DNA of 64,000 bases, taken from the IMG/VR virus record IMGVR_UViG_3300021520_000002, positions 62,001 through 126,000 of that record, one strand, 5' to 3'. The position numbers and the translations under genes are program-made. This document shows positions 1-64,000 of the stretch, one piece after another (the stretch's first letter is position 1; the number at the start of each line of letters is the position of its first letter). The notes beneath the pieces were generated by a model, which had not been told where the DNA came from, made no database searches, and saw only the letters and a program-made list of their open reading frames with translations.

Positions 1-105
1 TTAGATGAACTTCCTGAATTTGATGTTGATGAATTAGATGAAGATGATGCTGAAGATTTTGAAGATGAAGAAGAAGATTTTGAAGGAATGGAAGACGATA
101 TATGA
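1..105 (+). CDS. 3' end of a protein with a highly acidic C-terminal tail (truncated by window edge)
   Basis: Frame 1 is open from base 1 (LDELPEFDVDELDEDDAEDFEDEEEDFEGMEDDI*); stop overlaps the next ATG (ATGA). Confidence 0.7.
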   Translation, partial: LDELPEFDVDELDEDDAEDFEDEEEDFEGMEDDI

Positions 106-287
106 TTAAGGAAGATCAGAAAATAGATTTAGATCAGTTAATTAATGAATTTGTACAAATGGTGGATGAAAACAGTCCTGAAGCAAGTACTGATCCAAAT
201 GTTAAACGTGTAAAAGTAATTAGAGCACAGGGTGGTTGTGCTTGTGGAAATTGTTTTGATGAAGAAGACTTTGGTGAAACTCAATGA
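102..287 (+). CDS. small hypothetical protein with CxCxxC motif
   Basis: ORF with ATGA overlaps on both sides; CACGNC. Confidence 0.6.
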   Translation: MIKEDQKIDLDQLINEFVQMVDENSPEASTDPNVKRVKVIRAQGGCACGNCFDEEDFGETQ

Positions 288-514
288 AATTAACAAAATT
301 TGATCAAGAAATAAGTCAAAGAATTTCTAGTTCTATAATTCATGAAAAATATGATATATATGAAATTGAACAAAAAATTAAAAATAGTATAAAAGATTTA
401 GTTAATGGATGGTATAAATTTACAATTAATAAATTAATTGATAAATTTTCTATTGAATTTACTTATTGTCCTACTGAATTTAGTATGAAAACAATTTTAA
501 TCATTATCAAATAG
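284..514 (+). CDS. hypothetical protein
   Basis: ORF translationally coupled to the upstream gene. Confidence 0.55.
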   Translation: MKLTKFDQEISQRISSSIIHEKYDIYEIEQKIKNSIKDLVNGWYKFTINKLIDKFSIEFTYCPTEFSMKTILIIIK

Positions 515-544
515 TTAAAATTTTTTGGAGGCGTAAAATAAATA

Positions 545-1948
545 ATGGCAAGAAAAAAAGAAGATACAAATAGAAGCGCAACTAATAGTTTTGATTCATC
601 TTCATTTGAAGATGCATCAACAGAACAAGCTGAAAAGTTAGGAACAGCATTTGAAAGTATAATTACAAGTAAGTATGGTTTTGCAAGAGCACCGGAACCA
701 TATCTAACTCCATTTGGTATTCAGCATCTTGATACATTAATTGGTGGAGGAATAACATCTTCTGCTCCAGTTATGTTAACATCAACACCTGAAACTGGAA
801 AGAGTACTTTAGCATTTCAACTTTCATCTATATTTCAAATATTGTATCCTAATTCAATGGTTGTTTATTTAGATATTGAAACAGCTGCTAATAAATCAAA
901 TAAGAATAATGCAATGTCAAGAGTTAATATATTTAAAATTGATGAGAAGAGATTTAGATATGAACCTTTGGTTATTAATATAAATCAGTTGTTTGAATTG
1001 ATTGAACAATTATGTGCTGTTAAACAGTTGTTTGAAGAGAAATCTCAGAAAGAGTTTAAAGTGTTAATTATTTGGGATAGTATAGCGGCAACTCCATCTT
1101 CTAAAGTTGAAGATGCAGAAGATCCGAATAAAATTATTGGTGTTAAAGCACGTCAGCTTACATTCGCTCTCGAGAAATATTTGCCGATGATGGCATTCAA
1201 TAGAATAACATTTCTAGCTATTGATCAGGTTCGTGCAAATCTTAATATTGATCCTTATGCTCAAAAAGAAAAATCTGTTGGAGTATTTAAAGACTATCGT
1301 GCCGCTACATCTATATCTGCATTAAATCATAGAGTTGCTCAATGGTTATTTTTATCCAGAAAAGCAGCTATTACACCAGATGATGGATTAGGCATTAATG
1401 GTTGGTATATGAGTATGTATGTTGAGAAGAATAAAATTGCTCCATCTCAGGAAGCTATTACTTGTGTTTTTGATAAGAGAAATGGTCTTCATAAATTTTG
1501 GAGTGAGTATACATTTCTTAGTGAGATGATGCCATCTGAAAAGAAGTATTATAAAACTGAAGATAAAATACCATTTCCATTATCTATTAAAAAATCTGGT
1601 CCTCAAGTATATCTTGAATTTATAGATCCAACATCAGGAAGTGTTGCATACACATCTGAAAAAATGTATAAGAAGAATATGAATAAAGCTTATATTGAAG
1701 ATAGTACTTTTAGACAAGCTTTTGATTATGTAACAAGTATGGCTGTTGAACTTAGAATTAGACAAGGACTTTTTAGGGAAAGTGAAACTGCTATTAATAT
1801 AAGTTCTGAAGTAATTGAAGAATTTGAAGCTGAAAGTCTTTCAGATGATAATTTTGATAAACCAAAAATTTCAGTTGCTGAACAAGTTGCCGCTACAATA
1901 CCTTCTATCGATGGAGAACAAGAAGCTACTTATGAATCAATATTTTAA
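545..1948 (+). CDS. uvsX: RecA/UvsX-like recombinase
   Basis: TPFGIQHLDTLIGGGI, Walker A STPETGKST, YLDIE, Walker B IIWDSIAA, IDQVR, VEKNKIAP. Confidence 0.88.
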   Translation: MARKKEDTNRSATNSFDSSSFEDASTEQAEKLGTAFESIITSKYGFARAPEPYLTPFGIQHLDTLIGGGITSSAPVMLTSTPETGKSTLAFQLSSIFQILYPNSMVVYLDIETAANKSNKNNAMSRVNIFKIDEKRFRYEPLVININQLFELIEQLCAVKQLFEEKSQKEFKVLIIWDSIAATPSSKVEDAEDPNKIIGVKARQLTFALEKYLPMMAFNRITFLAIDQVRANLNIDPYAQKEKSVGVFKDYRAATSISALNHRVAQWLFLSRKAAITPDDGLGINGWYMSMYVEKNKIAPSQEAITCVFDKRNGLHKFWSEYTFLSEMMPSEKKYYKTEDKIPFPLSIKKSGPQVYLEFIDPTSGSVAYTSEKMYKKNMNKAYIEDSTFRQAFDYVTSMAVELRIRQGLFRESETAINISSEVIEEFEAESLSDDNFDKPKISVAEQVAATIPSIDGEQEATYESIF

Positions 1949-1962
1949 TATTGGAGACTATT

Positions 1963-2931
1963 ATGGATGTTAGATTTTTAAAAGAGATTAGTGAAGCGTA
2001 TATTATAGACACTGAACTTGATGCTTTTCCGGAACAAATATATAATGAATTATATGATATTACTAAGTTCATTCAGAAAAATGATCCGGAATTATATAAT
2101 GAACTTTATGAATCAACTAGAATTACTCAACAGAAAATTTTGAAAACATATCTTGATTATGTTTTTGAATTAAATGTTGTTTCTGAAGAGATTGAAGATC
2201 AAGAATTATTGCTTGAAGAACCTATAACTATGGCTGTAACTGGTGGTTTAGGATTACTTTTGGCATATTTATATCGAAAGGGATTGACTAAAGGTATAAT
2301 GAAAATTGGTGCTGAAGCTGGAAAAGTATTTCAATATATTGGGAATTTTCTAACTAAAAAAGGTAAATATATGCAACTTAGATATTCTATAATTCAAGAG
2401 AATTATAAAAAATGTTATCTAAAATGTGATATTGAAAAACCTTCAGATATTAGTGCTCTTTCATATGGTTCTATTTCTTCATCTTCAACATTTTCATCAA
2501 AAAAAACTTCAGATCAAGCTGAATGTCTTAGAGAATGTTATCTTGATAATTTAATTGATGTGATTTGTTTACATATGGAAGGATATTTTGCTTGTTTAAA
2601 ACGGACTGGAAATTCTGCCGCTTTACAAAATACTGAAACAGATGATGTTATGAAAATGATATCGTCAACTAATATTGCAACAGCGTGTTCTGATTATTAT
2701 GATTTGGCGAGAGAATCTCTTGGAAATTTTTATAAAGTTTTAGATTTAGTTTATAATGATATGAGTGAAGATGATAATAAATTAGAATGGATGAATAAGT
2801 TTAGAGGGAGATTATTTCAAACTCGTCAACAAGTTCAGAAATATAGTAATAATGAATTACAAAGATATGAATCTTCTGGTAATTCAAAACCTGATTTTAG
2901 AGGTAAAAGACCTGATTTCAGAAGGTCTTAA
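1963..2931 (+). CDS. hypothetical protein, possibly a processed virion/head protein with one hydrophobic segment
   Basis: ORF track start 1951 (TTG); ATG 1963 follows GGAG. Acidic N-terminus ending LLLEE, then AVTGGLGLLLAYLY, then a Cys-rich helical region. Confidence 0.6.
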   Translation: MDVRFLKEISEAYIIDTELDAFPEQIYNELYDITKFIQKNDPELYNELYESTRITQQKILKTYLDYVFELNVVSEEIEDQELLLEEPITMAVTGGLGLLLAYLYRKGLTKGIMKIGAEAGKVFQYIGNFLTKKGKYMQLRYSIIQENYKKCYLKCDIEKPSDISALSYGSISSSSTFSSKKTSDQAECLRECYLDNLIDVICLHMEGYFACLKRTGNSAALQNTETDDVMKMISSTNIATACSDYYDLARESLGNFYKVLDLVYNDMSEDDNKLEWMNKFRGRLFQTRQQVQKYSNNELQRYESSGNSKPDFRGKRPDFRRS

Positions 2932-2994
2932 TAAACATTTTATTCCCCTTAGGAGGGTGTATATAATATCCTATTTCCAGGTCGGAGGACAGAA

Positions 2995-3258
2995 ATGATC
3001 AGAGCTACAATGTCAAAACGTAGTAAAGCTGGGAAAATGAATGCTCTCGGTGGAGCTTTTGCAATGAGAATTGCAAGACAAAAAAATGATCCTCTTTATA
3101 CCAAAATGAAAAAACTTAAAATATTATATAAAGCAGCTAAGAGAACTTTACTTCAAAGATATGGAGCAAAAGGTAAAATGGCAGCTCGTATGGCTGCAAC
3201 CGGCAAAATTCAAACCTTTGCACCTAAAGTTATGGGTGGTCAATTACATAAAAGATAA
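2995..3258 (+). CDS. small very basic (Lys/Arg/Met/Ala-rich) protein, possibly DNA-condensing
   Basis: GGAGG RBS; only one acidic residue in 87 aa; followed by a hairpin. Confidence 0.65.
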   Translation: MIRATMSKRSKAGKMNALGGAFAMRIARQKNDPLYTKMKKLKILYKAAKRTLLQRYGAKGKMAARMAATGKIQTFAPKVMGGQLHKR

Positions 3259-3270
3259 ATATTTTAAAAA

Positions 3271-3302
3271 TAATTGGGAAGGTGTCAAAGCCTTCCCAAT
3301 TA
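3271..3302 (+). terminator. intrinsic terminator-like hairpin
   Basis: TAATTGGGAAGG...CCTTCCCAATT inverted repeat followed by a T-rich tract. Confidence 0.7.
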
Positions 3303-3319
3303 TTATATTTGCAATTTAT

Positions 3320-3329
3320 ATATAGAAAT
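3320..3329 (+). promoter_or_regulatory. putative phage promoter motif ATATAGAAAT
   Basis: One of six intergenic copies, each oriented towards the adjacent gene. Confidence 0.5.
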
Positions 3330-3364
3330 TATCTAATTATATAAATCTATAAAATGGAGGCGCT

Positions 3365-4336
3365 GTGTCTGATTTAAATAGTATGATGGAGATGCTTGAA
3401 GTACCACAAGATATAATTGATGATATAATTGAAACTGAAAAAAGTGCTGAGATTCCTGAAAAACAATTTGAAATTATCATACCCGATATTACACGAGCAT
3501 ATTCTTTATTTGATATTGATAAATTTACAAAAGAATTACAGGAAAAATCTGCCGCTAAAAATCAAGCATATAGAGAATTATTTCAAAATATTAATGCTTA
3601 TGATTTGGCAAACAATTGTATTAGAGATATTGTTTATAAATTATTAAATACACCAGTTGAATCTTTTGCCGATAAATGGCTACCAGTATTATTAAGATCA
3701 ACTTTGGGAAATGCTATACATAATTTTATACAAGACAATTCTAATCAATTTACGGAACGAGAAGTATCAATAAAAATACCATCAAAAAGAGTTTCTGTTA
3801 GATTAGATAATTTAATTGGTCCAAATATTTTAGTCGAGATTAAAAGTTTACCTTATTCAGAATATGAAAAAATAGTTAAATCTTGTAAGCCAAGAATTGC
3901 TGATTTTTATCAAGCAGTAGCTTATAAATATTTCTTAGAAAATTTTCTTGAAGAAGCCAAAAATTCTGGAGAGAAGACAAGAACTCCACCTCCAGCTTTA
4001 AATAATTATGATATTCAACAAATTCAGTTTATTTATGTTGCTCATGATGTTGTAGCAAATGATGTTGAATCACTTGCTGAAATATTAGAGAGAATTAAAC
4101 AACTTAAAAGACTTCTTAATTCTAAATCTAATACATTCTTCTTCATGACAACATTAGCAATTGATGTTACAAATAATATTGCTGATCCATATATTAATTA
4201 TATTAAAAATAAATTAGAGCGTATTAATCATTATTTAGATAGCGGCAAGATTCCACCAAATGATGATGAATTTGTAGATACAGGTAAATGTTTCTTCTGT
4301 CTCTACAAGAAATTATGTAATCAGAATAAGAGATAA
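3365..4336 (+). CDS. Cas4-like PD-(D/E)XK exonuclease with 4Fe-4S cysteines (solo, no CRISPR)
   Basis: N-terminal C-x-R, GNAIH, RLD, EIKS, QAVAY and C-terminal CFFCLYKKLC. Confidence 0.8.
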   Translation: MSDLNSMMEMLEVPQDIIDDIIETEKSAEIPEKQFEIIIPDITRAYSLFDIDKFTKELQEKSAAKNQAYRELFQNINAYDLANNCIRDIVYKLLNTPVESFADKWLPVLLRSTLGNAIHNFIQDNSNQFTEREVSIKIPSKRVSVRLDNLIGPNILVEIKSLPYSEYEKIVKSCKPRIADFYQAVAYKYFLENFLEEAKNSGEKTRTPPPALNNYDIQQIQFIYVAHDVVANDVESLAEILERIKQLKRLLNSKSNTFFFMTTLAIDVTNNIADPYINYIKNKLERINHYLDSGKIPPNDDEFVDTGKCFFCLYKKLCNQNKR

Positions 4337-4339
4337 CAA

Positions 4340-4379
4340 ATAGAGAAGGGTTAATTCCCTTCTCTATATTCTTTTTTTT
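4340..4379 (+). terminator. intrinsic terminator
   Basis: ATAGAGAAGGG-ttaatt-CCCTTCTCTAT followed by poly-T. Confidence 0.75.
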
Positions 4380-4389
4380 GGAGATAATT

Positions 4390-4629
4390 ATGATTGTTAC
4401 TGAAGATGTTGCTAAAAAAGAAATGAAATGTTATAGAAATGTTAATGATAAAGGTGAATTTGGAACTTGTTTAGGATCAATTTGTATGGCATGGGAATGG
4501 TATCCTATAAATCAAATTAATAATGATTATGATTTTAGCGCTGGTCCAGTTGAAAATATTACTTTCACATCAAACAAAGGATATTGTGCTGCGGCTGGTA
4601 GACCATATGGATATAGAACAGGAGCTTAA
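4390..4629 (+). CDS. small Cys-containing phage protein (CxxSxCMAWxW...GYC)
   Basis: GGAG RBS before ATG 4390 (ORF track 4378); motif typical of small phage proteins. Confidence 0.6.
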   Translation: MIVTEDVAKKEMKCYRNVNDKGEFGTCLGSICMAWEWYPINQINNDYDFSAGPVENITFTSNKGYCAAAGRPYGYRTGA

Positions 4630-4631
4630 TT

Positions 4632-5084
4632 ATGATTAGTATAACTTATTTATTCGAATCAGAAAAGGAGATCTTGCCGATGAAAATTGGTATTATAGGA
4701 TATTCAGCAAAAAAATTTGATAAAAAATTAGCTGAAAAATTAATTATAGAAGGTTTAAATAAATTCAAAGCTAAAGAAGGAGATGAGTTAGTTTCTGGAT
4801 TAACTGATTTAGGAATACCAGGATTAGCTTATAGAATCGGTAAAAAAAGAAATATGAAACTTATCGGTATTGCTTGTAAAAAAGCACACGATGAAGATAG
4901 TGTTTGTTATCCTGTTGATAAAGAAATAATAGTTGGAGATAATTGGGGTGATGAATCAAAAACATTTTTAAAATATATAGATATGTTAATTAAAGTTGGT
5001 GGTGGAAAACAATCAATAGAAGAATATAATAGATTCAAAGGTCCTAAAATTGAGTTTGAATTGGCCGCTAAAGAGGATAATTAA
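4632..5084 (+). CDS. SLOG-superfamily (DprA/LOG/YspA-like) nucleotide-binding protein with N-terminal MISITYLFE leader
   Basis: MKIGIIGYS, LVSGLTDLGIPGLAY, LIGIAC, VGGGKQSIEE match the SLOG Rossmannoid pattern. Confidence 0.7.
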   Translation: MISITYLFESEKEILPMKIGIIGYSAKKFDKKLAEKLIIEGLNKFKAKEGDELVSGLTDLGIPGLAYRIGKKRNMKLIGIACKKAHDEDSVCYPVDKEIIVGDNWGDESKTFLKYIDMLIKVGGGKQSIEEYNRFKGPKIEFELAAKEDN

Positions 5085-5085
5085 A

Positions 5086-5247
5086 ATGGAACAACAAACA
5101 GCTCAAATTATACCAATAAATATTAAAAGAGGTTTTAATCCTATTTTTAGTTGTAGTTGTGGAAATGAGTCTTTTAATGAAGGAAATGGAACTGAAATTA
5201 TAATCATTTGTAAAAAATGTGGTAATACTTATGTTGAAGTAAAGTGA
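5086..5247 (+). CDS. small zinc-ribbon protein
   Basis: CSCG...CKKCG; ATG after GAGG (ORF track 5050). Confidence 0.55.
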   Translation: MEQQTAQIIPINIKRGFNPIFSCSCGNESFNEGNGTEIIIICKKCGNTYVEVK

Positions 5248-5254
5248 GGAGAAA

Positions 5255-5395
5255 ATGTTTGGAGATTTTATACTATATATAAAAGAATCTTGGAAAGAAT
5301 TTTGGTGTATTCATAATTATAAATTTGATAGATCGTTATGGTTAATACCAACACATTTAACTGTTAAGTGTGAAAAATGTGGGAGATTAAAATAA
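5255..5395 (+). CDS. 46-aa protein (CxHxY...CxKCG), not in ORF track
   Basis: GAGGAG RBS; MFGDFILYIKESWKEFWCIHNYKFDRSLWLIPTHLTVKCEKCGRLK*. Confidence 0.55.
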   Translation: MFGDFILYIKESWKEFWCIHNYKFDRSLWLIPTHLTVKCEKCGRLK

Positions 5396-5410
5396 GGGGA
5401 GTTTAAGAAT

Positions 5411-6007
5411 ATGTTATCAATAGGTTTTTTATTTGAAGATGAAGAAGATGATATTGATATGGAACAATATTTTGAAGATCGGACAAATTATCATATTGGT
5501 CTTGTAAATAGTTATTTAGATGAAATAATTGAATTACATGATCCACGTTTAGATCTTGCCGTTTTAGAACAAGAAAAAGAAATACATGATCAAAGTAAAT
5601 TTGAAGAACCAGAATATGAACCTTATGTTAAATTAACATGGAATTATTATTTAAAAGATCATGGTAAAAAAATTGATTCTTCACAAGATGAATTAAAGAA
5701 AATACAAGCGGCAACTTTTCATCATGTGAAGAATAATCAACATCATCCTGAATCTTGGGACGAGAATAGTACTATAGAAAGTATCAACAGTAAAGATAGA
5801 GATAAACCAGGGAAAATTGTTGATGCAACAAAAATGTCACTTAATTATATTGCAGCAATGGTAGCTGACTGGATGGCTATGTCAGAAGAGAAAGGAACAG
5901 ATCCATATAAGTGGTGTGAAATGAACATCAATAAAAGATGGAAGTTCACAGAAGAACAAGTTAAATTAATTTATGATCTATTGGATAAGATATGGAAGAA
6001 AAAATAG
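5411..6007 (+). CDS. HD-superfamily (DUF5662-like) phosphohydrolase with N-terminal MLSIGFLFE leader
   Basis: YH...HDQSKF...HHVKNNQHHPE...MVADWMAMS. Confidence 0.75.
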   Translation: MLSIGFLFEDEEDDIDMEQYFEDRTNYHIGLVNSYLDEIIELHDPRLDLAVLEQEKEIHDQSKFEEPEYEPYVKLTWNYYLKDHGKKIDSSQDELKKIQAATFHHVKNNQHHPESWDENSTIESINSKDRDKPGKIVDATKMSLNYIAAMVADWMAMSEEKGTDPYKWCEMNINKRWKFTEEQVKLIYDLLDKIWKKK

Positions 6008-6189
6008 ATGTTAAAACAGAACTAGAAAGATGTAAAAAAGATCCTATATATTTTATAGAGAATTATGTTGAATCGAAAGTTGTTCAATTATTAGATTTTA
6101 AAAAGACTAAAGATGAAAAAATTAAAAAGGAAACAGAAAAAAGAATATTAAAAGTATTATTAGAACATGCTGAAAAACTAGAATGGTGA
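5992..6189 (+). CDS. 65-aa protein resembling the N-terminal helix of the large terminase
   Basis: ELERCKKDPIYFIENYV versus EWFKCRENPFYFILNYV in the terminase at 15449. Confidence 0.6.
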   Translation: MEEKIDVKTELERCKKDPIYFIENYVESKVVQLLDFKKTKDEKIKKETEKRILKVLLEHAEKLEW

Positions 6190-6197
6190 GGTAAATC

Positions 6198-6773
6198 ATG
6201 ATATCAATTCTTGCCGAATATGAAAAAGAATTTTTTACTTACAATACAATATCTTCTGATATGTGGTATGAACTTATTAAAGAAGCTAAAAAAGAACAAA
6301 AAATTTTTTTTGATCTTGAAAATAATGAATCTAAAAAACAACAGAGAACAATAAAAATATTAGATAAAAAAGATACTCCACCAACAAATGAATATATTTT
6401 TAATTGTGAATTATTTACAGCTGGAGGAGATTGGGAAGTTCCTGTAAATTATTTTAGGTGTCAATTAATAAAAGGTTATTTAGAAGATAGAACAAGTTAT
6501 AGAAGACCATATTTTATTTATATACCTAAAAAAATAGAAGGAAATTATAATCTTGTTCCAAATTTAAAATCTGATGGAACTTGGCATGCTCCTGATAATT
6601 CTTATTATAAAAAAGGAATTGATCCAGAAGTGAATGATAAAGATTGTTGGAAAGCTTTAGATGGATATTTGAGAAAAATAGTAGAAGATTATATTGAAAA
6701 AAGAAAGTTAAAACAATTGGAAGGACAAACATCAATTGAAGGAAAAGAATCAAATGAGAATACAACTTCGTAA
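6198..6773 (+). CDS. hypothetical protein with MISILAE leader variant
   Basis: GAGGT RBS; 191-aa ORF. Confidence 0.7.
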   Translation: MISILAEYEKEFFTYNTISSDMWYELIKEAKKEQKIFFDLENNESKKQQRTIKILDKKDTPPTNEYIFNCELFTAGGDWEVPVNYFRCQLIKGYLEDRTSYRRPYFIYIPKKIEGNYNLVPNLKSDGTWHAPDNSYYKKGIDPEVNDKDCWKALDGYLRKIVEDYIEKRKLKQLEGQTSIEGKESNENTTS

Positions 6774-6785
6774 AAGAGGGTACTT

Positions 6786-8987
6786 ATGAATATAACGGGA
6801 CAAAGTCAATACTCAAAAATTGTGTCAGGGTTAAGACAACCAGGTAGAAAATTTGTGGGTCAAGATTTAAATTTAATTTTTGTATATCCAATTTTATTAC
6901 CCAACAAATTACCTGATCTACAAAATGTAGAAATGATAATTAGAAATTTTATATCTACAACATTTTTAAAAGAGATATTCATACAAAACACTATTAGTAT
7001 GATTTCTTTAGCTAATCAGATTCAACCTCTTTCTGACGAGATGGGAATAAGGATAGATCCAAATGCAACAGTTGCTCAAGTATTTCAAAACAATCAAACT
7101 GTTGGAAATATTCCAGTTGCTACAAGATCTGATACTTCTCCAAATTATTCTGTAAGTACACAGTATAGAGATCAAATACAGAGAAAGATTAATGAGAAGA
7201 CAGCTGTAATTCAGAAAGTAGTAAAAACAGATCCAGTGATGAGTAAATTAAATCCTTATGTTGAAATGATAACTATGGGAAATCTTATAGATGTACCAGT
7301 TATTGTAGGTACAAAAACATTTCAAGTAGACACACTTTCATTAATTCATATTTTATTAGCGGCTGTTGCAACAGATACAAAATTAGATAGTATTACTAAT
7401 TTAAATATTATTTGTGATGAACTTAATAAATTAGATGAAACAAAATATTGGAGATTATTAAATAAACTTGCCGCTGAAGATAAATCATTTCATTTATGGT
7501 CATGGATTAAATCTAGTGGAGTTAAAGTTGGAGAAAAAATATCTAACAAAGCAACATTACATATTCCTGAAACATCTAAATTTGTTAGAACTCAAGCAAA
7601 AAAAGTTGGAACTTTTGCATCTAGAATTCAAACTCAGCGAGGTAGTCTCGCTGGTGATATAATTAATCCTCTTAGAGGTAAAACTGGAGATTTAAGTGAT
7701 TTTGCTGAAAGTTCAGCATTTGAAATATTACGAGTTATGAAAACTAATTTAGATCAAACAAGATTATTTTTTAGATTTGTTTTAGATCAAAAATTTCTTA
7801 AATCACAAGTTGGAATTGAACCTTTTGATGAAAAAAGTATGACAAAAGGAATGACAGATAATCTTATTCCAGATTTGAAAAGATCAAGAATATTAACAAT
7901 TTCTGGTTTTCAAGATTTGTTAGCAGCATTTGGACTTTCTGCTTTAAGATCCAGTATAGTTGCAATTGAACCAGAACCAGATGTTGTTGGTTTAGATTTA
8001 CTTAATATAATTAATTCAGAAATTAATGAAAAACTTATTACTAGTCTTACTCAAAGTAATGAAGATGTATTTAAAACTATTTCAAATGGAATGAATTCAG
8101 CTACTATTGAGGCGACTAAACAACAAATTGATGTTATTAAGAATTTATGTAATTTTGATATCGGCAAAGAGATGGTTGATACTGGTAATAAACTAGCTGA
8201 TAAAGAATTACCAGTTAATTTTAACAATCAACAATATGTAGATTATGCTCATACTTTATCTCAACTTGGAGAATTATCTTCTGTAAAAAATAAACAGATT
8301 GAAAATTTGTTATCTCAATTTAGAGATATTGGAACAGAAGTTGTTGGGGTTTTAAGAAATGAAATAAAGACTGAAATTGCACAACGTTTAAAAACTATAT
8401 TTCAAACTTATAGTCAAAATTATACGGCAAATAATGTACCAAGAGTAGCAATTGTATTGACTACTCCATCAAATCAAGTAACAACAGATCAAGTTAATCG
8501 AGGAATTATACCAACAACACTTAATTATCTTACAGAATATTTTTATTTTTTATATTTAAAAGCTTTACAAGTAGCTATTTGTAAACTTATAACTAAAGTT
8601 GAAGTAACAGTTGATACAGCATCTAATGACATTACTGATTGGCCGAATTATACATTGGTTTTGCCGATAGAAATTGTTTCAGCTTTACATGCTGCGATGG
8701 TTTCTAAAGGATGGGAAAGTTTAACTACAGATAAAGAAGGTAATTATTTAACGAGTGAAGAACTTTCTAAAGCTGGAATAATTCATGTGACAGAAAATTA
8801 TGTTAAAGGTATAGTTAAGTTTGTAAGTATGAAATTAGGAGTACCAAATTTTGTTGTAGTCGATTCTAAAAAAGGTGATGTTTATTATAAGTTAATGCAT
8901 CAATCTGGAATCAATAAAACAAAATTATCTACGTTAGAATTATTTGTTAAAGAATCAATAAATAAACCAATTATCAATTATTATTAG
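6786..8987 (+). CDS. large hypothetical protein, probably virion-associated
   Basis: 733-aa ORF with GAGGG RBS in the + strand structural block. Confidence 0.75.
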   Translation: MNITGQSQYSKIVSGLRQPGRKFVGQDLNLIFVYPILLPNKLPDLQNVEMIIRNFISTTFLKEIFIQNTISMISLANQIQPLSDEMGIRIDPNATVAQVFQNNQTVGNIPVATRSDTSPNYSVSTQYRDQIQRKINEKTAVIQKVVKTDPVMSKLNPYVEMITMGNLIDVPVIVGTKTFQVDTLSLIHILLAAVATDTKLDSITNLNIICDELNKLDETKYWRLLNKLAAEDKSFHLWSWIKSSGVKVGEKISNKATLHIPETSKFVRTQAKKVGTFASRIQTQRGSLAGDIINPLRGKTGDLSDFAESSAFEILRVMKTNLDQTRLFFRFVLDQKFLKSQVGIEPFDEKSMTKGMTDNLIPDLKRSRILTISGFQDLLAAFGLSALRSSIVAIEPEPDVVGLDLLNIINSEINEKLITSLTQSNEDVFKTISNGMNSATIEATKQQIDVIKNLCNFDIGKEMVDTGNKLADKELPVNFNNQQYVDYAHTLSQLGELSSVKNKQIENLLSQFRDIGTEVVGVLRNEIKTEIAQRLKTIFQTYSQNYTANNVPRVAIVLTTPSNQVTTDQVNRGIIPTTLNYLTEYFYFLYLKALQVAICKLITKVEVTVDTASNDITDWPNYTLVLPIEIVSALHAAMVSKGWESLTTDKEGNYLTSEELSKAGIIHVTENYVKGIVKFVSMKLGVPNFVVVDSKKGDVYYKLMHQSGINKTKLSTLELFVKESINKPIINYY

Positions 8988-8996
8988 GAGGATACT

Positions 8997-9728
8997 ATGT
9001 ATAATATTTTAACAGAACAAGAACAATTTAATATGATGAATGAATCTGCAGCCGCGCTTAGGAAAATGAAAAATGAGAAAGTTATTAAAAGAGATCCTTT
9101 AAAAGTTTTATCTGAAAATCTTCAAAGTATTAATATCGGTAGTGATCTTTTTGAATCATTCGATAGTTCATCTTGGGAAGGAAAAGTAAAAGTTGATGTT
9201 TTATATTTTGAACAACTACTTCAGAAATTAAATGAAGAACAGGTTAATTTAGTTGAATCTGCTCTTAATGTATATTTTAAAGATATAAGATTAATTTATG
9301 AATTTGTTAATCTTAAACCAGAGATTTATGGTAAAAATATTAATACTAAGATTTTAGAAGATTCAAATGAAGTAAGTCAACAAAAACTTTCATCCGTTAT
9401 TTATGAATATCTTGATAGTTATTTTTATGGACTGGCACCTGAAAAACGTGTAGATAAATATATTGAAACATCCAGAGAATTAACTAAAACTTTGATTAAT
9501 GAAGGTGTAGAAGCTGAGGAAGCTATTGAATTTAGTGTAAAGACAACAGTTATGGAAAATTTACTTACTAAAATAGCTTTCCCATTTGCAACATGGTCTA
9601 GAATACATTATTTAATAGAATCAGAAGACTATGGTAAAGTATTTGATCGTAAGGCATTGATAGATTTAGTAGAGTCATTTCAGAATAAGGTAGGGTCGAT
9701 ATCGAAGATTGTTGCCGCTGTAATCTAA
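8997..9728 (+). CDS. hypothetical helical protein, possibly head-associated
   Basis: AGGAGG RBS; N-terminal ILTE, MNE, LSE and LFE motifs resemble protease sites. Confidence 0.7.
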   Translation: MYNILTEQEQFNMMNESAAALRKMKNEKVIKRDPLKVLSENLQSINIGSDLFESFDSSSWEGKVKVDVLYFEQLLQKLNEEQVNLVESALNVYFKDIRLIYEFVNLKPEIYGKNINTKILEDSNEVSQQKLSSVIYEYLDSYFYGLAPEKRVDKYIETSRELTKTLINEGVEAEEAIEFSVKTTVMENLLTKIAFPFATWSRIHYLIESEDYGKVFDRKALIDLVESFQNKVGSISKIVAAVI

Positions 9729-9750
9729 CTAATCACAAGAGGGGTGTATT

Positions 9751-10989
9751 GTGTCTAAAGTTACTGAAATATATAATAAACTAGATCAAAATTTAAGTTC
9801 TAATGTTACTCTAGTTAATGATTTAAATACTGAGATGAGTAGACTTGTTTCTCAGGCATATTCGCAAGCGATGGCTTCTGATGAAGGTTTTTGTTTTAAG
9901 TTTACACTCCCAATTACAGCAGTAACAAATTTATTCCAGCTTGTTAAACTCGATCAAGATGAAGTTGGAAAAGCGTTTCAAGAAGATTGGAAGTATCCAT
10001 CACACGCAAATATGTATGCTGATCCATATTACCATATATTAATGTTATTATTATATTATGGTCTTCGTAAGAAAAAAGAAATTATGGTTGAACATGCTTT
10101 ATTTCTTATTCTTATAAAAACATGGAATGGTAGAAAAGCTAAATATCTTAAATTTTGTGATAAACGAGTTATGAATTATGTTGTAACACATATGGTAAAT
10201 AATAAACATCTTATATCTAAATATGAATCTCCGTTAAATTTGATAAAAGAATATTTTATTCCAACATTATTGTCGAAGTATAGCAGTGAGATCTTAAAAG
10301 ATCCTTATAGAATGAGACAATTGTTTATGCAAATTTGGGTTAGAGTAGATCAAATATTTGGGTTTAACATGAGAGTAAATCCAATTACCGGAGTTAATGA
10401 AGCACAGGGTGGAATTTTACCATTGTATATGAAAGCTAAGAAAGACAATTTAACATTAGCAACACCAACAATTGCAACTGGAGATGAGGAAGAACCTGAT
10501 TTTGATCAGTATTCGACAATACATAATAGAGATGAAATAACATCAAGTACAACTGATTTTATTACAATGAATACTCAAACTCAGTATCCAGCAAGTTTTA
10601 TTTCAACTGTTAATGGATATACAAAAGTATCATCACATGTGATTGAAGAAATGTTAAAAGCAATGCATAGTCATAAGTTTTATGATATTCTTCATAATAT
10701 TATATCTATCATTTTATCTAGAACAAGTGTTGTTGATAAAAGTGATATTTGTGGTAATGATTTTATGGTAAATGTTAAGAAAAATGTTATTTCATCTAAG
10801 AATACTGATGATATAAGAAACATTCAAAAGTTATTGGATGCTCTTTGTATTCAGATATTTGATGGACCAAGTTTAAAATTAGATTTTAATAAGTATAGTA
10901 ATGTTCAAAGAATTCAAATCCGAAATGTTTTAATTTATGGATTGATTTATAATCTGAAGAAAATAAATTGTCAGGGACAAAGTATTTAA
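9751..10989 (+). CDS. probable phiKZ gp68 / AR9 gp226-like sigma-like subunit of a non-virion RNA polymerase
   Basis: DPYYHILMLLLYY...KYLKFCDKRVMNYVVTHMVNNKHLISKYES resembles the conserved core of that family as recalled; size 412 aa is compatible. Not verified by search. Confidence 0.45.
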   Translation: MSKVTEIYNKLDQNLSSNVTLVNDLNTEMSRLVSQAYSQAMASDEGFCFKFTLPITAVTNLFQLVKLDQDEVGKAFQEDWKYPSHANMYADPYYHILMLLLYYGLRKKKEIMVEHALFLILIKTWNGRKAKYLKFCDKRVMNYVVTHMVNNKHLISKYESPLNLIKEYFIPTLLSKYSSEILKDPYRMRQLFMQIWVRVDQIFGFNMRVNPITGVNEAQGGILPLYMKAKKDNLTLATPTIATGDEEEPDFDQYSTIHNRDEITSSTTDFITMNTQTQYPASFISTVNGYTKVSSHVIEEMLKAMHSHKFYDILHNIISIILSRTSVVDKSDICGNDFMVNVKKNVISSKNTDDIRNIQKLLDALCIQIFDGPSLKLDFNKYSNVQRIQIRNVLIYGLIYNLKKINCQGQSI

Positions 10990-10994
10990 AATTA

Positions 10995-11030
10995 ATATCG
11001 GCAAGATCTATTACTAAATCTTGCCGATAT
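10995..11030. repeat. intergenic palindrome copy 1 (ATCGGCAAGAT...ATCTTGCCGAT)
   Basis: ATATCGGCAAGATCTATTACTAAATCTTGCCGATAT. Confidence 0.95.
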
Positions 11031-11045
11031 TTAACGAGGTAAAAA

Positions 11046-12110
11046 ATGGATAATTTAATAGACTACATAAATCAAGCCTTCTTTACGGAAGATACTGGAG
11101 TTATGAACTATTTCTATCAGCAACAATATCAAAATTATGCTCCAGATATTAATGGATATACCTTATGTTTTATGGTACCACCAGATTTAAGTGGTTATCG
11201 AGTAAAATTTAATGCTGGTTCTGGACTTTATACACAAGGAGATTCCAATTCTTATGTTGGAGAAGTATCAAATATGATGTCTTTTCTAGCTGTGGATTTT
11301 ACACCCCCACAAAGTCAAGTTAATACAGAACAAATATCATCTAGAACTGGAGCTATTCCTTATGCAACTGAAGTTTCAGAATCTGAACAATGTTCTGTTA
11401 CTTTTATAGATACTAATCAATTAGATATTTATCATTTTCATCATATATGGTTAGAATATATAAGAGAAGTTTTGGAAGGTGTAGTTGATCCAGCACCAGA
11501 ATATTTAAATTCAAATTCACAAATACAAGTAGATTATAGTTCACCAATAAATGATATATATGGTGCTATTGATTATGCAGCTTCTCTTTATATTGTAAAG
11601 TATAGACCAGATATGAAAACTATTACATATGTTGCTAAATGTATGGGAATTTTTCCTCAAAGTTTACCTAATAAAGAATTAGTTGGAACAAGAACTTCAA
11701 ATGAATTAACAACATTACCTTTTAATTATTTTTGCACAGCTTATAGAGAAGCAACACATCTTGATTCTGGAAATGGTGCTTGGATACTTGGAGAACTAAA
11801 TAGTTTTATTTTTAAGAAATATGCAACATCTTCAAGATCAATTCTTGGATTATTAACTGGTATGGGATTACAATCTTTATTTGAGACAGATGTTGGTGCA
11901 AGATTACTAAAATCTGTTGGACAAATTGGATCGGATGTTGTAAAATATGCAGATGTAGCATCAACAATATATAAATCAACTGAAAAATTTGGACAAATTT
12001 TTGGAGTTGGACAAACATTTGGTGAGTCAGTGGGTGGTGTTCCAAATATAGTTAGTTTTCCATCATTTAGTTCTTCATCTGATGATCCTGGGATGGGATG
12101 GGGTACATAA
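11046..12110 (+). CDS. tail-tube-like protein (paralog of 44323..45132) with Gly/Ser-rich C-terminal extension
   Basis: PDINGY...DFTPP...GIFPQSLP parallels PYISGY...GFTPH...GVFPTNLP in the tube gene. Confidence 0.65.
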   Translation: MDNLIDYINQAFFTEDTGVMNYFYQQQYQNYAPDINGYTLCFMVPPDLSGYRVKFNAGSGLYTQGDSNSYVGEVSNMMSFLAVDFTPPQSQVNTEQISSRTGAIPYATEVSESEQCSVTFIDTNQLDIYHFHHIWLEYIREVLEGVVDPAPEYLNSNSQIQVDYSSPINDIYGAIDYAASLYIVKYRPDMKTITYVAKCMGIFPQSLPNKELVGTRTSNELTTLPFNYFCTAYREATHLDSGNGAWILGELNSFIFKKYATSSRSILGLLTGMGLQSLFETDVGARLLKSVGQIGSDVVKYADVASTIYKSTEKFGQIFGVGQTFGESVGGVPNIVSFPSFSSSSDDPGMGWGT

Positions 12111-12136
12111 AATTTTAGAATTAAAAGAGGTAGAAT

Positions 12137-15100
12137 ATGGCAGATTTACCAACGCTCAGTAATGCAACACCTGAAGATTTTATTGATTATTATTTTAATA
12201 ATTTAAAAACAGATCTAGGAGTTTTTGATATTGAAATAGCTAAAGTTGGATTTATTGGCTTTTTAATGAATCTCCTTGGAAATACACATTTTGATGTAAA
12301 AACATATTATGATGGATTATTTAAAGAAGCTTTTGTAGCGACGGCTCAAAGTGAAGAGAGTCAAAATTTACATGCTGCTATTTATGGATATACACCAGCT
12401 TTTGCAATACCAGCAACAGCAACAGGCTCAATTGAATTCGATTTTAATACAGCTCTTTCTACAAAAAATCCTAAGACAGTTAAACGAGAAGTATTTATTG
12501 GATATAGAACAACAGATCCAACAGGAACAACTGCAGAAAGAATTGGTGATATTACATTTAATTCTTCAGTTTATAAATTTACAATTGATGCTTTATATAA
12601 ATTTGTTCAAGAAATTACAAATCCTGGTACACCGTCAGAATCTAGTTCATATTATACAGAAGTAACAACAGTTGATGGAACAAAAATTATAATTCCATCA
12701 TCATCAGCTTATATAATTGTACCACTATATTCAACAACCCAATATAATTATAAAACTTATGAATTTCAAATTCCAAAATATAATCTTGGCTCATTTCAGA
12801 CATATTATTTTACAATTGATAGTGGTTATTATCTTTCTGCTGTTGAAGTTTATATTACTCCTACTGGTGGTGTTGAAGAAGAATATGAGGTTCAATTTGT
12901 TAAATATCTTGCTAGTGGAGATGATAAAACAGTATTTCTTAAAAAGATATCATCAACAAATTATATGCTTGAATTTGGTTCTGGTACTAGAGGAGTTTGG
13001 GTATCTCAATATAATGCTCGAGTAGTTATTAAATATTGTGAAGGAACTGCTGGTAATTTAATTGATTCATCATCAACAAAAATTGCTATTAATTGTGAAA
13101 CTTATAGTAAAGATTATGAAATAGATCCAATAACTGGGAATTTAATTCCTTTTAGTGGTCAAACAATAATAAAATCAAATTCAGTAGTTACAGATTTTGA
13201 ATCATCTAATGGTGGTACAAATTCTTTATCTGGTGATAATTTAAGAAATGAAATTGTAAATTTTATACAATCGAGGGATAATTTAGTTAGTGAAACTGAT
13301 TTTTATAATATTACTAGTGAAAATACTTTTTTAAAAGATTTTAAATTTTTATTTAAAAAGACTAATGTATATGATAATATTTTTCATCTATATAGGGCTT
13401 TTAGAGATAGAAATCAAGAAATATGTTATACAACTGATTATTTATTACCAATAGTAAATATTAATTTAAGTCCAGAAAATCTTATTTTAACATCTATTGT
13501 TGGTACTGGTTCATTAATACCAGGTCATACATATGCATATAGGGTTAGTGCTTATGATTCTTGGGGAGTATCTATTCCTTGTGATGAAGTTAGTATTATA
13601 TTAGCTGTTGGAAGTGATAGTGTAAGAATTACTTGGGACGCTATGAATAATGCTGTTGGTTATAGAATATATGGTAGAACTGTTAGTTCACAAGGAATGT
13701 ATTGGGATACAACTGATTTATTTATTGTTGATGATGGGAGTGCTGGTACTCCAGAAATTGTTCCAAGTGGTGCAACTTTAACTGATATGATTTATGATCC
13801 AGTTTTCTTTTTAGATGATTCATTTAGTTGTACACCAGATTCAGTAACTAATATTTTTTCAAGTGTAAATCATGGATTAGATGATGATGATGTTATATGT
13901 TTCTCTGGTACAGGTGGTGGAGTTACTGTTCAAACATATTATTATATTATTGATTCAATAGTAGATTCTTTTAAAATATCTCTTAGTAGAAGTGGAACAG
14001 CCGTAACATTAACAGATAATATAGTTAATGGTTTTTTCCGACCTTTTATTAGTCCTTTTTTTTATAAAGGAAATTCTAGATTAGGATATTTTGATGGATA
14101 TATTTTAGATCAAAATTTGTTGGTTCAATTTAGTGAAGTTATTTTAAGTACAAATACTATAGGTACTGGTTTTGATGTTCCTGTGATTTATCTTAATTTA
14201 AATTATAATATGATTACAGAGACAACAATATTACAAGTTAAATCATATCAGGATATTTCAGCATTACAGTTTGTTATTACTGTTTTTGGTTCTACAATAG
14301 CAAATCAGACTATGGTTTGGAATCCAGTAACAGATGCATTTGAATGGAATTATACTAATAGTTTAACATTTGGTATTATGGAAGAAGAATTACAAATTGA
14401 AGTTGTTGGATATGAATTTACAACTGTTTTTGTTGAAAGATTTAGAAGTAGAACAAGTAGTTTTTATCAAATATTAAATATAAGTGATCAATTAAGGTTA
14501 TTTAGATATGTTTATGGTACTAATATGTATATATTAAATCTTCCAGTAATATATTATGGAGGATTTATTAGTGATTCCGATTATTATTTAGATAAAATAT
14601 ATGAATTTATGATTAGTGCAAGTTTTCAAAATAATAGAATGATAACTGACAATGTTCAAGGTAGATTTTTAAATACTTATATTATTAAATCACCAGTGAT
14701 TGAAAATTGTTTAGTTCAGAAGGGAGAAGTATTTTCTGATTATAATTGGTTGGTTGGTATTTTAGAAACTTTAGATGAACCTTATTTAACAGTACCATTA
14801 GTTGGAGATAGATATCGAGTAAGTACTACTCCAGTTGGAGGAAGTGTATTTGATGGACATGCTAATGAAATAGCAATATATGCGGTTGGTGGTTGGACAT
14901 TTTATATTCCCATTGAAGATGATGGAGTTTTTGATGCAACATCAAGATTTGCTTATATTTGGGATAGTTCTGCTTGGGTTAGTATTCCTTCTATTAGATT
15001 GCCTTTAAAAATGATTGTGAATATTAAAGTGAATAAGGATTATACAGATAGAAATCCAACAGATCTTGGTCAAGTAAAAACTAATTTAATATTAACATTA

Positions 15101-15379
15101 GCTGATCATTTACAGACATGGAGAACAGGAGTTAATATTAAATTTTATAGTAGTCAAATAGTTGATATAATACACAATAATAGACCATGGGTTAAATCTG
15201 TTGTTGTTTTAGTTACAGATTCATCTCCTGTTCCAAATAGTCTTAATAATGGTATTGAAATTATAACTGAAGATTTAGTAGTTCTTGGTAATTTACCTGA
15301 TAAGCTTGAGATTTTAAAATATATACCACCCATGATTTATTGGGATATTAATAACATTGTTGTGAATTTAAGTATTTAA
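12137..15379 (+). CDS. baseplate wedge protein (T4 gp6-like) with inserted FN3-like and DUF2793-like modules
   Basis: EAFVATAQ...AAIYGY, LEFGSGTRG, GGTNSLSGDNLR, NLVSETDFY; YAYRVSAYDSWG and WDAMNNAVGYRIYGR; FDGHANEIAIY..GGWTFY. Confidence 0.75.
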   Translation: MADLPTLSNATPEDFIDYYFNNLKTDLGVFDIEIAKVGFIGFLMNLLGNTHFDVKTYYDGLFKEAFVATAQSEESQNLHAAIYGYTPAFAIPATATGSIEFDFNTALSTKNPKTVKREVFIGYRTTDPTGTTAERIGDITFNSSVYKFTIDALYKFVQEITNPGTPSESSSYYTEVTTVDGTKIIIPSSSAYIIVPLYSTTQYNYKTYEFQIPKYNLGSFQTYYFTIDSGYYLSAVEVYITPTGGVEEEYEVQFVKYLASGDDKTVFLKKISSTNYMLEFGSGTRGVWVSQYNARVVIKYCEGTAGNLIDSSSTKIAINCETYSKDYEIDPITGNLIPFSGQTIIKSNSVVTDFESSNGGTNSLSGDNLRNEIVNFIQSRDNLVSETDFYNITSENTFLKDFKFLFKKTNVYDNIFHLYRAFRDRNQEICYTTDYLLPIVNINLSPENLILTSIVGTGSLIPGHTYAYRVSAYDSWGVSIPCDEVSIILAVGSDSVRITWDAMNNAVGYRIYGRTVSSQGMYWDTTDLFIVDDGSAGTPEIVPSGATLTDMIYDPVFFLDDSFSCTPDSVTNIFSSVNHGLDDDDVICFSGTGGGVTVQTYYYIIDSIVDSFKISLSRSGTAVTLTDNIVNGFFRPFISPFFYKGNSRLGYFDGYILDQNLLVQFSEVILSTNTIGTGFDVPVIYLNLNYNMITETTILQVKSYQDISALQFVITVFGSTIANQTMVWNPVTDAFEWNYTNSLTFGIMEEELQIEVVGYEFTTVFVERFRSRTSSFYQILNISDQLRLFRYVYGTNMYILNLPVIYYGGFISDSDYYLDKIYEFMISASFQNNRMITDNVQGRFLNTYIIKSPVIENCLVQKGEVFSDYNWLVGILETLDEPYLTVPLVGDRYRVSTTPVGGSVFDGHANEIAIYAVGGWTFYIPIEDDGVFDATSRFAYIWDSSAWVSIPSIRLPLKMIVNIKVNKDYTDRNPTDLGQVKTNLILTLADHLQTWRTGVNIKFYSSQIVDIIHNNRPWVKSVVVLVTDSSPVPNSLNNGIEIITEDLVVLGNLPDKLEILKYIPPMIYWDINNIVVNLSI

Positions 15380-15389
15380 ATTTGTTTCA

Positions 15390-15421
15390 ATCGGCAAGAT
15401 CTGAAAAATGATCTTGCCGAT
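15390..15421. repeat. intergenic palindrome copy 2
   Basis: ATCGGCAAGATCTGAAAAATGATCTTGCCGAT. Confidence 0.95.
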
Positions 15422-15448
15422 GTTCCAAAATTGGAGGCGAAAAATTTT

Positions 15449-17305
15449 ATGATACGGGCACCATTTGTTTTAACTAAATATGATGAAGAGTCACTGAATC
15501 TTCTTCAAGAAAGTAATGGAATAAGTATCGATGAATTTAAACAAAATGAGTGGTTTAAATGTCGAGAGAATCCATTCTATTTTATTTTGAATTATGTTTA
15601 CCTACCAGAAGTTGGTGGGAAATTAAAATACACAAAAGAATATTTACACCCAAAATTTAGAAGAATAATAAAATCAATATATAAAAATCATATGGCAATG
15701 TTAATGGCTTCAAGACAGTTAGGAAAAAGCTCAATTGCCGCTTGTCTACTTGCTTGGGCATTAATCTTTTTTCCAAATAATAGAGTTGTTATTCTAAACT
15801 ATAGAAAAATTGCCGCTCAAGAAAACTTAAAGAAAATAAAGTTCATAATACAAAATTTACCAAGTTGGATGAGGATTCCTTATAGATCTAAAAGTGAAAT
15901 AAAGGAATATGCTGAATTACAAAATGGTTCAAGAATAGACACATTTTATCCTTCATCAACAAGTTCTCCTTCTACATTAGCTCGTTCATTAACAGTTCCA
16001 ATCTTATATGTTGATGAGGTAGCTTTTATTTCTCATATGGAAGAAATTTATGGTTCAGCACAGCAGACACTTTCTAATGCTAGAGAACAAGCTATTAAAA
16101 ATAGTTATCCCTACTTTATTTTTATGACATCAACTCCCAACGGTGTTGAAGGTGATGGAAAATTCTTTTATGATTTTTGGATGAATGCTGTTGAATCTGA
16201 TGATCTTTTTGCTGAAGATCCAGAAACTGGAATGGAAGATTGGATACCAAATACTGATGATGTTCTTAATCAACCAGATAAAAATAGTTTTACAAGAGTT
16301 AAATATCATTGGTCTGAAAATCCAGATAAAACTATAGCATGGTATGAACAACAAAAGAAAGAACTCAACTTTGATCTTAGAAAGATTAATCAGGAATTAG
16401 ATATACTTTTTGTTGGTGGGACAAATTGTATTTTTACCGATGAAGTTTTACAAAAGTTAACATTTTTTCCTAGAGCAAATTATCTTGAACTTTCAAATCA
16501 AGTTCAGTTCGATATGTATGAGGAAATTGATACTCAAGATTATTATTTATTAGGGGTAGATACAGCGAGTTCTATTAAAGGAGCTTTTAATGCTCTTGAA
16601 TTATTTTCATATAGAGATTTTAAACAAGTTGGTGAAGCTAATGTTAGATTGGGGTCATTGACTAAATATGGTGAAACTGTTGATTCATTATTTAGACAAA
16701 TATATAAAACAACACAAAGAATAATTCTTTGTATAGAAAATAATTCTATCGGCAAAGCAGTTATTGAACATCTAATTTATCATATTAAAGATTTTAATTA
16801 TATGCCTTTTATATATAAAGAAAAAGATCCTGATATGGTAGAAAAACATGAATTTGGAATTTCAACAACTGGGAAATCTAAAGAATTAATGGTTTCTCTT
16901 TTTTATGATCATATTAATCAAAATCCACAATGTTTAAAATCCCAAAATTTAATTGCACAATTAGGTACAATTCAAAGATCGAATCGTGGAACAATTAAAG
17001 CTTCGGGTTTTAGTGATATGTTTATGTCTGGAAGTTTTTGTGCATATGTTCGTAATAGAACATTTCTAGATATTTTGCCGTTATTAGGTCAATCAAATAA
17101 ACAAGTACAAGATACATTTTTTAACTCGGTAAAAACTGCTGCTGAAATGATGAATGTTAAATTAATTATTAAAAATTCTTTACAACAAGAAACTGGTTTT
17201 ATGTCTGTTCAAGAAGATTCTTATAGAGATGAAGATGCTAAACACGAAAGTGATACAATATTAGATGAAGATTGGAGAATATATATACCGATCATGACAC
17301 CATAG
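15449..17305 (+). CDS. terL: terminase large subunit (T4 gp17-like)
   Basis: Walker A SRQLGKS, Walker B LYVDEVAF, coupling motif TSTPNG, nuclease LGVDTA, IENNSIG; ATG 15449 after GGAGG (ORF track 15431). Confidence 0.93.
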   Translation: MIRAPFVLTKYDEESLNLLQESNGISIDEFKQNEWFKCRENPFYFILNYVYLPEVGGKLKYTKEYLHPKFRRIIKSIYKNHMAMLMASRQLGKSSIAACLLAWALIFFPNNRVVILNYRKIAAQENLKKIKFIIQNLPSWMRIPYRSKSEIKEYAELQNGSRIDTFYPSSTSSPSTLARSLTVPILYVDEVAFISHMEEIYGSAQQTLSNAREQAIKNSYPYFIFMTSTPNGVEGDGKFFYDFWMNAVESDDLFAEDPETGMEDWIPNTDDVLNQPDKNSFTRVKYHWSENPDKTIAWYEQQKKELNFDLRKINQELDILFVGGTNCIFTDEVLQKLTFFPRANYLELSNQVQFDMYEEIDTQDYYLLGVDTASSIKGAFNALELFSYRDFKQVGEANVRLGSLTKYGETVDSLFRQIYKTTQRIILCIENNSIGKAVIEHLIYHIKDFNYMPFIYKEKDPDMVEKHEFGISTTGKSKELMVSLFYDHINQNPQCLKSQNLIAQLGTIQRSNRGTIKASGFSDMFMSGSFCAYVRNRTFLDILPLLGQSNKQVQDTFFNSVKTAAEMMNVKLIIKNSLQQETGFMSVQEDSYRDEDAKHESDTILDEDWRIYIPIMTP

Positions 17306-17315
17306 GAGAGTTAGT

Positions 17316-20300
17316 ATGGCTGATTATATGAATCCTAGTGTGGGGTTGAATCCGAATTTGATGAGACTTCAGATGCAAGCTCAAGCACAGGCACAAAGAT
17401 CTGAACAACAGCGTGGTCCTTATACAAGAAATACACCTAATGAAGGTGGAATGACTGCTGCTAATGAAGCAATATTTAGACAATTTCAAAGACCAATTAA
17501 TAAGATTCAAGGTAATAAAGCTTTCATGGCTAGTACTATGGGCTTTACAATGGCTATGGATTATCAGAAACAGTTGATAGGTACTATGACTTCAGTTTTT
17601 AAGAAAATAGATTCTAAAGAACTTACTAATGTTGTTGGAAATATGATGGGTAAAGCTGGTGCTTTGGCTTATCTTTTACCCACTTCATTATCGAGAGTTT
17701 TATCATCTAAAAGAGATTCATTTGAAAAAGTATTTTCTAGAGAACTTGGTGTTGTCGGCACAATGTATAAAACTCTTAATCTTATGTCACTTATTAGATA
17801 TCCAATGAGGACATTACCAGCGGGTTTAGCTATGTTAGCTGGATTTCCTAATCTAGCTAAATTATTTCCTCGTCCAGAAACATTATTAACTGGAGCAGCT
17901 GTAGGTGCTTATAAAGGTGCTAAAGCTGTTGGAGGAGTAGGAGCAGCTGCTGGTGGTGGAATACTTAATTATTTAACAGGTGGAGCTTTTGGAAAAGGAG
18001 TTGGTGCAGTTACTGGTTCTGCAGTTGGGGGTCAAGCTGTCGGTGTATTAAAGAAAGTTTTTGGAGGAATTGATTCTAAAGTTTTAGCTGTACTTGGTTC
18101 TCCAGTAGGTCTTTCTTTAGCTCTTGCTGGTGCTCAAATTGGATTAGCAATATGGAAATCTATTAAATTATCAAGATTATTACCATCTAGAAAATCACCT
18201 ATAAATTTAGAAAGAATGTATTCTGATAGTATGGGTTATGATGCTGTTTTGAGTCGTATAAGTTCTTTAGCTGCTGTTGGTAAAATGAAACCTGAAGAAG
18301 TAACTGCTCAAGCATCTTTAATAAATGCACAATTATTAATGTCTATTGAAAGGCATACTAGTCTTTTAAGACTTATGGCTGTTGAGGCAGATTATAAACG
18401 TGAAGAAAGAGAGAAACAAGGTCGTTCTTATAATATTGATGTTCTTGGTCAAGATCCAGCTGGAATGTTTTCACAAGGATTAAATAAAGCAACTGGATAC
18501 TTACATAAAACAATAGCAAAATATGATCCGATAACACAAATAATGAATTTCATATTTTCTGGTGGAAGATTAAGACCAAGAGGAGAAATAGCAAGACTTG
18601 AAAAAACATATGGTATAGGTCAATATGGAAAAAATATTAAAGAACAGTCTAAAAGTTTTGGAATAAGTTTAACAGAATCAAGACTATTATCTATGGATTC
18701 AAATCAGATAATTCAAATGGGTCTTAGTCATGAAGATAGAGTAGAAAAATTACTTCAATGGGACGGAGAACTTTTAAAAGGAATATATTCTGAAAATATA
18801 ACTTTGCGCAAAGGATTTGGTTTTGCAAAGAATGTTTTATATCAACCACATGAAAATCTTAAAAAGTTTGGTCATGCTATAAATCCACTTAATCTTCCAG
18901 GTATTCATGCTTTGAGTAGTTTAGCATCAGCACCATTTAGAGCTATTGGAGCTGTTACAAGAGGAATTTGGAGAGCACCAGGTGCTTTAAGACGTATGAT
19001 TAGTCCAGGTAGTCCAGAAGAACTTTCCATAGGTGGTAGTGGTGCGCAAGGTGCTCTTCCAGTTAGATGGGTTGGACAATTACCTCCAGGTAGAGCTAAA
19101 GGTGGACCAGTTATTAGAAATAAAACATATATTGTTGGAGAAGAAGGTCCAGAATTATTACGAGATGGAAGAGTTATTCCATTACGTGATAGTAAAGGAA
19201 GATTCAGATCACCTGGTACTCTTCATTTAAGTGCTGAACAAATGGCTGCTCGCAAAAGGAATCGTACACTCACACAAGAACTTGGAGAGGTTGCTGAAAA
19301 GAAAGAGAAGGCTGCAACAAGTGGAACACAATCTGGAATACTTTCAACTTTAAAAGATATGGCAAAGTCTTTAAAGAACTTTGCTATTGGTGGAGTTAAG
19401 GGAGCTTTTGAGGGTGGAAAAAATATTTTAGGAGATATATTTTCTGCTGGTAAAAATCTTATAGGTTCTGGATTTGGATTAGTTGGTGGTCTTTTTAAAG
19501 GGATACTTGGTTTTATGGTACACAATCCACTTATAACAATTGCTGGTGGATTATTATTATATTTAGTACCAAAATTAATCAAGTCACTTACAGAAAATTA
19601 TGAAATTGATTGGGATAAAATTAAAGAAAAATTAACTGGTGTATTAGAAAAAGGTTCTGAATTATCAAAAACTCCAATTGGCAAATATGCTTCTAGTGGA
19701 TTTATGATGGGTATTCCTTTTGGTATTATGCCAGGTATTATTGGTGCTTTAATTGGTGGTGGAGTTGGTGGCTTTTTTACATTAATGGCAAAAATTAAAG
19801 AAGATGATCCTGATAATATATGGAAAAAACTACTTGATGGAAAAATTTTAGATAAAGTTGAACAAGGTTCTTTTGCATTAGGTGGTGCTGTAGCAGGAGT
19901 AAAATTAGGATCTAGATTTGGACTTATGGGTTCTATTGTTGGTGGATTATTAGGTGGTGGTCTTGGTTGGTATGGGGCTATGTTAAAAGAAGGCAAAAAA
20001 GATGAAGTTATTCAAACTATAAAAGATATAGCTGCTAGTCCAACATTTCAAGGTATGGAAAGAATTAGTATGGCTGTTGCTGGTGGTTTAGCAGGATTGG
20101 GAATTGGATTAAAATTTGGATTAATACCAGGAGTAGTTGGTGGATTAGTAGGTGCTGGATTAGGTTATTATCTTGCTCTTATGAGAGAAGGAAAACAAGA
20201 AGAAGGAAAAGAAAAAATGATGTTACTTCTTAATGATATTTGGGAAGCAACATCTAAAACTCTTAAAGCCAATCCATTAATAGGAGAACTTGCTGCAGCT

Positions 20301-22247
20301 GGATTTCTTCTTGGAACACCTCTTGGTTTACCAGGAATGATTGCAGGTGGTATGCTCGGTGGTGGTCTTGGTGTATATCTTGCATTTTTTAGAGATGTAA
20401 GTGAAGATAAAAAAGACAGTTTATGGGCAAAATTATCAGATGAAAAATCTCCTTTAATAAAACAAATGAAAGGTGTTGGTGGTGCTTTACTTGGTTTTAA
20501 GATTGGAAGCTCAGCTGGACTTGGTGGTGGAATAATAGGTAGTATTTTTGGTTATTATATTGCTAGTATGGGTCTAATTAGTAAAGAATTGGATAAAGAT
20601 GATCCAAAAGTATCTAATATTTTTTATGGAGTAATAAAACAAATGTTTGCTGATACTTTTAGAGCTTCTGCAGATTATCCAGTAGCATCAGCATATGTTG
20701 GTGCCAGTTTTGGACTTTATCTTGGATTAATGACAAGAAATCCGTATATTGCATTTTATGGTGGAATAGCTGGTGCCGTAGCTGGGATGTTAATGAGCGC
20801 AATTTCAAGATTAGTAATTGATTTAGAAAAAGATACTAGTTGGCAAAATATAACTAAACAAGTTTTTAGAAGAATAGCTAGTTGGTCTGTTTTTGGAGGA
20901 AGAGATGAAGATTTTAAACAATTAATAAAAGATTTAGAAGGTGGAAACACTACTGCTCCAACATCTTCTACTGCTCCAACATCTTCTACTGCTCCAAGAA
21001 GTTTAGAAGAGTTTGATAAAGTGGGTCAGAATTGGAAATCTGGAAAATATTCAGTGTCCACTGGATCTACTAGTAAATCATCTAGTGCACCAGTTGGTAA
21101 AAGAGGACAAGGAGCTACTGAAGAAACTGTTGGAAGAGTTCCAGCAGAAATGATGGAATATTTTCAAGAAGCATCTGATACATATGGTGTTTCAAAGGAT
21201 ACTTTAATAGCTATAGCTAGTGCTGAAAATGCAAGATTTGAACCAAGTAAAGTTAATCCAAAAGGTGAACCAGGAAATCATGCTACTGGAATATTTCAAT
21301 TTCTTCCCAGTACTTGGAGAGCAATGGGTGGTAATCCAGAAGATATAACTGATGCTCGTACTAATATTATGATGGGTGGTAAATTAGTTGCCCAAAATAT
21401 TGCTGCATATCAGAAAAAATATGGTAGTGATCCAAATCGTACACAATTATATGAAATGCATCATTTCGGTACTAGTGGTGGTTTAAATTTTATGGGTAAA
21501 TTAGAATCAAGTCCAGAAGCTGGATTTTCATTATCAAAGAAAGAAATGGAACATAATCCTCATTTAGCTGCTAAAACAAATCGAGATATTGATAATATGA
21601 TGGCTAAAAAAATGGGTGTAACAGCTTCAGCTGTTAGTGGTGGTAAAATACCATTTTCAGGAACAGAATATACTTCAAATTATAAAGATGAATATTGGAA
21701 ACAATCACAAGCTATGCATGCTGCTTATCTTGAACAATGGAATAGTTTTGATAATGCTGGGGATAGTAATGCTTATACTGAAAGTTATTTAAAAGAACAA
21801 GCTAAACTTGAACTTGCATATGATGTTGCAGAAAAGAAATATGGTGGAGGAGTAGCAAAAGATGTAGCAAAAACTACTACACCAACTCCTAATAAAGGTC
21901 CCACAAGTATGGTTGAATTACTTGGTCACGCTTGGAAATCAGCTGGTGAATATATTTCTGGATTTGGAATGCCAACTGCTGAACAAGTTAAAGCTGAATT
22001 AGCAAAGACTAAAGAAACAGTAATGGATGTTGTTTCTGGTGCAACTGCTGCAACTACTCAAGCTGTTGGTAATGTAACTTCTGGAAGCAATAATACAAAT
22101 GTAAATCAAGTATCTGGTCAGTCTGGAGATAGTGGTTTAGATAGTTTTTGTTTAAAAATATTTAATAGTGTATGTTCAGTATTTAAGGATGATTATGTTA
22201 AATATCCTTTTTCTGCTGAATTATTTCATTCAAATAATATTAGTTAA
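17316..22247 (+). CDS. tape measure protein with C-terminal lytic transglycosylase (SLT) domain
   Basis: 1643 aa; Gly/Ala/Leu-rich amphipathic repeats; RAKGGPV...YIVGEEGPEL; SLT motifs IASAEN and ATGIFQFLPSTW. Confidence 0.8.
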   Translation: MADYMNPSVGLNPNLMRLQMQAQAQAQRSEQQRGPYTRNTPNEGGMTAANEAIFRQFQRPINKIQGNKAFMASTMGFTMAMDYQKQLIGTMTSVFKKIDSKELTNVVGNMMGKAGALAYLLPTSLSRVLSSKRDSFEKVFSRELGVVGTMYKTLNLMSLIRYPMRTLPAGLAMLAGFPNLAKLFPRPETLLTGAAVGAYKGAKAVGGVGAAAGGGILNYLTGGAFGKGVGAVTGSAVGGQAVGVLKKVFGGIDSKVLAVLGSPVGLSLALAGAQIGLAIWKSIKLSRLLPSRKSPINLERMYSDSMGYDAVLSRISSLAAVGKMKPEEVTAQASLINAQLLMSIERHTSLLRLMAVEADYKREEREKQGRSYNIDVLGQDPAGMFSQGLNKATGYLHKTIAKYDPITQIMNFIFSGGRLRPRGEIARLEKTYGIGQYGKNIKEQSKSFGISLTESRLLSMDSNQIIQMGLSHEDRVEKLLQWDGELLKGIYSENITLRKGFGFAKNVLYQPHENLKKFGHAINPLNLPGIHALSSLASAPFRAIGAVTRGIWRAPGALRRMISPGSPEELSIGGSGAQGALPVRWVGQLPPGRAKGGPVIRNKTYIVGEEGPELLRDGRVIPLRDSKGRFRSPGTLHLSAEQMAARKRNRTLTQELGEVAEKKEKAATSGTQSGILSTLKDMAKSLKNFAIGGVKGAFEGGKNILGDIFSAGKNLIGSGFGLVGGLFKGILGFMVHNPLITIAGGLLLYLVPKLIKSLTENYEIDWDKIKEKLTGVLEKGSELSKTPIGKYASSGFMMGIPFGIMPGIIGALIGGGVGGFFTLMAKIKEDDPDNIWKKLLDGKILDKVEQGSFALGGAVAGVKLGSRFGLMGSIVGGLLGGGLGWYGAMLKEGKKDEVIQTIKDIAASPTFQGMERISMAVAGGLAGLGIGLKFGLIPGVVGGLVGAGLGYYLALMREGKQEEGKEKMMLLLNDIWEATSKTLKANPLIGELAAAGFLLGTPLGLPGMIAGGMLGGGLGVYLAFFRDVSEDKKDSLWAKLSDEKSPLIKQMKGVGGALLGFKIGSSAGLGGGIIGSIFGYYIASMGLISKELDKDDPKVSNIFYGVIKQMFADTFRASADYPVASAYVGASFGLYLGLMTRNPYIAFYGGIAGAVAGMLMSAISRLVIDLEKDTSWQNITKQVFRRIASWSVFGGRDEDFKQLIKDLEGGNTTAPTSSTAPTSSTAPRSLEEFDKVGQNWKSGKYSVSTGSTSKSSSAPVGKRGQGATEETVGRVPAEMMEYFQEASDTYGVSKDTLIAIASAENARFEPSKVNPKGEPGNHATGIFQFLPSTWRAMGGNPEDITDARTNIMMGGKLVAQNIAAYQKKYGSDPNRTQLYEMHHFGTSGGLNFMGKLESSPEAGFSLSKKEMEHNPHLAAKTNRDIDNMMAKKMGVTASAVSGGKIPFSGTEYTSNYKDEYWKQSQAMHAAYLEQWNSFDNAGDSNAYTESYLKEQAKLELAYDVAEKKYGGGVAKDVAKTTTPTPNKGPTSMVELLGHAWKSAGEYISGFGMPTAEQVKAELAKTKETVMDVVSGATAATTQAVGNVTSGSNNTNVNQVSGQSGDSGLDSFCLKIFNSVCSVFKDDYVKYPFSAELFHSNNIS
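20951..20996 (+). repeat. 18-bp tandem repeat (TACTGCTCCAACATCTTC x ~2.5) encoding TAPTSS linker
   Basis: Direct repeats inside the tape measure gene. Confidence 0.85.
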
Positions 22248-22253
22248 TAAATG

Positions 22254-22288
22254 GATCGGCAAGATCTAGAAATAGAATCTTGCCGATC
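22254..22288. repeat. intergenic palindrome copy 3
   Basis: GATCGGCAAGATCTAGAAATAGAATCTTGCCGATC. Confidence 0.95.
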
Positions 22289-22307
22289 TCCCTCTAGGAG
22301 GCGAAAA

Positions 22308-24038
22308 ATGTTTGATGTTGATTATGATTATGAAGATATAGTTTATGAAGAGGAATATATTCCTAGTGAAAGTCCAATAGGTTCATTACCTGAAGATATG
22401 AATGATTCTAATGCTTATGATCCACAATATATGACTGATGCTGATGCTTACACAGTTAATCCTGAAGATATGACAGATGCTAATGCATATGATTATCTTA
22501 ATGATTCTGAATATCAAAAATTTACACAATATGGAAGTGATGCTGCAAGTGATGTAGGTACATATTTAAAAACTGGAGTCACTTCTGGTGCTCGAAGTAT
22601 TATTGATGCTTTAACATCAAATAAAAATTCAATACCACGTGGAAATTCTTTGTTTACTATTGGTAAACCAGTAGGATTTAATAATATTATAGATCCTCAA
22701 AAAAGACTTAGTAGTTATATTAGAACAAAAATGAGTGTTATTGATCTTATTCCATGTGAATATAGTATGGATTTTACAAAAATGCAAGAAACAGCAAAAG
22801 GACAAAATCCTGTTGGTGGTGGACTTTATAAAATATCATATGATAAAAATATTAAGATATATCAAAAATTACAAAATTATTATGGACTTAACATTTCTGA
22901 TACTAAATCTGGAATAAGATTGTATACAACTGATGATACAACAGCTATTGACAGTTTTAATATTCAATATAAACCTAGTATTTTTCAAGGTCCAGTTGAT
23001 TCTCTTGGAGAATTAACAAGAAATATTAGAGAAATCGGATCATCAGTATTTTCAAATTTTGAACCATCTATGAGAGATTTAGCATCTAAAGGTGGTGGAT
23101 TTATAACAGGAGGTTTAAATAAAGTTTCTCCTAATACTGGTGGTTATAATAAAGCTTTTGGAGAAATAGTTCAAAGTACTTTAGAAATTCTTGTTAAAGG
23201 AAATAGAGTTTCATTTCCTAAAATTTGGCAAAACACATCTCATCAAAGTACAATTTCAACAGTAATTAAATTAGTTTCACCTTATGGATCACCTAAAGCT
23301 ATTTATGAATTTATAATTAAACCATTAACTTATTTAATTTTATTAGCTGCACCTCAAACAACAGATGGTTTTTCTTATGGTGGAGCAATGCCATTAACAA
23401 TAAAAGCGTATGGTATGAATTATACAGTTTTAGGTTCAATTAATAATATAACCTGTCGTAGAGGTGGTAGTGATACAAGTTTTAATGTTTATAGGCAACC
23501 TTTATCAATTGATGTTAGTGTTGATTTTCAAACGTTATTCGATGGATTTGCTGCTTATTTACCTACTGATAATCGGGTATCTACAGAAGAAATAAGTGCA
23601 GCATCAGATCAAATATTAATGGGTCGCAGAGAACCTGAAGTTGAATTATATCAGAAAACAGCAACTTCACCATTAATGACAGTTGGAAAATATCTTGAAT
23701 CTTTAAAACCAATTAAAATAGTTGATGGAAATTTCCAAGTATATGGTAATATGAAAAAACCAGTAAGAGTTAATGCTCCTGGTACTGGTAGTTTAGGAGA
23801 TCTTAATCAAGCTTTAGGTAATATTCAATCTGGATTAGGTGTAGGATTTGATGTGTTTGGTAAAGTTATTGGTGATATGCCTGGTATGTCAAGTCTTGCT
23901 GAATTTACAACAGCAAAAGAATCTGTTACAGAAAATGTTAGTTCAGTTGTTGATTGGATGCAGATTTCAACACAAGCAACTTCTGCAGCTGATGCCTTTA
24001 GAAATAAAGTCACATCTAATTTTCAAACTTTTTGGTAA
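22308..24038 (+). CDS. tail/baseplate-associated structural protein (tube-initiator-like)
   Basis: ATG 22308 after AGGAGG (ORF track 22251 reads through the palindrome); follows the tape measure; FPKIWQN...KLVSPYG...GSINNITCRRG. Confidence 0.55.
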   Translation: MFDVDYDYEDIVYEEEYIPSESPIGSLPEDMNDSNAYDPQYMTDADAYTVNPEDMTDANAYDYLNDSEYQKFTQYGSDAASDVGTYLKTGVTSGARSIIDALTSNKNSIPRGNSLFTIGKPVGFNNIIDPQKRLSSYIRTKMSVIDLIPCEYSMDFTKMQETAKGQNPVGGGLYKISYDKNIKIYQKLQNYYGLNISDTKSGIRLYTTDDTTAIDSFNIQYKPSIFQGPVDSLGELTRNIREIGSSVFSNFEPSMRDLASKGGGFITGGLNKVSPNTGGYNKAFGEIVQSTLEILVKGNRVSFPKIWQNTSHQSTISTVIKLVSPYGSPKAIYEFIIKPLTYLILLAAPQTTDGFSYGGAMPLTIKAYGMNYTVLGSINNITCRRGGSDTSFNVYRQPLSIDVSVDFQTLFDGFAAYLPTDNRVSTEEISAASDQILMGRREPEVELYQKTATSPLMTVGKYLESLKPIKIVDGNFQVYGNMKKPVRVNAPGTGSLGDLNQALGNIQSGLGVGFDVFGKVIGDMPGMSSLAEFTTAKESVTENVSSVVDWMQISTQATSAADAFRNKVTSNFQTFW

Positions 24039-24052
24039 AAGAAGAGGTACTT

Positions 24053-25897
24053 ATGAGTGTTTTTGCTAATAGTTTTTCAAGTTATTTAAATTATACAGCT
24101 AATTATTCAAGCAGACTAAGTTTTTTAGAATCAATTTTTGGAGATGCTTTTCGTGCTGCTAAAGATCCAAAATTTATTTCTGTAGATTTTATAAATAAAT
24201 TAGATCAATTTCCTAAATTTCCATATTTTATGAATATCATATCTGGAACTAATAATATTAAAATACCATTTATTTATAAAACATGTTTGGATAATCCAAA
24301 GTATTTACTTGAATCAATGTTAGATTCAGATATTATTTATTTAAAAACAAATTATGATACTATTCCAAATGAAATAGAGGATATTTTAAGACATTCAAAT
24401 TTTCAATATACATATTTAAGTACAGTTGATCAGATTTATGATATGAATACAATTTATAAAACAGTATCTTTAGAAACAACATATAGAAATTTTTTTATCA
24501 ATATGTATTCACAAAAATATTCAACTGTTGGAAAAGATTATTCAGCAGGATTTGAAAATAGTTGTATGGTGAATACACAAGCTATTTCAACTTTATTACA
24601 AGTTGTTTTACCAACAACTTGTAATTTATCTGATAAATTATTAAGATATATTTTAAATTTTAATAGTTTAAAACCAGGTGATATTGGATATTTTCCTGGA
24701 ATTGAAGTTCAACAACTTAATAAAATAAATTTTCAACAAGCATTTAGTATTTTTATTACAAATAATAGTTTAGATATGAGTGGAGATATTGTTGAGTTAG
24801 TTACTAAATCAATTTATAATTACAATAAGATGTCATCAAATCTTAGAACTAATCTTATTAATGTTGTAAATCCTCGTCTTTCTGAATTATCACAGAAATT
24901 TACAGATTATTTAGATTCACTTCCAGTTTTTCAACCAAGTTTTAATTTAGTTTCAAATTTTGTTGATACTTTATATTATCTTTCTTCTGTTGATTTAACA
25001 TCATTATGTTTTGCAGATCCTTATATTGTTAATCAAGAAAATTCTAATATTTTAGCTATTGAAGAAGATGGAAATTTCAGACAATATATGGAAAAAATAG
25101 ACTCATTAAATCTTCAACAATATTTTTTTCTTGTATATATTTATAAATTTTGGCCGATGAAATTTCTTAATATTTTACAAATGGCTCTTAAAGAGTATAT
25201 TCAAGATATAATAAAAACTGTAGATGAAGAAGATAATAGTTTCACATCAACTGAATATTTAGAATATATGACAAGATTATATGCTGATCCTTATGCTCCT
25301 GGAGATATAGCTAATCCATTTAGAGATGCAAAAATAAGTTATGATAATCTTTGTATATTTTTAGCTGGAATTTTTACACGGGATTATATTTGGAAAGTTG
25401 AAAACATTAAAGAAGTTTCACGATTTATTTGTGAATTACATTGTATTCAGTTAATAGATGATTTTATTGCAAGTGATTATTATATTAATTTTGTGAGAGA
25501 TTTATTACAAGATATTTTTCAATATTTACGAGATAATGGACACATAGATCATTTATTTAATTGGTATAATAATCATGAAGTTGTTGATATTTATCTTAAG
25601 ATTTTTTTAAGATATCGTATTTTTAGTGAGGATACTAAAGGACCAGGAACAAGATTGTTTCATCTTATTACTGCAAATTTTAAAACAATTTTTGATAGAG
25701 TTATAACCAATTCAACTGGAGCAGCTACATATGATGTGTCAATTACTTTTAAAACAGCTGGAGAATTAAACGATCAATTTAAAAGCTTAATAAAAAGCAG
25801 TTCAATTAATAAAATGTATCAGTTTAATGAAAATTCAGTGTTATCAAGTTTAACATGTGAAAACTTTTATGCAGTATTAGGAAAATTCTTTTCATAA
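24053..25897 (+). CDS. hypothetical protein
   Basis: Long ORF; ATG 24053 after GAGGT (ORF track 24032). Confidence 0.7.
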   Translation: MSVFANSFSSYLNYTANYSSRLSFLESIFGDAFRAAKDPKFISVDFINKLDQFPKFPYFMNIISGTNNIKIPFIYKTCLDNPKYLLESMLDSDIIYLKTNYDTIPNEIEDILRHSNFQYTYLSTVDQIYDMNTIYKTVSLETTYRNFFINMYSQKYSTVGKDYSAGFENSCMVNTQAISTLLQVVLPTTCNLSDKLLRYILNFNSLKPGDIGYFPGIEVQQLNKINFQQAFSIFITNNSLDMSGDIVELVTKSIYNYNKMSSNLRTNLINVVNPRLSELSQKFTDYLDSLPVFQPSFNLVSNFVDTLYYLSSVDLTSLCFADPYIVNQENSNILAIEEDGNFRQYMEKIDSLNLQQYFFLVYIYKFWPMKFLNILQMALKEYIQDIIKTVDEEDNSFTSTEYLEYMTRLYADPYAPGDIANPFRDAKISYDNLCIFLAGIFTRDYIWKVENIKEVSRFICELHCIQLIDDFIASDYYINFVRDLLQDIFQYLRDNGHIDHLFNWYNNHEVVDIYLKIFLRYRIFSEDTKGPGTRLFHLITANFKTIFDRVITNSTGAATYDVSITFKTAGELNDQFKSLIKSSSINKMYQFNENSVLSSLTCENFYAVLGKFFS

Positions 25898-25910
25898 TGT
25901 TTCTATTTTT

Positions 25911-25920
25911 ATATAGAAAT
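25911..25920 (+). promoter_or_regulatory. putative phage promoter motif ATATAGAAAT
   Basis: Intergenic, upstream of 25942 and the helicase. Confidence 0.5.
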
Positions 25921-25941
25921 AATTAAATTATGAGGTGTATT

Positions 25942-26178
25942 ATGATTTCAGTAGTAGATTTATTTGAAGTGGGTGGTCCAAATGATGATAGAACATCTTT
26001 TGCGAATGAACGAATTGCTACGTTACAAAGGGCTTTCAAATCTGGAAGAATGAAAGCTCCTGATTATCAAGCTCAATTAAAACAATTTATGCAAATGAAA
26101 CGTGGAGTTCCATCAAAACAGATGCCAGAAAGTGAAATTAAAACGGCAGGAACTTATTTAAATTCTTCACCACAATAG
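25942..26178 (+). CDS. small protein with MISVVDLFE leader
   Basis: GAGGTG RBS before ATG 25942 (ORF track 25930). Confidence 0.7.
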   Translation: MISVVDLFEVGGPNDDRTSFANERIATLQRAFKSGRMKAPDYQAQLKQFMQMKRGVPSKQMPESEIKTAGTYLNSSPQ

Positions 26179-26190
26179 AAAAGGAGGCGT

Positions 26191-27078
26191 ATGGTTTTTG
26201 AAACTAAAAAGAGTGGGTCAAATTCATTATTAAAAGCTTTTACATCAAGATATGTTGCTGAAGATTTTTTTGTAAATATAGCTCGAATTGTACTTTACCC
26301 ATCCGAGTTTGGTAATTTCATATCAGATAGGACAAATTCTGTAATTGATTATATGAGAGATTTTTTAAAGAGTTTGTCATTATTGTCTAATAATTTACAG
26401 TTAGCAAATAGTAAAGTTGTTAGAAGCCAAATCACTATTTTAACTTCTTTATTAACAATTCGAGAATCAAGTCCGATTTTATTAACTTACGAAAATGTTA
26501 ATCAACATTTGATGCCTGGACAAGATTTAATAGTTACTAAACTTATTCAAAAATGTGTTGATGAAAAGATTACAGATACTGATGAGTTTCGTAAAACTAC
26601 AGATGAAGTTATTAATACAATTTCATCTTATTATGAAATGATGTCTGCTGCAGATAGTATTACAATGGTTGGTAATCTTTATGATTTGATTAATGAAGGT
26701 AATCTTGTGCCGATGGAGACATTAAAAAGTTATAAAGATATTATTAATGTTGCTTATAATGATTTATCAAAATTACAATCATTAAGTAAAGCAGAATCAG
26801 CGGCAGATTATTTTGTTATTTCAGATGATAAATCTTGTGATGTATTATCTAAAACATTAGTTGATTATGTTGCAAAGGGTTTTTCAGTATTTAAAACTGG
26901 TTTTGATTTATTTGATAAACATATTGATGGAGTTGAGAGTTCATCAGTACACTTAATTGGTGCGCCTTCTAATCATGCAAAAAGTTTATTTACAATTAAT
27001 TTATCATATAGAATGATTAAAAACAATCTTGCTGATTTTGATCCACAAGATTGTATATTATTTGTAACTTTAGAGGAT
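26191..27078 (+). CDS. DnaB/gp41-like replicative helicase, exon 1
   Basis: KTGFDLFD, Walker A-like GAPSNHAKS, FVTLED; ends at the group I 5' splice site. Confidence 0.85.
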
Positions 27079-28251
27079 TAAATATGGTCCTCTTTAAATC
27101 TCGTGAATTCGGTGAATATCCAGAAGATGGACAATACCGAGCCAAGCTTCTATATTAGACTGCTAATCTAGTATAGTTGAAGGTGTAACGACTATCCCGA
27201 AAGGGAGTACACTCAAGCGAGTGGAAGCGCGAGACATCCTAATCTAAATTAAATAAAAATTTTAAATGGAGGACAGGGTTTGGCCACCTTGGTAAACTAC
27301 CTATATAGTTTGCCTTACTCCAGAAAATAATATTTTGTAGGAGATATTATGATAATAAGATATTCAAAGAAATTAGAATCAGAAGTATATAAAATGACGC
27401 CAGAAGAAAAGCTTGAAAAATTGGTGTATTTTTATATTAATGGAATGTCTTTAGATCATTGTAGTTGGACATTTACTTGTGATAAAGATTTAATTATTTC
27501 TGCTTTAAAATATAAAGATGTATTTGAACATAAAATTTGTAGTAAATGTAAAATTTTAAAATCTTTTGATGAATTTTATATGAATGAAAGTATGGGTAAG
27601 GAAACAAATCGATCTGGTGTTTCTTGTCAATGTCGAGAATGTGTTAGTAAAAATGGTAAAAATTATTTTAAGAATAATAGAGATCATAAAAGAAAATATG
27701 ATAAAGAATATAAAAGACAACCTCATGTATTAGAACAAAGATTAGAATATCAAAAAAAATATTTTAAAGATCCAATAAATTTAAAGAAAAGTGCACAAAG
27801 AGCGAATAAAATATATCATAGTGATATTAAAAAAAGATTACATACAATAGTTTCTGTTTATATTAATAAATGTTTATTTGGTGGTAAAAAGGGAATTTCA
27901 ATAAATAAAATTCTTGGATATACTATGGATGATCTTAAAATACATCTTGAAAAACAATTTGATAATAATATGACTTGGATTAATTATGGATTTTATTGGG
28001 AAATTGATCATATTATTCCAGTTAGTAATTTTACATTTATTTCATATGAAGATGAAGCTTTTAAGAAATGTTGGTCATTGGAAAATTTACAACCACTTGA
28101 AAAAACAATAAATAGAATAAAAAGTAATAAATTGAACTTTGTAGTGATTTAAAAATTAGATTAGGATGAAGAGATAGTCTATTCTCATAGGCAACTATGA
28201 GCTGCAGATAATGCTGCGAATAAGAAGTAGCGATTCTTATTGAATAAAAAG
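27079..28251 (+). mobile_element. group I self-splicing intron (1173 nt) with HNH ORF in P8
   Basis: P1 AGAGGAT/GTCCTCT with U.G at the splice site; P7 GACTAT/ATAGTC; P8 CATCCTAATCTAA/TTAGATTAGGATG brackets the ORF; terminal G 28251; P10 TAAATAT/ATATTTA; splicing restores frame (VTLED|DIYKLVRRF). Confidence 0.9.
27349..28152 (+). CDS. intron-encoded HNH homing endonuclease
   Basis: CSKC and CREC zinc motifs; WEIDHIIP...NLQPLEKTINRIKSNK. Confidence 0.9.
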   Translation: MIIRYSKKLESEVYKMTPEEKLEKLVYFYINGMSLDHCSWTFTCDKDLIISALKYKDVFEHKICSKCKILKSFDEFYMNESMGKETNRSGVSCQCRECVSKNGKNYFKNNRDHKRKYDKEYKRQPHVLEQRLEYQKKYFKDPINLKKSAQRANKIYHSDIKKRLHTIVSVYINKCLFGGKKGISINKILGYTMDDLKIHLEKQFDNNMTWINYGFYWEIDHIIPVSNFTFISYEDEAFKKCWSLENLQPLEKTINRIKSNKLNFVVI

Positions 28252-29226
28252 GATATTTATAAATTAGTTCGACGTTTTGCATCAATATATGGAAATTATA
28301 AATTTGATTCTTTAAAAAGATTATTTGCAAAGTCATATGAAATGACAAGAGCAACACAAATTATGGATATGTCTACAGAAGCTAGTGCAAGATTGTATGG
28401 TAATTTAGATGGAGTATTTAAAAATGTTTTGAAGACAAGTATTGCAAAAGTAACTCAGGGAAAAGTAAATATTGCAATTAAACATTGTTCTGAAAATTCA
28501 TTTTCTCCTGGTGATCTTGGACGGTTTATAGATCGTTTAAATATCGAAGGATATAAAGTTAAAATAGTTTTTGTTGATTATTTAGATGTTATGAGTGCTA
28601 CAATTAATAGGTTTGGTGGAGCTGGAAAAGAATATGATATCTTAGGTCAAATCACACAGGAGTTACGTAACTTAGCTCGGATACATAAAGTGCCGATAAT
28701 AAGCCCAACTCAGAATAGAAGAGAATCTGAAAATGTTAATACTAAATTAAGTAACGAACAAACAGGGGATAGTTATAAGAAAATAAGATATTCAGATTTT
28801 ATCTATTCGTGTCGTTTAAGACCAGATCTTAACTTTCTATCTGAGGGTGTTAGACATCATGTTATTACAACAAAACATAATCCAGATGGAACAGTAGTTG
28901 ATTTTATTTCTCCAGAACTTATTAAGATTAAAGAAAGTTTATTTCAAGTATTAGTACCATTTGAAGTTAAGATTACAAAGTCAAAAGATTCAGAAAGAGA
29001 TTCTATGAAGTTTTTCTTATTCTGTAAAGAAAATTTAAGAATGTATAATAATGTTGATGAGTATATTAAAGATGCACCAATCATTGCAATTAATAGTGAG
29101 AAGTTAGAAAAGGATATTTCTATTTTAACAAATTTAGCAATTACAAGTGTTTCAAATGGTTCGGAAGGATTTTTTGAAGAAGAACAAAATGATCAATTTG
29201 GGATGAATGTTATACCTTTTGCTTAA
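28252..29226 (+). CDS. DnaB/gp41-like replicative helicase, exon 2
   Basis: Walker B VFVDYLD, ELRNLA, PIISPTQNRR, GDSYKK, ITKSKD. Confidence 0.85.
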   Translation, partial: DIYKLVRRFASIYGNYKFDSLKRLFAKSYEMTRATQIMDMSTEASARLYGNLDGVFKNVLKTSIAKVTQGKVNIAIKHCSENSFSPGDLGRFIDRLNIEGYKVKIVFVDYLDVMSATINRFGGAGKEYDILGQITQELRNLARIHKVPIISPTQNRRESENVNTKLSNEQTGDSYKKIRYSDFIYSCRLRPDLNFLSEGVRHHVITTKHNPDGTVVDFISPELIKIKESLFQVLVPFEVKITKSKDSERDSMKFFLFCKENLRMYNNVDEYIKDAPIIAINSEKLEKDISILTNLAITSVSNGSEGFFEEEQNDQFGMNVIPFA

Positions 29227-29272
29227 GGAGCGTAAATATGAGAAGTGATCCGACAGATAAATGAAATTAAAT

Positions 29273-29308
29273 ATATCGGCAAGATCTATTTCTAGGTCTT
29301 GCCGATAT
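29273..29308. repeat. intergenic palindrome copy 4
   Basis: ATATCGGCAAGATCTATTTCTAGGTCTTGCCGATAT. Confidence 0.95.
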
Positions 29309-29335
29309 TTAATAATCTTATGGGGGATAAGTGTC

Positions 29336-29581
29336 ATGGGCTACGGAGACAATCCTAGTGAATGTAAACGATATAGAGGATGTAACGCGCAAAAAAATAG
29401 AAATTTTTATTGTAATCATTATGATAAATGCTTAATGAAAGCTATTGAAAATGATTGGAGAAATTTCAATTGTAAAAGCTGTTGGAAATTTAAGTATAAA
29501 GATTCAATGAGAAAAATATATATCTGTGTTAATTACGCTAGTGTGATTCTATCATTAATGTTTTTATATTCTAAAAAGTGA
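29336..29581 (+). CDS. small Cys-rich protein (RNxxCxHYDxCL...CxSC)
   Basis: ATG 29336 after GGGGG (ORF track 29261 reads through the palindrome). Confidence 0.55.
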   Translation: MGYGDNPSECKRYRGCNAQKNRNFYCNHYDKCLMKAIENDWRNFNCKSCWKFKYKDSMRKIYICVNYASVILSLMFLYSKK

Positions 29582-29752
29582 ATTAGTTTCTGGTACTAAA
29601 AATTTTTTAAAAAGTGAAAACCCTTTTAACAAATACATGAAAATAGTCTACATAAAATGACGAAAGTAATTAGGTAACTATATTAATAACCGGGAAAGTA
29701 ATTTCCAAAAGATGTGAGTTTTTAAAACAAAATAATTTATGGAGGTTTTTAC

Positions 29753-30001
29753 ATGATAAGAGAGTTTATTCAATTAGTAGACGAAGCCGTCGATGAAGGT
29801 TTCGATCGTGGACTCAATCTATTTATGGAAGGTCTTGAAGAAGATCTTGCAAAGAGTGAGATTATTGCTGAGAGTGGTGGTTTTGATAAAGTAGTTTCTC
29901 AGATGATGACGGCTGATGGTATCGAACTTTTAAACGAAGAAGAAATCAGTGAAGAAAGAATTGATGCACTTCTGAAAGAACTGGAAGAAGGGGAGAAATA
30001 A
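29753..30001 (+). CDS. small acidic prohead core/scaffold-like protein
   Basis: GGAGG RBS; MIREFIQLVDE start; many hydrophobic-x-E sites; first gene of the head cluster. Confidence 0.55.
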   Translation: MIREFIQLVDEAVDEGFDRGLNLFMEGLEEDLAKSEIIAESGGFDKVVSQMMTADGIELLNEEEISEERIDALLKELEEGEK

Positions 30002-30004
30002 TAA

Positions 30005-30373
30005 TTGTATAGTATTTTTACGATATGCTTATTGATAGTTCAAATAGTTGTTTTGATATTAATTTTAACAAGAGTAAAAGGTAAGGATGATGAATTTGTT
30101 ATAGCTAATGCAACATTAGTTAATGTTGTAGATAATTATTATAATATGGTACTTATAGGTCAAGTGGAAGAATTAAGAAAACTTTATGATTTGAATCCTG
30201 AATCTAAAACAAATTCATTAAAACCATATACTGAAAAGTATAATATTTTACTCAAGAATTGTTCTAAAGAAATTATGACTTCATATTTGTCTAAGAATTG
30301 TTTAAGTATATTGTTGAGATATTATAGTGTTGAGAGTTTAGCTTTAATAATCATATCAAATTTTAAAAGGTAA
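30005..30373 (+). CDS. hypothetical protein with N-terminal transmembrane helix
   Basis: IFTICLLIVQIVVLILIL. Confidence 0.6.
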   Translation: MYSIFTICLLIVQIVVLILILTRVKGKDDEFVIANATLVNVVDNYYNMVLIGQVEELRKLYDLNPESKTNSLKPYTEKYNILLKNCSKEIMTSYLSKNCLSILLRYYSVESLALIIISNFKR

Positions 30374-30376
30374 TGT

Positions 30377-32485
30377 ATGTCATTCTTTGGTGAGTTATTT
30401 AAAGACGAAGCACTTGAAAATTTTGATGCTAGAATAGATACACTTGTTAATCAATTTCCATCAATTAATAGAGAAGAACCAGTTGATTTATTGTCAGGAG
30501 ATTTTATTTCATCATTTATGGAACATTCTTCAAAAGATGAACTGGAAAAAGTTCTTCAAGGAATTTCAGTTTCTAGAGATAGACTTGAAAGATACGCGGT
30601 TTATGATGAAGCATATAAATATGTTCCAATTCTTAAGAGAATGATGAAAGTTTATGTTGCTAATATTTTACAAAAGAATCCAGTAACTGGTAAAAGTATT
30701 TTAATTCAAGAATCTGGAGATTTGACAAGTGAGAAGCGCCAAAATAAAGAAGTATTAGATCAAGCAAAAGATTTTTCTAATAATTGTATTAAGACATTTG
30801 GTTTATTGGATAGATTAAAACATAAGATTTTACCGAATGAACTAACCTATGGTGACTGTTATCTTGAAGTAGTAGATGTAAATCAAGAAATTAAAAAATC
30901 TGATCCAGAAGGTGCTGCCGCTGTTCAAATGACAACATTATTTGAAGGTGAATATTTGAACATGAGTAAAGAAGTAGAACAAATGAAGAATCGTGCAAAT
31001 GGACATTTGCCGTTAGGACAAATTGATCAACTTCTGATGAAGACAGCTAATTATTTGGCAGAGATTGAAATAGCTTCTTTTCCTGAGTCGTATGATCCTA
31101 ATGAAAAAGATGATGAAGATAAAAAAAGAGATGTAAATAACTATAGTAATAGTGGTGAAGGTAATGAAAAAGAAAATAAAAAGAAAAGCGAAACTATAGA
31201 TTTTAATGATATAGTTTTAAAATTACATAAACCACAACAAATTATAGTTTTACAAACAAATTATGGTTCAACTATAGGATATCTTGAAGTTACAAAAGAT
31301 GAATTTCCTCAAGTATTTAATTTAACTCAATCTTTATCAACTTTAGTTGGACGTATAACATCACTTATAGGAAAAGATCAATTAAATCAAGATAACGTAA
31401 CTGATAGAATTGTTCGATTTATTGTAAAGCAGGCATTGGATAAAGCAGATAAAGCTAAAGCTTTTAATATGGATGATCAACAAAATGCCCAGTCAATTAA
31501 TGACATTTTGAAGAATCTAGATCCAAATGTTTATACATATATTAAAAGACTTATAATTGAACAAGGATTAAATCAAACGCAGTCTCAATATCTTCACAAA
31601 TTAAAAATAAGATTCATATCAGCAAGCCGTATGATAGCTTTTACAATTCCGTCAAACGAATATGATCCATATGGTATTTCATTTATTGATAATTTAGTAT
31701 TTCAGTGTAAGTTGTATATTCTATCGCAGTTGTCAAATGTAATTATGAAGTTGAGTAGAGCTGCACCAGTCAGGAAATGGACTATCGATACTGGTAGTAC
31801 ACAAATGCACGCAAACTTGATTCAGAAACTGAAAAGAGAACTCTACAATACAAGAGTTACACTTGATGATTTAGGTAGTTTTAAATCGATTCCAAAACTG
31901 TTAAGTGATTTCAAAGATATGTTTGTATTAGCTAAAGGTGGTAATAAACCAATCGATGTTGAAGTAACTTCTCATGGTGATCCAACTATTAGAGTAGCTG
32001 ATCTTGAGGATGCTAGAAGAGAAATTATGAGTCTTTCAGGTATTCCACCAGCGTATTTAGGTTATGCAGATGTAATAGAACTCAGGGAACAGTTGGTTCA
32101 TACTAATGTTTCTTTCGCGACAGAAATTATTGATATGCAAGAAAACATAACAGCTGGTCTTACAAAATTTGTAGATATTGTTGCTGAAATTTTAAAGGTT
32201 AACTATAAACCATCGGAATATGTGCAGATTAAATTGATTCCTCCGATAGTTTTAATTCTTCAATTAATTGAAATGACATTATCATCAATAGGAAATATTA
32301 ATGGAATTTTTCAAACATTACAAACTCCAGTTGATCCTTATTTCTTCTTAAAACAATATGTTCCTTATATTGATTGGGAAGCTTTTAAAGAAGCGGCAGA
32401 TGTTTATACTACTGCTCAGAAAACAAAAGCTGAAATTGATGCAAATAAGGGCGGCGGAGGCGATCCTGGAGCTGGAGGAGGATAA
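30377..32485 (+). CDS. portal protein (T4 gp20-like)
   Basis: YGDCYLE, PYGISFID, KLSRAAPVRKWTIDTG, LSGIPPAYLG; upstream of protease and capsid genes. Confidence 0.85.
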   Translation: MSFFGELFKDEALENFDARIDTLVNQFPSINREEPVDLLSGDFISSFMEHSSKDELEKVLQGISVSRDRLERYAVYDEAYKYVPILKRMMKVYVANILQKNPVTGKSILIQESGDLTSEKRQNKEVLDQAKDFSNNCIKTFGLLDRLKHKILPNELTYGDCYLEVVDVNQEIKKSDPEGAAAVQMTTLFEGEYLNMSKEVEQMKNRANGHLPLGQIDQLLMKTANYLAEIEIASFPESYDPNEKDDEDKKRDVNNYSNSGEGNEKENKKKSETIDFNDIVLKLHKPQQIIVLQTNYGSTIGYLEVTKDEFPQVFNLTQSLSTLVGRITSLIGKDQLNQDNVTDRIVRFIVKQALDKADKAKAFNMDDQQNAQSINDILKNLDPNVYTYIKRLIIEQGLNQTQSQYLHKLKIRFISASRMIAFTIPSNEYDPYGISFIDNLVFQCKLYILSQLSNVIMKLSRAAPVRKWTIDTGSTQMHANLIQKLKRELYNTRVTLDDLGSFKSIPKLLSDFKDMFVLAKGGNKPIDVEVTSHGDPTIRVADLEDARREIMSLSGIPPAYLGYADVIELREQLVHTNVSFATEIIDMQENITAGLTKFVDIVAEILKVNYKPSEYVQIKLIPPIVLILQLIEMTLSSIGNINGIFQTLQTPVDPYFFLKQYVPYIDWEAFKEAADVYTTAQKTKAEIDANKGGGGDPGAGGG

Positions 32486-32487
32486 TA

Positions 32488-32976
32488 ATGCTTTTAGTAG
32501 AAGTTTTATTTGAACAAACTCCATCTCAAGTTCCTCCGGTACAAATTATTCAACATGTTACTCATACTCCAAAAGAACCTGATTCTAAATCGGTGGAGCC
32601 GAAACAACAGGAACAACCTGCCTCACAGGCACAAGCTGTTCCTCAGGAACAACAAATTCCACAGGGTCAGGAAACTGGAGACGAAGAAACAACTGGGGAA
32701 GAAATTCCAGAAGATGGACTTGGTGATGGTGGTCAGATGCAAGAGGAAGGTATTTCACCAGATCTTTTGCCGATTAAAAAATATTATTTGATTAGTAAAT
32801 TAAAAGAATTAAAGAATCAACTTATAGAATATAGTTTACAGAACGATGAACTTGATATCTTATTAAAATTTGCAGACAATCTATCATACAGTTCATTATT
32901 AAATGTTGGACTAATAATCACAGATGTTATTGGACAACAATTAGCGAGGTTAAAAGATGGCAAAAATACCAATTAG
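32488..32976 (+). CDS. acidic Gln/Glu-rich prohead core-like protein with MLLVEVLFE leader
   Basis: Between portal and protease; disordered Q/E/P-rich N-terminal half. Confidence 0.55.
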   Translation: MLLVEVLFEQTPSQVPPVQIIQHVTHTPKEPDSKSVEPKQQEQPASQAQAVPQEQQIPQGQETGDEETTGEEIPEDGLGDGGQMQEEGISPDLLPIKKYYLISKLKELKNQLIEYSLQNDELDILLKFADNLSYSSLLNVGLIITDVIGQQLARLKDGKNTN

Positions 32977-33721
32977 GAAATATAATTTTATATTTGAGAC
33001 TACCTCGATTAGTTCACGTGATGATATCAAGGTTTTAGAGGAAACAAAGTTACCTAATGGAAATGGAAAAATTTCAGCTTCTGTTAGGTTACAGGAAGCA
33101 GAAATGAAAAATAGTAATAGTCGATATTACTCAAATTCAATCTGTGAATCTATAGTGAATCAGTTATCTCCAAAAGCAAGTAGTCGTTCACTTTTAATGG
33201 AGATCGATCACCCTTTGTTTGTCTCTGACGATCAAAATGTTCTCAAAAGGAGAGCATCAATTGTTGAAATTAATAATTGTGGTAGTTTATTAAGAGAGAT
33301 AAGTTTTGCTGATAGAAAAGTGGGTGGTATATTTGAAACGCTTAGTGGTTTCAAAGGTCCAGATTTATATAATATAATTATGAAAGATAAGGTTGATGTA
33401 GGATTTTCGTTGAGAGCTCTTGGAGCAGTCGAACAACTTCAGGATGGAACAATAATGGTTAAAGATCCTATCAAACCAATTACTTATGATGTAGTTTCAA
33501 ACCCAAGTCACGCAACAGCAAAAGTTCTCGAATTCTTACCAGAAAACGTTACAGATTTTATGTCTGAACATAGTATGATTTATGAAGCAGCTGATATGGA
33601 GATGCTGGATCTAGATCATATAACTGTTGCAGACAGTACAATTTCATTAACAGAATTTTTCGACGACATTTATAAACAAAAATTTTCGGAAGTTATTACT
33701 AGAATAACTTTTAGAGTTTAA
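32957..33721 (+). CDS. prohead core protease (T4 gp21-like)
   Basis: NSNSRYY, EIDHP, VGFSLRALG, TYDVVSNPS. Confidence 0.9.
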   Translation: MAKIPIRKYNFIFETTSISSRDDIKVLEETKLPNGNGKISASVRLQEAEMKNSNSRYYSNSICESIVNQLSPKASSRSLLMEIDHPLFVSDDQNVLKRRASIVEINNCGSLLREISFADRKVGGIFETLSGFKGPDLYNIIMKDKVDVGFSLRALGAVEQLQDGTIMVKDPIKPITYDVVSNPSHATAKVLEFLPENVTDFMSEHSMIYEAADMEMLDLDHITVADSTISLTEFFDDIYKQKFSEVITRITFRV

Positions 33722-33749
33722 TAATATTATATTTAAAGGAGATTTAACT

Positions 33750-35357
33750 ATGTACGAACAAGCGATATTTGAAAATTATGAAATGTTCTTAAATGAGCAT
33801 AGTGATGAATTTTCTACTCCAAGTGGAGCATTGAAACTCATTACTGACAACGGTATGTTCAGATCTTATATGGAAGGTTTGACCAACGGCCTTGATTCAA
33901 ATCAGAGAGCTGTTGTTATGTCAGTAGCAAATCGTCAGAGGGAATATCTTTTAACAGAATCCGCAAACGTTCCAGGTTCTACACTGGCATTTGGTTGGAC
34001 TGTTCTTTCTTTCCCTATTCTTGTTGATATTTATGCTGAGCCAGTTGTGTCAGAGCTTTGCAATGTTTATCCAGTATCTTCACCAGTAGCTTCAATTCCT
34101 AGAATCAAAATTATGGCCTATATTAGGGGTTATGATGGAAACGTAACTCAGGTTCGTATGCCTACATTGAATCAGGCAGTAAGACCTGGTGCACTTAATC
34201 TTACAGTAACACCAGCCGTAAGTAATAACATTTTTACTATTGCTTCAGCTGCAGTTGCTCCTGCAACAGTAACATCAGATATGTACAGAATTAACAGGAG
34301 ATATACTCTTCTTACAGCTGTTCAGATTAATGAAACAACTGCTCTTGGTCCTGTTGTTGCACATAACGTATCAGTAACAATTAAACCAGACAACAGAAAT
34401 CAGTTTGTGGGTAGTTTTACATTTAATGATAATACTCCTGCTCCTGTTGGTCCTGTAGCAATTGTTGGTACTTTAAATGGTCATATTGACTATGATTCAG
34501 GCATATTCCAGTATCAGATTGTTTATGCAGTTGGTGCAACAACTTCTACTTTTGCAACAGTTTCAGCAACTATGACTATTCGTTTTATGTCTCTGACAAC
34601 TCAGAATGGTCGTATAAAAGTTAAGATTCAGACAGAAATGACTGATGTAAGCATCGATCAGAATGAAGATTTCTTGATTGAACTTCCTCCGGAAGATATT
34701 CAGGATTTCAGAGCAATCTTTAAGATTGACATTTTGAGAACACTTTCAGAAGCTATTAAGAGACAGATCATGTTAAACAAAGATCAGGATCTTGCATTCT
34801 TCTTAGCAGCTGCAGAAGGTGATATGGCATCTAATGGCGCAGCAGAAGCATTGAATCTTGCAAGTTTTGATGTAACTGGTGGACGTTTTGAGCCTAACAA
34901 AGTCATCGACGTTTTCAAAGCAGTAATTCCTAAGATTTCTATTCTTACTGGAATTATTCGTAGAAACTTCAACATGTATCCTTCTTATCTTGTCGCTGGT
35001 TTGAAGACTGCCGCATTACTTAGATCAGTTCAGACTTTCGCTCTCCAGATGCCAGGTATTGGAAATGGCGACGGAGCAGTAGGTTGGGCAGGGGATGTTG
35101 CACAGATGTTGAAGATGAAAGTTCTTGAGTCCAATGCAATCGCTGAAGGTAAGATTTATCTTTCAACGAAAGCTCCGAACAATGCTCTCGAGAAATCAGC
35201 AATTGTAGATTTGATTTATCAACCTCTTTACATTGTAACTGAGGTAACTGATGGTCAGACCAGGAACTATGTAAGATCCAGGACACTCATTGAAATTCCT
35301 AGAACAGATGGTCTTGGTGTTATTAATATTACTGGTCTTGGCACATATTTTACGTAA
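33750..35357 (+). CDS. major capsid protein
   Basis: 535 aa directly after the protease; probable maturation site YLLTE|SA near residue 70; C-terminal YQPLY...VRSRT; highly-expressed codon usage. Confidence 0.85.
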   Translation: MYEQAIFENYEMFLNEHSDEFSTPSGALKLITDNGMFRSYMEGLTNGLDSNQRAVVMSVANRQREYLLTESANVPGSTLAFGWTVLSFPILVDIYAEPVVSELCNVYPVSSPVASIPRIKIMAYIRGYDGNVTQVRMPTLNQAVRPGALNLTVTPAVSNNIFTIASAAVAPATVTSDMYRINRRYTLLTAVQINETTALGPVVAHNVSVTIKPDNRNQFVGSFTFNDNTPAPVGPVAIVGTLNGHIDYDSGIFQYQIVYAVGATTSTFATVSATMTIRFMSLTTQNGRIKVKIQTEMTDVSIDQNEDFLIELPPEDIQDFRAIFKIDILRTLSEAIKRQIMLNKDQDLAFFLAAAEGDMASNGAAEALNLASFDVTGGRFEPNKVIDVFKAVIPKISILTGIIRRNFNMYPSYLVAGLKTAALLRSVQTFALQMPGIGNGDGAVGWAGDVAQMLKMKVLESNAIAEGKIYLSTKAPNNALEKSAIVDLIYQPLYIVTEVTDGQTRNYVRSRTLIEIPRTDGLGVINITGLGTYFT

Positions 35358-35372
35358 AATTTAGTTAAAGAT

Positions 35373-35406
35373 ATCGGCAAGATCTAAATTAATAGATCTT
35401 GCCGAT
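35373..35406. repeat. intergenic palindrome copy 5
   Basis: ATCGGCAAGATCTAAATTAATAGATCTTGCCGAT. Confidence 0.95.
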
Positions 35407-35409
35407 TAT

Positions 35410-35438
35410 TTTATTTTTGGAGATTGAATATGATAAGT
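35410..35438 (+). repeat. 29-bp direct repeat (5'UTR/RBS/start), copy A
   Basis: TTTATTTTTGGAGATTGAATATGATAAGT, identical at 36783..36811. Confidence 0.95.
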
Positions 35439-35648
35439 TTGTTTGAAATGTTTAAATTAAATGTTGATTCTAAACCACCATCAGAATGGAGTAATACAAA
35501 TACAAAAGTTTATGCTAAAAATCAACCAACATTTGAAGAATTAATAGCTCATCGCAATAATAAACAACCAATTAATAATTTTGATGATAGTTTAAGAGCT
35601 AAACAAGTATCATATCACTTCTTGAAAAAATTAAAATTAAATAAGTAA
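35430..35648 (+). CDS. small protein with MISLFE leader
   Basis: GGAG RBS before ATG 35430 (ORF track 35424). Confidence 0.65.
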   Translation: MISLFEMFKLNVDSKPPSEWSNTNTKVYAKNQPTFEELIAHRNNKQPINNFDDSLRAKQVSYHFLKKLKLNK

Positions 35649-35673
35649 ACAAAGAAAATGGAGGCGTAAATAA

Positions 35674-36570
35674 ATGGCATTAAGTGAATTTTTAAAAGCG
35701 ATGGAAATAGTTAGTAATATTAAGAAACAAGAAGTTCCACTTCCAATAGCCAGAAAGAGTGCTGTCGTAAGTCCTCTTAGGGTTGGAGACGATTTATCAT
35801 TAAGATCATCATTAACTTCACCTGTTAACTATGATAGACAAATGACTAAATTGATATTTGATTTAACAGAATTTATGGCCGCTGAAGGTCAACCATTAAT
35901 TAAAGAAAATTTTGAGTTCTTTTGTAAAACAACATCTAATATTGATAAGATTTGTTTGATTTGGGGTTTATATAAAACTACATACGAATCATTAGGAAAG
36001 AGAACTTTTAAGTGTGATAAAGAGAATTGTAAAGCTGAATTTAAACAGGATGTATTATTAGACAGTTTAGTTAAAGAAGATACTTTCTGTCCTTGGGAAG
36101 AGGAAGAACTTCCTTTTCATGAATTTATTTGGGAGATAGTTGTTCCTTATGAACAGTTTGAATTTATATTTGAAAGTAGAATACCATCAATCAGTGATAA
36201 TAACAGAGTATTAAGTAATTTATCTATTGAGTCAGTTCAGGAAAATTTTCAGACAGGTGGTAATTTATTTAGTAGAAGTGAACAAATGACACTTCTTAAT
36301 AGATCAGTTGCAATTAAGAGTGTAGTTAATCCAAATAATGTTCCTAAAACAGAAAATATGCAAGAGTTATTAATTGCTTTCAGAAAATATGTTCCTCATA
36401 TAGTTTCTGAAAAATTCTTTATTGAATACAATAAGAAATTTGATAAATATTATCCAAAATTTTATACAATGATACCTTGTCCTCAGTGTGGTAATGAAAT
36501 AAAATTCACGGTAGACCTGGAATCAGAATTTTTTCGGAGAAGCTTATTTGGTGGAGGGGAGGGCAGCTAA
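35674..36570 (+). CDS. baseplate hub assembly / tail chaperone (T4 gp26-like)
   Basis: IDKICLIWGLYKTTYE, CxxxxC, RIPSISD, C-terminal CPQCG...EFF. Confidence 0.7.
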   Translation: MALSEFLKAMEIVSNIKKQEVPLPIARKSAVVSPLRVGDDLSLRSSLTSPVNYDRQMTKLIFDLTEFMAAEGQPLIKENFEFFCKTTSNIDKICLIWGLYKTTYESLGKRTFKCDKENCKAEFKQDVLLDSLVKEDTFCPWEEEELPFHEFIWEIVVPYEQFEFIFESRIPSISDNNRVLSNLSIESVQENFQTGGNLFSRSEQMTLLNRSVAIKSVVNPNNVPKTENMQELLIAFRKYVPHIVSEKFFIEYNKKFDKYYPKFYTMIPCPQCGNEIKFTVDLESEFFRRSLFGGGEGS

Positions 36571-36769
36571 GAATTATAAATATTTTGTTGATACATTTAT
36601 CTTATATCAAGCTATGTTTGACAATACTGGAGATCTTAATTCTATTCTCAATCTTCCATATCCTTTATACAATGATATTATTCTCAAACAGATTGAAGAG
36701 AAGAAAAGAGAAAAGAAGCTTCATGATGAAAATATGAGAAAAATGAAAACACAACCGAAAAAGAAATAG
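36548..36769 (+). CDS. small baseplate assembly protein (gp51-like/tail chaperone second ORF)
   Basis: Overlaps the gp26-like gene; ILNLPYPLYNDIILKQIEEKKRE. Confidence 0.55.
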   Translation: MVEGRAAKNYKYFVDTFILYQAMFDNTGDLNSILNLPYPLYNDIILKQIEEKKREKKLHDENMRKMKTQPKKK

Positions 36770-36782
36770 TTATCGGCAAAAA

Positions 36783-36811
36783 TTTATTTTTGGAGATTGA
36801 ATATGATAAGT
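36783..36811 (+). repeat. 29-bp direct repeat (5'UTR/RBS/start), copy B
   Basis: Identical to 35410..35438. Confidence 0.95.
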
Positions 36812-37078
36812 GTTAGTATATTATTTGAAATTGGAAATAGTCCAGAGATGAGAGATAAATTATTCAAATTATCAAATTCATATCAGAAATCAATGAAATT
36901 ATTAAAAGAACCAGAAGATATTTCTGCAAAACAAAAATTAAGTGCTGCAGGAAATAGAGCACTTCAATTAGGAAGAAGTATTTCTTATAGATTACATGGG
37001 CAAAATCCAGAAACAACCATGAAAATGGCAGGAATATATAAATCAATGCTTCAACGTGCACAAGGTGAAAAAAAATAA
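36803..37078 (+). CDS. small basic protein with MISVSILFE leader
   Basis: GGAG RBS before ATG 36803 (ORF track 36797). Confidence 0.7.
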   Translation: MISVSILFEIGNSPEMRDKLFKLSNSYQKSMKLLKEPEDISAKQKLSAAGNRALQLGRSISYRLHGQNPETTMKMAGIYKSMLQRAQGEKK

Positions 37079-37108
37079 GATCTTGCCGATAAAATTTGAG
37101 GGTATATT

Positions 37109-37639
37109 ATGACAATAGATTTAAGAACACTTCCGACAAATATACTAGAACAAATCCCTCTATCAATTAGAACTTTTCAATCAGTATATACTGTTGAAGA
37201 TTTACCGAGTAGAATTCAAGAATTGATTAAACAATATCTTGATGCTACTCCAATTGTAAAGTATTCTAATGTTTTCGATTTTAAACCAGAAATTTCAAAA
37301 TATAGTGATTTTCAAACTATTAATAATAAAGTTGATCTTGTTATAGAATATTTAAAAAATTATCTTTTAGTTTTACCAGAATCATATCCATTTGATCCAA
37401 TATTTGGATGTAGTTTAAAATATCATTTACAAACAAGAGATACTAATTTAAGACAAACATTAATATCTGCAGAGATAGATAAAGTTGTTAATATTTTATC
37501 TCTTCAGTTTAATGTTCCAATTATTGTTAAGAGTGTTATTATGAATCCTGTATCTGGAACAGTCTATAGTGAATTTAATATAAAGATTGATCTTCAGATA
37601 GGTGAATATTATAAAAGCATTAATGTTGAATTTACGTAA
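37109..37639 (+). CDS. gp25-like baseplate wedge / sheath initiator
   Basis: LKNYLLVLPESYPFDPIFGCSLKYHL. Confidence 0.75.
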   Translation: MTIDLRTLPTNILEQIPLSIRTFQSVYTVEDLPSRIQELIKQYLDATPIVKYSNVFDFKPEISKYSDFQTINNKVDLVIEYLKNYLLVLPESYPFDPIFGCSLKYHLQTRDTNLRQTLISAEIDKVVNILSLQFNVPIIVKSVIMNPVSGTVYSEFNIKIDLQIGEYYKSINVEFT

Positions 37640-37674
37640 AAAGATCTCAACCAGTTATAGTTGAGATCTTTTTA
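37637..37674. terminator. bidirectional terminator between convergent genes
   Basis: TAAAAAGATCTCAAC-cagttata-GTTGAGATCTTTTTA. Confidence 0.8.
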
Positions 37675-38472
37675 TTATGTATTAGTGTTTACATATTCTG
37701 AAATTTTATTCAAAGTTATTTCATTAGTTTTTTCAAGGTTATAACTTGCATGTATTAAAATTGGATTTTTTTCGTTTTTAAATAATTCTCTTATAAAACC
37801 TTTACGTAAATATATTTTATAAGTATTAGATACAATAATATCAAATATTGACCATAATGGAAGAATACGTTGAATAATATTAATGACTTCGAATTTTGAA
37901 CATTCACCAACATATAATTCAGATGGATTCATAATTGTGAAATATATTTGACAAATAGATTTATCTATAGTTACTAATATAAAACCATGATTTAAAATTG
38001 ATGGAAATGTTTTAAGAAAATCAGTTTTAAATTTAGTTTTTTGATCGTAATTTATACTATATTTTTGTGGTTCAATATTATTAAAAGTTAATTTTCCTTC
38101 TACACCAATTTCTAATTCATTTTGTTTTTTCTTTTCAACTACAGTTGTATAATGTATAAAACCATTTTCAGCTGTACCAAACATATCATCAGGCAAACGT
38201 TTTGTACAATCAAAATGTATCATATTATCTGAAACGCTATAAGTTGCAACTCCAGGAATAAGATCATATAATGATTGTATTTTAGTTAATTTGCCGATCT
38301 GTACGAAGAATTTTGAATAGAAATTATCATCCATTTTAACAAAGGGGCAAACAACATCTGTGATTGTATCTCTTATTTTTTTTGCTAAAATGAATTGTTG
38401 ATCTGATGATAGCATTACTTGTGTAAGATTGATATTTGATTTTTTGTTGTCAACTTGGTAATTAATTGGCAT
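37675..38472 (-). CDS. hypothetical protein, isolated minus-strand gene in the structural block
   Basis: AAGGAG RBS; own upstream motif and terminator. Confidence 0.7.
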   Translation of the reverse strand: MPINYQVDNKKSNINLTQVMLSSDQQFILAKKIRDTITDVVCPFVKMDDNFYSKFFVQIGKLTKIQSLYDLIPGVATYSVSDNMIHFDCTKRLPDDMFGTAENGFIHYTTVVEKKKQNELEIGVEGKLTFNNIEPQKYSINYDQKTKFKTDFLKTFPSILNHGFILVTIDKSICQIYFTIMNPSELYVGECSKFEVINIIQRILPLWSIFDIIVSNTYKIYLRKGFIRELFKNEKNPILIHASYNLEKTNEITLNKISEYVNTNT

Positions 38473-38515
38473 TTTTACACTCTCCTTTTATTGTATTATA
38501 TTTACTAAAAGTATC

Positions 38516-38525
38516 ATTTCTATAT
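38516..38525 (-). promoter_or_regulatory. putative phage promoter motif ATATAGAAAT
   Basis: Minus-strand copy upstream of 38472. Confidence 0.5.
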
Positions 38526-38552
38526 AAATTTAGAAGCTGATAAGGATAGAAT

Positions 38553-39512
38553 ATGTTAAACGCTCTATATGATCCACAGTCAGTTCAATCATATCATAGT
38601 GAATATTTAAAATTAATAAATTTTTATATGAATATTAAACGTCCAAGTTCATTTATTCGATATTACAATATTGATATTGATAATTCAACATATGATGAAA
38701 AATTGGAATCAACTTATGATATGTATCACGTTTCAAATATTAGATTTAATCTTTATGATTTTACTCCATCATTTTATTTAGCACCAGTTTTAAATGCGAC
38801 TGCTAATGTATCTGATCTTCGAGGACAAATGCTAGATGCAACATCTACAATTGTTACATATAGTATTGAGAAGCCAAGAATTCATGATTTAGTTATGTTT
38901 TATTCACCAGTTAAAGGTGGAGAAATTTTTAGAGTTACAAATTTTCGAACCCCGGTTAATGCAATACATTCAGATCCAAATCTCACATGGTTTGAAATGG
39001 ATCTTGAATATGCACCTTTATCAGATCCTGGCCGATTAAAAATTCTGAATCATTTTGTTTATGATTTATCTGAAGAGAAGTATATTAGTTATCAAGATTA
39101 TATAAAGTTTATGGATTTACTAAAATCATTAGAGGATTTACTAACTCAAATTTCAAAATTTTATGATTCATATAATGACTTATATCAATATACTCAGTTA
39201 GTCCCGGTTGAAGTTAATGAGTTATTGATATTCTTTAAAAGGACATATGCTAATAAGTATAAGAGAATACTAGAACAATTTTTATTACCTTATGGGTATC
39301 TTGACAATACAAATTTTCAGATGATGTATTCTGATGTTAACGAGTTACCTTTTGTTGCTGGAAATTATACATATCATGTTTATAATTTAACAACAAAACA
39401 AATTGAAGATTATACTTGGTCAGTATCTCATACTGAAGATCAAGTTGGACTTGATGAATTATTTTTATTAGCATTTAGACTTTTACAGATATCGTATGAT
39501 TGGAAAATTTAG
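38553..39512 (+). CDS. virion structural protein (neck/head-completion-like, tentative)
   Basis: FIRYYNID...KPRIHDLVMF...IFRVT; located in the tail cluster. Confidence 0.5.
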   Translation: MLNALYDPQSVQSYHSEYLKLINFYMNIKRPSSFIRYYNIDIDNSTYDEKLESTYDMYHVSNIRFNLYDFTPSFYLAPVLNATANVSDLRGQMLDATSTIVTYSIEKPRIHDLVMFYSPVKGGEIFRVTNFRTPVNAIHSDPNLTWFEMDLEYAPLSDPGRLKILNHFVYDLSEEKYISYQDYIKFMDLLKSLEDLLTQISKFYDSYNDLYQYTQLVPVEVNELLIFFKRTYANKYKRILEQFLLPYGYLDNTNFQMMYSDVNELPFVAGNYTYHVYNLTTKQIEDYTWSVSHTEDQVGLDELFLLAFRLLQISYDWKI

Positions 39513-39526
39513 TTTGGAGAACTATT

Positions 39527-41194
39527 GTGGCTAATGAACTTTCAACAACTCTAATAGAAACAAAAACAATCACAATTGATCAAATTAGAAATTTTTTTGA
39601 TCAACATATTAAAACTTATTATCCTTATAGAGATGATAAAGTCTATTCAACTTTAATTTCTAATTTGGTGGAATATTATTATAATAATATGTATAATGTT
39701 ATTCCACAAGAGTTAAAAGAGTTTATTGAACAATATAATATTGATAATGTTGATTTATATGATAGACTTCTTGTTGATATTGGTGTTCCAAATACACTAA
39801 TTCAACAACTTACATATAATGAAAAGTCTATTTTTTTAAAAAGTCTTGTTGATTTTTATCAGTATAAATCAACTTTAAAATTTGTTCAAAATGTTGGAGA
39901 AGCTTATATTGAAACTGATAGAATAAATATTTATGAACTTTATATTGATTATGATTTTGCACGTGAACAACCATGGGTATTAAAACCTATAAATATTCAT
40001 CATCATGATCAAGTTAATTTAACTGAAGAATCGTTAGATTATATTGATGCTTATGAGAGAATTCCATCATTATTAATTGATCCAGAAAGACTTAGTGTTA
40101 TGAGAGATGATAATCAACTTGTTTTGCCGATAAAATCAAATATATTGTTTCTCGATTACACTTTATCTACTGATGTTAGTACATTATATTCTTTAATTGT
40201 TGTGACATTTTTAAAAGAGTATAAGAACACTTATATTGAATTATATTTTGCCGATGGAACATCAATTTCATCTAAATTAGGTTCAATTCTTTTTGCTTGG
40301 TTTTATTTAATTAGTCAATATCATAATTATGATTGGCCTGCAATCGGAAACGATCCAATATATATTCCAGTAATGTTAACAATGTTATATGATAGTCCAA
40401 CATATCCTTATTCTATTACTGATTTAGATGGATTAATAACTGATTATAACAACATAACAACAATTACTGAAAGAGATGATTTTTATAAAGATAAACTTGC
40501 TATGAAATTTTATACTATTCCTATTGTAACATTTCAAGCAATTACACTTATAGAAATGCAAGGAATACTTAGAGTTTTAGATTCAGAATTAGGTTCATAT
40601 TTAGATTTAAAAATAAGTGAATCTGTATCAAGTATTGAAGATCTTTTAACAAATATATATACATCGTTAAATGTATATATAAATAGTTCATTAACACCAT
40701 CAGATTTTAAAAAATATTCTGAATATTTTATAAAATTTTTACCACAAATTATAGAAAATCCAACATTAACACCTACTTATAAAATTTTACAAATTCTTAA
40801 ACCATTTCATGTCGAATTGTATACTAGATTTCAAGAAATAATTTCATGTGATGATAAGTTTAATTCTATTTGGTTTGAAACTGGTGATGTTAATTATAGA
40901 TTTCTTTATAATGCAGCAAGTGTTTTTAATGCATCTGATATTTCAATATTTTCAACAGTAATGGCAAGTCAAAATGATGTTCTTTCAATTATAGATAGTT
41001 ATACTATTACAGATAGTATAGATTGGGTTGATAATCATTTTTATGATATTGATAAAGGAGTTAATATTACAGGTGTTGGTGATTATATTGCAGTAGTAGC
41101 TGGAATTAGTGGTTTAGTAGCTCCAACTTGGACTACTACTACTGGTGATATAATTGTTGATAATACAGTTCAATGGATGTGCATATCAGTTTAA
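39527..41194 (+). CDS. baseplate wedge protein (gp7-like)
   Basis: LVDFYQYKST and LKPFHVE motifs; GTG 39527 after GGAG (ORF track 39500). Confidence 0.6.
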   Translation: MANELSTTLIETKTITIDQIRNFFDQHIKTYYPYRDDKVYSTLISNLVEYYYNNMYNVIPQELKEFIEQYNIDNVDLYDRLLVDIGVPNTLIQQLTYNEKSIFLKSLVDFYQYKSTLKFVQNVGEAYIETDRINIYELYIDYDFAREQPWVLKPINIHHHDQVNLTEESLDYIDAYERIPSLLIDPERLSVMRDDNQLVLPIKSNILFLDYTLSTDVSTLYSLIVVTFLKEYKNTYIELYFADGTSISSKLGSILFAWFYLISQYHNYDWPAIGNDPIYIPVMLTMLYDSPTYPYSITDLDGLITDYNNITTITERDDFYKDKLAMKFYTIPIVTFQAITLIEMQGILRVLDSELGSYLDLKISESVSSIEDLLTNIYTSLNVYINSSLTPSDFKKYSEYFIKFLPQIIENPTLTPTYKILQILKPFHVELYTRFQEIISCDDKFNSIWFETGDVNYRFLYNAASVFNASDISIFSTVMASQNDVLSIIDSYTITDSIDWVDNHFYDIDKGVNITGVGDYIAVVAGISGLVAPTWTTTTGDIIVDNTVQWMCISV

Positions 41195-41227
41195 TAAAAA
41201 ATATAAAATTTGCTGGAGGTTCCAGTT

Positions 41228-41950
41228 GTGTTAAATCATATTATATCTGCAGAAGATGATCTTAGAATTTTTGATAAATTAGCGTTAGAAATGAGAAAAA
41301 ATCCAGGAAGAGGTCCAATTGGTTGGGTTCAAATTTTTCTCCAAACAAAGAAAGGTCTTATTTATGATGAAGGTTCAAATCTTGTTAGTGCACGAGGTCG
41401 TGAATTTGTTGCACAAAGAACATTTAACATCACCAATTATAATGGTGGTTTAAGAACTGATTGGAGAAAACATATAGTAACACATTATGGGGTTGGGTCT
41501 GGTGGATCAACAATAACTGGAGGTGGAGTTGTTTCATTATTAGGTCCATACATATGTGATACACAATTAATTACAGCAATAGATCTTGGTGAAAGTGGTT
41601 ATTTAACTGAGCCAGGTGGAATAACTAATGCTGTTAAACCAATTACAGCAGATGGTGGATCAATGGTTTTAGAAGTTCAAAATTATACTGGTGGAGTAGT
41701 TTCATGTGATTATTACACCAAAATAAAGAATACTTGTATAATTCCATCAGGTCAACCAACTAGTTTAGCTGCTGGAGATTCAGTTAAAGTTGATGAAGCT
41801 GCTCTTTATTTTGTTTTGAATTCAGCAGTTGATCCAGATGTAGATCCACCAATATACTCAGATCCGAATTTATTTGCTCATATTTGTTTTGCTCCAAAGT
41901 GGAAAGAAAAAGAGAGTACTTTAACAATTGTTTGGTATATTTTATGTTAA
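41228..41950 (+). CDS. baseplate/tail-fibre attachment protein
   Basis: NLVSARGREF, YGVGSGG, VDEAALY, LFAHICF, LTIVWYI; GTG 41228 after GGAGG (ORF track 41210). Confidence 0.6.
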   Translation: MLNHIISAEDDLRIFDKLALEMRKNPGRGPIGWVQIFLQTKKGLIYDEGSNLVSARGREFVAQRTFNITNYNGGLRTDWRKHIVTHYGVGSGGSTITGGGVVSLLGPYICDTQLITAIDLGESGYLTEPGGITNAVKPITADGGSMVLEVQNYTGGVVSCDYYTKIKNTCIIPSGQPTSLAAGDSVKVDEAALYFVLNSAVDPDVDPPIYSDPNLFAHICFAPKWKEKESTLTIVWYILC

Positions 41951-41952
41951 TA

Positions 41953-41989
41953 AACTTTTATATTTTTTCCCGGTAAAATATAAAAAGTT
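41953..41989 (+). terminator. AT-rich hairpin before the sheath gene
   Basis: AACTTTTATATTTT...AAAATATAAAAAGTT. Confidence 0.5.
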
Positions 41990-42024
41990 ATTTATTTCGA
42001 AATTTTTAATTAAGGAGAGTTAAT

Positions 42025-44253
42025 ATGCCTGTTACTGATAGGAGAGAACCAGCTGTATATGTGACAATAGAAGATGCCTCCTATGCAGCACCAGCTTTAG
42101 AATTAGGTAGAGTTGGTTATGTTGCAACGGTTTGTGATCATGGTGAGCATAATAAAATATTGACAATAACAGCTCGTGATGAATTTCATAAAAAATTAGG
42201 TAAACCAAATTTTAGAAAGACAAGTCAAGCTCATTACTTGATTGATAAGTTTTTACAGTACTCAAATAAGTGTTTGGTTGTGCGAGTTATGCCTGATGAT
42301 GCACATTTATCTAATAGTATAATTGAAGAATCAACAGCTTCTGTAAAAATTATGAAATCTGATGGTGTAAATGAAGCTTCGTTTACGTTTATATCTGCAG
42401 TAAGCACATCTATATGGCAAGAAAGTCATGCTTATACTGCTGGTGCTATAGTAACTGTTTCTGATATTTTAAATTTTATTTATATTGCTGAAACTACTGG
42501 AACAACTGGGTCTTCTCGTCCAGGTTGGCCAATATCACCATCAGTAACTGTTGATGATGGTTCAGTTCGATGGAGATGTGAATTAAATCCTTATAATATT
42601 GTAACATGTACAGATTCAAATTCTTATGATGTTGTTTCTGTTGGTACTTGGATTTTTGCTGAAGATGATAGTCCTTCTAATGCAGCCCAAGTAGTTTCAA
42701 AAACAAATGTTGGTGGTTATTATTTAACAATTGATAGAAATTATGATGGAACTGCTCCAGTTGGACCACCATCTCTAGGATATTCATGTACTCCTTATTA
42801 TCAATGGAGTGATACATCAATATCATCAACAGCTGATTTTAATGTTTTATCAAGTACAGTTGTTTGGTATTTTTATGCAAAAGGTGCTGGATCTTATTAT
42901 AATAATATAACACTTAAAGGTGTCAGAAATGTACAGATGGAAAAAATGTACACGGATGATAATGGTGAAGTTAAATATCCTTATCTTTTTATGGATGTTG
43001 GAATTTATTATGTTAATGATGATAATACTGAATCTTTATTAGAAGGACCATGGACTGTATCATTGATTCGTAGAACAGAAAATGGTTCTATTATTCGTGA
43101 CATTACTAGTGGTCAAGTTTTATATATTGAAGATGTTATAAATCAATCAAGTGATTATCTTGGAGTCATTTCTGCTGATGGGGTAAATCAATTAATAAAT
43201 GCTACAGACGCTGCTGAAAGGCGTCTTGAAGTTATGTTAATTCTTAGCATAACTGGAACAACTATAACCTCAGCTGGAAATATTGCTGATGGTGGATTAG
43301 TTTTTCTAAATGGAGCGGATGGTACGGTAGATACTGCTAGAACAAAGCAAATGTATAATTCAGATACTGGTTATCTTGAAACAGATAATGATTATCTTAT
43401 GGCACTAGTTACTCAAGCTTATAATGGAACATTAACATCAACAGATGGTTCAGTTGAACAAATTCCAGAATGTGTCTACCCTTGGTACGACATTGATTAT
43501 GTTCTTACAGGTGGATACCCAGCGGCAGTTCAGTATGGTGGAAGAACTCTTGCTGATATTAGACAGGATTGTGTACATCTTGCAGATACTGGTAGTTTAA
43601 TAACAAACTATCAGGATGATATAACCGCAAGGTTAGAAAGTGTTGACTGGAATAATTGGACGTCAATGTTATATGTTCAGTATCGAAGAATTTTTGATAC
43701 TTTTACTGGTGAATATTTATGGATAAATCCAGTATATCATGCTATTGAAAGGCATTTATATTGTGATGCAGTTTATTTCTTAGCTGAGCCAGTTGCCGGT
43801 ATTGAGAAAGGTGCAATTAGTGAAAAGATTGATCTTGCATATAAAGGAAATCACACCCAGCGTGGTGATTTGCAGGATAAAAATCTTAATATGGTTATTG
43901 TAGAACCTCAGGGTAAATATATATTAACTCAGTTAACTACATGGAAAAGATTATCAGTTTTACAGAGAGGACATGTTGCTAAATTTGTTGCATATATTCG
44001 TAAAGAAATTCCTAAATTTCTCAAGGATATTTTACAGAGAAGAGCAACTTCTTATTGGATAGGTCAAGCACAATATCGGACCAGTGAATTTTTATCTAAA
44101 TTTTTAGAATCAAGTGTTGAAAGATATTCGGTTCTTAAAAGTTTCACTGTAAGTGTTGTTTTTGATGATGCTAGAAATGAATTAAATGTTTATGTTGATA
44201 TCACACCGATCAGATCAATTGAAAGAATTAATGTATTTATTATAGTTCATTAA
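42025..44253 (+). CDS. contractile tail sheath protein
   Basis: PAVYVTIED, LVVRV, AKGAGSYYN, PVAGIEKG, PIRSIERINV. Confidence 0.92.
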   Translation: MPVTDRREPAVYVTIEDASYAAPALELGRVGYVATVCDHGEHNKILTITARDEFHKKLGKPNFRKTSQAHYLIDKFLQYSNKCLVVRVMPDDAHLSNSIIEESTASVKIMKSDGVNEASFTFISAVSTSIWQESHAYTAGAIVTVSDILNFIYIAETTGTTGSSRPGWPISPSVTVDDGSVRWRCELNPYNIVTCTDSNSYDVVSVGTWIFAEDDSPSNAAQVVSKTNVGGYYLTIDRNYDGTAPVGPPSLGYSCTPYYQWSDTSISSTADFNVLSSTVVWYFYAKGAGSYYNNITLKGVRNVQMEKMYTDDNGEVKYPYLFMDVGIYYVNDDNTESLLEGPWTVSLIRRTENGSIIRDITSGQVLYIEDVINQSSDYLGVISADGVNQLINATDAAERRLEVMLILSITGTTITSAGNIADGGLVFLNGADGTVDTARTKQMYNSDTGYLETDNDYLMALVTQAYNGTLTSTDGSVEQIPECVYPWYDIDYVLTGGYPAAVQYGGRTLADIRQDCVHLADTGSLITNYQDDITARLESVDWNNWTSMLYVQYRRIFDTFTGEYLWINPVYHAIERHLYCDAVYFLAEPVAGIEKGAISEKIDLAYKGNHTQRGDLQDKNLNMVIVEPQGKYILTQLTTWKRLSVLQRGHVAKFVAYIRKEIPKFLKDILQRRATSYWIGQAQYRTSEFLSKFLESSVERYSVLKSFTVSVVFDDARNELNVYVDITPIRSIERINVFIIVH

Positions 44254-44259
44254 TGTTAA

Positions 44260-44297
44260 AAATCGGCAAGATCTATATTACAAGATCTTGCCGATTT
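44260..44297. repeat. intergenic palindrome copy 6
   Basis: AAATCGGCAAGATCTATATTACAAGATCTTGCCGATTT. Confidence 0.95.
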
Positions 44298-44322
44298 AAC
44301 AATTTACTTAAGGAGAATTTTT

Positions 44323-45132
44323 ATGGCTGATGCAACTTCTATTATAAGTAGGCTTGCAACCAGATTTAATAATGCTATTAAAGACCGTGACAAGCCAGAT
44401 TTTTTAACTCGTGATATCGGTGGTCAATGGAGAACAAATCAACCTTACATCTCAGGATATTTTCAGTTAGTATTTGGATTGCCACAGATTCTTTTTGATG
44501 GTGCTGATAATGCAGCTGTTGCCGCTAGATGGTTACATAGTACTTGTGAAGGGTTTACACCTCATACACAAAGTATTACAAAAATAGATATCATGGGACA
44601 AGGTCAGATTGGTTCTTCATATATTGCCAATATGATAACTACAAGAGAATTTTCTACAACTTTTAGGGAGTATCAGAACTTACCAATGTTAAATATTATT
44701 AAACGTTGGAATCCTTTTGATCCTTTTACTGGTGTAAGTGCTCTTCAAGGAAATCAATTTATTCCTATCAATTATAAAGGCTGGTGTGCAGTCATTCAGA
44801 CTAAACCAGTTAAGTCTCAGAATCAGGATATTTCTGTTGCTGATATAGAAGAGTGTTATATTTATCAAGGTGTTTTTCCAACAAATCTTCCTGTTGATGC
44901 TTTTGCATCAGATATTACAGCGAATGATACATCCCAATTATCTATAACTTGGAGTTTTGATGGTGCGCCACTCACATCTGCTGAGACTGGTGTTGCAGAT
45001 AAATGTGTAAGTTTACTTAAAGATCTTAGATATATGGGTAGTGCAGATAGTACATTTGAACGTTATCTTTCTCATGGACAGTCATTAAGTCCTTGGGGAT
45101 CTAATAGCGGTCAAGTCGGTACAGTTGTCTAA
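44323..45132 (+). CDS. tail tube protein
   Basis: Follows the sheath gene; FSTTFREY, GVFPTNLP, LSITWSFDG. Confidence 0.8.
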   Translation: MADATSIISRLATRFNNAIKDRDKPDFLTRDIGGQWRTNQPYISGYFQLVFGLPQILFDGADNAAVAARWLHSTCEGFTPHTQSITKIDIMGQGQIGSSYIANMITTREFSTTFREYQNLPMLNIIKRWNPFDPFTGVSALQGNQFIPINYKGWCAVIQTKPVKSQNQDISVADIEECYIYQGVFPTNLPVDAFASDITANDTSQLSITWSFDGAPLTSAETGVADKCVSLLKDLRYMGSADSTFERYLSHGQSLSPWGSNSGQVGTVV

Positions 45133-45137
45133 AATTT

Positions 45138-45226
45138 GAGAGCATATTTTTGCTGTGTCTACGCCTCCCAGCAAACTCCTTCGCTCTCTTCCCCCGGACC
45201 TCTCCTTCGTCGGAGAGGTCCTTTTT
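45138..45226 (+). ncRNA. candidate 3'UTR structured RNA exposing an anti-RBS loop (UACGCCUCC)
   Basis: Nested stems GAGAGC/GCTCTC and TTTGCTG/CAGCAAA with loop TGTCTACGCCTCC, followed by a terminator. Confidence 0.4.
45196..45226 (+). terminator. intrinsic terminator at the strand switch
   Basis: GGACCTCTCC-ttcgtc-GGAGAGGTCC-TTTTT. Confidence 0.85.
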
Positions 45227-45539
45227 ACCGCAAATCTTTTGTGGTCTTATTTTCTTTATAATATTTGATCATATAATAAATTCTATAAGGTTGTAAACTC
45301 ATTAAAATACACAATATAGCTCCAAGAGGATGTTTTTTAAATCCAGCAATATTAGCATTTAATTCTCTTTTCCACACAATAATTTCTTTATCATTAACAT
45401 GATATGTTTCATGTTCAATTAAAAAATTTTGTACACATTTTGGTAGATCTCTTCTGATAGAAATATTTCCATCTAGATTTGAATTACCAAATTTTGGATA
45501 CAACTCTGATTTGGTTTTGAAATTAATTTTTATTTCCAT
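45225..45539 (-). CDS. small zincin-like (HExxH) protein
   Basis: FLIEHETYH...ELNAN; AGGAG RBS. Confidence 0.55.
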   Translation of the reverse strand: MEIKINFKTKSELYPKFGNSNLDGNISIRRDLPKCVQNFLIEHETYHVNDKEIIVWKRELNANIAGFKKHPLGAILCILMSLQPYRIYYMIKYYKENKTTKDLR

Positions 45540-45559
45540 TGAATTCTCCTAAAAAGAAA

Positions 45560-45598
45560 TTGGGTGACCCGAAGGTCACCCTTTGTTTATGCAATTTG
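45560..45598 (-). terminator. cUUCGg-loop terminator, 39-bp direct repeat copy A
   Basis: Minus strand GGGTGACC-TTCG-GGTCACCC then T-rich; repeated at 46850..46888 with one mismatch. Confidence 0.85.
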
Positions 45599-46183
45599 TA
45601 CATCTACTTTTTCTTCTAAAGGTTGTATTCCTTCCTTCAAAAGTTCTTCATCTGTCCATTTTTTACCAGAATCAATACATTTTACTTTAATTTTACCAAG
45701 ATAATATGGAAGATCTGCTTTTCTATTTTTCTTGGCGCACCATTGTTTTCCAAACTCTTCATCATTGAATGGAATCAGATCATCAATTCTCATCTCATAT
45801 GGAGGAGCGCCAGCGAAACATCCAGAATCCTGGAACAGACAGAATCGTTCAATAAAACCATCCTTGTCGACAAATATGTCTGATCCACCAAAGATTCCAT
45901 ATGGATAGAAATATCCACAATCTTTTAAAAAATCTTTAATAATCATATCTTCTGGATCAATTGTATCATCCAGAGTTAAAATTTTTCCATCTTTATTAAA
46001 ATATGAAGATGGAACATCTTTTTCAAATTCGATAACTATTTTCAGAAATTTTTGGTTTTGATATGTTTCAAAATCGAATTTTTCTTCTTTATTTATTTTT
46101 GTTTGTACAGCATCAATAACTTTACCATTTCCCAATTCTGGGTGAACTATTTTAACTCCTTTAAAAACATCTATAGCTTTCAT
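45587..46183 (-). CDS. hypothetical protein
   Basis: AAGGAGG RBS; 198 aa. Confidence 0.7.
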   Translation of the reverse strand: MKAIDVFKGVKIVHPELGNGKVIDAVQTKINKEEKFDFETYQNQKFLKIVIEFEKDVPSSYFNKDGKILTLDDTIDPEDMIIKDFLKDCGYFYPYGIFGGSDIFVDKDGFIERFCLFQDSGCFAGAPPYEMRIDDLIPFNDEEFGKQWCAKKNRKADLPYYLGKIKVKCIDSGKKWTDEELLKEGIQPLEEKVDVQIA

Positions 46184-46419
46184 AACTCCTCCTTAAATTC
46201 TCATATTAGCAGCAATACATGTTCCTGGTTTCTCTCGCTGAATGAATACAACACACCAATGTAATCTTTTTGCTTCTTTAAAAGCTTTAATAAAACCATC
46301 AAATGAAAATTCAAAATCTTGACATATATCATTGTATCCGAATACTTTATACATTTTTTCTCCTCCTTTCAATTTTCACATTTACGACATTCTTCGAGCT
46401 TCATTTTTTCTCCTTGAAT

Positions 46420-46749
46420 TCAAACCAATTTATTAATCATTTTTTTATCTATATCAGTTTCGGTTATATCTTTTAATCTTAATCCGGTTATATTTGCTAT
46501 TTCAAGCGCATTTGACTTCGGAATCATCCACATTCTGTAGAGATATCCAGTGTCTAAATTAAAATCTATTAACCCGGATTTCATTGTAGGGTGATACATC
46601 TTCCCATCGATAGATATGGGTAAAAATCTGGTTAATGCAATACAGACACATTCTCCTTCTGGAATAATTAATTTGACTCCATAAGTGCATTTTTCAGATA
46701 TTACATTATCACTCATTGCAGCTTTTCCTTCTTTAAATTCAATTATCAT
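46420..46749 (-). CDS. hypothetical protein
   Basis: AAGGAG RBS. Confidence 0.65.
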   Translation of the reverse strand: MIIEFKEGKAAMSDNVISEKCTYGVKLIIPEGECVCIALTRFLPISIDGKMYHPTMKSGLIDFNLDTGYLYRMWMIPKSNALEIANITGLRLKDITETDIDKKMINKLV

Positions 46750-46816
46750 TTTTATTCTCCTTCCTCCTTTAGAATTAATAAAGATATCTATTTCTAGACT
46801 CTTATTATACTTTATT

Positions 46817-46826
46817 ATTTCTATAT
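46817..46826 (-). promoter_or_regulatory. putative phage promoter motif ATATAGAAAT(AATAAA)
   Basis: Between a terminator and the next minus-strand gene. Confidence 0.55.
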
Positions 46827-46849
46827 GAGAAGATTAAAAACAAAAAAAT

Positions 46850-46888
46850 TTGGGTGACCCGAAGGTCACCCTTTGATTATGCAATTTG
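46850..46888 (-). terminator. cUUCGg-loop terminator, 39-bp direct repeat copy B
   Basis: Matches 45560..45598. Confidence 0.85.
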
Positions 46889-47498
46889 AATATTTGATAT
46901 TTGCTATATTATAAGCTATAGCTGCATCCTCTTTAACATCAAAATAACCTAAATGTATTCGTTTTTTATTAATACTAATTAAAGCTTTCCATTTTTTATG
47001 ATATTTATTCCAACTAACACCTTTATAACCATTATTATTTTGAATAGTTCTATTATTAATATTTTGCAATTTAGTACAAACTCTTAAATTCTCTTCAAGA
47101 TTATTTAATCTATTTCTATTTTTATGATCTATTTCATATCCTTCTGGTACTACTTGTCCAGACATAGAAATTATTGCTTGATGTAATCTTATATTATGTT
47201 GTATATTATCTATATTTGACCATGAAGTTGCAACATAATTTCCATCTGTTAATCCCCATTTGTATTTTTCTATTTCTGATTTATATTTAAGATCAAAAAT
47301 AGTTTCAGCAACTTCTTTACATTTTCGATTATATAATTTCATTCTACAAATATTATTTTCAACTATAATTTCATTTGGATCATATATTGTTCTTTCTAAT
47401 ATTTTACCATGAATTCGGATTTGTTGATAATGTTTACTACAATAATCTGTTTTTCCGTAACAATTTTTAACACATTTTTCAATAGAACAAATTTTCAT
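46866..47498 (-). CDS. free-standing HNH homing endonuclease with AP2 domain
   Basis: RLHQ...EIDHKNRNRLNNLEENLR; GYKGVSW...KWKA...HLGYF...AAIAYN. Confidence 0.88.
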   Translation of the reverse strand: MKICSIEKCVKNCYGKTDYCSKHYQQIRIHGKILERTIYDPNEIIVENNICRMKLYNRKCKEVAETIFDLKYKSEIEKYKWGLTDGNYVATSWSNIDNIQHNIRLHQAIISMSGQVVPEGYEIDHKNRNRLNNLEENLRVCTKLQNINNRTIQNNNGYKGVSWNKYHKKWKALISINKKRIHLGYFDVKEDAAIAYNIANIKYSNCIIKG

Positions 47499-47718
47499 AA
47501 TAACTCTCCATTAAATCATATTTATAAAGGTAGCCCAGTTTTTAACGTTCTTTTAAATCAGTACAATGTATTCCTTCATTGTTTTTTGAATTGATTTTAC
47601 ATCTATAATTTGATGAATCAAAAGTATTTGATTCTATAAATTCTCCATGTTCACAGGTTAAGCATAATTGTGAATCAGGCCAATCATATATAGTAACTAT
47701 ATAATACATTGTTTCTCC

Positions 47719-48261
47719 TTATAATATATTAATTATAGTTATGAATGTAATTACAACAAATATTCCAGTATGAAAACCTGCTGAAACCATTTTTGCTTCA
47801 CCTGATTCCCAATTATATCTTGGAACAAATTGAATTTTCATATTTCCATCTTTATCTTTTACTTCAATTTTTTCAGTCATATGAAATTTTCTAAATGACC
47901 AAATTAATAGAATTACAACAAATGTATATATAATAAATATCATAACAGTTCTTGCAATATCTCTACCAATAACTTTATATACTAATAGAAACATTGCTGT
48001 TTTTCCTACTGGTGTTTTAGCAAATTCGTTTATATTTGTATTTAAACTTTTTGCCATTTCATCAATAGCTTTTCCAATTTCTCTTCCAACTCCAACCCAA
48101 CTTTTAACATTTTCTGGAGTTGATTCTTGTTTTTTCTGACTATCAATAATTTCATTTCTTGCATCTTTACCTATTTTTGATAAATCAACTGTTACAGTTT
48201 GAGCAACTGAAAAAGTTGCTGATATCAAAATCAAACATATTACAAGGTTTATTATTTTCAT
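47719..48261 (-). CDS. membrane protein with signal peptide
   Basis: N-terminal signal peptide plus two or three hydrophobic helices. Confidence 0.7.
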   Translation of the reverse strand: MKIINLVICLILISATFSVAQTVTVDLSKIGKDARNEIIDSQKKQESTPENVKSWVGVGREIGKAIDEMAKSLNTNINEFAKTPVGKTAMFLLVYKVIGRDIARTVMIFIIYTFVVILLIWSFRKFHMTEKIEVKDKDGNMKIQFVPRYNWESGEAKMVSAGFHTGIFVVITFITIINIL

Positions 48262-48623
48262 TTTTTCTCCTCAACATCTACATATGAAACTGATTTAGCA
48301 ATTCTATCACAAGTACAAAGAGCAATTCTTTTTGTATCATATGTCACTTTTACTAATTTACCACTTACTGCCGCAGTTTTAAATATTTTTATCATATCTA
48401 AACTATTAGGTATAAGTACATGTACATCTTCAGTAGACATAGAACCTACTCCATTTCTCATAATACCCATACTAATATCAGCAGCAACATAATCTGGACA
48501 AATAATTGGTGTTTCATTTGTTACTTTTTTAACTTGACCTATTAATTCACTATCTCGTTGGGTATAACCACAACTACTAATTAATATGATCATTAAACAC
48601 ATTACAAACATTTTTATTTTCAT
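48258..48623 (-). CDS. putative lipoprotein
   Basis: Lipobox-like ISSC after a hydrophobic leader. Confidence 0.65.
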   Translation of the reverse strand: MKIKMFVMCLMIILISSCGYTQRDSELIGQVKKVTNETPIICPDYVAADISMGIMRNGVGSMSTEDVHVLIPNSLDMIKIFKTAAVSGKLVKVTYDTKRIALCTCDRIAKSVSYVDVEEKK

Positions 48624-49162
48624 TTTTTTATCCTGTCTATGAGATTTGTTATTTCTGTTTCTGAAACTGGTTTAAATCCCCACATTTCAACACCAACATT
48701 AATTACATTTTCTTGTATTAGAAATAGGTCATGAATATGACCACATATGAAAATTTTATTTCTATCAATACAACTAACACAAGGGTCGTGTACTAAAATA
48801 ACTTTATATTCTTCTCGATATAATGCTTCTTCATTTGTTATATTTAAATCTAATTCTAAAGCTGTATGAACAGTTTTAAATCCCATTCGAACATAATCAA
48901 ATGGTTTGAACTCATCATGATTACCAAGAATCAAATGATGAGTTCCATTTAACTGATCAAATATTCTTGTAATTATATTAAGTTCATAATGTCTTGCCAT
49001 TGCAAAATCACCAACACAATAAGTTACATCATCATCAGAAACAACATCATTAAAATTTCTGATTAAAGTTTTTGTCATTTCTTTGAGATTTCTAAATGGT
49101 CTTGATGCTAAAGTTAAAATTCCTTCATGATTGAAGTGAGAGTCAGACCAGTAATATTTCAT
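48620..49162 (-). CDS. calcineurin-like metallophosphoesterase
   Basis: SDSHF, VGDF, LGNHD, VH, GHIH, NVGVE. Confidence 0.9.
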   Translation of the reverse strand: MKYYWSDSHFNHEGILTLASRPFRNLKEMTKTLIRNFNDVVSDDDVTYCVGDFAMARHYELNIITRIFDQLNGTHHLILGNHDEFKPFDYVRMGFKTVHTALELDLNITNEEALYREEYKVILVHDPCVSCIDRNKIFICGHIHDLFLIQENVINVGVEMWGFKPVSETEITNLIDRIKK

Positions 49163-49431
49163 TCTTTCTCCTCAATTGTAGTCACAACAGTTTGAGCATT
49201 TTCTAATAGTTCTAAATGACCTACTTTACTTCTTTGTGTTCTACTAATTGTTTTAATATATTTTTCTTCTAATTGTAAAATTGTTGCATGATCAGGAGCA
49301 TCTGGATGTTTATATGTAACTTCTATAATTTCCACTAAATCAATTGAATTATATTCTAAGTTACTAGGTCTTGTATACCAAGCAATATGTTTTTCTTTTA
49401 TTTTTTGTTCTTCTTCGATATTGATTATCAT
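49159..49431 (-). CDS. hypothetical protein
   Basis: ATGA-coupled ORF. Confidence 0.6.
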   Translation of the reverse strand: MIINIEEEQKIKEKHIAWYTRPSNLEYNSIDLVEIIEVTYKHPDAPDHATILQLEEKYIKTISRTQRSKVGHLELLENAQTVVTTIEEKE

Positions 49432-49613
49432 TCTTTCTCCTTATAAGGATACATCTTCTCCATTTGAGCATAATAACGATCAACTCTAGATCGATCTATT
49501 TCTTTTTCAATATTACCAATTCTTCTTTCAATTTTATTTTTTTCTTTTCTTGACGCTAATCGTTTCATATTAATTAGTTCATTTTTTTGAACTACAAGAT
49601 TTGAAAGTGTCAT
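49428..49613 (-). CDS. hypothetical basic protein
   Basis: Tightly packed ORF. Confidence 0.55.
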   Translation of the reverse strand: MTLSNLVVQKNELINMKRLASRKEKNKIERRIGNIEKEIDRSRVDRYYAQMEKMYPYKEKE

Positions 49614-49614
49614 A

Positions 49615-49884
49615 TTATGGCCTCAATTTAACATCATATACAAGATTATTATGAATCAAACCTCCTAACTTAACAGCTTCATTCATTTTATCTTTATATA
49701 TAACTTTGCTAATTGTAAAACCAACAGACATTCCAACTAATACCCAAATTATCAGAATAGTTAAATGTTTCTTTAACCAGATATTGAGTTTATCCCACCA
49801 ATCTATTGGAGAATTAAAAGTTTTTACTTGTTGTTTCTGATTCATTATTATTTCACTTTCTGGATTGTATATTCCTTCACTCAT
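49615..49884 (-). CDS. small membrane protein
   Basis: One hydrophobic helix. Confidence 0.6.
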   Translation of the reverse strand: MSEGIYNPESEIIMNQKQQVKTFNSPIDWWDKLNIWLKKHLTILIIWVLVGMSVGFTISKVIYKDKMNEAVKLGGLIHNNLVYDVKLRP

Positions 49885-50374
49885 TTTTAACTCCTTTTAC
49901 ATTTTCTTGTATAAACTCTAAAAGATTTCCACCTTCAAATTTATATCCTTTTATTCCAGCGGCAAAAGCTGCTTGCATATCTCTATCACGATCTCCAATC
50001 ATAAAAGAAGCACCAGTATTTATTGGATTATTATCAAAAATTGCCGATAGAAATAAACCTGTCTTTGGTTTTCTACAACCACAATCATCTTCATCAATAT
50101 GTGGACATATATAGAATGCATCGATTTTTTTGCCGATATTAACTTCTAATGTTTTATTTATCCATTGATGTAATTTATCGACTTGTTTCTTTGTATATAA
50201 TTTTTTACCGATACCACTTTGATTAGTGATAACAATAACTTTATATCCATTCTTTTTTAATAATTTAATAGCTTCTTTAGCTCCATCGATCCATTTAAAA
50301 TCTTTCTTATCCCAAATATATCCAACATCATGATTGATAACTCCATCACGATCTAAAAAAGCAATCTTATTCAT
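49877..50374 (-). CDS. gmhB: D-glycero-D-manno-heptose 1,7-bisphosphate phosphatase
   Basis: FLDRDGVIN, ITNQSGIG, CPH...CGCRKPK, MIGDRDRD. Confidence 0.92.
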   Translation of the reverse strand: MNKIAFLDRDGVINHDVGYIWDKKDFKWIDGAKEAIKLLKKNGYKVIVITNQSGIGKKLYTKKQVDKLHQWINKTLEVNIGKKIDAFYICPHIDEDDCGCRKPKTGLFLSAIFDNNPINTGASFMIGDRDRDMQAAFAAGIKGYKFEGGNLLEFIQENVKGVKNE

Positions 50375-50378
50375 TTAT

Positions 50379-50573
50379 TTATCCTTTTATAATTAAATTT
50401 TCTATAAAGCGTTCAATTACAGTTTCAAAATATGATTGATGTTGATATGGGTTATCTTCTTTTTGTTCAATAATTGCTTGAAGTAATTTTTCTTTTATCA
50501 TTTTTGAAATTTCTATTTTATCATTTTCATTTAATATTATATTATAATATTTTTTTGGTTCTAATGTTGCCAT
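50379..50573 (-). CDS. hypothetical protein
   Basis: Tightly packed ORF. Confidence 0.55.
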   Translation of the reverse strand: MATLEPKKYYNIILNENDKIEISKMIKEKLLQAIIEQKEDNPYQHQSYFETVIERFIENLIIKG

Positions 50574-50908
50574 TATTTTACTTCCTTATCGAAATGACCC
50601 ATATTATAATGTTTTTCAAGATCTTCCATATTATTAATTAATATATTACACGAACAAGCTATTGAATCTTTTCCTCTTATAGTATCTACAACTTCATCTA
50701 ATGATGGTCTTATCATTTCTTTCATTTCTAAAGGTGGAGTATTTATATAATCAATTATAAAGTTTATTTGATTAGAACATTCATTAACTTTATTCCAAAT
50801 ATCAGTTTGCCAAGCATGTCTAACTTTAAGACCTTGTGATGCACCAGTTTTTTCATTTACAATTTCTTCAAAAAGTGGTGGTAATTTTTCAATCTTTTTC
50901 ATAACCAT
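50573..50908 (-). CDS. hypothetical protein
   Basis: ORF with GAGGAG RBS. Confidence 0.55.
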   Translation of the reverse strand: MVMKKIEKLPPLFEEIVNEKTGASQGLKVRHAWQTDIWNKVNECSNQINFIIDYINTPPLEMKEMIRPSLDEVVDTIRGKDSIACSCNILINNMEDLEKHYNMGHFDKEVK

Positions 50909-51842
50909 TCTCCTCTAAATGTTTAATTAATTCTTCTTGTGTTATAGCGGCAGTTCCTAATTTTTCAACTACAAGTCCAGCTGCTATATTAGATAATTTA
51001 ACAGCTTGTTCAATTTCTGCTCCAGCACCAAGTGCAAGAGCAAGAACTGATACAACTGTGTCACCTGCGCCGCTAACATCATATACTTGTCTAGCTGTTG
51101 ATGGAAAGTCTAATCTATCTTTATCTCTACGAAGAAGAGTCATACCTTTTTCACCTCTAGTGATAAGTATATTTTTAATATCAAAACTTCCATTTAAATA
51201 ATCTAATTTATCAATATCATCACTATTTGTTACAAGAAATAATTCTTTCATATTAGGAGTTATAACAGTTGCTCCAGAATACTTACGCCAATTTTTTCTT
51301 TTTGGATCTATTATGATTGGTTTATTTCTGAAATGGGACATTACAACATCCAATATATCATCTGTTACTGTTCCTTTATCATAATCTGATATCACAACAA
51401 CATCAAAATCTTCATAATTATTTATATTATCAAATATTATTTTATTTTCATCAATAACAGATATTTGGTGATTTGGTTCTTTATCTATTCTTACAATTTG
51501 ATGACCATGAGCAACTATTCTATTTTTAGTAATAGTTGACCAAAATTTATCAATAAATAAATTTGATCTTATATCAAAATTTTCAAATGATTGTTTGAGA
51601 ATTTTTCCATCATCATCATCACCAATTACACCTGTTATTTCAACATTTCCTCTAAGTGATTTGATATTATAAGCTGTATTGCCAGCTCCCCCAGGTCTCA
51701 TAGTTGTTCGTTCAAATTTCATAATAGGAACTGGAGCTTCAGGAGATATCCTATCTACAGTTCCTATTGTGTATTTATCTAACATTACATCTCCAATAAC
51801 AAACACTTTAACTTGACTAAATTTTTCAATTATTTGTTTCAT
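50889..51842 (-). CDS. hldA: D-glycero-beta-D-manno-heptose-7-phosphate kinase (HldE/RfaE kinase domain)
   Basis: GDVMLDKY..G.VDRISPEAPVP, GGAGN, SDYDKG, TPNMKE, DVSGAGDT. Confidence 0.93.
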   Translation of the reverse strand: MKQIIEKFSQVKVFVIGDVMLDKYTIGTVDRISPEAPVPIMKFERTTMRPGGAGNTAYNIKSLRGNVEITGVIGDDDDGKILKQSFENFDIRSNLFIDKFWSTITKNRIVAHGHQIVRIDKEPNHQISVIDENKIIFDNINNYEDFDVVVISDYDKGTVTDDILDVVMSHFRNKPIIIDPKRKNWRKYSGATVITPNMKELFLVTNSDDIDKLDYLNGSFDIKNILITRGEKGMTLLRRDKDRLDFPSTARQVYDVSGAGDTVVSVLALALGAGAEIEQAVKLSNIAAGLVVEKLGTAAITQEELIKHLEENGYEKD

Positions 51843-52336
51843 TATTTTTCTCCAAAATATCTTCTATAAAAGTTTTTCTCACCATCATGGTGATTACTTC
51901 TTTCAATACCATGTTCAAAAATAGCGCTTTTAATTCTTTGTAGAAATCTAGGCATCTCTTTTTCACTAGGTTTCTTTTTCATTCCTAATAACATTACAGC
52001 ATCACCCAATGCTTCTCTTAATTTCCAATTATTTTGTCTTTCACAAAAATTTTTATAATCTTTAAGAGATTGTGTTACAGATCCTAAAATTTCTGGAATA
52101 TGTTCTGGATATTCTGAAATGAAATTCTTAATTTTTTTAAGTTGTTCTTCTTGTTCATATGGTAGCATTTGTCTCCTTTTTATATGAAATGGTGCGCTAT
52201 TACGCCAAAAGATTCCAACCCTGTATCCCACCCATGGCACATCACTTAAAGCTCTTACCCCTTTAAGCATTTTGCACCAGGTGGAGTGTTCATATCTACT
52301 CTTTAAAGGATGGCTGCTTCGAGGCCTACCTCCCAT
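51842..52336 (-). CDS. hypothetical protein
   Basis: 164-aa ORF inside the heptose cluster. Confidence 0.6.
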   Translation of the reverse strand: MGGRPRSSHPLKSRYEHSTWCKMLKGVRALSDVPWVGYRVGIFWRNSAPFHIKRRQMLPYEQEEQLKKIKNFISEYPEHIPEILGSVTQSLKDYKNFCERQNNWKLREALGDAVMLLGMKKKPSEKEMPRFLQRIKSAIFEHGIERSNHHDGEKNFYRRYFGEK

Positions 52337-52344
52337 TTCATTTA

Positions 52345-52602
52345 TTAGAAATGTTTATCGTTACGAAATGGAATATTATCATAATTTCCATAATCACCAA
52401 AAATTTCCATAGGAACTAATATTTGTTTATCATTATGTGAATGATTTCTAAGATTATATATAATACTAGACATTCTATCAATTGTTTTTTGTAACTTTTT
52501 CACTTCTATTCTTGTACGTTCAATTTTTTCACTATCACTAAGTTCTTCCCAATATTTTTCTCTACTACATACTGCTTTGTCTTGTTGTTCATCCATTTTC
52601 AA
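52345..52602 (-). CDS. hypothetical coiled-coil protein
   Basis: ORF overlapping the upstream stop. Confidence 0.55.
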   Translation of the reverse strand: MKMDEQQDKAVCSREKYWEELSDSEKIERTRIEVKKLQKTIDRMSSIIYNLRNHSHNDKQILVPMEIFGDYGNYDNIPFRNDKHF

Positions 52603-53569
52603 TTTCTCCTTTCATTCTTTCTCTGATAGTTGTATATATCATATGATTGATCATGAAATAAACTTCTTGAATAATTTCAGTTATAAGTGATGGTATTCGA
52701 ATGGTATAATTACTATTATTCACTAGATTTATACTTGGATTTTGTCCAGCAAAAGTAATAATTTTACATTTTACACGTTGCCCTTCAAGAGCAGCTCGTA
52801 ATATATTTTTTGATTTGCCGCTAGTTGAAAGTAATAATAAAACATCTTTTTTATCTAAAAAAGGTATAAGTAGATTATGAAAAACATATTCATAAGATAC
52901 ATCATTACCCATTGAAGTTACAGCTGAAATGTTTTCTGTAAGAGCGATTGCTGGAAGTCCTATACACATAAATTCACCAGCTAGATGAATCGCATCTGCA
53001 GCACTTCCTCCATTACCACATATTACTAATTTACCACCTCTTTTAAAAGATTTAAATATAACATCAATAATTTCTTTAATTATACCATTATGTTTTTCAT
53101 TTTCATCTAATAATTTTATTGCTTCACAGTGAATTTTCATATATCCATTTTCAGGAAGACATGATTTTTGAATATTACTAATAATATTAGTTGTTGAATA
53201 TTTATCAAGTCTTGGAATAGCAACAACTTCACCACTCCATTCTTTTACAAGTTCTTCTTCAATCTCTAATCTTCCTTCCCAATCTCCACCTTTAACAATA
53301 ATATCTGGTTTTATTCTTTTTATTAAATTATCAGGTCTTTCTTCATTAAATACAATAACATTATCGACATATCTTGTATGTAATAACATTACTTCTCTAT
53401 CTACCTGATTTCTAAAAGGTTTTCTTCCTCTTAGTTTCTCGAATGATGAATCACTATTTAAACCAACAATTAATTCATCACCAAGTGATTTAGCTTTTCT
53501 AAGTAAATGAAGGTGACCAGGATGTAATATTTCAAAACATCCATTAGTGAATACTGTTTTTGGTTTCAT
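52589..53569 (-). CDS. hldC-gmhA: fusion of heptose-1-phosphate adenylyltransferase (HldC/RfaE2) and phosphoheptose isomerase (GmhA)
   Basis: N-half TNGCFEILHPGH, GLNSDSS, VKGGDW, YSTT; C-half CGNGGSAADAIH, GND, STSGKS, IQE. Confidence 0.92.
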   Translation of the reverse strand: MKPKTVFTNGCFEILHPGHLHLLRKAKSLGDELIVGLNSDSSFEKLRGRKPFRNQVDREVMLLHTRYVDNVIVFNEERPDNLIKRIKPDIIVKGGDWEGRLEIEEELVKEWSGEVVAIPRLDKYSTTNIISNIQKSCLPENGYMKIHCEAIKLLDENEKHNGIIKEIIDVIFKSFKRGGKLVICGNGGSAADAIHLAGEFMCIGLPAIALTENISAVTSMGNDVSYEYVFHNLLIPFLDKKDVLLLLSTSGKSKNILRAALEGQRVKCKIITFAGQNPSINLVNNSNYTIRIPSLITEIIQEVYFMINHMIYTTIRERMKGEIENG

Positions 53570-53784
53570 TTCTTTTCTCCTGGAATTTCACATGTAATAC
53601 TTTTTGCTCCAAAGGCTTTTTGTTCATATTTGATTAATCCTTTCACAGCTTCACAACTTTTAATAATAGATAATTCTGTTTCGTGTTCTAATAGTAATAT
53701 TTTTTCTTGATGATCATAATCTTGTTTTGAGCTACATGAAACTAATAATAAACTAATAAATATTAGTATTATATATTTTTTCAT
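53566..53784 (-). CDS. putative lipoprotein
   Basis: MKKYIILIFISLLLVSC lipobox. Confidence 0.65.
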   Translation of the reverse strand: MKKYIILIFISLLLVSCSSKQDYDHQEKILLLEHETELSIIKSCEAVKGLIKYEQKAFGAKSITCEIPGEKK

Positions 53785-54032
53785 TATTTATCCTTTATTT
53801 TGTTATAATATAAAATTAGAACTTCTAAGGCACAAGAAAGAGCTTTGTATTTTCTATCAAAACTTTTTTGTATACAACCTCCATCGAATCTCACTTCATC
53901 ATTACGCCACCAATAAACTCCTTTCATGTTCAATCTATAATCATTTTTCTTGTTAAATATATATCCAACAACTTTATGATTATATACTAATTGAGTATTT
54001 CCATTTGGTAATCTATATGTTGAAAACGTCAT
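53784..54032 (-). CDS. hypothetical protein
   Basis: Coupled ORF. Confidence 0.55.
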   Translation of the reverse strand: MTFSTYRLPNGNTQLVYNHKVVGYIFNKKNDYRLNMKGVYWWRNDEVRFDGGCIQKSFDRKYKALSCALEVLILYYNKIKDK

Positions 54033-54340
54033 TTGTTCTCCTCAAGCATTCTAACAGGTTTCCCATGAACGATGGCGTATGCTATTTCTTTTTTCGTACT
54101 TTCTCCAATGTAACCACCAACATTAATAATCAACACTTCATCAGCAAGATCTATTTTTCTGAGATGTAATTTGTCTAACATCTTTTTGACTTCTCCGTTC
54201 ATATCTATTCCTTCAATATGACCAAATAATCCAACTGTTAAAACAATTTTACCTTTTAATGTTTCTTCTTTCATTGCTTGTTCATATTCATTTTTAAATC
54301 TTGTTGAACCACAAAGACATACTATTTTGGGTCTATCCAT
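54029..54340 (-). CDS. nucleoside 2-deoxyribosyltransferase-like (NDT-fold) protein
   Basis: IVCLCGS.RF...KIDLADEVLIINVGGYIGESTKKEIAYA...GKPV. Confidence 0.7.
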   Translation of the reverse strand: MDRPKIVCLCGSTRFKNEYEQAMKEETLKGKIVLTVGLFGHIEGIDMNGEVKKMLDKLHLRKIDLADEVLIINVGGYIGESTKKEIAYAIVHGKPVRMLEENK

Positions 54341-54353
54341 TTCTCCTCCTTTC

Positions 54354-54617
54354 TCAGTATAAATCCTCAGACATTAATGTTGGTGATGCCCAAGGGTCTT
54401 TATGGTCTATCAATTGATTACACTCTACCGCTATTTTAAATGCTTCGTGTCTATCCACAAATATGTCAGCATCAGTTATAAAACCCTGTGTATACTCAGA
54501 GTGTTTAACGGGTCTATCTCCCGTTTCTTCAACTATCTTTTTTATAACATCACCATGACGTTTACCTGTCCAGACCTTACCATCACTAATCCTTTGAATT
54601 GCTGATTCTTTAATCAT
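54354..54617 (-). CDS. small phage protein (G.RH...QGF.TD...FVDR.EA..IA)
   Basis: ATG 54617 after AAGGAG (ORF track 54665 runs into the structured RNA). Confidence 0.65.
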   Translation of the reverse strand: MIKESAIQRISDGKVWTGKRHGDVIKKIVEETGDRPVKHSEYTQGFITDADIFVDRHEAFKIAVECNQLIDHKDPWASPTLMSEDLY

Positions 54618-54635
54618 AGTTTCTCCTTTAAAAAC

Positions 54636-54741
54636 AATACAGGGAATGGGGTAGCTGAGCCCCACAAGCGGGATTTTACAAGCTGCGGGCTCTTAACCCA
54701 TGCTAACCCTCGATCACTTCGCCTTATCACGTCCCTGTATT
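54636..54741 (-). ncRNA. GC-rich structured non-coding RNA of unknown class (~106 nt)
   Basis: Closing stem AATACAGGGA/TCCCTGTATT; internal GAGCCC/GGGCTC or TGGGG/CCCCA helices; GC far above the flanks. Confidence 0.55.
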
Positions 54742-54753
54742 TTTATTATTTGT

Positions 54754-54923
54754 TGGCACAGAAGATAGGGATTCAAACCCTACACGGACTGGACATTCTC
54801 ATTCTTATACGTCCTTTCTTCCTTAATCAGTACTTTATAAAAGGCATCAATCTCATATATTTCCCTTTATCATCTCCATCCTGAGATGTTCAGGATTGTG
54901 TCTACTCATTCCACCACTTCTGT
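54754..54923 (-). ncRNA. tRNA-like RNA (170 nt) with ~95-nt variable-arm insertion
   Basis: Acceptor ACAGAAG/CTTCTGT+G+CCA, Leu-type D arm GTGGAATGAGTAGACAC, stem ATCCTG/CAGGAT with loop AACATCT, T arm TAGGG-TTTGAAT-CCCTA. Confidence 0.7.
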
Positions 54924-55388
54924 GCCGTTAATTTTAATCTTCTTTTCTTATCTTACCACATTTGTGACAAGACCATTCGTGATCTTTTACAACAGTTTTC
55001 CATCTGTTATAACCACAATCACAAGGTTTAATATCATCTTTTCTTTTATAGTTTCTTATTTTTTTCTTAGGTGACCACATGTTTTCTCCTTTATTTGCCT
55101 ATTGTTTTTTTACTTACAAATCCACCTTTTCTTTCAGAACCACATTTACTAGTTGTAACTGTTATAGATTTATCTGAATTTACATATGTTTGAACTGATG
55201 CTTTATTTGTTTTTGTAACACTATCAGGTTTTCGATTAGTTACATTGTTTTTCATAATTTCTCCTTGTTAACTATCACGATTTGATAATGCTTCTTTAGC
55301 AGCTTCTACAGCAATCATAACAACTGCTGTAAGTACTGTAACGCTAACTCCTATTACAACTTGTTTTATAACATCAATTGACTCTTTT

Positions 55389-55649
55389 TTAAACCAACTC
55401 ATGTTGTTCTCCTTTATTGTAGTTTTTCATATATGGATCTATATTGTCCATAGCTTTTTGAATATTAAAACATATTTTACTTCCACAAATTGGACAATTT
55501 TTAGTTGCTCTTGTATCATAAATAATTTCACATTCAATACATAATACAGCATATCTTAATCCTATAGAACTAATTATTTGTGTATTATTTGATATAACTG
55601 AAATTTGTATGTCTTCTTTTTTAAAGAATTTATTTATGAAGTTGTTCAT
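55389..55649 (-). CDS. small zinc-ribbon protein
   Basis: CIEC...CPICGS. Confidence 0.65.
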   Translation of the reverse strand: MNNFINKFFKKEDIQISVISNNTQIISSIGLRYAVLCIECEIIYDTRATKNCPICGSKICFNIQKAMDNIDPYMKNYNKGEQHELV

Positions 55650-56398
55650 AATCTAAACTCTTGACCTTTCATGACAAATCCTTTAAATCCATCATGTTTA
55701 GCAGCAGGAAGAGGACCATCTTGATAATGACATAACCACATCTTTTTACGAATATTTTCAGGTAGTGTTAATAGTTCAGAATAATGTGCGTGAACTCCAC
55801 TTTTAAAAGGAGTTGTTTCACAGTCCTGAAAAATTAAATCTGCTGATGCATAAAAATCTTTAATCTGATTAGGATTAAACTGTGTATCTGTTGTTATGAA
55901 TATATTTTTAGTTTTAGTTCTTAATTTCAATCCAAAACATGGTCTAATACTAAATCCATCCATTATATGTACTACCTGGATAGGTGTTATTAAAATATTA
56001 TTCCAATGAACAGTTTCATTTTGACTAATAGCAATTACGTTAAAATAATCACTTAATTTCATTATCTTATTTTGAATACTTCCCAAACCACCAGATAATG
56101 TATTTTGCCATATTGATTCTTCTAAGGCTTTACTTATTAATAGATCAGGTTTAGTACAAGATGGATCAAAATATCGGCAAAAAGCTAAATATTCTAATCC
56201 ACCGGCATGATCTGCATGAAGATGTGAAATATACACTTCTGTTATATCTTTATATGACATTCCAGAATCTTTCAATGAAAATCTAATATCTGAACCTGCA
56301 TCAATTAAAAGTTTTTCTTTACCTTTAGTTAATAACATATTTGTTTGATAATTTGTCATTGAAAAAGCACTTCCACTTCCTAAGAATTTTAGTATCAT
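55646..56398 (-). CDS. MBL-fold metallohydrolase, Apyc1-like (cyclic nucleotide phosphodiesterase / RNase Z-like)
   Basis: FLGSGSAF, LIDAG, SHLHADHAGGLE, LSGGL, FQDCE, GVHAHY.ELLTLP, WLCHY. Confidence 0.8.
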   Translation of the reverse strand: MILKFLGSGSAFSMTNYQTNMLLTKGKEKLLIDAGSDIRFSLKDSGMSYKDITEVYISHLHADHAGGLEYLAFCRYFDPSCTKPDLLISKALEESIWQNTLSGGLGSIQNKIMKLSDYFNVIAISQNETVHWNNILITPIQVVHIMDGFSIRPCFGLKLRTKTKNIFITTDTQFNPNQIKDFYASADLIFQDCETTPFKSGVHAHYSELLTLPENIRKKMWLCHYQDGPLPAAKHDGFKGFVMKGQEFRL

Positions 56399-56424
56399 TT
56401 TTGTTTTTCCTTTTTAGATTTTTA

Positions 56425-56512
56425 TGGTGGCGCTGACTGGACTTGAACCAGCATGGAGAAAATCTCCGAGAGATTTTAAATCTCTTGTGTAAACCAATTC
56501 CACCACAGCGCC
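56425..56512 (-). tRNA. tRNA-Leu(TAA)
   Basis: GGCGCTG...AGAGA-TTTAAAA-TCTCT...GTTCAAGTC...CAGCGCC A CCA; long variable arm. Confidence 0.95.
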
Positions 56513-56519
56513 GATTATG

Positions 56520-56789
56520 TTAAGATTTACATTTATTTAATAGAATAATTGTTACTTTCAAAAAATCAACAAGATGATCAGCATCATATACACTTTCATA
56601 TTCAAAATCTTCTTCAGCTTCAAATATCGAAATATATTTACTATTGATAGTTTCTCTTTTTTCTTCTAATTTATCCATTTTTGAACTTTTTTGTTTATCT
56701 TCATTAAGCATTTCTAAATTTAAAACATATATTTTTTCTTCTAACATTGTTAATTCAATGATATCTTTTTTTATTTCATCTATTGTCAT
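56520..56789 (-). CDS. hypothetical protein between tRNAs
   Basis: ATG 56789 after AAGGA (ORF track 56855 overlaps tRNA-Ser). Confidence 0.55.
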   Translation of the reverse strand: MTIDEIKKDIIELTMLEEKIYVLNLEMLNEDKQKSSKMDKLEEKRETINSKYISIFEAEEDFEYESVYDADHLVDFLKVTIILLNKCKS

Positions 56790-56814
56790 TTTTATTTTCC
56801 TTTTTTGTATTATT

Positions 56815-56904
56815 TGGCGGAGAGCGTAGGATTTGAACCCACGAACCGCTTTCACGATTTCTAGTTTTCAAGACTAGCACCATCAGCCTCTCGGTCAGCT
56901 CTCC
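56815..56904 (-). tRNA. tRNA-Ser(TGA)
   Basis: GGAGAGC...CTAGT-CTTGAAA-ACTAG...GTTCAAATC...GCTCTCC G CCA; long variable arm. Confidence 0.95.
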
Positions 56905-56910
56905 ATTTAA

Positions 56911-57150
56911 TTATTTGCCGATTTTAATTTTCTCTATAATTTTACAATCCTCTAAATGACAAAAATCATCAATTCTACAATCATAGCAAACTGTTAGATT
57001 TGGACAACAATCTTCAACTATTCTAAAAACATCATTACCAAATCTACCATGTAGTTTATTTAAAATAAATGTGATCATTCTACTATTTTTAGCTGTAATA
57101 AGTTTACAATCATTACATTTCTCATCACATAAATATCTTCTATCTTTCAT
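56911..57150 (-). CDS. small Cys-rich protein
   Basis: CDEKCNDC...CCP...CYDCRIDDFCH. Confidence 0.6.
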   Translation of the reverse strand: MKDRRYLCDEKCNDCKLITAKNSRMITFILNKLHGRFGNDVFRIVEDCCPNLTVCYDCRIDDFCHLEDCKIIEKIKIGK

Positions 57151-57391
57151 TGTAATACTCTCTTTTTATATGAACAATTTTAACACACTCACATGGAACT
57201 TTTCTAACTCTCCCAGAAAGTCTTTTCTTAGGAACTGAACCTTCACCTTTACAAATTAAACAGTTTGGATCAGGATGTTTAGTTTCATATGGTTTGTATC
57301 TATCAATTGTAGAATCTATTACTTTATTAATATCGACCCCAACAAATGTTGCCATTGATGTTAATGTTAATAAACTTTTATCTTCCATCAT
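57140..57391 (-). CDS. small zinc-finger protein
   Basis: CLICKGEG...PCEC. Confidence 0.6.
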   Translation of the reverse strand: MMEDKSLLTLTSMATFVGVDINKVIDSTIDRYKPYETKHPDPNCLICKGEGSVPKKRLSGRVRKVPCECVKIVHIKREYYNER

Positions 57392-57588
57392 AACATTCCA
57401 GTTACATAAATTCTAACATATGGTATATCAATAGCATTAATACAATGAGTAACAGTAACTACTTTTCCAATTGCTCCACCACTAATAGATCTAATAAAAT
57501 CTCCAATTCTTGGAACAGCAACAAATGTTTTTGGCCAAAATAATGTTTTAAGATTATCTTCGTTTGATGTGACTTCACCTGCTATCAT
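57388..57588 (-). CDS. hypothetical protein
   Basis: AAGGAG RBS; VPRIGD motif. Confidence 0.6.
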   Translation of the reverse strand: MIAGEVTSNEDNLKTLFWPKTFVAVPRIGDFIRSISGGAIGKVVTVTHCINAIDIPYVRIYVTGML

Positions 57589-57597
57589 TTTCTCTCC

Positions 57598-57828
57598 TTA
57601 ACATACACAATGATCTGGAATTTCCATTAACCAAACTCTCCAATATTTTTCTTTTTCAGCAAAAGACATATCTTTAACATCTAAATCTTTTGGATGTCTA
57701 TAAAAATCATTACCTAATTGTGATAATTTTTCATCTTGTTTTAAATTCTTTTTTAAATGTTGTAAAGTACAATAGTTACATTTTGTTAGTTCACTCATTT
57801 CATTTTCCATTTTGCTACAAGTTCCCAA
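57598..57828 (-). CDS. small Cys-containing protein
   Basis: CNYC...HCVC; true start probably the later MSELT. Confidence 0.55.
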   Translation of the reverse strand: MGTCSKMENEMSELTKCNYCTLQHLKKNLKQDEKLSQLGNDFYRHPKDLDVKDMSFAEKEKYWRVWLMEIPDHCVC

Positions 57829-58073
57829 TTTCCAAATCTTTCATCAAAATATATAATCATATCAGAATCATTAATAGATGTAGATAACGTTTCAATTTCT
57901 GTTTTTAATATGTTAGATTCAAATTCTGCAGTTTGTGATATCATATTTTTTAAATGTCTAAACTTTTCTAATTTTGCATTTACTTGAATTTCAATTAATT
58001 CTTTTATAATTTCTTTTTTAAAAACTTCAAGTATACTTTTTATTTCTTTTTCTAAGTCCATTTTATATTCCAT
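57795..58073 (-). CDS. hypothetical protein
   Basis: Packed ORF. Confidence 0.5.
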   Translation of the reverse strand: MEYKMDLEKEIKSILEVFKKEIIKELIEIQVNAKLEKFRHLKNMISQTAEFESNILKTEIETLSTSINDSDMIIYFDERFGNWELVAKWKMK

Positions 58074-58461
58074 CCCAAGGTGAATAAAGATTTAGATTAC
58101 CTCTTTTTTTGATTGCCCAACGATGACTTCCTGGACCAATAAATTCTATAAATCCATTTTCAGTATCATTAACTCCAGATACTCCACCATGTCTAATATC
58201 AAAACCTTCAGAAAAATCTTTGCCTCGAACATTGAAAAATGCCGTTCCTGGTAATCCATTTTGATCATTTTCTGTTGGCTTTAAAGTAACATCTAAAATA
58301 TCTGTTATTATTATTTCATCAAAAATAATATCTCTCTCATTTGCTAATCGTTGATCAACAAGAGGACCACTATCATATACCTTTCCACCAATCCAATATA
58401 CACTGTTATCAACTATATCTGTAAGATCAGGAAAAAACTTTCCATCCACCATTAAGTACAT
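58063..58461 (-). CDS. hypothetical protein
   Basis: AAGGAGGT RBS. Confidence 0.65.
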   Translation of the reverse strand: MYLMVDGKFFPDLTDIVDNSVYWIGGKVYDSGPLVDQRLANERDIIFDEIIITDILDVTLKPTENDQNGLPGTAFFNVRGKDFSEGFDIRHGGVSGVNDTENGFIEFIGPGSHRWAIKKRGNLNLYSPWDGI

Positions 58462-58496
58462 ACTACCTCCTTTTGAAATTAAAATATATTTATATT

Positions 58497-58506
58497 ATTT
58501 CTATAT
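58497..58506 (-). promoter_or_regulatory. putative phage promoter motif ATATAGAAAT(AATA)
   Basis: Upstream of 58461. Confidence 0.55.
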
Positions 58507-58528
58507 GAATTAAGCTAAAATTAAAAAT

Positions 58529-58562
58529 TATCGGCAAGACCTATTTCTAGATCTTGCCGATA
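58529..58562. repeat. intergenic palindrome copy 7
   Basis: TATCGGCAAGACCTATTTCTAGATCTTGCCGATA. Confidence 0.95.
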
Positions 58563-58567
58563 TTAAT

Positions 58568-59215
58568 TTATTTCCAATTATCCTGAATCACCACTTTTCC
58601 ATCAATATGGGTGTGGCGTCCAATTTTATCTATGAGTTTATCATGTTCTAATATTATATCTATTAATCTATCATTAATTACAGAAATTTCTCCATCAATT
58701 CTTTTCATCCATGCTATTACAGCTTCAGAGAAAGATGAGACTTCCACTATTCCTTTAACTGTTTTCTCTTTAGGTTCTTCAATAATAGTTTTCTGTTTAG
58801 GTTCTTCAAAGATAGATTTTATCTTTTGTTGTCTTGTAATAAGTTCTCTTGGTGGAACTACAAATTTCAAATCCCAATCAAAAGTATACTTTTCTAAAGC
58901 AACCCAAGGATTTGTTATTTTAGGTAATTTTATAACTCTTTTATAAAATTCTTCCCAAGACACAGCACTTTTTACAATTGTTGCCAATTTAAAAAGTATA
59001 GTATCAGGAATCAATACAATATCGTTACCAGTTATTCCTAATTTTTTATTTCTAAGTTTTGAAGCATTAAATGTTTTGATAAGAGTAGTTGCTATTTTAT
59101 ATCTAAGAGTTTCGATATCATCACATTTATGTTTCATTGCCGATAAAATAAAATCTATTTGTTTTCCATTTAATTTTTTAAATTCTTCTATTATTTGACT
59201 GTATTGTTTACTCAT
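58568..59215 (-). CDS. hypothetical protein
   Basis: AAGGAG RBS; 215 aa. Confidence 0.65.
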   Translation of the reverse strand: MSKQYSQIIEEFKKLNGKQIDFILSAMKHKCDDIETLRYKIATTLIKTFNASKLRNKKLGITGNDIVLIPDTILFKLATIVKSAVSWEEFYKRVIKLPKITNPWVALEKYTFDWDLKFVVPPRELITRQQKIKSIFEEPKQKTIIEEPKEKTVKGIVEVSSFSEAVIAWMKRIDGEISVINDRLIDIILEHDKLIDKIGRHTHIDGKVVIQDNWK

Positions 59216-59216
59216 T

Positions 59217-59762
59217 TTACTCCTTTAGTAATTGAGTATATAAGTTCATTACATGTTTAGCTTGCTTATGAGCTACAGGATTGTTTCCACCTTTATATAA
59301 AGCAAGCGCCTTTTGTAAGTCTCCATTCGTTTCTTTTAGTTTTTGTTGCAGAATACGTACTCCATGTAAAGTATCTACATCGCTAAAAGAACTTGCTGTT
59401 GGTGTTTGTAGAATTCCTTTATATCTAACAGGAGTTCTATTTTTAGGTCCAACTGCTTGTTCGTCAAAATTTGATTCTGTTTTCATAAGAGCAGTAATTA
59501 ATTTATTATTAAGTCCTGTTTGTTTATGTGAAACTAGAATCGCCTTTACCAGTTCCGGTACTTTATTTTTTGGAGCATGAAGTCTATTTAAATCTTTTTC
59601 AATTTGTTCTGATAATAATTGATCTTTTGTTTTTAAAATTTCTATTTTTATTTCTTGCTTTTTTAGTACCGGCACTGGCAATGAATTGTTCAAACTATTA
59701 TATGTAACTACTACAAAGTATATACACATACATTGAATAAACAGTCTTGTCAGTAACTTCAT
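59217..59762 (-). CDS. lytic transglycosylase (SLT) with N-terminal signal/anchor
   Basis: ALMKTESNF, GILQ, ALALYKGG; hydrophobic N-terminus. Confidence 0.8.
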   Translation of the reverse strand: MKLLTRLFIQCMCIYFVVVTYNSLNNSLPVPVLKKQEIKIEILKTKDQLLSEQIEKDLNRLHAPKNKVPELVKAILVSHKQTGLNNKLITALMKTESNFDEQAVGPKNRTPVRYKGILQTPTASSFSDVDTLHGVRILQQKLKETNGDLQKALALYKGGNNPVAHKQAKHVMNLYTQLLKE

Positions 59763-59775
59763 TATATACTACCTC

Positions 59776-59928
59776 CTAAGTTTTTCTATTATCATTCTCT
59801 GAAATTTTTTGAGCTTTTTCTTGTGCTTTATTTGCAAATTCATTAACTTTATTTCTAAATTTATTACTATAAATGTATAGGCTTATCGCCCATCCAATAA
59901 TTAGTATTATCCAAAACCAATCCATCAT
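59776..59928 (-). CDS. 50-aa single-TM protein (paralog B), not in ORF track
   Basis: MMDWFWIILIIGWAISLYIYSNKFRNKVNEFANKAQEKAQKISENDNRKT*. Confidence 0.65.
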   Translation of the reverse strand: MMDWFWIILIIGWAISLYIYSNKFRNKVNEFANKAQEKAQKISENDNRKT

Positions 59929-60081
59929 TTATACCTTATCTTTATCTGAAATATCTTGAGCTGTACCTTTTATTTTATCTGCTCCAGCATCAACAACTTT
60001 TTTGAATGTTTTACTATAAATATATAAGGTTATCATCCAACCTATAAAACATATTATTGCTGCCCACACCCAAAAGTCCAT
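59929..60081 (-). CDS. 50-aa single-TM protein (paralog A), not in ORF track
   Basis: AAGGAGGT RBS; MDFWVWAAIICFIGWMITLYIYSKTFKKVVDAGADKIKGTAQDISDKDKV*. Confidence 0.7.
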   Translation of the reverse strand: MDFWVWAAIICFIGWMITLYIYSKTFKKVVDAGADKIKGTAQDISDKDKV

Positions 60082-60094
60082 ATTAACCTCCTTT

Positions 60095-60361
60095 TTAGTC
60101 GTTTCTTATATCAATGATTTTTGCTAAATAAATTGAATAAGAATTTTTTGGATCTTTTTCTTCAAATTTAAATAAATTATTTAAATATTTTGAAATTTTA
60201 TTTCTTTTCTTTAAAATAAGAGTATGAGTTGATGTGAAATCACTAAATTGTTCTTCTGTTATAATATTTTCAGTAACTAATTGTTTAAGAATAACTTCTT
60301 TAATATTATCACCAAAATTTTGTAGATCTTCAAATGAGTAATCAAAATGTTCTATTATCAT
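60095..60361 (-). CDS. hypothetical protein
   Basis: GAGGT RBS. Confidence 0.6.
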   Translation of the reverse strand: MIIEHFDYSFEDLQNFGDNIKEVILKQLVTENIITEEQFSDFTSTHTLILKKRNKISKYLNNLFKFEEKDPKNSYSIYLAKIIDIRND

Positions 60362-60385
60362 TTTACCTCTTTTTGTTAGATTGAG

Positions 60386-60457
60386 TTGCAGGGGTCAGAC
60401 TTGAACTGACGACTTGAAGCTTATGAGGCTTCCACGCTACCTCTGCGTCACCCTGCA
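60386..60457 (-). tRNA. tRNA with CAT anticodon (elongator Met or Ile2), CCA not encoded
   Basis: TGCAGGG...GAAGC-CTCATAA-GCTTC...GTCAG-TTCAAGT-CTGAC-CCCTGCA-A. Confidence 0.88.
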
Positions 60458-60470
60458 AATCTTTTAAGAA

Positions 60471-60542
60471 GGAGGAATTGGCTCAACTTTCCCTAAATTA
60501 TTGTCGACAATTAAATGTCATCGGATGTTTGGCCATTCCTCC
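60471..60542 (-). ncRNA. candidate small structured RNA upstream of the CAT tRNA
   Basis: Closing helix GGAGGAAT(T)GGC/GCCA(A)TTCCTCC with an inner ATTGTCGACAAT palindrome. Confidence 0.35.
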
Positions 60543-60546
60543 CAGT

Positions 60547-60771
60547 TTATTCTTTTTTTGTTTCTTCATTAAACCGCTTAAGAGTTTCAACGGCTCCTTC
60601 TAATTCTTTGCCGCATTTTTCACAAACTATTAAAGGTTCAGGACAAGGATCATCTTCAGGATTATAATCATATACTCCTTTTTTAACTACCTTTCCTTCT
60701 AGAGTGGCAAAAACTTTATCACCCTTCTTTAATGGCTGTTGACAAATGTAGCAGTTCTTAGCTGCTGCCAT
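60547..60771 (-). CDS. small zinc-finger protein
   Basis: CYIC...CEKC; AGGAGG RBS. Confidence 0.65.
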   Translation of the reverse strand: MAAAKNCYICQQPLKKGDKVFATLEGKVVKKGVYDYNPEDDPCPEPLIVCEKCGKELEGAVETLKRFNEETKKE

Positions 60772-60787
60772 AATTTAACCTCCTATT

Positions 60788-61288
60788 TTATAAATAACAG
60801 AAGATAACTTCTTCTGGAGTTATCTTTTCTAAAATTTTTAAAACAACATCTTTATCTAATCCTCCATTACTCACTCCTGGTATCGGCAAATAAACTTCTT
60901 TAAGATTATTATCTTTTATTAAATAACTTAATTGAATCATACTTCTTTGAATAAGTCCTAAATCAGCTTTACACCAGAAACCTGGAACATTTTCATCTGT
61001 TGGTTTAAATCTTGGTTTAATATGATCTAGTGTTTGTTCATAATTTCCATATGATGGTTTAACTGGAAAAACTATAATTCTTTCATATATAAATCCAACA
61101 ATATTTCCATATTTTTCTAAATGTTGTCCTAAATTTTTTGGAAGATCTAAAATTAATTTTGCCATAGCAAGAGCATTACCTCTACCAAGAACACCCTCTT
61201 TTGATTTTTTTATATATCCATTTGTAGTGATACACACAATTTTACCTTGTTTCCAAAGTTCTACTATATTAGCTTTTATTATTTTCAT
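60788..61288 (-). CDS. macrodomain-like (ADP-ribose-binding/hydrolase) protein
   Basis: ITTNGY...GVLGRGNA, FPVK, ADLGLIQRS, LPIPGVSNGGL; ATG 61288 (ORF track 61333). Confidence 0.7.
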   Translation of the reverse strand: MKIIKANIVELWKQGKIVCITTNGYIKKSKEGVLGRGNALAMAKLILDLPKNLGQHLEKYGNIVGFIYERIIVFPVKPSYGNYEQTLDHIKPRFKPTDENVPGFWCKADLGLIQRSMIQLSYLIKDNNLKEVYLPIPGVSNGGLDKDVVLKILEKITPEEVIFCYL

Positions 61289-61457
61289 TTCGTTCTCGTC
61301 GTGAACTTCTATCAAAAGCAATACTTGCTCCAATAAGTCCTAGAATAGAAACAATTAATACAACCAAGAAAGCTCCCAATATAAATTTAGGAAAAAATAT
61401 ACAAAGCCCTAAAACTATTGCTCCAAATAAACTAAATATCTTAGCTATTGCACTCAC
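61269..61457 (-). CDS. small two-TM membrane protein
   Basis: AAGGAGG RBS; two hydrophobic helices. Confidence 0.6.
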   Translation of the reverse strand: MSAIAKIFSLFGAIVLGLCIFFPKFILGAFLVVLIVSILGLIGASIAFDRSSRRERNENNKS

Positions 61458-61491
61458 ACTTCCTCCTTAAGGATATGTATTTAATTTTATT

Positions 61492-61501
61492 ATTTCTATA
61501 T
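61492..61501 (-). promoter_or_regulatory. putative phage promoter motif ATATAGAAAT(AATAAA)
   Basis: Upstream of 61457. Confidence 0.55.
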
Positions 61502-61580
61502 ATAAATAGATAATATTAAATTTGAGTTTAAGAATAAAAATTAGGGCGTCTTTGATGACGCCACTTGTTTTTTGTTGATA

Positions 61581-62288
61581 TTATTTTACTCGATTATCAA
61601 ATGTTCTCATTATTCTTATATTAATTTTATTTTCAGTTAACATATTACATATTGCATCTCTGAGATTTTCAAATTTTTCTTTAGTTGGTTCTGGTAAATT
61701 AACTTGTTTGTATCTTGAATTTACTCCAAGCCAAACATATTCTGGATTAATTTTTTTAATCATTTTTAAAAATTCATCATGATCAAAATCCATAACTGGT
61801 TCTATTGTTAGAATTTTATGAGGCCAATTTAATTTTAGAAATTGTCTATATCTAACTATTGGCGCTGGTGCTTTTGAAATTTTTTCATAACCATCATTTC
61901 TATTGGTTTCTAATGTTGTTATTAATTTCACATTATCTGGTAATATATCTAGAAATTGTTCAAAATATTTTGGTCTCTTACTTTGCATGAAGAATATTTT
62001 ATTTTTATGCTTTATATTACTCATACTTTTAATTATTTTGATAGTAAATTCTGGATCACAAAATGATATATCTCCGTTACCACATACAAATATTGTTTTA
62101 GCACTAGGTATTTTATCTAGCCTATCTGGATGTGTATGTGGAATAAAGTTATAACAATCAATACATCTCTTTTTCTGTCGTTTAGCTTGTGCTTGAAAAC
62201 TGGGTTTACAGTATTCACAATCAAACTCGCAACCTTTAAATGGGTTCCATGTCTTCACATTTGTATACATATTTGATTTTGTTGTCAT
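61581..62288 (-). CDS. DUF5131 (phage Gp37/Gp68) radical-SAM-like protein
   Basis: TWNPFKGCEFDCEYC, IFVCGNGD, QSKRP, TTLETN, TIEP. Confidence 0.75.
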   Translation of the reverse strand: MTTKSNMYTNVKTWNPFKGCEFDCEYCKPSFQAQAKRQKKRCIDCYNFIPHTHPDRLDKIPSAKTIFVCGNGDISFCDPEFTIKIIKSMSNIKHKNKIFFMQSKRPKYFEQFLDILPDNVKLITTLETNRNDGYEKISKAPAPIVRYRQFLKLNWPHKILTIEPVMDFDHDEFLKMIKKINPEYVWLGVNSRYKQVNLPEPTKEKFENLRDAICNMLTENKINIRIMRTFDNRVK

Positions 62289-62301
62289 TTATTTTTCCTT
62301 T

Positions 62302-62336
62302 AATCGGCAAGATTCTATTTCTAGATCTTGCCGATT
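62302..62336. repeat. intergenic palindrome copy 8
   Basis: AATCGGCAAGATTCTATTTCTAGATCTTGCCGATT; core is the exact reverse complement of copy 3. Confidence 0.95.
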
Positions 62337-62341
62337 TTTAT

Positions 62342-63073
62342 TTATTCTTCAACATATCCAATTTTCTTATTTGGTGAATACTTAATATTCTTAATATCAT
62401 GTTCTTCTTTAATGAATATTATTATTCCCATAACAGCTTGTGAATGTGAATATTGATATGATTCTGGGTATAAATACCAATGATCTGGTATCCAATATAA
62501 TTTCTTCAATTCTTTTAAAACATCAAATATTGAATATTTAAGTCTTTCAGATTTTGAATATGGATTAACTAATATAAAATTTGAAATTAACATTAATTCA
62601 TTTCCAATATTATAATCAATTAATGACATAATCTTTTTCAGATATTGTACACTATTTTTTGGTTGCATTACACCATCATAATTGATTATAGATATTTTAG
62701 GATTATAAATAACAACTTTTTCTAATTCTTCTACAAAATCTCCATGTATCCAATTAATATTCGGAAAAAATCTTTTATTTTCTTCAATAATAATTTCTTC
62801 TCTATCAACTCCAAAATACTGATCTGGACGAATTAGACCTTTTTCTGTTATATAACCTAATTCACCTTTTATTGGTTTATCTTTGTTGAAGTGTGAACCA
62901 CACATTGCCCAATATTGACCATCTTCTGGAATTGATTTTCTTCCAAATATTTCTTTATATAAATTCACTATGGTAATAAAACGAGAAATCTTTTTCTGTT
63001 TTACATCCCATGGTGCGTTATATATATAATTTGGTAGAGATGATTTTTTATTAAAGTGAGGGTTGAGTTGCAT
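62342..63073 (-). CDS. putative SAM-dependent methyltransferase-fold protein
   Basis: YWAMCG...YFGVDRE...WIHGDF...IINYDG spacing fits Rossmann MTase strands; ATG 63073 (ORF track 63115). Confidence 0.45.
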   Translation of the reverse strand: MQLNPHFNKKSSLPNYIYNAPWDVKQKKISRFITIVNLYKEIFGRKSIPEDGQYWAMCGSHFNKDKPIKGELGYITEKGLIRPDQYFGVDREEIIIEENKRFFPNINWIHGDFVEELEKVVIYNPKISIINYDGVMQPKNSVQYLKKIMSLIDYNIGNELMLISNFILVNPYSKSERLKYSIFDVLKELKKLYWIPDHWYLYPESYQYSHSQAVMGIIIFIKEEHDIKNIKYSPNKKIGYVEE

Positions 63074-63998
63074 ATGATTTCCTTGGTTTTGGATTTTTTC
63101 TCTTAATATGAGCAAAAATTTCAGGATATTTTTGAATTGCTCGTACTAATCCTGAATAACCATTATTTTTTAACCAATTATGGTTTGGTAATCCATTATG
63201 TTTTTTAGCTAATTCTTCAGAAATTTTAATCCATTCATCAATAGATTTTGTTATATATTGTCTCTTAATATGATCAAATTTTTCTGGATATCTTGTAAGC
63301 ATACCTGCCAATCCAGAATAACCATTATTTTTTAACCATTTAACAGTTGGTAATCCATTATGTTTCTTAGCTAATTCTTCAGCAATTTTAACCCATTCAC
63401 TACACAATATTCTTTTTTTCTGTCTCTTAATATGTGCAAATTTTTCTGGATATTTTGTAAGCATAGCTATTAATCCTGAATATCCATTATCTTTTAACCA
63501 TGTTGAATTTGGTAATCCATTATGTTTCTTAGCTAATTCTTCTGAAAATTTAATCCATTCATCAATAGATTTTCTTACTTCTTTCTGTTTCTTAATATGA
63601 GCAAATTTTTCTGGATATTTTGTAAGCATACCTGACAATCCTGAATAACCATTATTTTTTAACCAATCATGGTTTGGTAATCCATTATGTTTCTTAGCTA
63701 ATTCTTCAGCAATTTTAACCCATTCATCTGGAGAAATCATTCTTTTCTGTCTCTTAATATGTGCAAATTTTTCTGGATATTTTGTAAGCATAGCTATTAA
63801 TCCTGAATATCCATTGTTTTTTAACCATTTAGGTGTTGGTAATCCATTATGTTTCTTAGCTAATTCTTCAGCAATTTTAACCCATTCATCACATGTTTTT
63901 AACTTACTCTCATAAACTTCTCTAAACTTCTTAAAATGATCAATTCCACAAGTCTTTGTTGCAAATATTAGAAGATCTTTAAATATCTCATTAATAAA
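63051..63998 (-). CDS. protein with five C-terminal ~54-aa tandem repeats (5' truncated by window edge)
   Basis: Frame stays open from 63998; repeat EWxKxxEELAKKHNGLPxxxWLKxNGYSGLxxMLTKYPEKFAHIKRQ. Confidence 0.8.
   Translation of the reverse strand, partial: FINEIFKDLLIFATKTCGIDHFKKFREVYESKLKTCDEWVKIAEELAKKHNGLPTPKWLKNNGYSGLIAMLTKYPEKFAHIKRQKRMISPDEWVKIAEELAKKHNGLPNHDWLKNNGYSGLSGMLTKYPEKFAHIKKQKEVRKSIDEWIKFSEELAKKHNGLPNSTWLKDNGYSGLIAMLTKYPEKFAHIKRQKKRILCSEWVKIAEELAKKHNGLPTVKWLKNNGYSGLAGMLTRYPEKFDHIKRQYITKSIDEWIKISEELAKKHNGLPNHNWLKNNGYSGLVRAIQKYPEIFAHIKRKNPKPRKSYATQPSL
63103..63892 (-). repeat. five ~162-bp tandem coding repeats
   Basis: Near-identical units with CCATTC anchors at about 63231, 63393, 63556, 63721 and 63882. 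Confidence 0.9.
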
Positions 63999-64000
63999 TA

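Follow-up and report, generated by a model that had tools for sequence, protein, structure and literature searches.

A conserved RNA hairpin with an anti-Shine-Dalgarno-like loop downstream of the tail-tube gene of an uncultured 286-kb phage

Immediately downstream of the tail-tube gene of an uncultured phage lies a conserved RNA hairpin with a loop sequence, CGCCUCC, that is the exact complement of an unusual ribosome-binding sequence, GGAGGCG, found on the same few, putatively low-copy, genes in related phages. The tail-tube message may therefore damp translation of these genes, although this role is inferred from sequence comparison and is considered about as likely as not. The DNA analyzed (the window) is a 64,000-nucleotide stretch corresponding to bases 62001-126000 of IMG/VR record IMGVR_UViG_3300021520_000002 (here G000), a 285,572-bp virus contig of 29% GC that is about 95% complete and encodes T4-like structural and replication genes together with pieces of a multisubunit RNA polymerase. 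Within the window the 269-aa tail-tube ORF (44323-45132, + strand, stop codon at 45130-45132), which had 166 homologues at E <= 1e-10 and sits next to the sheath gene, ends 5 nt before a nested hairpin at 45138-45188 and converges with a gene on the opposite strand. The outer stem is formed by GAGAGC (45138-45143) and GCTCTC (45183-45188) and the inner stem by TTTGCTG (45149-45155) and CAGCAAA (45169-45175), presenting UGUCUACGCCUCC within a 13-nt apical loop, TGTCTACGCCTCC (45156-45168). The last seven bases of this loop, CGCCTCC (45162-45168), form with TA at 45160-45161 the 9-mer TACGCCTCC. A 7-nt C/T-rich spacer separates the hairpin from an intrinsic terminator at 45196-45226, identified by a terminator scan and consisting of a 10-bp stem with seven GC pairs and a 6-nt loop (45196-45221) followed by T5 (45222-45226). 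RNA folding of the 98-nt stretch gave -36 kcal/mol (z = -6.6 against dinucleotide-preserving shuffles) with the loop unpaired in both the minimum free energy and centroid structures. A covariance-model search of 44500-45900 against Rfam 15, with E up to 10, gave no match overlapping 45133-45230, a blastn search of the tube gene and element against 50,697 phage records gave no match, and literature searches found no description of this element.

A preliminary description made from the sequence alone had claimed that the 9-mer at 45160-45168 is complementary to the ribosome-binding sites (RBS) of UvsX, helicase and gp26-like genes, with 7-nt matches at three more genes, and this observation is confirmed at the sequence and coordinates given. 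The complement, GGAGGCGTA, occurs three times on the + strand of the window, at 527, 26183 and 35660, each copy lying 3-13 nt before a start codon, and once on the - strand, which is the loop itself, giving four matches against 0.05 expected. A reading of the - strand copy as a genuine RBS was rejected, as the nearest ATG is 18 nt away and opens a frame of only 14 codons. The three further GGAGGCG matches at 3356, 15433 and 22297 (genome coordinates 65356, 77433 and 84297) are also each at an RBS. In the whole genome there are nine copies of the 9-mer, eight of them at an RBS, against none for the reversed control, and GGAGGCG lies at 16 RBS in total. Among 226 GGAGG occurrences, CGTA is the second most common following 4-mer, at nine against about 0.6 expected from base composition. 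Chance occurrence of CCUCC in an ordinary GC-rich 3' hairpin, although the SD and anti-SD cores are short and common, is very unlikely given these figures and the conservation described below. Adjacent CTCCT and CTTCCCCC tracts, which had also been described as anti-SD-like, exist but are not conserved in relatives.

To determine whether the hairpin is conserved, relatives were gathered by a tail-tube protein search, which brought in four IMG/VR contigs and 64 metagenome loci at 53-100% identity. In 33 distinct sequences, associated with tube proteins of identity down to 53%, the space between the tube stop codon and a terminator holds a hairpin with GCCTCC in its apical loop in essentially all versions, and a terminator follows the hairpin in all relatives. 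The stems differ markedly between clades, for example TTTGCTG/CAGCAAA, AAAGATTTG/CAAATCTTT, ATCATTG/CAATGTT and AACATCG/CGGTGT. Alignment of whole elements with MAFFT followed by RNAalifold predicted no structure, because variable loop and internal-loop lengths misalign the arms, and this was replaced with an analysis anchored on the motif. Among 21 distinct inner hairpins GCCUCC is invariant and the last seven loop bases are CGCCUCC in 20, with one UGCCUCC, and the motif always abuts the 3' arm of the stem. Standard pairs are formed at 88% of inner-stem positions against 57% when 3' arms are shuffled (0 of 2000 shuffles reaching the observed value), with four to six pair types at stem positions 2-6. 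A model-fitted alignment of the main clade gave a covariation score of 0.36 against 0.17 (0 of 500), with four of seven pairs changed on both sides. These data indicate that the hairpin is a structured, conserved RNA element maintained by compensatory changes. On a tube-protein tree it occurs in at least four deep lineages, and starred branches of that tree force at least two gains or losses. A pattern scan of IMG/VR for GAGAGC..GCCTCCC..GCTCTC returned at least 119 loci, of which only the two relatives already identified were true, the remainder being chance matches in GC-rich contigs. A covariance model built from the subset with 9-nt loops, and so biased to the main clade, found the copy in the window only at E = 0.05 and missed the second clade (clade B), and was not used to claim absence. 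In the largest clade (metagenome loci L151-L171 and L204-L206) an additional small hairpin, for example GCCTGTCGATGTGACGGGC, lies 10-40 nt after the tube stop and precedes the anti-SD hairpin, but is absent from the window. The sequence TTTTTACCGCAAA directly after the terminator (window 45222-45234) is conserved at the same position in many relatives, including loci L146, L147, L150, L155, L157, L160 and L204, although the downstream genes differ, and in the window it overlaps the stop of the - strand ORF 45225-45539.

The element is transcribed with the tube gene. Two metatranscriptome runs from a lake sample that also holds the phage DNA contain contigs identical to the window which cover the sheath gene, the tube gene and the hairpin and end at 45194 and 45195, just before the terminator. 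Depth is zero from 45258 to 46200, over the convergent genes, which serves as an internal control against DNA carry-over. As these are assembled contigs that carry neither strand nor transcript ends, they cannot reveal a separate small RNA, and the discrete species of approximately 90 nt proposed in the preliminary description remains hypothetical. In the relatives G001 and G002 the - strand genes have their own terminator before they reach the element, and so the element belongs to the + strand tube transcript. This, together with termination of the RNA contigs, also counts against the possibility that the element acts solely in cis on termination or read-through at the convergent gene junction, either through alternative pairing with the SD-like 3' arm of the terminator or as a terminator for the opposite strand. 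The terminator 5' arms in the window (45196-45221) and in relatives are consistently C/U-rich (CCUCUCC, CCCUCCC) and the 3' arms SD-like (GGAGAGG, GGGAGG), so that the loop could compete for these arms, the whole 3'UTR up to the terminator loop is G-poor, and in the window the - strand reading of the hairpin is followed by AAAUUUU. However, complementarity of loop to terminator is only partial in the window and termination control would require neither an invariant CGCCUCC nor matching RBS, and this interpretation is considered improbable.

The genes carrying the complementary RBS were next examined. GGAGGCGTA at 527-535 is the RBS of the UvsX-like recombinase (545-1948), with a predicted loop duplex of -17.6 kcal/mol, and the orthologous RBS keeps GGAGGC in G001, G002, G005 and locus L158. 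GGAGGCG at 3356-3362 precedes a 323-aa gene of unknown function (GTG start at 3365; orf323) and is kept in G001, G002, G005 and also in G004. GGAGGCG at 15433-15439 is the RBS of the large terminase (15449-17305; Pfam Terminase_6N match) and is kept in G001, G002 and G005, whereas G004 has AAGGAG. GGAGGCG at 22297-22303 precedes a 576-aa gene of unknown function (22308-24038) and is kept in the G001 orthologue. GGAGGCGTA at 26183-26191 is the RBS of a 296-aa helicase-like gene (26191-27081) with a weak PHROG match to DnaB-like helicase, the orthologous sites reading GGAGGCG in G001, GGAGGCA in G002 and GGAGGTG in G005. GGAGGCGTA at 35660-35668 is the RBS of a gene (35674-36570) encoding a 298-aa protein with predicted similarity to T4-type gp26, and is the most consistently complementary site across lineages. 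An AlphaFold model of this protein (pLDDT 85) matched BFVD entries named 'Baseplate hub assembly protein, T4-like' and 'Gp26 base plate hub subunit' at E 1e-7 to 1e-5 and TM 0.45-0.6, although there was no Pfam match and no PDB match by sequence or by fold. Four invariant cysteines (C114, C119, C269 and C272) suggest a zinc site. In G000 GGAGGCG also lies at the RBS of a clamp-loader AAA protein, several unknowns and RNA polymerase beta-like and beta'-like pieces, the last two being genes outside the window with Rpb2 domain 6 and Rpb1 domain 1 matches at 222157-224127 and 240184-241374 of the G000 contig, both with GGAGGCGTA RBS. These gene classes fit the proposal in the preliminary description that replication and low-copy assembly genes are affected. 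In contrast the MCP, sheath and tube genes, presumed to be abundantly expressed, use AAGGAGA.

Predicted duplexes of the loop with the GGAGGCGUA sites are -17.6 to -19 kcal/mol, against a median of -7.8 over 411 gene starts, and energies of -15 to -19 kcal/mol were obtained for the GGAGGC(G) sites. MCP, sheath and tube RBS give only -6 to -8 kcal/mol, and at -6.2 kcal/mol for the tube gene itself autoregulation through the loop is unlikely. A canonical 16S tail gives -9 to -15 kcal/mol on the GGAGGCGUA sites. The C following GGAGG faces A1534 of a canonical 16S tail, and so GGAGGCG is not explained by better ribosome pairing unless the host ribosome has an unusual 3' tail (CGCCUCC, that is A1534G). 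GGAGGCG would then simply be the optimal Shine-Dalgarno sequence and the loop a general mimic of the anti-SD, acting as a sponge for strong SDs or a decoy for an enzyme attacking the 16S tail rather than as a gene-specific regulator. CGCCUCC differs from the canonical CACCUCC by one base, and GGAGGTG is rare at RBS in this phage (2 of 115). A scan of one genome for each of about 185,000 prokaryote species for a 16S 3' end with CGCCTCC found seven, of which four are Peribacteria and three of these have the tail GGAACGCCUCCUUACC. In the Peribacteria / Peregrinibacteria genomes L233, L235, L236 and L237 the tail reads GGAACGCCUCCUUACC (GGAUCGCCUCCUAUU in L237) instead of GGAUCACCUCCUU, a rare natural variant next to the anti-SD. 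The GGAACGCCUCCUUACC tail would match ACGCCUCC in the loops of this phage and G001 and the preference for T after GGAGGCG. However, these loci have about 60% GC against 29% for the phage, the phage genes taken to be most highly expressed do not use GGAGGC, C is not generally favoured after GGAGG (20 of 115) but forms a discrete CG class, and G004 would need yet another tail, UGCCUCC. This alternative is considered unlikely.

Covariation of loop and RBS across related phages had been proposed as a check of the idea, and the association was examined in seven contigs. Among GGAGG RBS, CG follows in 33 of 203 in the four element-bearing genomes (G000, G001, G002 and G005) against 4 of 126 in three relatives without the hairpin (G003, G004 and G006; Fisher's test 1.3e-4), although the genomes are few and related and such tests are not phylogenetically independent. 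In G005, whose tube protein is only 57% identical, all four GGAGGCG genes that have a G000 orthologue belong to the G000 set (UvsX, orf323, large terminase and gp26-like), where about 4% per gene would be expected. GGAGGC(G) sits on the same orthologues in two deep clades (A and B). The gp26-like RBS reads GGAGGC in 17 of 17 element-bearing loci, followed by G in most, while in the element-less G003, G004 and G006 only 1 of 12 orthologous RBS has GGAGGC, namely orf323 of G004. UvsX and large terminase of G004 have AAGGAG and its gp26-like gene has GGAGGG. Flank covariation is partial. The UvsX RBS reads GGAGGCG-TA in G000, -G in G002 and -AA in G005 where the loops read UA-, C- and UU-CGCCUCC, and T follows GGAGGCG in 17 of 26 sites where the loop has A before CGCCUCC against 3 of 19 elsewhere, but loops with C at that position are not matched by G at most sites. 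The conserved complementarity is therefore 6-7 nt, GGAGGC(G) with (C)GCCUCC, and the TA extension is specific to this phage and its nearest relative, so that importance of the full 9-nt match emphasized in the preliminary description is not supported by the evidence so far. This short complementarity contains the generic SD / anti-SD core, the specific information residing mainly in the CG extension.

Lineages scored as lacking the motif still carry a pyrimidine-loop hairpin after the tube gene, and in two of these the gp26-like RBS has changed to match. In loci L186 and L203 the loop is ACCUCCUC, and the best target among 18 genes is the gp26-like RBS GAGGAGG (-14.0 against -8.9 kcal/mol for the next), although in L186 the gp26-like gene has the only GGAGG RBS in the locus and any anti-SD-like loop would select it. 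In locus L183 the loop is UUUUUCUCUCUUUUUU and the best target among 26 genes is the gp26-like RBS AAAGAGGGAA, a 10-bp duplex at -16.2 kcal/mol, but the next best is -15.2 and this case is weak. Locus L182 has a UGCCUCC loop but holds no GGAGGC RBS and is uninformative. The model is weakened by G004 (IMGVR_UViG_3300044712_000810; loci L240-L255), a complete 315-kb relative with a plain terminator after its tube gene. About 24 of 117 of its GGAGG RBS read GGAGGCA, followed by A or T, for example at 152-181 kb, and many are preceded by a TATAGAAATA-like motif. A search of this genome found no hairpin or other intergenic UGCCUCC partner for this class, which the model does not explain. A discrete extended-SD class can therefore arise in this phage group without a visible matching loop.

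The G004 data are compatible with an alternative in which the hairpin is a protein-binding site or a stability and processing element of the tube mRNA, such as an operator for a phage RNA-binding protein, an RNase III-type processing site or a 3' stabilizer, its complementarity to the RBS motif being coincidental. An invariant loop on a variable stem is also typical of protein-recognized hairpins, the nested stem with internal loops resembles phage RNase III sites in outline, and the element is always placed just before a terminator. This alternative does not explain why GGAGGC(G) is kept on the same orthologous RBS only where the loop exists or why the gp26-like RBS changes along with altered loops, no candidate protein was identified, and it is considered unlikely.

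The interpretation favoured here, held at about even odds, is that the 3'UTR of the late, abundant tail-tube mRNA, or a fragment of it, displays CGCCUCC stacked on the 3' side of the hairpin loop and pairs with the Shine-Dalgarno region GGAGGC(G) of a small conserved set of phage mRNAs. The core set would be the gp26-like baseplate hub assembly protein, the UvsX recombinase, the large terminase and the 323-aa protein, extended in this genome to RNA polymerase beta and beta' pieces, the clamp loader and a helicase-like gene. Pairing would occlude the RBS, so that translation of these low-copy enzymes and assembly factors would fall as tube mRNA accumulates, whilst capsid, sheath and tube mRNAs would escape. 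The analysis establishes the structure and its conservation, the complementarity and its conservation on orthologous genes, and transcription of the element, whereas pairing in vivo, repression as the direction of the effect, and whether the active species is the whole mRNA or a processed 3' fragment are inferred. The preliminary observation is thus confirmed and considerably strengthened, and its interpretation as a phage anti-Shine-Dalgarno sRNA is supported in part.

By mechanism the closest systems are the C-rich-loop sRNAs of Gram-positive bacteria, namely S. aureus RNAIII, Rsa RNAs and IsrR, B. subtilis RoxS/RsaE, Listeria LhrC and M. tuberculosis 6C (PMC9410917, PMC5419742, PMC4132741, PMC6486639), in which a UCCC- or CCUCC-like loop pairs through a short GC-rich seed of 6-9 nt with the G-rich Shine-Dalgarno region of several mRNAs and blocks initiation, Hfq not being obviously needed. 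The present element differs in being encoded by a lytic jumbo phage, embedded in the 3'UTR of a structural-gene mRNA, with a single loop and predicted targets among the phage's own genes, and no sequence or Rfam relationship was found to these or to the other systems compared below. By position it resembles the 3'UTR-derived sRNAs of enterobacteria (CpxQ, SroC, DapZ type), which share a terminator with the upstream mRNA and have the seed between stop codon and terminator, but those RNAs are Hfq-dependent, use linear seeds and are released by RNase E or made from an internal promoter, and no processing site or internal promoter could be shown here. The proposed logic is that of T4 RegA and RegB, which act late at the RBS of a subset of the phage's own early mRNAs to re-programme translation, although these are proteins, a repressor and a GGAG-cutting endonuclease, whereas the proposed effector here is an RNA loop. 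Phage antisense regulators that mask an RBS (P1/P7 c4 RNA, P22 sar, lambda OOP) likewise pair with an RBS region but are cis-antisense or act on a single operon in temperate phages, whereas this element would act in trans on many dispersed genes of a virulent-type jumbo phage.

A broader reading, which is possible but tentative, is that a widespread clade of uncultured jumbo myoviruses uses the tail-tube 3'UTR as a built-in regulatory RNA which, together with a private extended Shine-Dalgarno code, would define a conserved post-transcriptional regulon of baseplate hub assembly factor, recombinase, terminase and polymerase subunits. This would couple the amount of a structural mRNA to translation of low-copy assembly and replication genes, with loop and RBS co-evolving between lineages (CGCCUCC with GGAGGCG, CCUCCUC with GAGGAGG and CUCUCUUU with AAAGAGGG). 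Regulatory RNAs of lytic phages, and of jumbo phages in particular, are almost unexplored, and to our knowledge no phage structural-gene 3'UTR has been described that controls a dispersed set of the phage's own genes through a private Shine-Dalgarno extension. If correct, the model would provide a simple RNA-only mechanism for late translational re-programming and for setting assembly stoichiometry (many tube subunits per baseplate hub), a new RNA motif for annotating metagenomic phages, and a compact, orthogonal loop and RBS pair of possible use in synthetic biology. Even if the trans model fails, the element is a well-supported new conserved RNA structure with an invariant loop that would still need an explanation.

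A second, repeated hairpin was observed between the sheath and tube genes at 44263-44295 of the window. This palindromic intergenic element, ATCGGCAAGATCT-N7-AGATCTTGCCGAT, usually lies 15-35 nt upstream of a gene start and recurs at about 15399-15420, 22264-22286, 35382-35405 and elsewhere. It could be a shared terminator or processing hairpin, or a palindromic operator or promoter element. There are 79 half-sites (TCTTGCCGA) in G000, 22 in G001 and 18 in G002, but 4 in G004 and none in G005, G003 and G006.

What the first reader, a model, noticed from the sequence alone, without database searches (positions are those of the whole stretch)
49877..53569. Phage-encoded complete ADP-heptose pathway with an HldC-GmhA fusion
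GmhA, HldA, GmhB and HldC activities (sedoheptulose-7-P to ADP-D-glycero-beta-D-manno-heptose) are all present, interleaved with small phage ORFs. The first and last steps are fused, rather than the kinase-transferase fusion of E. coli HldE. No HldD epimerase or heptosyltransferase is in the window. Possible uses are heptosylation of phage DNA or virion proteins, or remodelling of host LPS. The product is an ALPK1 agonist in animals.
Basis: partly seen in the sequence, partly recalled or inferred. Interest (0 to 1): 0.7.

Follow-up and report, generated by a model that had tools for sequence, protein, structure and literature searches.

The report
Phage heptose pathway feeding fibre glycosylation
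A 285-kb freshwater jumbo phage encodes all four enzyme activities that make the sugar donor ADP-heptose, and elsewhere two protein heptosyltransferases beside serine/threonine-rich fibre genes, so it most likely sugar-coats its own fibres rather than its DNA or the host's LPS.

Summary
On the minus strand, 52589-53569 encodes an HldC-GmhA fusion, 50889-51842 an HldA kinase and 49877-50374 a GmhB phosphatase. All catalytic motifs are intact, and four small unknown ORFs lie between them. The region is real phage DNA: single contigs from three lake metagenome runs span it with no differences.

Parts of the interpretation need correcting. The HldC-GmhA fusion is not a phage invention. Thousands of bacterial proteins share it, and in bacteria it also sits directly upstream of hldA. 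Heptose genes were already known in cyanophages and uncultured viruses. A virus that also carries GmhB, giving all four activities, is rare.

The missing heptosyltransferase exists outside the window. Two multidomain proteins (genome 14148-15839 and 21461-25276) pass the curated model for TibC/AAH-type protein O-heptosyltransferases. They are fused to methyltransferase, GT4 and GT-A domains. They lie beside a repeat tail-fibre gene and collagen-like (Gly-Ser/Thr-Ser/Thr)n genes. No HldD, GT2 or hydroxymethylase gene occurs in the genome.

Best reading: a self-sufficient system that O-heptosylates virion fibres. This is inferred, not shown. 8 of 38 viral records with HldA also carry this transferase, and 43 of 80 viral loci with the transferase carry such collagen-like genes.

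The parts
52589..53569 (-). HldC-GmhA fusion gene (326 aa): heptose-1-phosphate adenylyltransferase fused to sedoheptulose-7-phosphate isomerase
   Evidence: Pfam PF01467 plus PF13580. NCBIfam TIGR02199 145 bits and TIGR00441 120 bits, both below their equivalog cut-offs. Motifs intact against 5X9Q and 2XBL. The 7 phage-context homologues sit on one side of a 100/99 branch against 53 bacterial fusions.
53165..53560 (-). HldC (nucleotidyltransferase) domain, residues 4-135
   Evidence: HxGH motif (HPGH), KGGD and STT present. Tyr, not Arg, precedes STT, so it lacks the STTR5 hallmark of CTP/UTP-promiscuous enzymes (PMC11573728).
52610..53107 (-). GmhA (SIS isomerase) domain, residues about 155-320
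   Evidence: Aligned to Burkholderia GmhA 2XBL at E 4e-25, with the His/Glu/Gln/His active-site positions and the STSGKS phosphate loop conserved.
52345..52602 (-). 85-aa ORF of unknown function between the fusion gene and the kinase gene
   Evidence: No Pfam, NCBIfam or PHROG match. 70% identical in relative L005; absent from L006 and L010.
51842..52336 (-). 164-aa ORF of unknown function
   Evidence: No family match. 87-91% identical but split into two ORFs in L005; absent from L006 and L010. Not a conserved part of the module.
50889..51842 (-). [quoted passage not shown]
   Evidence: TIGR02198 348.6 bits, cut-off 345. 4E84 at E 7e-59 with the GAGD motif. Only 47% identical to the kinase of relative L005, whose flanking genes are 86-93% identical, which points to a xenologous replacement.
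50573..50908 (-). 111-aa ORF of unknown function
   Evidence: No family match. No homologue in L005, L006 or L010.
50379..50573 (-). 64-aa ORF of unknown function
   Evidence: No family match. No homologue in the relatives.
49877..50374 (-). GmhB, heptose-1,7-bisphosphate 7-phosphatase (165 aa)
   Evidence: NF006506 (beta-anomer type) 162 bits against cut-off 178; the alpha-type model scores only 111 bits. All four HAD motifs and the Cys/His zinc site are conserved against E. coli GmhB 3L8E.
49615..49884 (-). 89-aa predicted single-pass membrane protein that travels with the module
   Evidence: Overlaps the GmhB stop. Conserved next to the module in L005 (90%), L006 (59%) and L010/L011 (49%). 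Function unknown.

Best explanation
The three genes form a working, co-transcribed pathway. The GmhA domain isomerises host sedoheptulose-7-P. HldA phosphorylates C1. GmhB removes the 7-phosphate. [quoted passage not shown] No epimerase acts afterwards.

The donor is then used by the phage's own two TibC/AAH-family (BAHT) O-heptosyltransferases:
- P0122, genome 14148-15839: BAHT plus SAM methyltransferase.
- P0121, genome 21461-25276: GT4-type glycosyltransferase, methyltransferase, GT-A-fold domain, then BAHT.

These enzymes put heptose on Ser/Thr of virion fibre proteins in the cytoplasm before assembly. The attached domains then extend and O-methylate the glycan.

The most likely acceptors are:
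- the collagen-like (Gly-Ser/Thr-Ser/Thr)n proteins (genome 29125-31286, plus a giant one of over 2000 aa that runs off both contig ends);
- the 872-aa repeat tail fibre encoded directly after P0121.

Carrying the whole donor pathway makes the phage independent of the host's heptose supply.

Shown here: the gene content, the intact motifs, the family memberships and the co-occurrence statistics. Inferred: enzyme activity, the flow of donor to the transferases, and the identity of the acceptors.
For: Pathway:
- Domain matches and intact catalytic residues for all four activities.
- The order fusion, HldA, GmhB is kept in relatives down to 45% identity, while the filler ORFs vary.
- The kinase was replaced by a 47%-identical version in a relative whose flanks are 86-93% identical. 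This suggests the function, not the particular gene, is what is kept.

Consumers:
- Both BAHT proteins pass the TIGR04414 equivalog cut-off (265 and 215 bits against 200).
- Both align to TibC 4RAP at E 1e-46 and 1e-35.
- Both keep the catalytic Asp110, Thr226, Lys230, Trp305 and all four iron-finger Cys (residue roles from PMC4358343).
- TibC's natural donor is ADP-D,D-heptose and AAH accepts it too, so no HldD is needed (PMC4358343).
- These are the only heptose-type transferases in the genome. There is no GT2, and the only GT1 hit lies inside P0121.

Acceptors:
- P0121 is followed directly by an 872-aa fibre with about 350 aa of 24-aa and 15-aa repeats, 21% Ser+Thr. This echoes the aah-aidA and tibC-tibA adjacency.
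- Collagen-like proteins with 33-48% Ser+Thr lie 4 kb downstream and at the contig ends.

Across other phages:
- 43 of 80 IMG/VR BAHT loci carry an open frame with at least 20 G[ST][ST] triplets, 39 of them on the BAHT strand. There were none in 148 kb of loci not selected for BAHT.
- Other BAHT neighbours are tail sheath (40 loci), tube (37), baseplate hub (28), tape measure (16) and portal (12).
- The cultured Microcystis phage Mel-JY01 has the same trio: a collagen-like frame, a Ser-rich structural protein and a methyltransferase-BAHT protein.
- 8 of 38 HldA-bearing viral records of 40 kb or more (4.3 Mb in all) carry a BAHT above the cut-off. In the 2.3-Gb phage collection only 4 of 50,697 records do.
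- The 71-75% relative L015 keeps both BAHT genes and has a divergent HldC-like gene right after one of them.
- The extra domain of P0121, and its 324-aa paralogue, fold as GT-A (pLDDT 91; Foldseek 3CGX E 3e-6).
Against: - Nothing here measures activity or glycosylation.
- The pathway and the BAHT genes are about 87 kb apart and on opposite strands.
- The converse co-occurrence fails. None of 16 large BAHT-bearing viral records has HldA, and none of 80 BAHT loci has a heptose gene within 10 kb. Most phage BAHTs therefore work without a phage pathway, or use another donor.
- Arg286, which reads the adenine in TibC, is Ser or Thr in the phage enzymes, so donor specificity is not settled.
- HldC, GmhA and GmhB score below NCBIfam equivalog cut-offs.
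- The complex prediction of BAHT with the fibre repeats gave no verdict.
- The host is unknown, so I cannot say whether it lacks heptose.
- The loci in the co-occurrence counts are not phylogenetically independent.
Confidence: 0.5

Rival explanations
1. Host envelope remodelling. The phage boosts or restores ADP-heptose supply for the host's own LPS-core or capsule heptosyltransferases during infection. This is the role usually proposed for the heptose genes of cyanomyoviruses.
For: Cyanomyoviruses carry HldC, HldA and GmhA genes annotated as LPS-related and lack BAHT. In bacteria the same fusion-hldA pair sits in surface-glycan clusters. 30 of 38 HldA-bearing viral records show no BAHT above the cut-off.
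Against: LPS cores normally use L,D-heptose, yet the phage brings no HldD. It brings no WaaC/WaaF-type GT9; both PF01075 hits are BAHT-type. A host that makes heptosylated LPS already has all four enzymes, so retaining the full set, GmhB included, would be redundant. The phage does encode dedicated protein heptosyltransferases.
Confidence: 0.2
2. The BAHT enzymes, fed by the phage pathway, heptosylate host proteins rather than virion proteins. Targets could be surface adhesins, S-layer proteins or receptors. The purpose could be to block superinfection or change cell-surface properties.
For: All characterised BAHTs modify bacterial surface autotransporters in the cytoplasm before export (PMC4358343). 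The acceptor was not identified here.
Against: In this genome and in IMG/VR loci the BAHT genes lie in virion-structural neighbourhoods, next to phage-encoded Ser/Thr-rich repeat proteins. No autotransporter-like gene was seen beside them.
Confidence: 0.1
3. The pathway is intact, but the two BAHT-like enzymes use a different donor. ADP-heptose then serves an unidentified purpose, such as a small-molecule or signalling role near the anti-defence gene Apyc1.
For: The adenine-reading Arg286 is not conserved. Most BAHT-bearing viral records lack heptose genes. An Apyc1 anti-Pycsar homologue lies 2 kb from the module.
Against: The heptose-contacting Trp305, Lys230, Thr226 and the catalytic Asp are conserved, and the equivalog model is passed. 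No other candidate consumer was found. HldA and BAHT co-occur far above background.
Confidence: 0.1
4. Heptosylation of phage DNA as an anti-restriction hypermodification.
For: Phages do glycosylate DNA with other sugars (for example 10.1101/2023.12.21.572611, listed).
Against: No thymidylate-synthase-like hydroxymethylase was found in the genome. No GT2 was found either, and the only glycosyltransferase-family matches (GT9, GT1) lie in the two BAHT proteins, whose family acts on proteins. T4-type DNA glucosyltransferase families were not searched.
Confidence: 0.03
5. Artefact: a host fragment misassembled into a phage contig, or decaying genes.
For: The record's ends fall inside a repeat, and IMG/VR classes it as linear.
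Against: Single contigs from three runs of different studies span 48500-54400 with no differences and flat depth. GC is 27-28%, like the flanks. The module recurs in related phage contigs. All frames are open with intact motifs.
Confidence: 0.01

Closest known systems
[quoted passage not shown]
   Same: The same four enzyme families, the same catalytic motifs and the same beta-anomer branch: a PfkB kinase, a cytidylyltransferase-fold adenylyltransferase and a beta-type GmhB.
   Different: The kinase is separate, and the transferase is fused to the isomerase instead. There is no HldD, so the end product should be the D,D form. The genes are encoded by a virus.
Bacterial HldC-GmhA fusion proteins in surface-glycan clusters (for example a Chloracidobacterium MAG, Pyrinomonadaceae)
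   Same: Same domain order and length, about 41% identity. The fusion gene is directly followed by hldA. Methyltransf_23/11 and GT4 genes lie in the same cluster.
   Different: The phage copies form their own well-supported group. They add GmhB next to the pair, and they partner with BAHT rather than polysaccharide machinery. This fusion type is not among the three nucleotidyltransferase architectures listed in PMC11573728.
Heptose genes of cyanomyoviruses (P-SSM2, S-SSM7, S-CAM1 and others) and the viral heptose biosynthetic enzymes reported by Tang et al. (as summarised in PMC11573728 and PMC11461863)
   Same: Virus-encoded GmhA, HldA and HldC homologues at 24-44% identity.
   Different: Those viruses have separate genes and no GmhB; PMC11461863 notes the phosphatase as absent in viruses. 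No cultured phage in the collection has a GmhB homologue, and the cyanophages have no BAHT. Only 2 of 80 IMG/VR HldA loci show all four activities within 10 kb.
BAHT family: TibC (ETEC) and AAH (DAEC) autotransporter O-heptosyltransferases
   Same: The equivalog model is passed. The N-terminal barrel plus GT-B core aligns end to end. The catalytic Asp, Thr/Lys phosphate binders, heptose-binding Trp and four-Cys iron finger are kept. The gene sits next to a repeat-protein gene.
   Different: The phage enzymes are fused to methyltransferase, GT4 and GT-A domains. Arg286 is replaced by Ser or Thr, and the stereoselectivity residue Pro300 by Ser or Ala. The presumed acceptors are phage fibres, not autotransporters. 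Dodecamer formation is untested.
Virion glycosylation in mycobacteriophages (Freeman et al. 2023, Cell Host Microbe; seen only as reference 61 of PMC12801897; content from my own knowledge)
   Same: Phage-encoded glycosyltransferases that O-glycosylate the phage's own structural proteins.
   Different: Different enzyme families, sugars and hosts. No phage-encoded donor pathway is involved. The acceptors there are capsid and tail-tube subunits rather than collagen-like fibres.
Glycosylated collagen-like surface fibres such as Bacillus BclA and Mimivirus fibrils (own knowledge, not tested here)
   Same: Gly-X-Y repeats rich in Thr/Ser that carry dense O-glycans on an outer filament.
   Different: Other sugars and other transferases. 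The link to the phage proteins is analogy only.

Membership tests
GmhA (sedoheptulose-7-phosphate isomerase) | SIS fold with the conserved His/Glu and Gln/His active-site positions and the Ser/Thr phosphate loop | tested here: met
   Alignment to 2XBL at E 4e-25; GNGGSAADAxH..GEF, STSGKS and IQE..H are conserved.
GmhA (sedoheptulose-7-phosphate isomerase) | Score above the curated equivalog cut-off (TIGR00441, 209 bits) | tested here: not met
   119.7 bits. This is a divergent domain within a fusion. DiaA, the nearest other SIS family, scores far lower at 52 bits.
HldA (heptose-7-phosphate kinase, PfkB) | Score above the TIGR02198 cut-off, and the GAGD catalytic motif | tested here: met
   348.6 bits against 345. 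DVSGAGDT aligned to 4E84 at E 7e-59.
HldC (heptose-1-phosphate adenylyltransferase) | HxGH and STT nucleotidyltransferase motifs, with the best match to rfaE domain II rather than TagD or CoaD | tested here: met
   HPGH, KGGD and STT present. TIGR02199 scores 145 bits against TagD 75 bits. 5X9Q at E 3e-26. The equivalog cut-off of 181.5 is not reached.
GmhB (heptose-1,7-bisphosphate 7-phosphatase) | The four HAD-IIIA motifs plus the Cys/His zinc site, with preference for the beta-anomer model | tested here: met
   All motifs aligned to 3L8E. NF006506 scores 162 bits against the alpha-type NF050049 at 111 bits. The cut-off of 178 is narrowly missed.
HldE-type bifunctional enzyme | Kinase and adenylyltransferase in one polypeptide | tested here: not met
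   The kinase is a separate 317-aa gene. The transferase is fused to GmhA instead.
Complete ADP-L,D-heptose pathway | HldD 6-epimerase present | tested here: not met
   No PF01370 or TIGR02197 match anywhere in the 285-kb genome; the controls responded.
BAHT (TibC/AAH protein O-heptosyltransferase), for the two proteins outside the window | Score above the TIGR04414 equivalog cut-off (200 bits) | tested here: met
   264.6 bits (P0121, residues 911-1268) and 215.2 bits (P0122, residues 4-356).
BAHT (TibC/AAH protein O-heptosyltransferase) | Catalytic Asp110, Thr226, Lys230, Trp305 and the four iron-finger Cys (PMC4358343) | tested here: met
   All conserved in both proteins. Asp, Trp and the four Cys are invariant and the Lys nearly so among 10 phage or environmental homologues.
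BAHT (TibC/AAH protein O-heptosyltransferase) | Arg286 contacting adenine N1 (ADP specificity) | tested here: not met
   Ser in P0121 and Thr in P0122; variable in the environmental clade. The nucleotide specificity of the donor is therefore open.
BAHT (TibC/AAH protein O-heptosyltransferase) | Heptosyl transfer to Ser of a repeat protein; iron-containing dodecamer | not testable with these tools
   Needs biochemistry. The complex prediction gave no verdict.
ADP-heptose pathway as a whole | Enzymes convert sedoheptulose-7-P plus ATP to ADP-D,D-heptose | not testable with these tools
   Inferred from homology and motifs only.

The most novel reading that the evidence does not exclude
This phage lineage shows what virus-made NDP-heptose is for. 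It feeds TibC-like enzymes that hyper-O-heptosylate, and then methylate and extend, Ser/Thr-rich collagen-like and repeat fibres of the virion. This would be a widespread but undescribed virion glycosylation system of aquatic phages, with at least 589 BAHT homologues in IMG/VR. This lineage would be the self-sufficient version, carrying the complete donor pathway.
Probability: 0.4. Interest if true: 0.8.

Novelty: new variant of a known kind. Interest (0 to 1): 0.64.

Why it matters
Commentaries on the discovery of heptose biosynthetic enzymes outside bacteria state that the role of these enzymes in viruses is unsolved, and that viruses lack the phosphatase (PMC11573728, PMC11461863). This phage has the phosphatase. 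It also offers a concrete, testable sink for the product: protein O-heptosyltransferases of a family so far studied, as far as I could find, only in bacterial pathogens, placed beside fibre genes with up to 48% Ser+Thr.

If the reading holds, three things follow:
- O-heptosylation would be added to the known virion modifications.
- It would explain why a virus invests in a whole sugar-nucleotide pathway. A fibre protein with hundreds of acceptor sites would need a very large donor supply.
- It would point to glycan-coated collagen-like fibres as a common feature of aquatic phages, with consequences for adsorption, protease resistance and host range.

The cultured Microcystis phage Mel-JY01 carries the transferase and a collagen-like gene, which makes the idea directly testable.

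If the reading fails, the region remains a well-documented but ordinary auxiliary metabolic module.

Tried and rejected
- **Near relatives in the phage collection.** Megablast of the module found nothing. A single-protein scan of viral contigs found only distant HldC genes.
- **BAHT to heptose co-occurrence.** None of 80 IMG/VR BAHT loci has a heptose gene within 10 kb. None of 16 large BAHT records has HldA. The link therefore shows up only in the other direction.
- **Named phage records.** LR756501 has HldA plus BAHT only. LR756504 has GmhA plus BAHT only. LR756511 has an HldE-like gene plus a weak GmhB-like gene and no BAHT. Mel-JY01 has BAHT only. None matches the full set.
- **Complex prediction.** The BAHT domain with fibre repeats scored 0.00, and the partner was poorly folded. 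This gave no verdict and is not evidence either way.
- **Single-sequence fold of the 324-aa paralogue.** It failed (pLDDT 37). Refolding with a 31-row alignment worked.
- **Promoter scan.** 60 sites found against 58.5 expected, so uninformative.
- **Host identity.** Not resolved. The nearest bacterial homologues of the fusion and of HldA are about 41-47% identical and come from mixed phyla.
- **Record behind L010.** It is not held, so I could not check it for BAHT.
- **Other genome searches.** No transaldolase, thymidylate-synthase-like enzyme or GT2 in the genome.
- **Literature.** Searches found no paper on phage BAHT or on Mel-JY01. The Freeman et al. paper could not be read.

Full report
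**What the window is.** The window is bases 62001-126000 of a 285,572-bp IMG/VR virus record, which CheckV rates as 95% complete. GC is about 29%. It encodes a large terminase (15431-17305), a major-head-like protein (33750-35357), a tail sheath (42025-44253) and a UvsX-like recombinase. It is therefore a jumbo myovirus. Its terminase is at most about 25% identical to anything in the phage collection. The exact sequence of the finding is held by at least nine lake or freshwater metagenome runs from several studies.

**The observation.** From 53569 down to 49615, nine minus-strand ORFs abut or overlap.
- 52589-53569 (326 aa) is a two-domain protein. Residues 4-135 match heptose-1-phosphate adenylyltransferase (HldC). 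Residues about 155-320 match sedoheptulose-7-phosphate isomerase (GmhA).
- 50889-51842 (317 aa) passes the curated cut-off for heptose-7-phosphate kinase (HldA).
- 49877-50374 (165 aa) is a GmhB-type HAD phosphatase, and it scores best on the beta-anomer model.

Alignments to solved structures show every catalytic motif in place. The kinase is the PfkB type and the transferase is the cytidylyltransferase-fold type. This is therefore the ADP-beta-heptose branch, not the GDP-alpha-heptose branch. The residue before the STT motif of HldC is Tyr, not the Arg that marks CTP/UTP-promiscuous enzymes (PMC11573728). ADP-heptose is thus the expected product, by inference.

No HldD or any SDR epimerase exists in the whole genome, so the D,D form should be the end product. 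Four small ORFs with no family match lie between the enzymes.

**Is it real and is it selected?** Single contigs from three runs of different studies cover 48500-54400 with no differences and flat depth. Those runs may include the sample the record was assembled from.

Related phage contigs keep the order fusion, kinase, phosphatase at 86%, 50% and 45% identity of the fusion protein. The filler ORFs come and go. In the closest relative the phosphatase is 93% and the fusion 86% identical, but the kinase only 47%. The kinase gene was evidently exchanged while the pathway was kept. A small membrane protein (49615-49884) travels with the module in all relatives. The seven phage-context fusion proteins sit on one side of a 100/99 branch against 53 bacterial ones (the tree is unrooted).

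**What is not new.**
- The HldC-GmhA fusion is abundant in bacteria. One search found 6879 hits at E<=1e-10, and the top 120 all have both domains.
- In a Chloracidobacterium MAG and in another 4-Mb genome the fusion gene is followed directly by hldA. It lies among methyltransferases, GT4 enzymes and epimerases, one of the two clusters also holding a flippase. The phage probably captured an existing cassette.
- Cyanomyoviruses carry separate HldC, HldA and GmhA genes.
- HldA homologues occur in at least 580 IMG/VR stretches.
- Functional viral heptose enzymes have been reported (PMC11573728, PMC11461863).

**What is unusual.** Those reports note that viruses lack the phosphatase. In the phage collection GmhB homologues occur in 9 records, none of them a cultured phage. 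Only 2 of 80 IMG/VR HldA loci show all four activities within 10 kb. The transferase-isomerase fusion is also not among the three architectures listed in PMC11573728.

**The missing transferase.** A genome-wide search for GT9 found two hits outside the window.
- P0122 (genome 14148-15839, 563 aa) is a TibC/AAH-type domain followed by a SAM methyltransferase.
- P0121 (genome 21461-25276, 1271 aa) has four parts: a GT4-type glycosyltransferase, a methyltransferase, an unnamed domain, and a TibC/AAH-type domain.

Both pass the equivalog model for autotransporter O-heptosyltransferases and align to the TibC structure over its full length. They keep the catalytic Asp, the Thr/Lys phosphate binders, the heptose-binding Trp and the four iron-finger Cys defined in PMC4358343. 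The adenine-contacting Arg286 is Ser or Thr. The stereoselectivity residue Pro300 is Ser or Ala, closer to AAH's Ser than to TibC's Pro.

That paper states that ADP-D,D-heptose is TibC's natural donor and that AAH accepts it as well. This fits a phage pathway that stops before epimerisation.

The unnamed domain and a 324-aa paralogue (genome 19985-20959) belong to a small family of 170 representatives. The paralogue folds as a GT-A nucleotide-sugar transferase (pLDDT 91; Foldseek 3CGX E 3e-6, also glycogenin and the collagen glycosyltransferase domains of LH3 and COLGALT1).

The genome has no GT2, no further GT1 and no thymidylate-synthase-like hydroxymethylase. The BAHT proteins are therefore the only recognisable heptose users, and I found no gene pointing to DNA glycosylation.

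**Likely acceptors.** The gene directly after P0121 encodes an 872-aa fibre-like protein. It has about 350 residues of alternating 24-aa (LYYGTSAVDTLLLGKSGTSHTHD-type) and 15-aa repeats.

Four kb further on lie two collagen-like proteins made of Gly-Ser/Thr-Ser/Thr triplets, with 33-38% Ser+Thr. A giant one runs off both ends of the contig: the last 1678 codons are open, as are the first 359. It has 42-48% Ser+Thr.

The pattern recurs elsewhere.
- Among 80 IMG/VR loci chosen only for a BAHT homologue, 43 carry an open frame with at least 20 such triplets, 39 of them on the BAHT strand. There were none in 148 kb of loci fetched for other reasons (a crude control, and the loci are not independent).
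- The other frequent neighbours are sheath, tube, baseplate hub, tape measure and portal genes.
- In the cultured Microcystis phage Mel-JY01, the methyltransferase-BAHT protein is annotated only as 'methyltransferase FkbM'. It follows a Ser-rich structural protein and a 633-codon collagen-like frame, which the record annotates on the wrong strand.

**Coupling of pathway and transferase.**
- From the transferase side the coupling is absent.
- From the pathway side it is present. 8 of 38 HldA-bearing viral records of 40 kb or more (4.3 Mb in all) carry a BAHT above the cut-off, usually 16-27 kb from HldA. One is a close relative with the same spacing of about 83 kb.
- By comparison, BAHT occurs in 4 of 50,697 records of the 2.3-Gb phage collection.
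- In the seven more distant records, only HldA was detectable near the match. The full pathway plus BAHT is therefore specific to this lineage among what I could search.

**Interpretation.** I conclude that the module makes ADP-D,D-heptose. I put about 0.85 confidence on the pathway assignment itself. Its most probable sink is O-heptosylation of the phage's own Ser/Thr-rich fibres by the two BAHT proteins, followed by extension and O-methylation by the fused domains. I put about 0.5 on this whole chain. A fibre with hundreds of acceptor sites per chain would need a very large donor supply, which gives a rationale for carrying the pathway; this last point is inference. The rivals are host envelope remodelling, modification of host proteins, another donor for the BAHTs, and DNA modification. 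They are listed with their evidence in the Rival explanations section.

**Verdict.**
- The fusion and 'phage heptose genes' are known kinds.
- The new elements are the complete four-activity set, its pairing with multidomain protein heptosyltransferases, and the cross-phage association of these with collagen-like fibres.
- All of this is computational and needs the experiments listed under next steps.

Noticed in passing
genome C1:14148-15839 and C1:21461-25276 (outside the window; L003:2148-3839 and L003:9461-13276): Two multidomain proteins with TibC/AAH-type O-heptosyltransferase domains, fused to methyltransferase, GT4 and GT-A domains. Both are kept in the 71-75% relative L015.
   Followed up: yes
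genome C1:25352-27970 (L003:13352-15970): An 872-aa fibre-like protein directly after the BAHT gene. It has about 350 aa of 24-aa and 15-aa tandem repeats containing HxH motifs, and 21% Ser+Thr.
   Followed up: partly
genome C1:29125-30006, 30042-31286, 1-1080 and the last ~5 kb of the contig: Collagen-like (Gly-Ser/Thr-Ser/Thr)n proteins with 33-48% Ser+Thr. The largest runs off both contig ends, so the assembly probably broke inside this repeat. Similar genes sit beside BAHT genes in 43 of 80 IMG/VR loci.
   Followed up: partly
L099 (Microcystis phage Mel-JY01, PP395634.1) about 600-2500, plus strand: A 633-codon open frame with 111 G[ST][ST] triplets lies where the record annotates an antisense 'hypothetical protein'. 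The neighbouring 1226-aa 'methyltransferase FkbM' ends in a BAHT domain.
   Followed up: partly
genome C1:19985-20959 (L003:7985-8959) and P0121 residues ~548-905: An unnamed protein family (170 representatives at E<=1e-3) with a confident GT-A fold. His40, Asp115 (in an EYD motif) and Glu188 are invariant. No Pfam model covers it.
   Followed up: partly
window 55646-56398 (-): A 250-aa homologue of the anti-Pycsar nuclease Apyc1 (PF23023, 99.7 bits), 2 kb upstream of the heptose module and 93% conserved in relative L005.
   Followed up: no
window 50889-51842 (-) compared with L005:6069-7025: The kinase is only 47% identical between two phages whose flanking genes are 86-93% identical. This looks like a gene replacement inside a conserved module.
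   Followed up: partly
window 56425-56512, 56815-56904, 60385-60457 (-): Three phage tRNA genes: Leu(taa), Ser(tga) and Met(cat).
   Followed up: no
genome C1:7806-10565 (L004:7806-10565): A 919-aa protein that matches only PAS-family domains (about six), an unusual sensor-like protein for a phage. It is partly conserved in L015.
   Followed up: no
genome C1:18700-19170 and C1:17477-18013 (L003:6700-7170, 5477-6013): A pyruvoyl-dependent arginine decarboxylase (PvlArgDC, 134 bits) and a LigD_N 3'-phosphoesterase, both lying between the two BAHT genes.
   Followed up: no
window 46866-47498 (-) and genome C1:19188-19745: HNH_3 plus AP2 homing-endonuclease-like ORFs. A similar one lies in relative L005.
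   Followed up: no
L015:21157-21585: In the 71-75% relative, a 142-aa divergent HldC-like nucleotidyltransferase gene (TIGR02199 77.7 bits, below cut-off) directly follows the large BAHT gene. It has no counterpart at that place in this genome.
   Followed up: partly
genome C1:1563-4957 (L004): Five tandem paralogous genes of 219-225 aa with no family match, just after the giant collagen-like gene.
   Followed up: no

What the first reader, a model, noticed from the sequence alone, without database searches (positions are those of the whole stretch)
54754..54923. tRNA-shaped RNA with a giant variable arm and a non-decoding anticodon loop
It has an intact acceptor stem, encoded CCA, a Leu-like D arm and a T arm. 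However, the anticodon arm is 6 bp with loop AACAUCU (no U33 or purine 37), and ~95 nt replace the variable arm. The insert holds a GGAC/GTCC hairpin and a mini-ORF MRLMPFIKY* (54856-54827) after AAGGGA, which may be chance. It lacks the G3.U70 of tmRNA. Candidates are a tRNA mimic (decoy for anticodon nucleases or synthetases), a miniature tmRNA-like RNA, or a tRNA with a non-canonical intron.
Basis: partly seen in the sequence, partly recalled or inferred. Interest (0 to 1): 0.75.

Follow-up and report, generated by a model that had tools for sequence, protein, structure and literature searches.

The report
Phage non-decoding tRNA mimic RNA
A 285-kb lake phage makes a stable 170-nt RNA shaped like a leucine-type tRNA, with a capped stem in place of an anticodon loop and a 94-nt variable arm; six smaller look-alikes in two other phage lineages suggest a small, undescribed family of tRNA mimics of unknown role.

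Summary
On the minus strand, 54754-54923 folds as a class-II (Leu-like) tRNA frame. It has a perfect 7-bp acceptor stem, U8, a Leu-type D arm, a T arm, G73 and an encoded CCA. The 'anticodon' arm is a 7-bp helix capped by ACAUC, which cannot decode. About 94 nt sit in the variable-arm position.

ARAGORN and Rfam do not call it. ARAGORN does call a tRNA once 70-75 nt of the insert are deleted (19 variants, against 0 in 160 control windows).

One lake metatranscriptome holds a 167-nt contig that equals 54756-54922 exactly and holds nothing else from 3.5 kb around it. So the unspliced RNA accumulates as a discrete species.

The closest relatives (93% nt) lack the whole 1.36-kb cassette that carries it. 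They show no decaying tRNA at that site.

I found six smaller look-alikes (90-155 nt) in two other phage lineages. All share A1-U72, a 7-bp acceptor, a 6-bp T stem and no decoding loop. Two orthologues carry a GNRA-capped 7-bp 'anticodon' stem kept by compensatory changes.

Best reading: a tRNA-processed, non-decoding tRNA mimic that acts through its acceptor/elbow half. The tmRNA and intron readings fail their tests. Function is unknown.

The parts
54754..54923 (-). The whole tRNA-shaped RNA (E0), 170 nt including the encoded CCA
   Evidence: Sequence. The minimum-energy fold gives the cloverleaf plus two extra hairpins. A metatranscriptome contig covers 54756-54922 with 0 mismatches.
54917..54923 (-). 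Acceptor stem, 5' strand (ACAGAAG); A1 pairs with U72
   Evidence: Seven Watson-Crick pairs, mean pair probability 0.98. A1-U72 is shared by all seven family members.
54898..54916 (-). U8-G9 and the Leu-type D arm (GUGG / AAUGAGUAG / ACAC)
   Evidence: 16 of 20 identical to the D arm of the phage tRNA-Leu(UAA). The D stem covaries among family members.
54878..54896 (-). Helix in the anticodon-arm position: 7 bp (AUCCUGA/UCAGGAU) capped by ACAUC; read as 6 bp the loop is AACAUCU, without U33 or a purine at 37
   Evidence: pair probability 0.73. ARAGORN reads the triplet as 'CAU' only after the insert is shortened.
54784..54877 (-). 94-nt insert in the variable-arm position. GGA at its 5' end is one of two near-equal predicted partners for UCC at its 3' end
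   Evidence: The first bases (GGAGAU) match the start of the variable stem of the phage tRNA-Leu. It is not repeated elsewhere in the genome.
54837..54870 (-). Hairpin A: 8-bp stem AUAAAGGG/CCUUUUAU with an 18-nt loop holding AUGAGAUUGAUG
   Evidence: Pair probability 0.86. The 5' strand plus loop resembles this phage's ribosome-binding sites.
54827..54856 (-). Mini-ORF MRLMPFIKY* (probably not coding)
   Evidence: Present, but no family member has a conserved peptide there.
54791..54814 (-). Hairpin B: 6-bp stem GGACGU/AUGUCC with a 12-nt loop
   Evidence: Pair probability 0.97.
54765..54783 (-). T arm with a 6-bp stem (G.U plus UAGGG/CCCUA) and loop UUUGAAU (U56 instead of C56)
   Evidence: All seven family members have a 6-bp T stem.
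54754..54764 (-). Acceptor 3' strand CUUCUGU, discriminator G73, encoded CCA
54924..54926 (-). Leader GGC, which can pair with G73-C74-C75 in the precursor
   Evidence: 10-bp terminal stem in the precursor fold.
53566..54931 (-). The 1.36-kb cassette carrying the RNA, a second structured RNA and four small genes (87, 103, 82 and 72 aa). It is absent from the closest relatives

Best explanation
It is a phage-encoded tRNA mimic that does not decode, derived from a class-II (leucine-type) tRNA.

Shown: it starts 10 nt after the stop codon of the preceding gene, and the pattern scan found nothing promoter- or terminator-like beside it. It is therefore probably co-transcribed with the small early-type genes around it. 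An unspliced RNA of about 167-170 nt accumulates, with ends within 1-2 nt of the acceptor-stem termini.

Inferred: the host tRNA-processing enzymes cut it out (RNase P at the 5' end, 3' trimming back to the encoded CCA).

Shown: the parts of a tRNA that proteins read at the 'top' are intact, namely the acceptor stem, N73-CCA, the T arm and the D/T elbow. In the relatives these parts are conserved or covary.

Shown by anatomy: the parts needed on the ribosome are disabled. The anticodon loop is replaced by a capped 7-bp helix, and the acceptor/T stack has 13 bp rather than 12.

Inferred: the RNA acts through its acceptor/elbow half. It would be bound, and possibly charged, by factors that ignore the anticodon. 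LeuRS and SerRS are the two class-II synthetases of that type. This RNA has G73 and a long variable arm, which is Ser-like. Most relatives have A73, which is Leu-like. The RNA stays off the ribosome. Its likely role is to occupy or divert a host tRNA-binding factor (a defence toxin acting on tRNA ends, or a synthetase), or to serve as a dedicated aminoacyl carrier. The variable arm is the site that expands across the family, from an 8-nt loop to 94 nt, and carries lineage-specific hairpins of unknown role.
For: Anatomy.

Specificity: 19 ARAGORN calls among deletion variants of this element, none in 160 control windows.

Expression: run X11 is a metatranscriptome from the same lake sample as DNA run X8. 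It holds one 167-nt contig equal to 54756-54922, with 0 mismatches and depth 6.5. It holds no other phage contig within 53500-57000. All sampled words of the element are present in X11.

Family: six further elements were found, E1-E6.
- E1: L082:806-960.
- E2: L093:7530-7644.
- E3: L093:7779-7890.
- E4: L082:428-519.
- E5: L082:1085-1191.
- E6: L093:7316-7405.
All have A1-U72, a 7-bp acceptor and a 6-bp T stem, and none is called by ARAGORN in its standard mode or by Rfam (intron mode calls E1; see evidence against).

Covariation:
- Five of the seven acceptor pairs differ on both sides between E0 and E1-E3.
- D-stem pairs 10-25 and 11-24, and T-stem pair 51-63, show double changes.
- E5 and E6 are nearly identical outside the 'anticodon' stem and the variable-arm loop. 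That stem keeps 7 bp and a GNRA cap through 2 double and 2 single compensatory changes.

E0 and E1 also share UGGAGAUGRUA at the start of the insert and CCAGU before the T arm.

Literature: E. coli LeuRS needs A73 and the D/T-loop tertiary contacts but not the anticodon arm or the variable arm. Changing A73 to G73 switches Leu identity to Ser. Serine identity does not depend on the anticodon (PMC9976931).
Against: - No function has been tested. Charging, RNase P cleavage and any protein partner are all inferred.
- RNA evidence comes from one run, as assembled contigs without strand information. Two other metatranscriptomes of the same study do not hold it.
- The acceptor stem (A1-U72, C2-G71) does not match the E. 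coli Ser or Leu acceptor determinants.
- The closest phage relatives do without the whole cassette, so the RNA is dispensable for that lineage.
- All 20 assemblies carrying the RNA are nearly clonal, so there is no within-lineage variation to test.
- Family members E2-E4 have poorly formed anticodon-position arms, and E4 has an acceptor mismatch. These could be decaying copies.
- Homology between E0 and the others rests on short shared motifs plus shared architecture. It could partly reflect independent descent from tRNA-Leu.
- ARAGORN in intron mode reads E1 as tRNA-Ser(UGA) with a 71-nt intron, giving a loop with U33 and a purine at 37, and 58 deletion variants of E1 read as tRNA-Leu(UAA). 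I take these as over-fits, but they leave an intron-type reading open for at least that member.
Confidence: 0.55

Rival explanations
1. It is a relic: a duplicated class-II tRNA gene that lost its anticodon loop and picked up junk in the variable arm. It is still cut out and stabilised only because the acceptor/T minihelix remains a good RNase P and exonuclease substrate. On this view it has no function of its own.
For: The closest relatives lack it. It sits in a swapped accessory cassette. Some family members (E2-E4) have degenerate central parts, and E4 has a mismatch in its acceptor stem. L082 also holds another truncated tRNA-like piece. Expression alone does not show function.
Against: All four helices of E0 are perfect. 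They differ in sequence from every tRNA of the genome, so many compensated changes must have accumulated. The unusual 6-bp T stem and A1-U72 recur in all seven elements across three phage lineages. In E5/E6 the capped stem is kept by compensatory changes and a GNRA-to-GNRA loop change, while the remainder apart from the variable-arm loop is nearly identical. That pattern points to purifying selection, not decay.
Confidence: 0.2
2. It is a tRNA gene interrupted by a non-canonical intron or insertion. The 170-nt RNA would be a precursor that is spliced to a decoding tRNA.
For: ARAGORN in intron mode reads relative E1 as tRNA-Ser(UGA) with a 71-nt intron. Deleting 64 nt from E1 gives a Leu(UAA)-like cloverleaf. 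A mature form of about 80 nt would be too short to appear as a contig.
Against: ARAGORN in intron mode finds nothing in E0. The only robust reading after deletion keeps the loop AACAUCU with A33 and C37. Rfam finds no group I or II intron and no ribozyme. 94 nt is well below the roughly 200-nt minimum for group I introns (established knowledge). The phage has no RtcB ligase gene. E5 and E6 have no insert to remove, yet still carry a tetraloop where the anticodon should be.
Confidence: 0.07
3. It is a miniature tmRNA-like hybrid. The variable-arm insert would be a tiny message (SD-like AAGGGA plus AUG, MRLMPFIKY*) delivered to ribosomes by the tRNA-like part.
For: In tmRNA, the helix leading to the message leaves the tRNA-like domain in the direction of a class-II long variable arm (PMC3985003). 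That is topologically where this insert sits. E0 and E3 both carry an SD-like run followed by AUUGAUG in a variable-arm loop. A distant relative of the phage has a true tmRNA downstream of the same MBL (Apyc1-like) gene that lies about 720 nt upstream of this RNA.
Against: G3.U70 is invariant in tmRNA (PMC3985003) but is A-U here. Rfam tmRNA does not match. D and anticodon-position helices are present where tmRNA has SmpB. The phage has no SmpB gene. The peptide has no degradation-tag ending. The ORFs differ or are absent in E1-E6. The SD-like run is buried in the stem of hairpin A.
Confidence: 0.05
4. It is a cis-acting processing signal. A tRNA-like 'punctuation mark' would make RNase P cut the polycistronic transcript, separating the upstream genes from the downstream leader and genes. 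The excised RNA would be a by-product.
For: It starts 10 nt after the stop codon of the 48-aa gene, and the pattern scan found nothing promoter- or terminator-like beside it. A second structured RNA and a gene follow directly.
Against: A minimal acceptor/T hairpin would be enough for that job. It does not explain the conserved D arm and elbow, the capped anticodon-position stem or the 94-nt insert. The relatives E1-E6 lie inside tRNA arrays, not between protein genes.
Confidence: 0.1

Closest known systems
Class-II tRNA-Leu (bacterial or phage)
   Same: Both have a 7-bp acceptor stem, U8, a Leu-type D arm (GUGG, then AAU and GUAGACAC), a T arm, a long variable region that starts GGAGA, and an encoded CCA. 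The element lies 1.5 kb from the phage tRNA-Leu(UAA).
   Different: Here the anticodon loop is replaced by a capped helix. The T stem has 6 bp, giving a 13-bp stack. The discriminator is G73 instead of A73. The variable region is 94 nt instead of about 15. tRNA detectors do not call it.
Bacteriophage T4 species 1 and 2 RNAs (RNA C, RNA D)
   Same: These are stable small RNAs (139 and 119 nt) encoded in a phage tRNA region. RNA C ends in a T arm plus a short terminal stem, with hairpins inserted between. Their function is still unknown (PMC3014915, PMC9697503).
   Different: There is no sequence similarity. RNA C has no tRNA-like D arm, an imperfect terminal stem and a 5-bp T stem. The apparent synteny with T4 e.8 is false.
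tmRNA
   Same: Both have a tRNA-like top half with a CCA end, are processed like a tRNA, and carry a large extra domain that leaves in the direction of a class-II variable arm (PMC3985003).
   Different: This RNA has no G3.U70 and no match to the tmRNA model. It has real D and anticodon-position helices, and no conserved tag frame.
tRNA-Sec and allo-tRNAs
   Same: Shared with tRNA-Sec: a 13-bp acceptor/T stack, a lengthened anticodon stem, a long variable arm and G73.
   Different: The split here is 7/6 rather than 8/5 or 9/4. The D arm is Leu-type, not a 6-bp stem with a 4-nt loop. There is no UCA anticodon and no decoding loop at all.
YrlA bacterial Y RNAs (tRNA-like domain)
   Same: Both are non-decoding RNAs that keep the D/T elbow and a tRNA-like core. 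Many YrlA RNAs have long variable loops (bioRxiv 10.1101/312249).
   Different: In YrlA the acceptor stem is a closed loop without CCA, and the RNA ends form a Ro-binding stem. Here the ends form the acceptor stem with CCA. Rfam finds no Y RNA match.

Membership tests
Canonical decoding tRNA | Recognised by tRNA gene models (ARAGORN, Rfam RF00005) | tested here: not met
   Not called by ARAGORN, with or without intron mode. No RF00005 match even at E<=10. The three neighbouring tRNAs score 51-64 bits.
Canonical decoding tRNA | 7-nt anticodon loop with U33 and a purine at 37 on a 5-bp stem | tested here: not met
   The loop is AACAUCU (A33, C37) on 6 bp, or ACAUC on 7 bp.
Canonical decoding tRNA | 7-bp acceptor stem stacked directly on a 5-bp T stem (12 bp) | tested here: not met
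   The acceptor has 7 bp, but an extra nucleotide gives a 6-bp T stem (13 bp). This holds in all seven family members.
tmRNA | G3.U70 alanine identity pair (invariant; PMC3985003) | tested here: not met
   Position 3-70 is A-U.
tmRNA | Match to the tmRNA covariance model, or an ARAGORN tmRNA call | tested here: not met
   No match. The same tools find a true tmRNA in L004 at 137 bits.
tmRNA | Tag reading frame conserved among relatives | tested here: not met
   ORFs in the inserts of E0-E6 differ in sequence and length, or are absent.
tRNA with a group I intron | Intron of about 200 nt or more with a group I core, in the anticodon loop | tested here: not met
   The insert is 94 nt, lies 3' of the anticodon-position helix, and has no Rfam intron or ribozyme hit.
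tRNA-Sec | UCA anticodon, 6-bp D stem with 4-nt loop, 8/5 or 9/4 stack | tested here: not met
   Only the 13-bp total, G73 and the long variable arm agree.
YrlA / Y RNA | Closed acceptor loop and a Ro-binding stem formed by the RNA ends | tested here: not met
   The ends form an open acceptor stem with CCA. Rfam finds no hit.
T4 RNA C / RNA D | Sequence homology to T4 rnaC or rnaD | tested here: not met
   No blastn match in 50,697 phage records. The resemblance is only a loose architectural analogy.
Proposed new family (E0-E6) | A1-U72, 7-bp acceptor, 6-bp T stem, class-II D arm, no decoding loop, located in a phage tRNA region | tested here: met
   The family was defined after the fact from 7 elements in 3 phage lineages.
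Proposed new family (E0-E6) | Aminoacylation, or binding by a tRNA-recognising protein | not testable with these tools
   Needs biochemistry.

The most novel reading that the evidence does not exclude
Some phages may carry a family of tRNA mimics built from class-II tRNAs. These are the tRNAs whose synthetases (LeuRS, SerRS) do not read the anticodon. The mimics could therefore still be charged, while a capped anticodon stem and a 13-bp acceptor/T stack keep them off EF-Tu and the ribosome. They would then act as dedicated aminoacyl carriers. Alternatively, they would act as decoys that soak up host factors attacking tRNA acceptor ends or synthetases. The expandable variable arm would serve as a payload site. 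In E0 and E3 it holds ribosome-binding-site-like hairpins, an arrangement reminiscent of a primitive tmRNA.
Probability: 0.2. Interest if true: 0.85.

Novelty: new variant of a known kind. Interest (0 to 1): 0.64.

Why it matters
Phage tRNA genes are usually explained by codon supply or by replacement of tRNAs that host defences cut. This RNA and its relatives cannot decode, yet they keep the parts of a tRNA that enzymes read at the acceptor end and the elbow. At least one of them accumulates in nature.

If they are functional, they add a new class to the short list of tRNA mimics (tmRNA, Y RNAs, viral tRNA-like structures). They may also shed light on the 50-year-old puzzle of T4 RNA C and RNA D.

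They also show that standard tRNA finders miss a kind of structured RNA in phage tRNA arrays. The variable arm tolerating 8 to 94 nt suggests a natural 'tRNA scaffold'.

Tried and rejected
Searches for homologues that found nothing:
- blastn of the locus, and of relatives' elements, against 50,697 phage records. Only an ordinary tRNA-Leu matched.
- Exact or degenerate patterns in IMG/VR. Results were empty or chance matches in coding sequence.
- Two pattern scans of GTDB genomes were empty.
- Contigs carrying close homologues of the neighbouring genes hold no related RNA: the Apyc1-like MBL gene, the 103-aa gene and the 87-aa T4_Y16D gene.
- A single-sequence covariance model run on four distant relatives' records found nothing.

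The metagenome pattern scan gave 59 loci. All except the phage's own contig and L082 were chance matches or neighbouring tRNA pairs.

Ideas tested and dropped:
- Synteny with T4 rnaC/e.8. The two 87-aa proteins are unrelated.
- Population variation. Of the 20 contigs reported to carry the RNA, the four read have no change in the RNA.
- The weaker model hits in the phage's own genome are a terminator hairpin and coding sequence.
- The repeated AUGAGA in both hairpin loops is not statistically meaningful. By my own back-of-envelope estimate, not a tool result, about 3 repeated hexamers are expected by chance in 170 nt.
- A pseudoknot between the ACAUC loop and the GAGAUG just downstream is sterically unlikely, because the linker is only 2 nt.
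- L078 'long tRNAs' are 5'-fragment duplications upstream of normal tRNAs. L034 is a tRNA-Leu-like gene with a 30-nt insertion from an unrelated record.

Not run:
- Complex prediction. A modelled synthetase-RNA complex with E. coli proteins would not discriminate between the hypotheses.

Full report
**What is there.** The window is part of a 285,572-bp virus record that recurs in freshwater lake metagenomes. Genes around the finding run on the minus strand. Read on that strand, 54923 to 54754 is a 170-nt tRNA-shaped sequence:
- acceptor ACAGAAG / CUUCUGU, 7 Watson-Crick pairs;
- U8-G9;
- D arm GUGG / AAUGAGUAG / ACAC;
- one A;
- a helix AUCCUGA / UCAGGAU capped by ACAUC;
- 94 nt of extra sequence;
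- T arm UAGGG-UUUGAAU-CCCUA;
- one extra U;
- the acceptor 3' strand, G73 and CCA.

The extra U pairs with the G before the T stem, so the T stem has 6 bp and the acceptor/T stack has 13 bp. The unconstrained minimum-energy fold reproduces this cloverleaf plus two hairpins in the insert (z = -3.65).

**Is it more than chance?**
- ARAGORN, with or without intron mode, and Rfam even at E<=10, do not call it.
- My scan for a T arm followed by a strand complementary to an upstream 7-mer found only the nine real tRNAs and this element in the whole genome.
- When 70-75 nt of the insert are deleted in silico, ARAGORN calls a class-II tRNA in 19 of 2925 variants.
- The same procedure on 160 random windows of the genome gave none.
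- The D arm is 16 of 20 identical to that of the phage tRNA-Leu(UAA) 1.5 kb upstream, and the insert begins with the same GGAGA as that tRNA's variable stem.

**Is it expressed, and in what form?** Of four runs laid on 53500-57000, the metatranscriptome X11 holds one contig of 167 nt. X11 comes from the same sample as a DNA run that holds the phage. The contig matches 54756-54922 with no mismatch, at depth 6.5. X11 holds no other contig of this phage in the 3.5 kb. All sampled words of the element are in X11.

DNA runs at low coverage give contigs with arbitrary ends. Two ends falling within 1-2 nt of the predicted acceptor termini is therefore strong evidence for a discrete, stable RNA that still contains the insert.

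Limits of this evidence:
- it comes from one run;
- it is contigs, not reads;
- there is no strand information;
- two other metatranscriptomes of the study lack it.

The RNA starts 10 nt after the stop codon of a 48-aa zinc-ribbon-like gene, and the pattern scan found nothing promoter- or terminator-like beside it. Co-transcription and tRNA-type processing are the likely route. This is inferred.

**The locus in relatives.** Contigs that are 93% identical in DNA across the neighbouring genes jump from 54931 to 53566 and carry a 60-aa ORF there instead. The RNA therefore belongs to a 1.36-kb accessory cassette, together with a second structured RNA and four small genes. One of those genes belongs to the T4_Y16D family. 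There is no ordinary or decaying tRNA at that place in the relatives. Of the 20 assemblies reported to carry the cassette, the four read have no change in the RNA.

**A family.** Direct searches for homologues mostly failed (see Tried and rejected). A degenerate D-loop-to-T-loop pattern in JGI metagenomes, filtered with my structural scanner, yielded L082. A relative of that phage is L093. A covariance model built from the first four elements then found more. Seven elements are now known:

| Element | Location | Length |
|---|---|---|
| E0 | this window | 170 nt |
| E1 | L082:806-960 | 155 nt |
| E2 | L093:7530-7644 | 115 nt |
| E3 | L093:7779-7890 | 112 nt |
| E4 | L082:428-519 | 92 nt |
| E5 | L082:1085-1191 | 107 nt |
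| E6 | L093:7316-7405 | 90 nt |

All seven lie in phage tRNA regions. In L093 the order is E6, E2, E3, tRNA-Leu(UAA), tRNA-Gln. All have A1-U72, a 7-bp acceptor, a 6-bp T stem and a class-II D arm. None is called by ARAGORN in its standard mode or by Rfam; intron mode reads E1 as a Ser tRNA with an intron.

E0 and E1 also share UGGAGAUGRUA at the start of the insert, CCAGU before the T arm, and the same T stem.

Covariation supports the frame:
- five acceptor pairs differ on both sides between E0 and E1-E3;
- D-stem pairs 10-25 and 11-24, and T-stem pair 51-63, change on both sides;
- U56 in E0 goes with GA in its D loop, where E1 has C56 and GG. This may be a 19-56 compensation, but that depends on how the D loops are aligned.

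The clearest case is E5/E6. These two orthologues are nearly identical except in the anticodon-position arm and the variable-arm loop. That arm stays a 7-bp stem capped by a GNRA tetraloop (GAAA against GCAA), through two double and two single compensatory changes. A tetraloop in place of an anticodon, kept by selection, shows that the inability to decode is a maintained feature and not damage. The variable arm is where length varies, from an 8-nt loop in E6 and 25 nt in E5 to 94 nt in E0.

**How it probably works.** Conservation falls on the acceptor stem, N73, the T arm and the D/T elbow. These are the parts read by RNase P, the CCA enzyme, synthetases and toxins that act on tRNA ends. The parts needed for decoding are replaced.

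Class-II tRNAs are the natural starting material for such a mimic:
- E. coli LeuRS needs A73 and the D/T tertiary contacts, but not the anticodon arm or the variable arm;
- serine identity rests on the variable arm and G73;
- changing A73 to G73 switches Leu identity to Ser (PMC9976931).

Five relatives (E1, E2, E4, E5, E6) have A73, E3 has U73, and E0 has G73 with a very long variable arm. A 13-bp stack is the geometry that, in tRNA-Sec, goes with rejection by EF-Tu (same review).

My best reading (0.55) is a processed, stable, non-decoding mimic that engages a tRNA-binding factor, and may be charged, while staying off the ribosome. Which factor, and to what end, is not known. The phage itself encodes no SmpB, CCA-adding enzyme or RtcB.

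**Rivals.**
- *Decaying pseudo-tRNA (0.2).* This fits the dispensable cassette and the ragged centres of E2-E4. It does not fit the perfect helices, the shared odd geometry or the E5/E6 covariation.
- *Intron-containing tRNA (0.07).* It finds no support in E0. E5 and E6 lack any insert yet still lack an anticodon.
- *Mini-tmRNA (0.05).* It fails G3.U70, the model match and ORF conservation. The position of the insert does, however, correspond to where the tmRNA body leaves its tRNA-like domain (PMC3985003).
- *Pure processing signal (0.1).* It does not explain the conserved elbow, the capped stem or the insert.

**Known relatives in kind.** The nearest precedent in phages is T4 RNA C and RNA D. 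These are stable RNAs in the tRNA cluster, and RNA C ends in a T arm. Their roles are still unknown (PMC3014915, PMC9697503). There is no sequence or detailed structural homology. I found no paper describing tRNA-shaped phage RNAs with capped anticodon stems. A large survey of viral structured RNAs mentions unspecified tRNA-like candidates (PMC10690425).

**Verdict.** The 'tRNA mimic' reading is supported, and the tmRNA and intron readings are not. It is a new variant among tRNA mimics with a small family behind it. Its function is open.

Noticed in passing
window 54632-54738 (minus strand), between the RNA and the 87-aa gene: A second, G+C-rich structured RNA of about 100 nt. It is closed by ACAGGGA/UCCCUGU and followed by a U run and the ribosome-binding site of the next gene. 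Rfam finds no match. A wastewater metatranscriptome contig (X20) carries it at about 94% identity, directly in front of a homologue of the 103-aa gene, with the 87-aa gene absent. It may be a conserved 5' leader or riboswitch-like element.
   Followed up: partly
G000:C1:232054-232128 (outside the window): The phage encodes a tRNA with anticodon CUA, an amber suppressor that ARAGORN labels 'Pyl'. This may indicate TAG recoding in part of the genome.
   Followed up: no
window 55646-56398 (minus strand): A 250-aa MBL-fold protein whose close homologues (93% and 74-75% identical) carry precomputed hits to Pfam Anti-Pycsar_Apyc1 (PF23023). It is probably a cyclic-nucleotide phosphodiesterase that counters the Pycsar defence system. 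It belongs to a very large family, which some sources annotate as ribonuclease BN/Z.
   Followed up: partly
window 54029-54340 (minus strand): A 103-aa protein with at least 7,995 homologues at E<=1e-5 (the top 120 listed are 63-81% identical) and no Pfam family. It occurs in phages and bacteria, often beside nucleotide-metabolism genes (dCTP deaminase, RNase T, phosphoribosyltransferase), and is sometimes fused into proteins of 170-180 aa.
   Followed up: partly
L004:5544-5918: A distant relative of the phage (223-kb record) encodes a full tmRNA (137 bits, tag AKHIAFPAPQVWAARAAA) about 800 nt downstream of its Apyc1-like gene.
   Followed up: partly
L082, reverse complement about 2230-2295: A truncated tRNA-like piece of about 62 nt with a G3.U70 acceptor stem, D and T arms, but almost no anticodon arm. 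It lies between E1 and E4 and no tool calls it.
   Followed up: no
L078:829-1033 and 1800-2003 (reverse complement coordinates): In another phage tRNA array, two tRNAs are each preceded by a copy of their own first 25 nt or so and by about 130 nt of unrelated structured sequence. These look like scars of insertion or duplication at tRNA genes.
   Followed up: no
window 55095-55400: A second small indel relative to the 93% relatives: two ORFs of 44 and 54 aa are present here and absent there.
   Followed up: no
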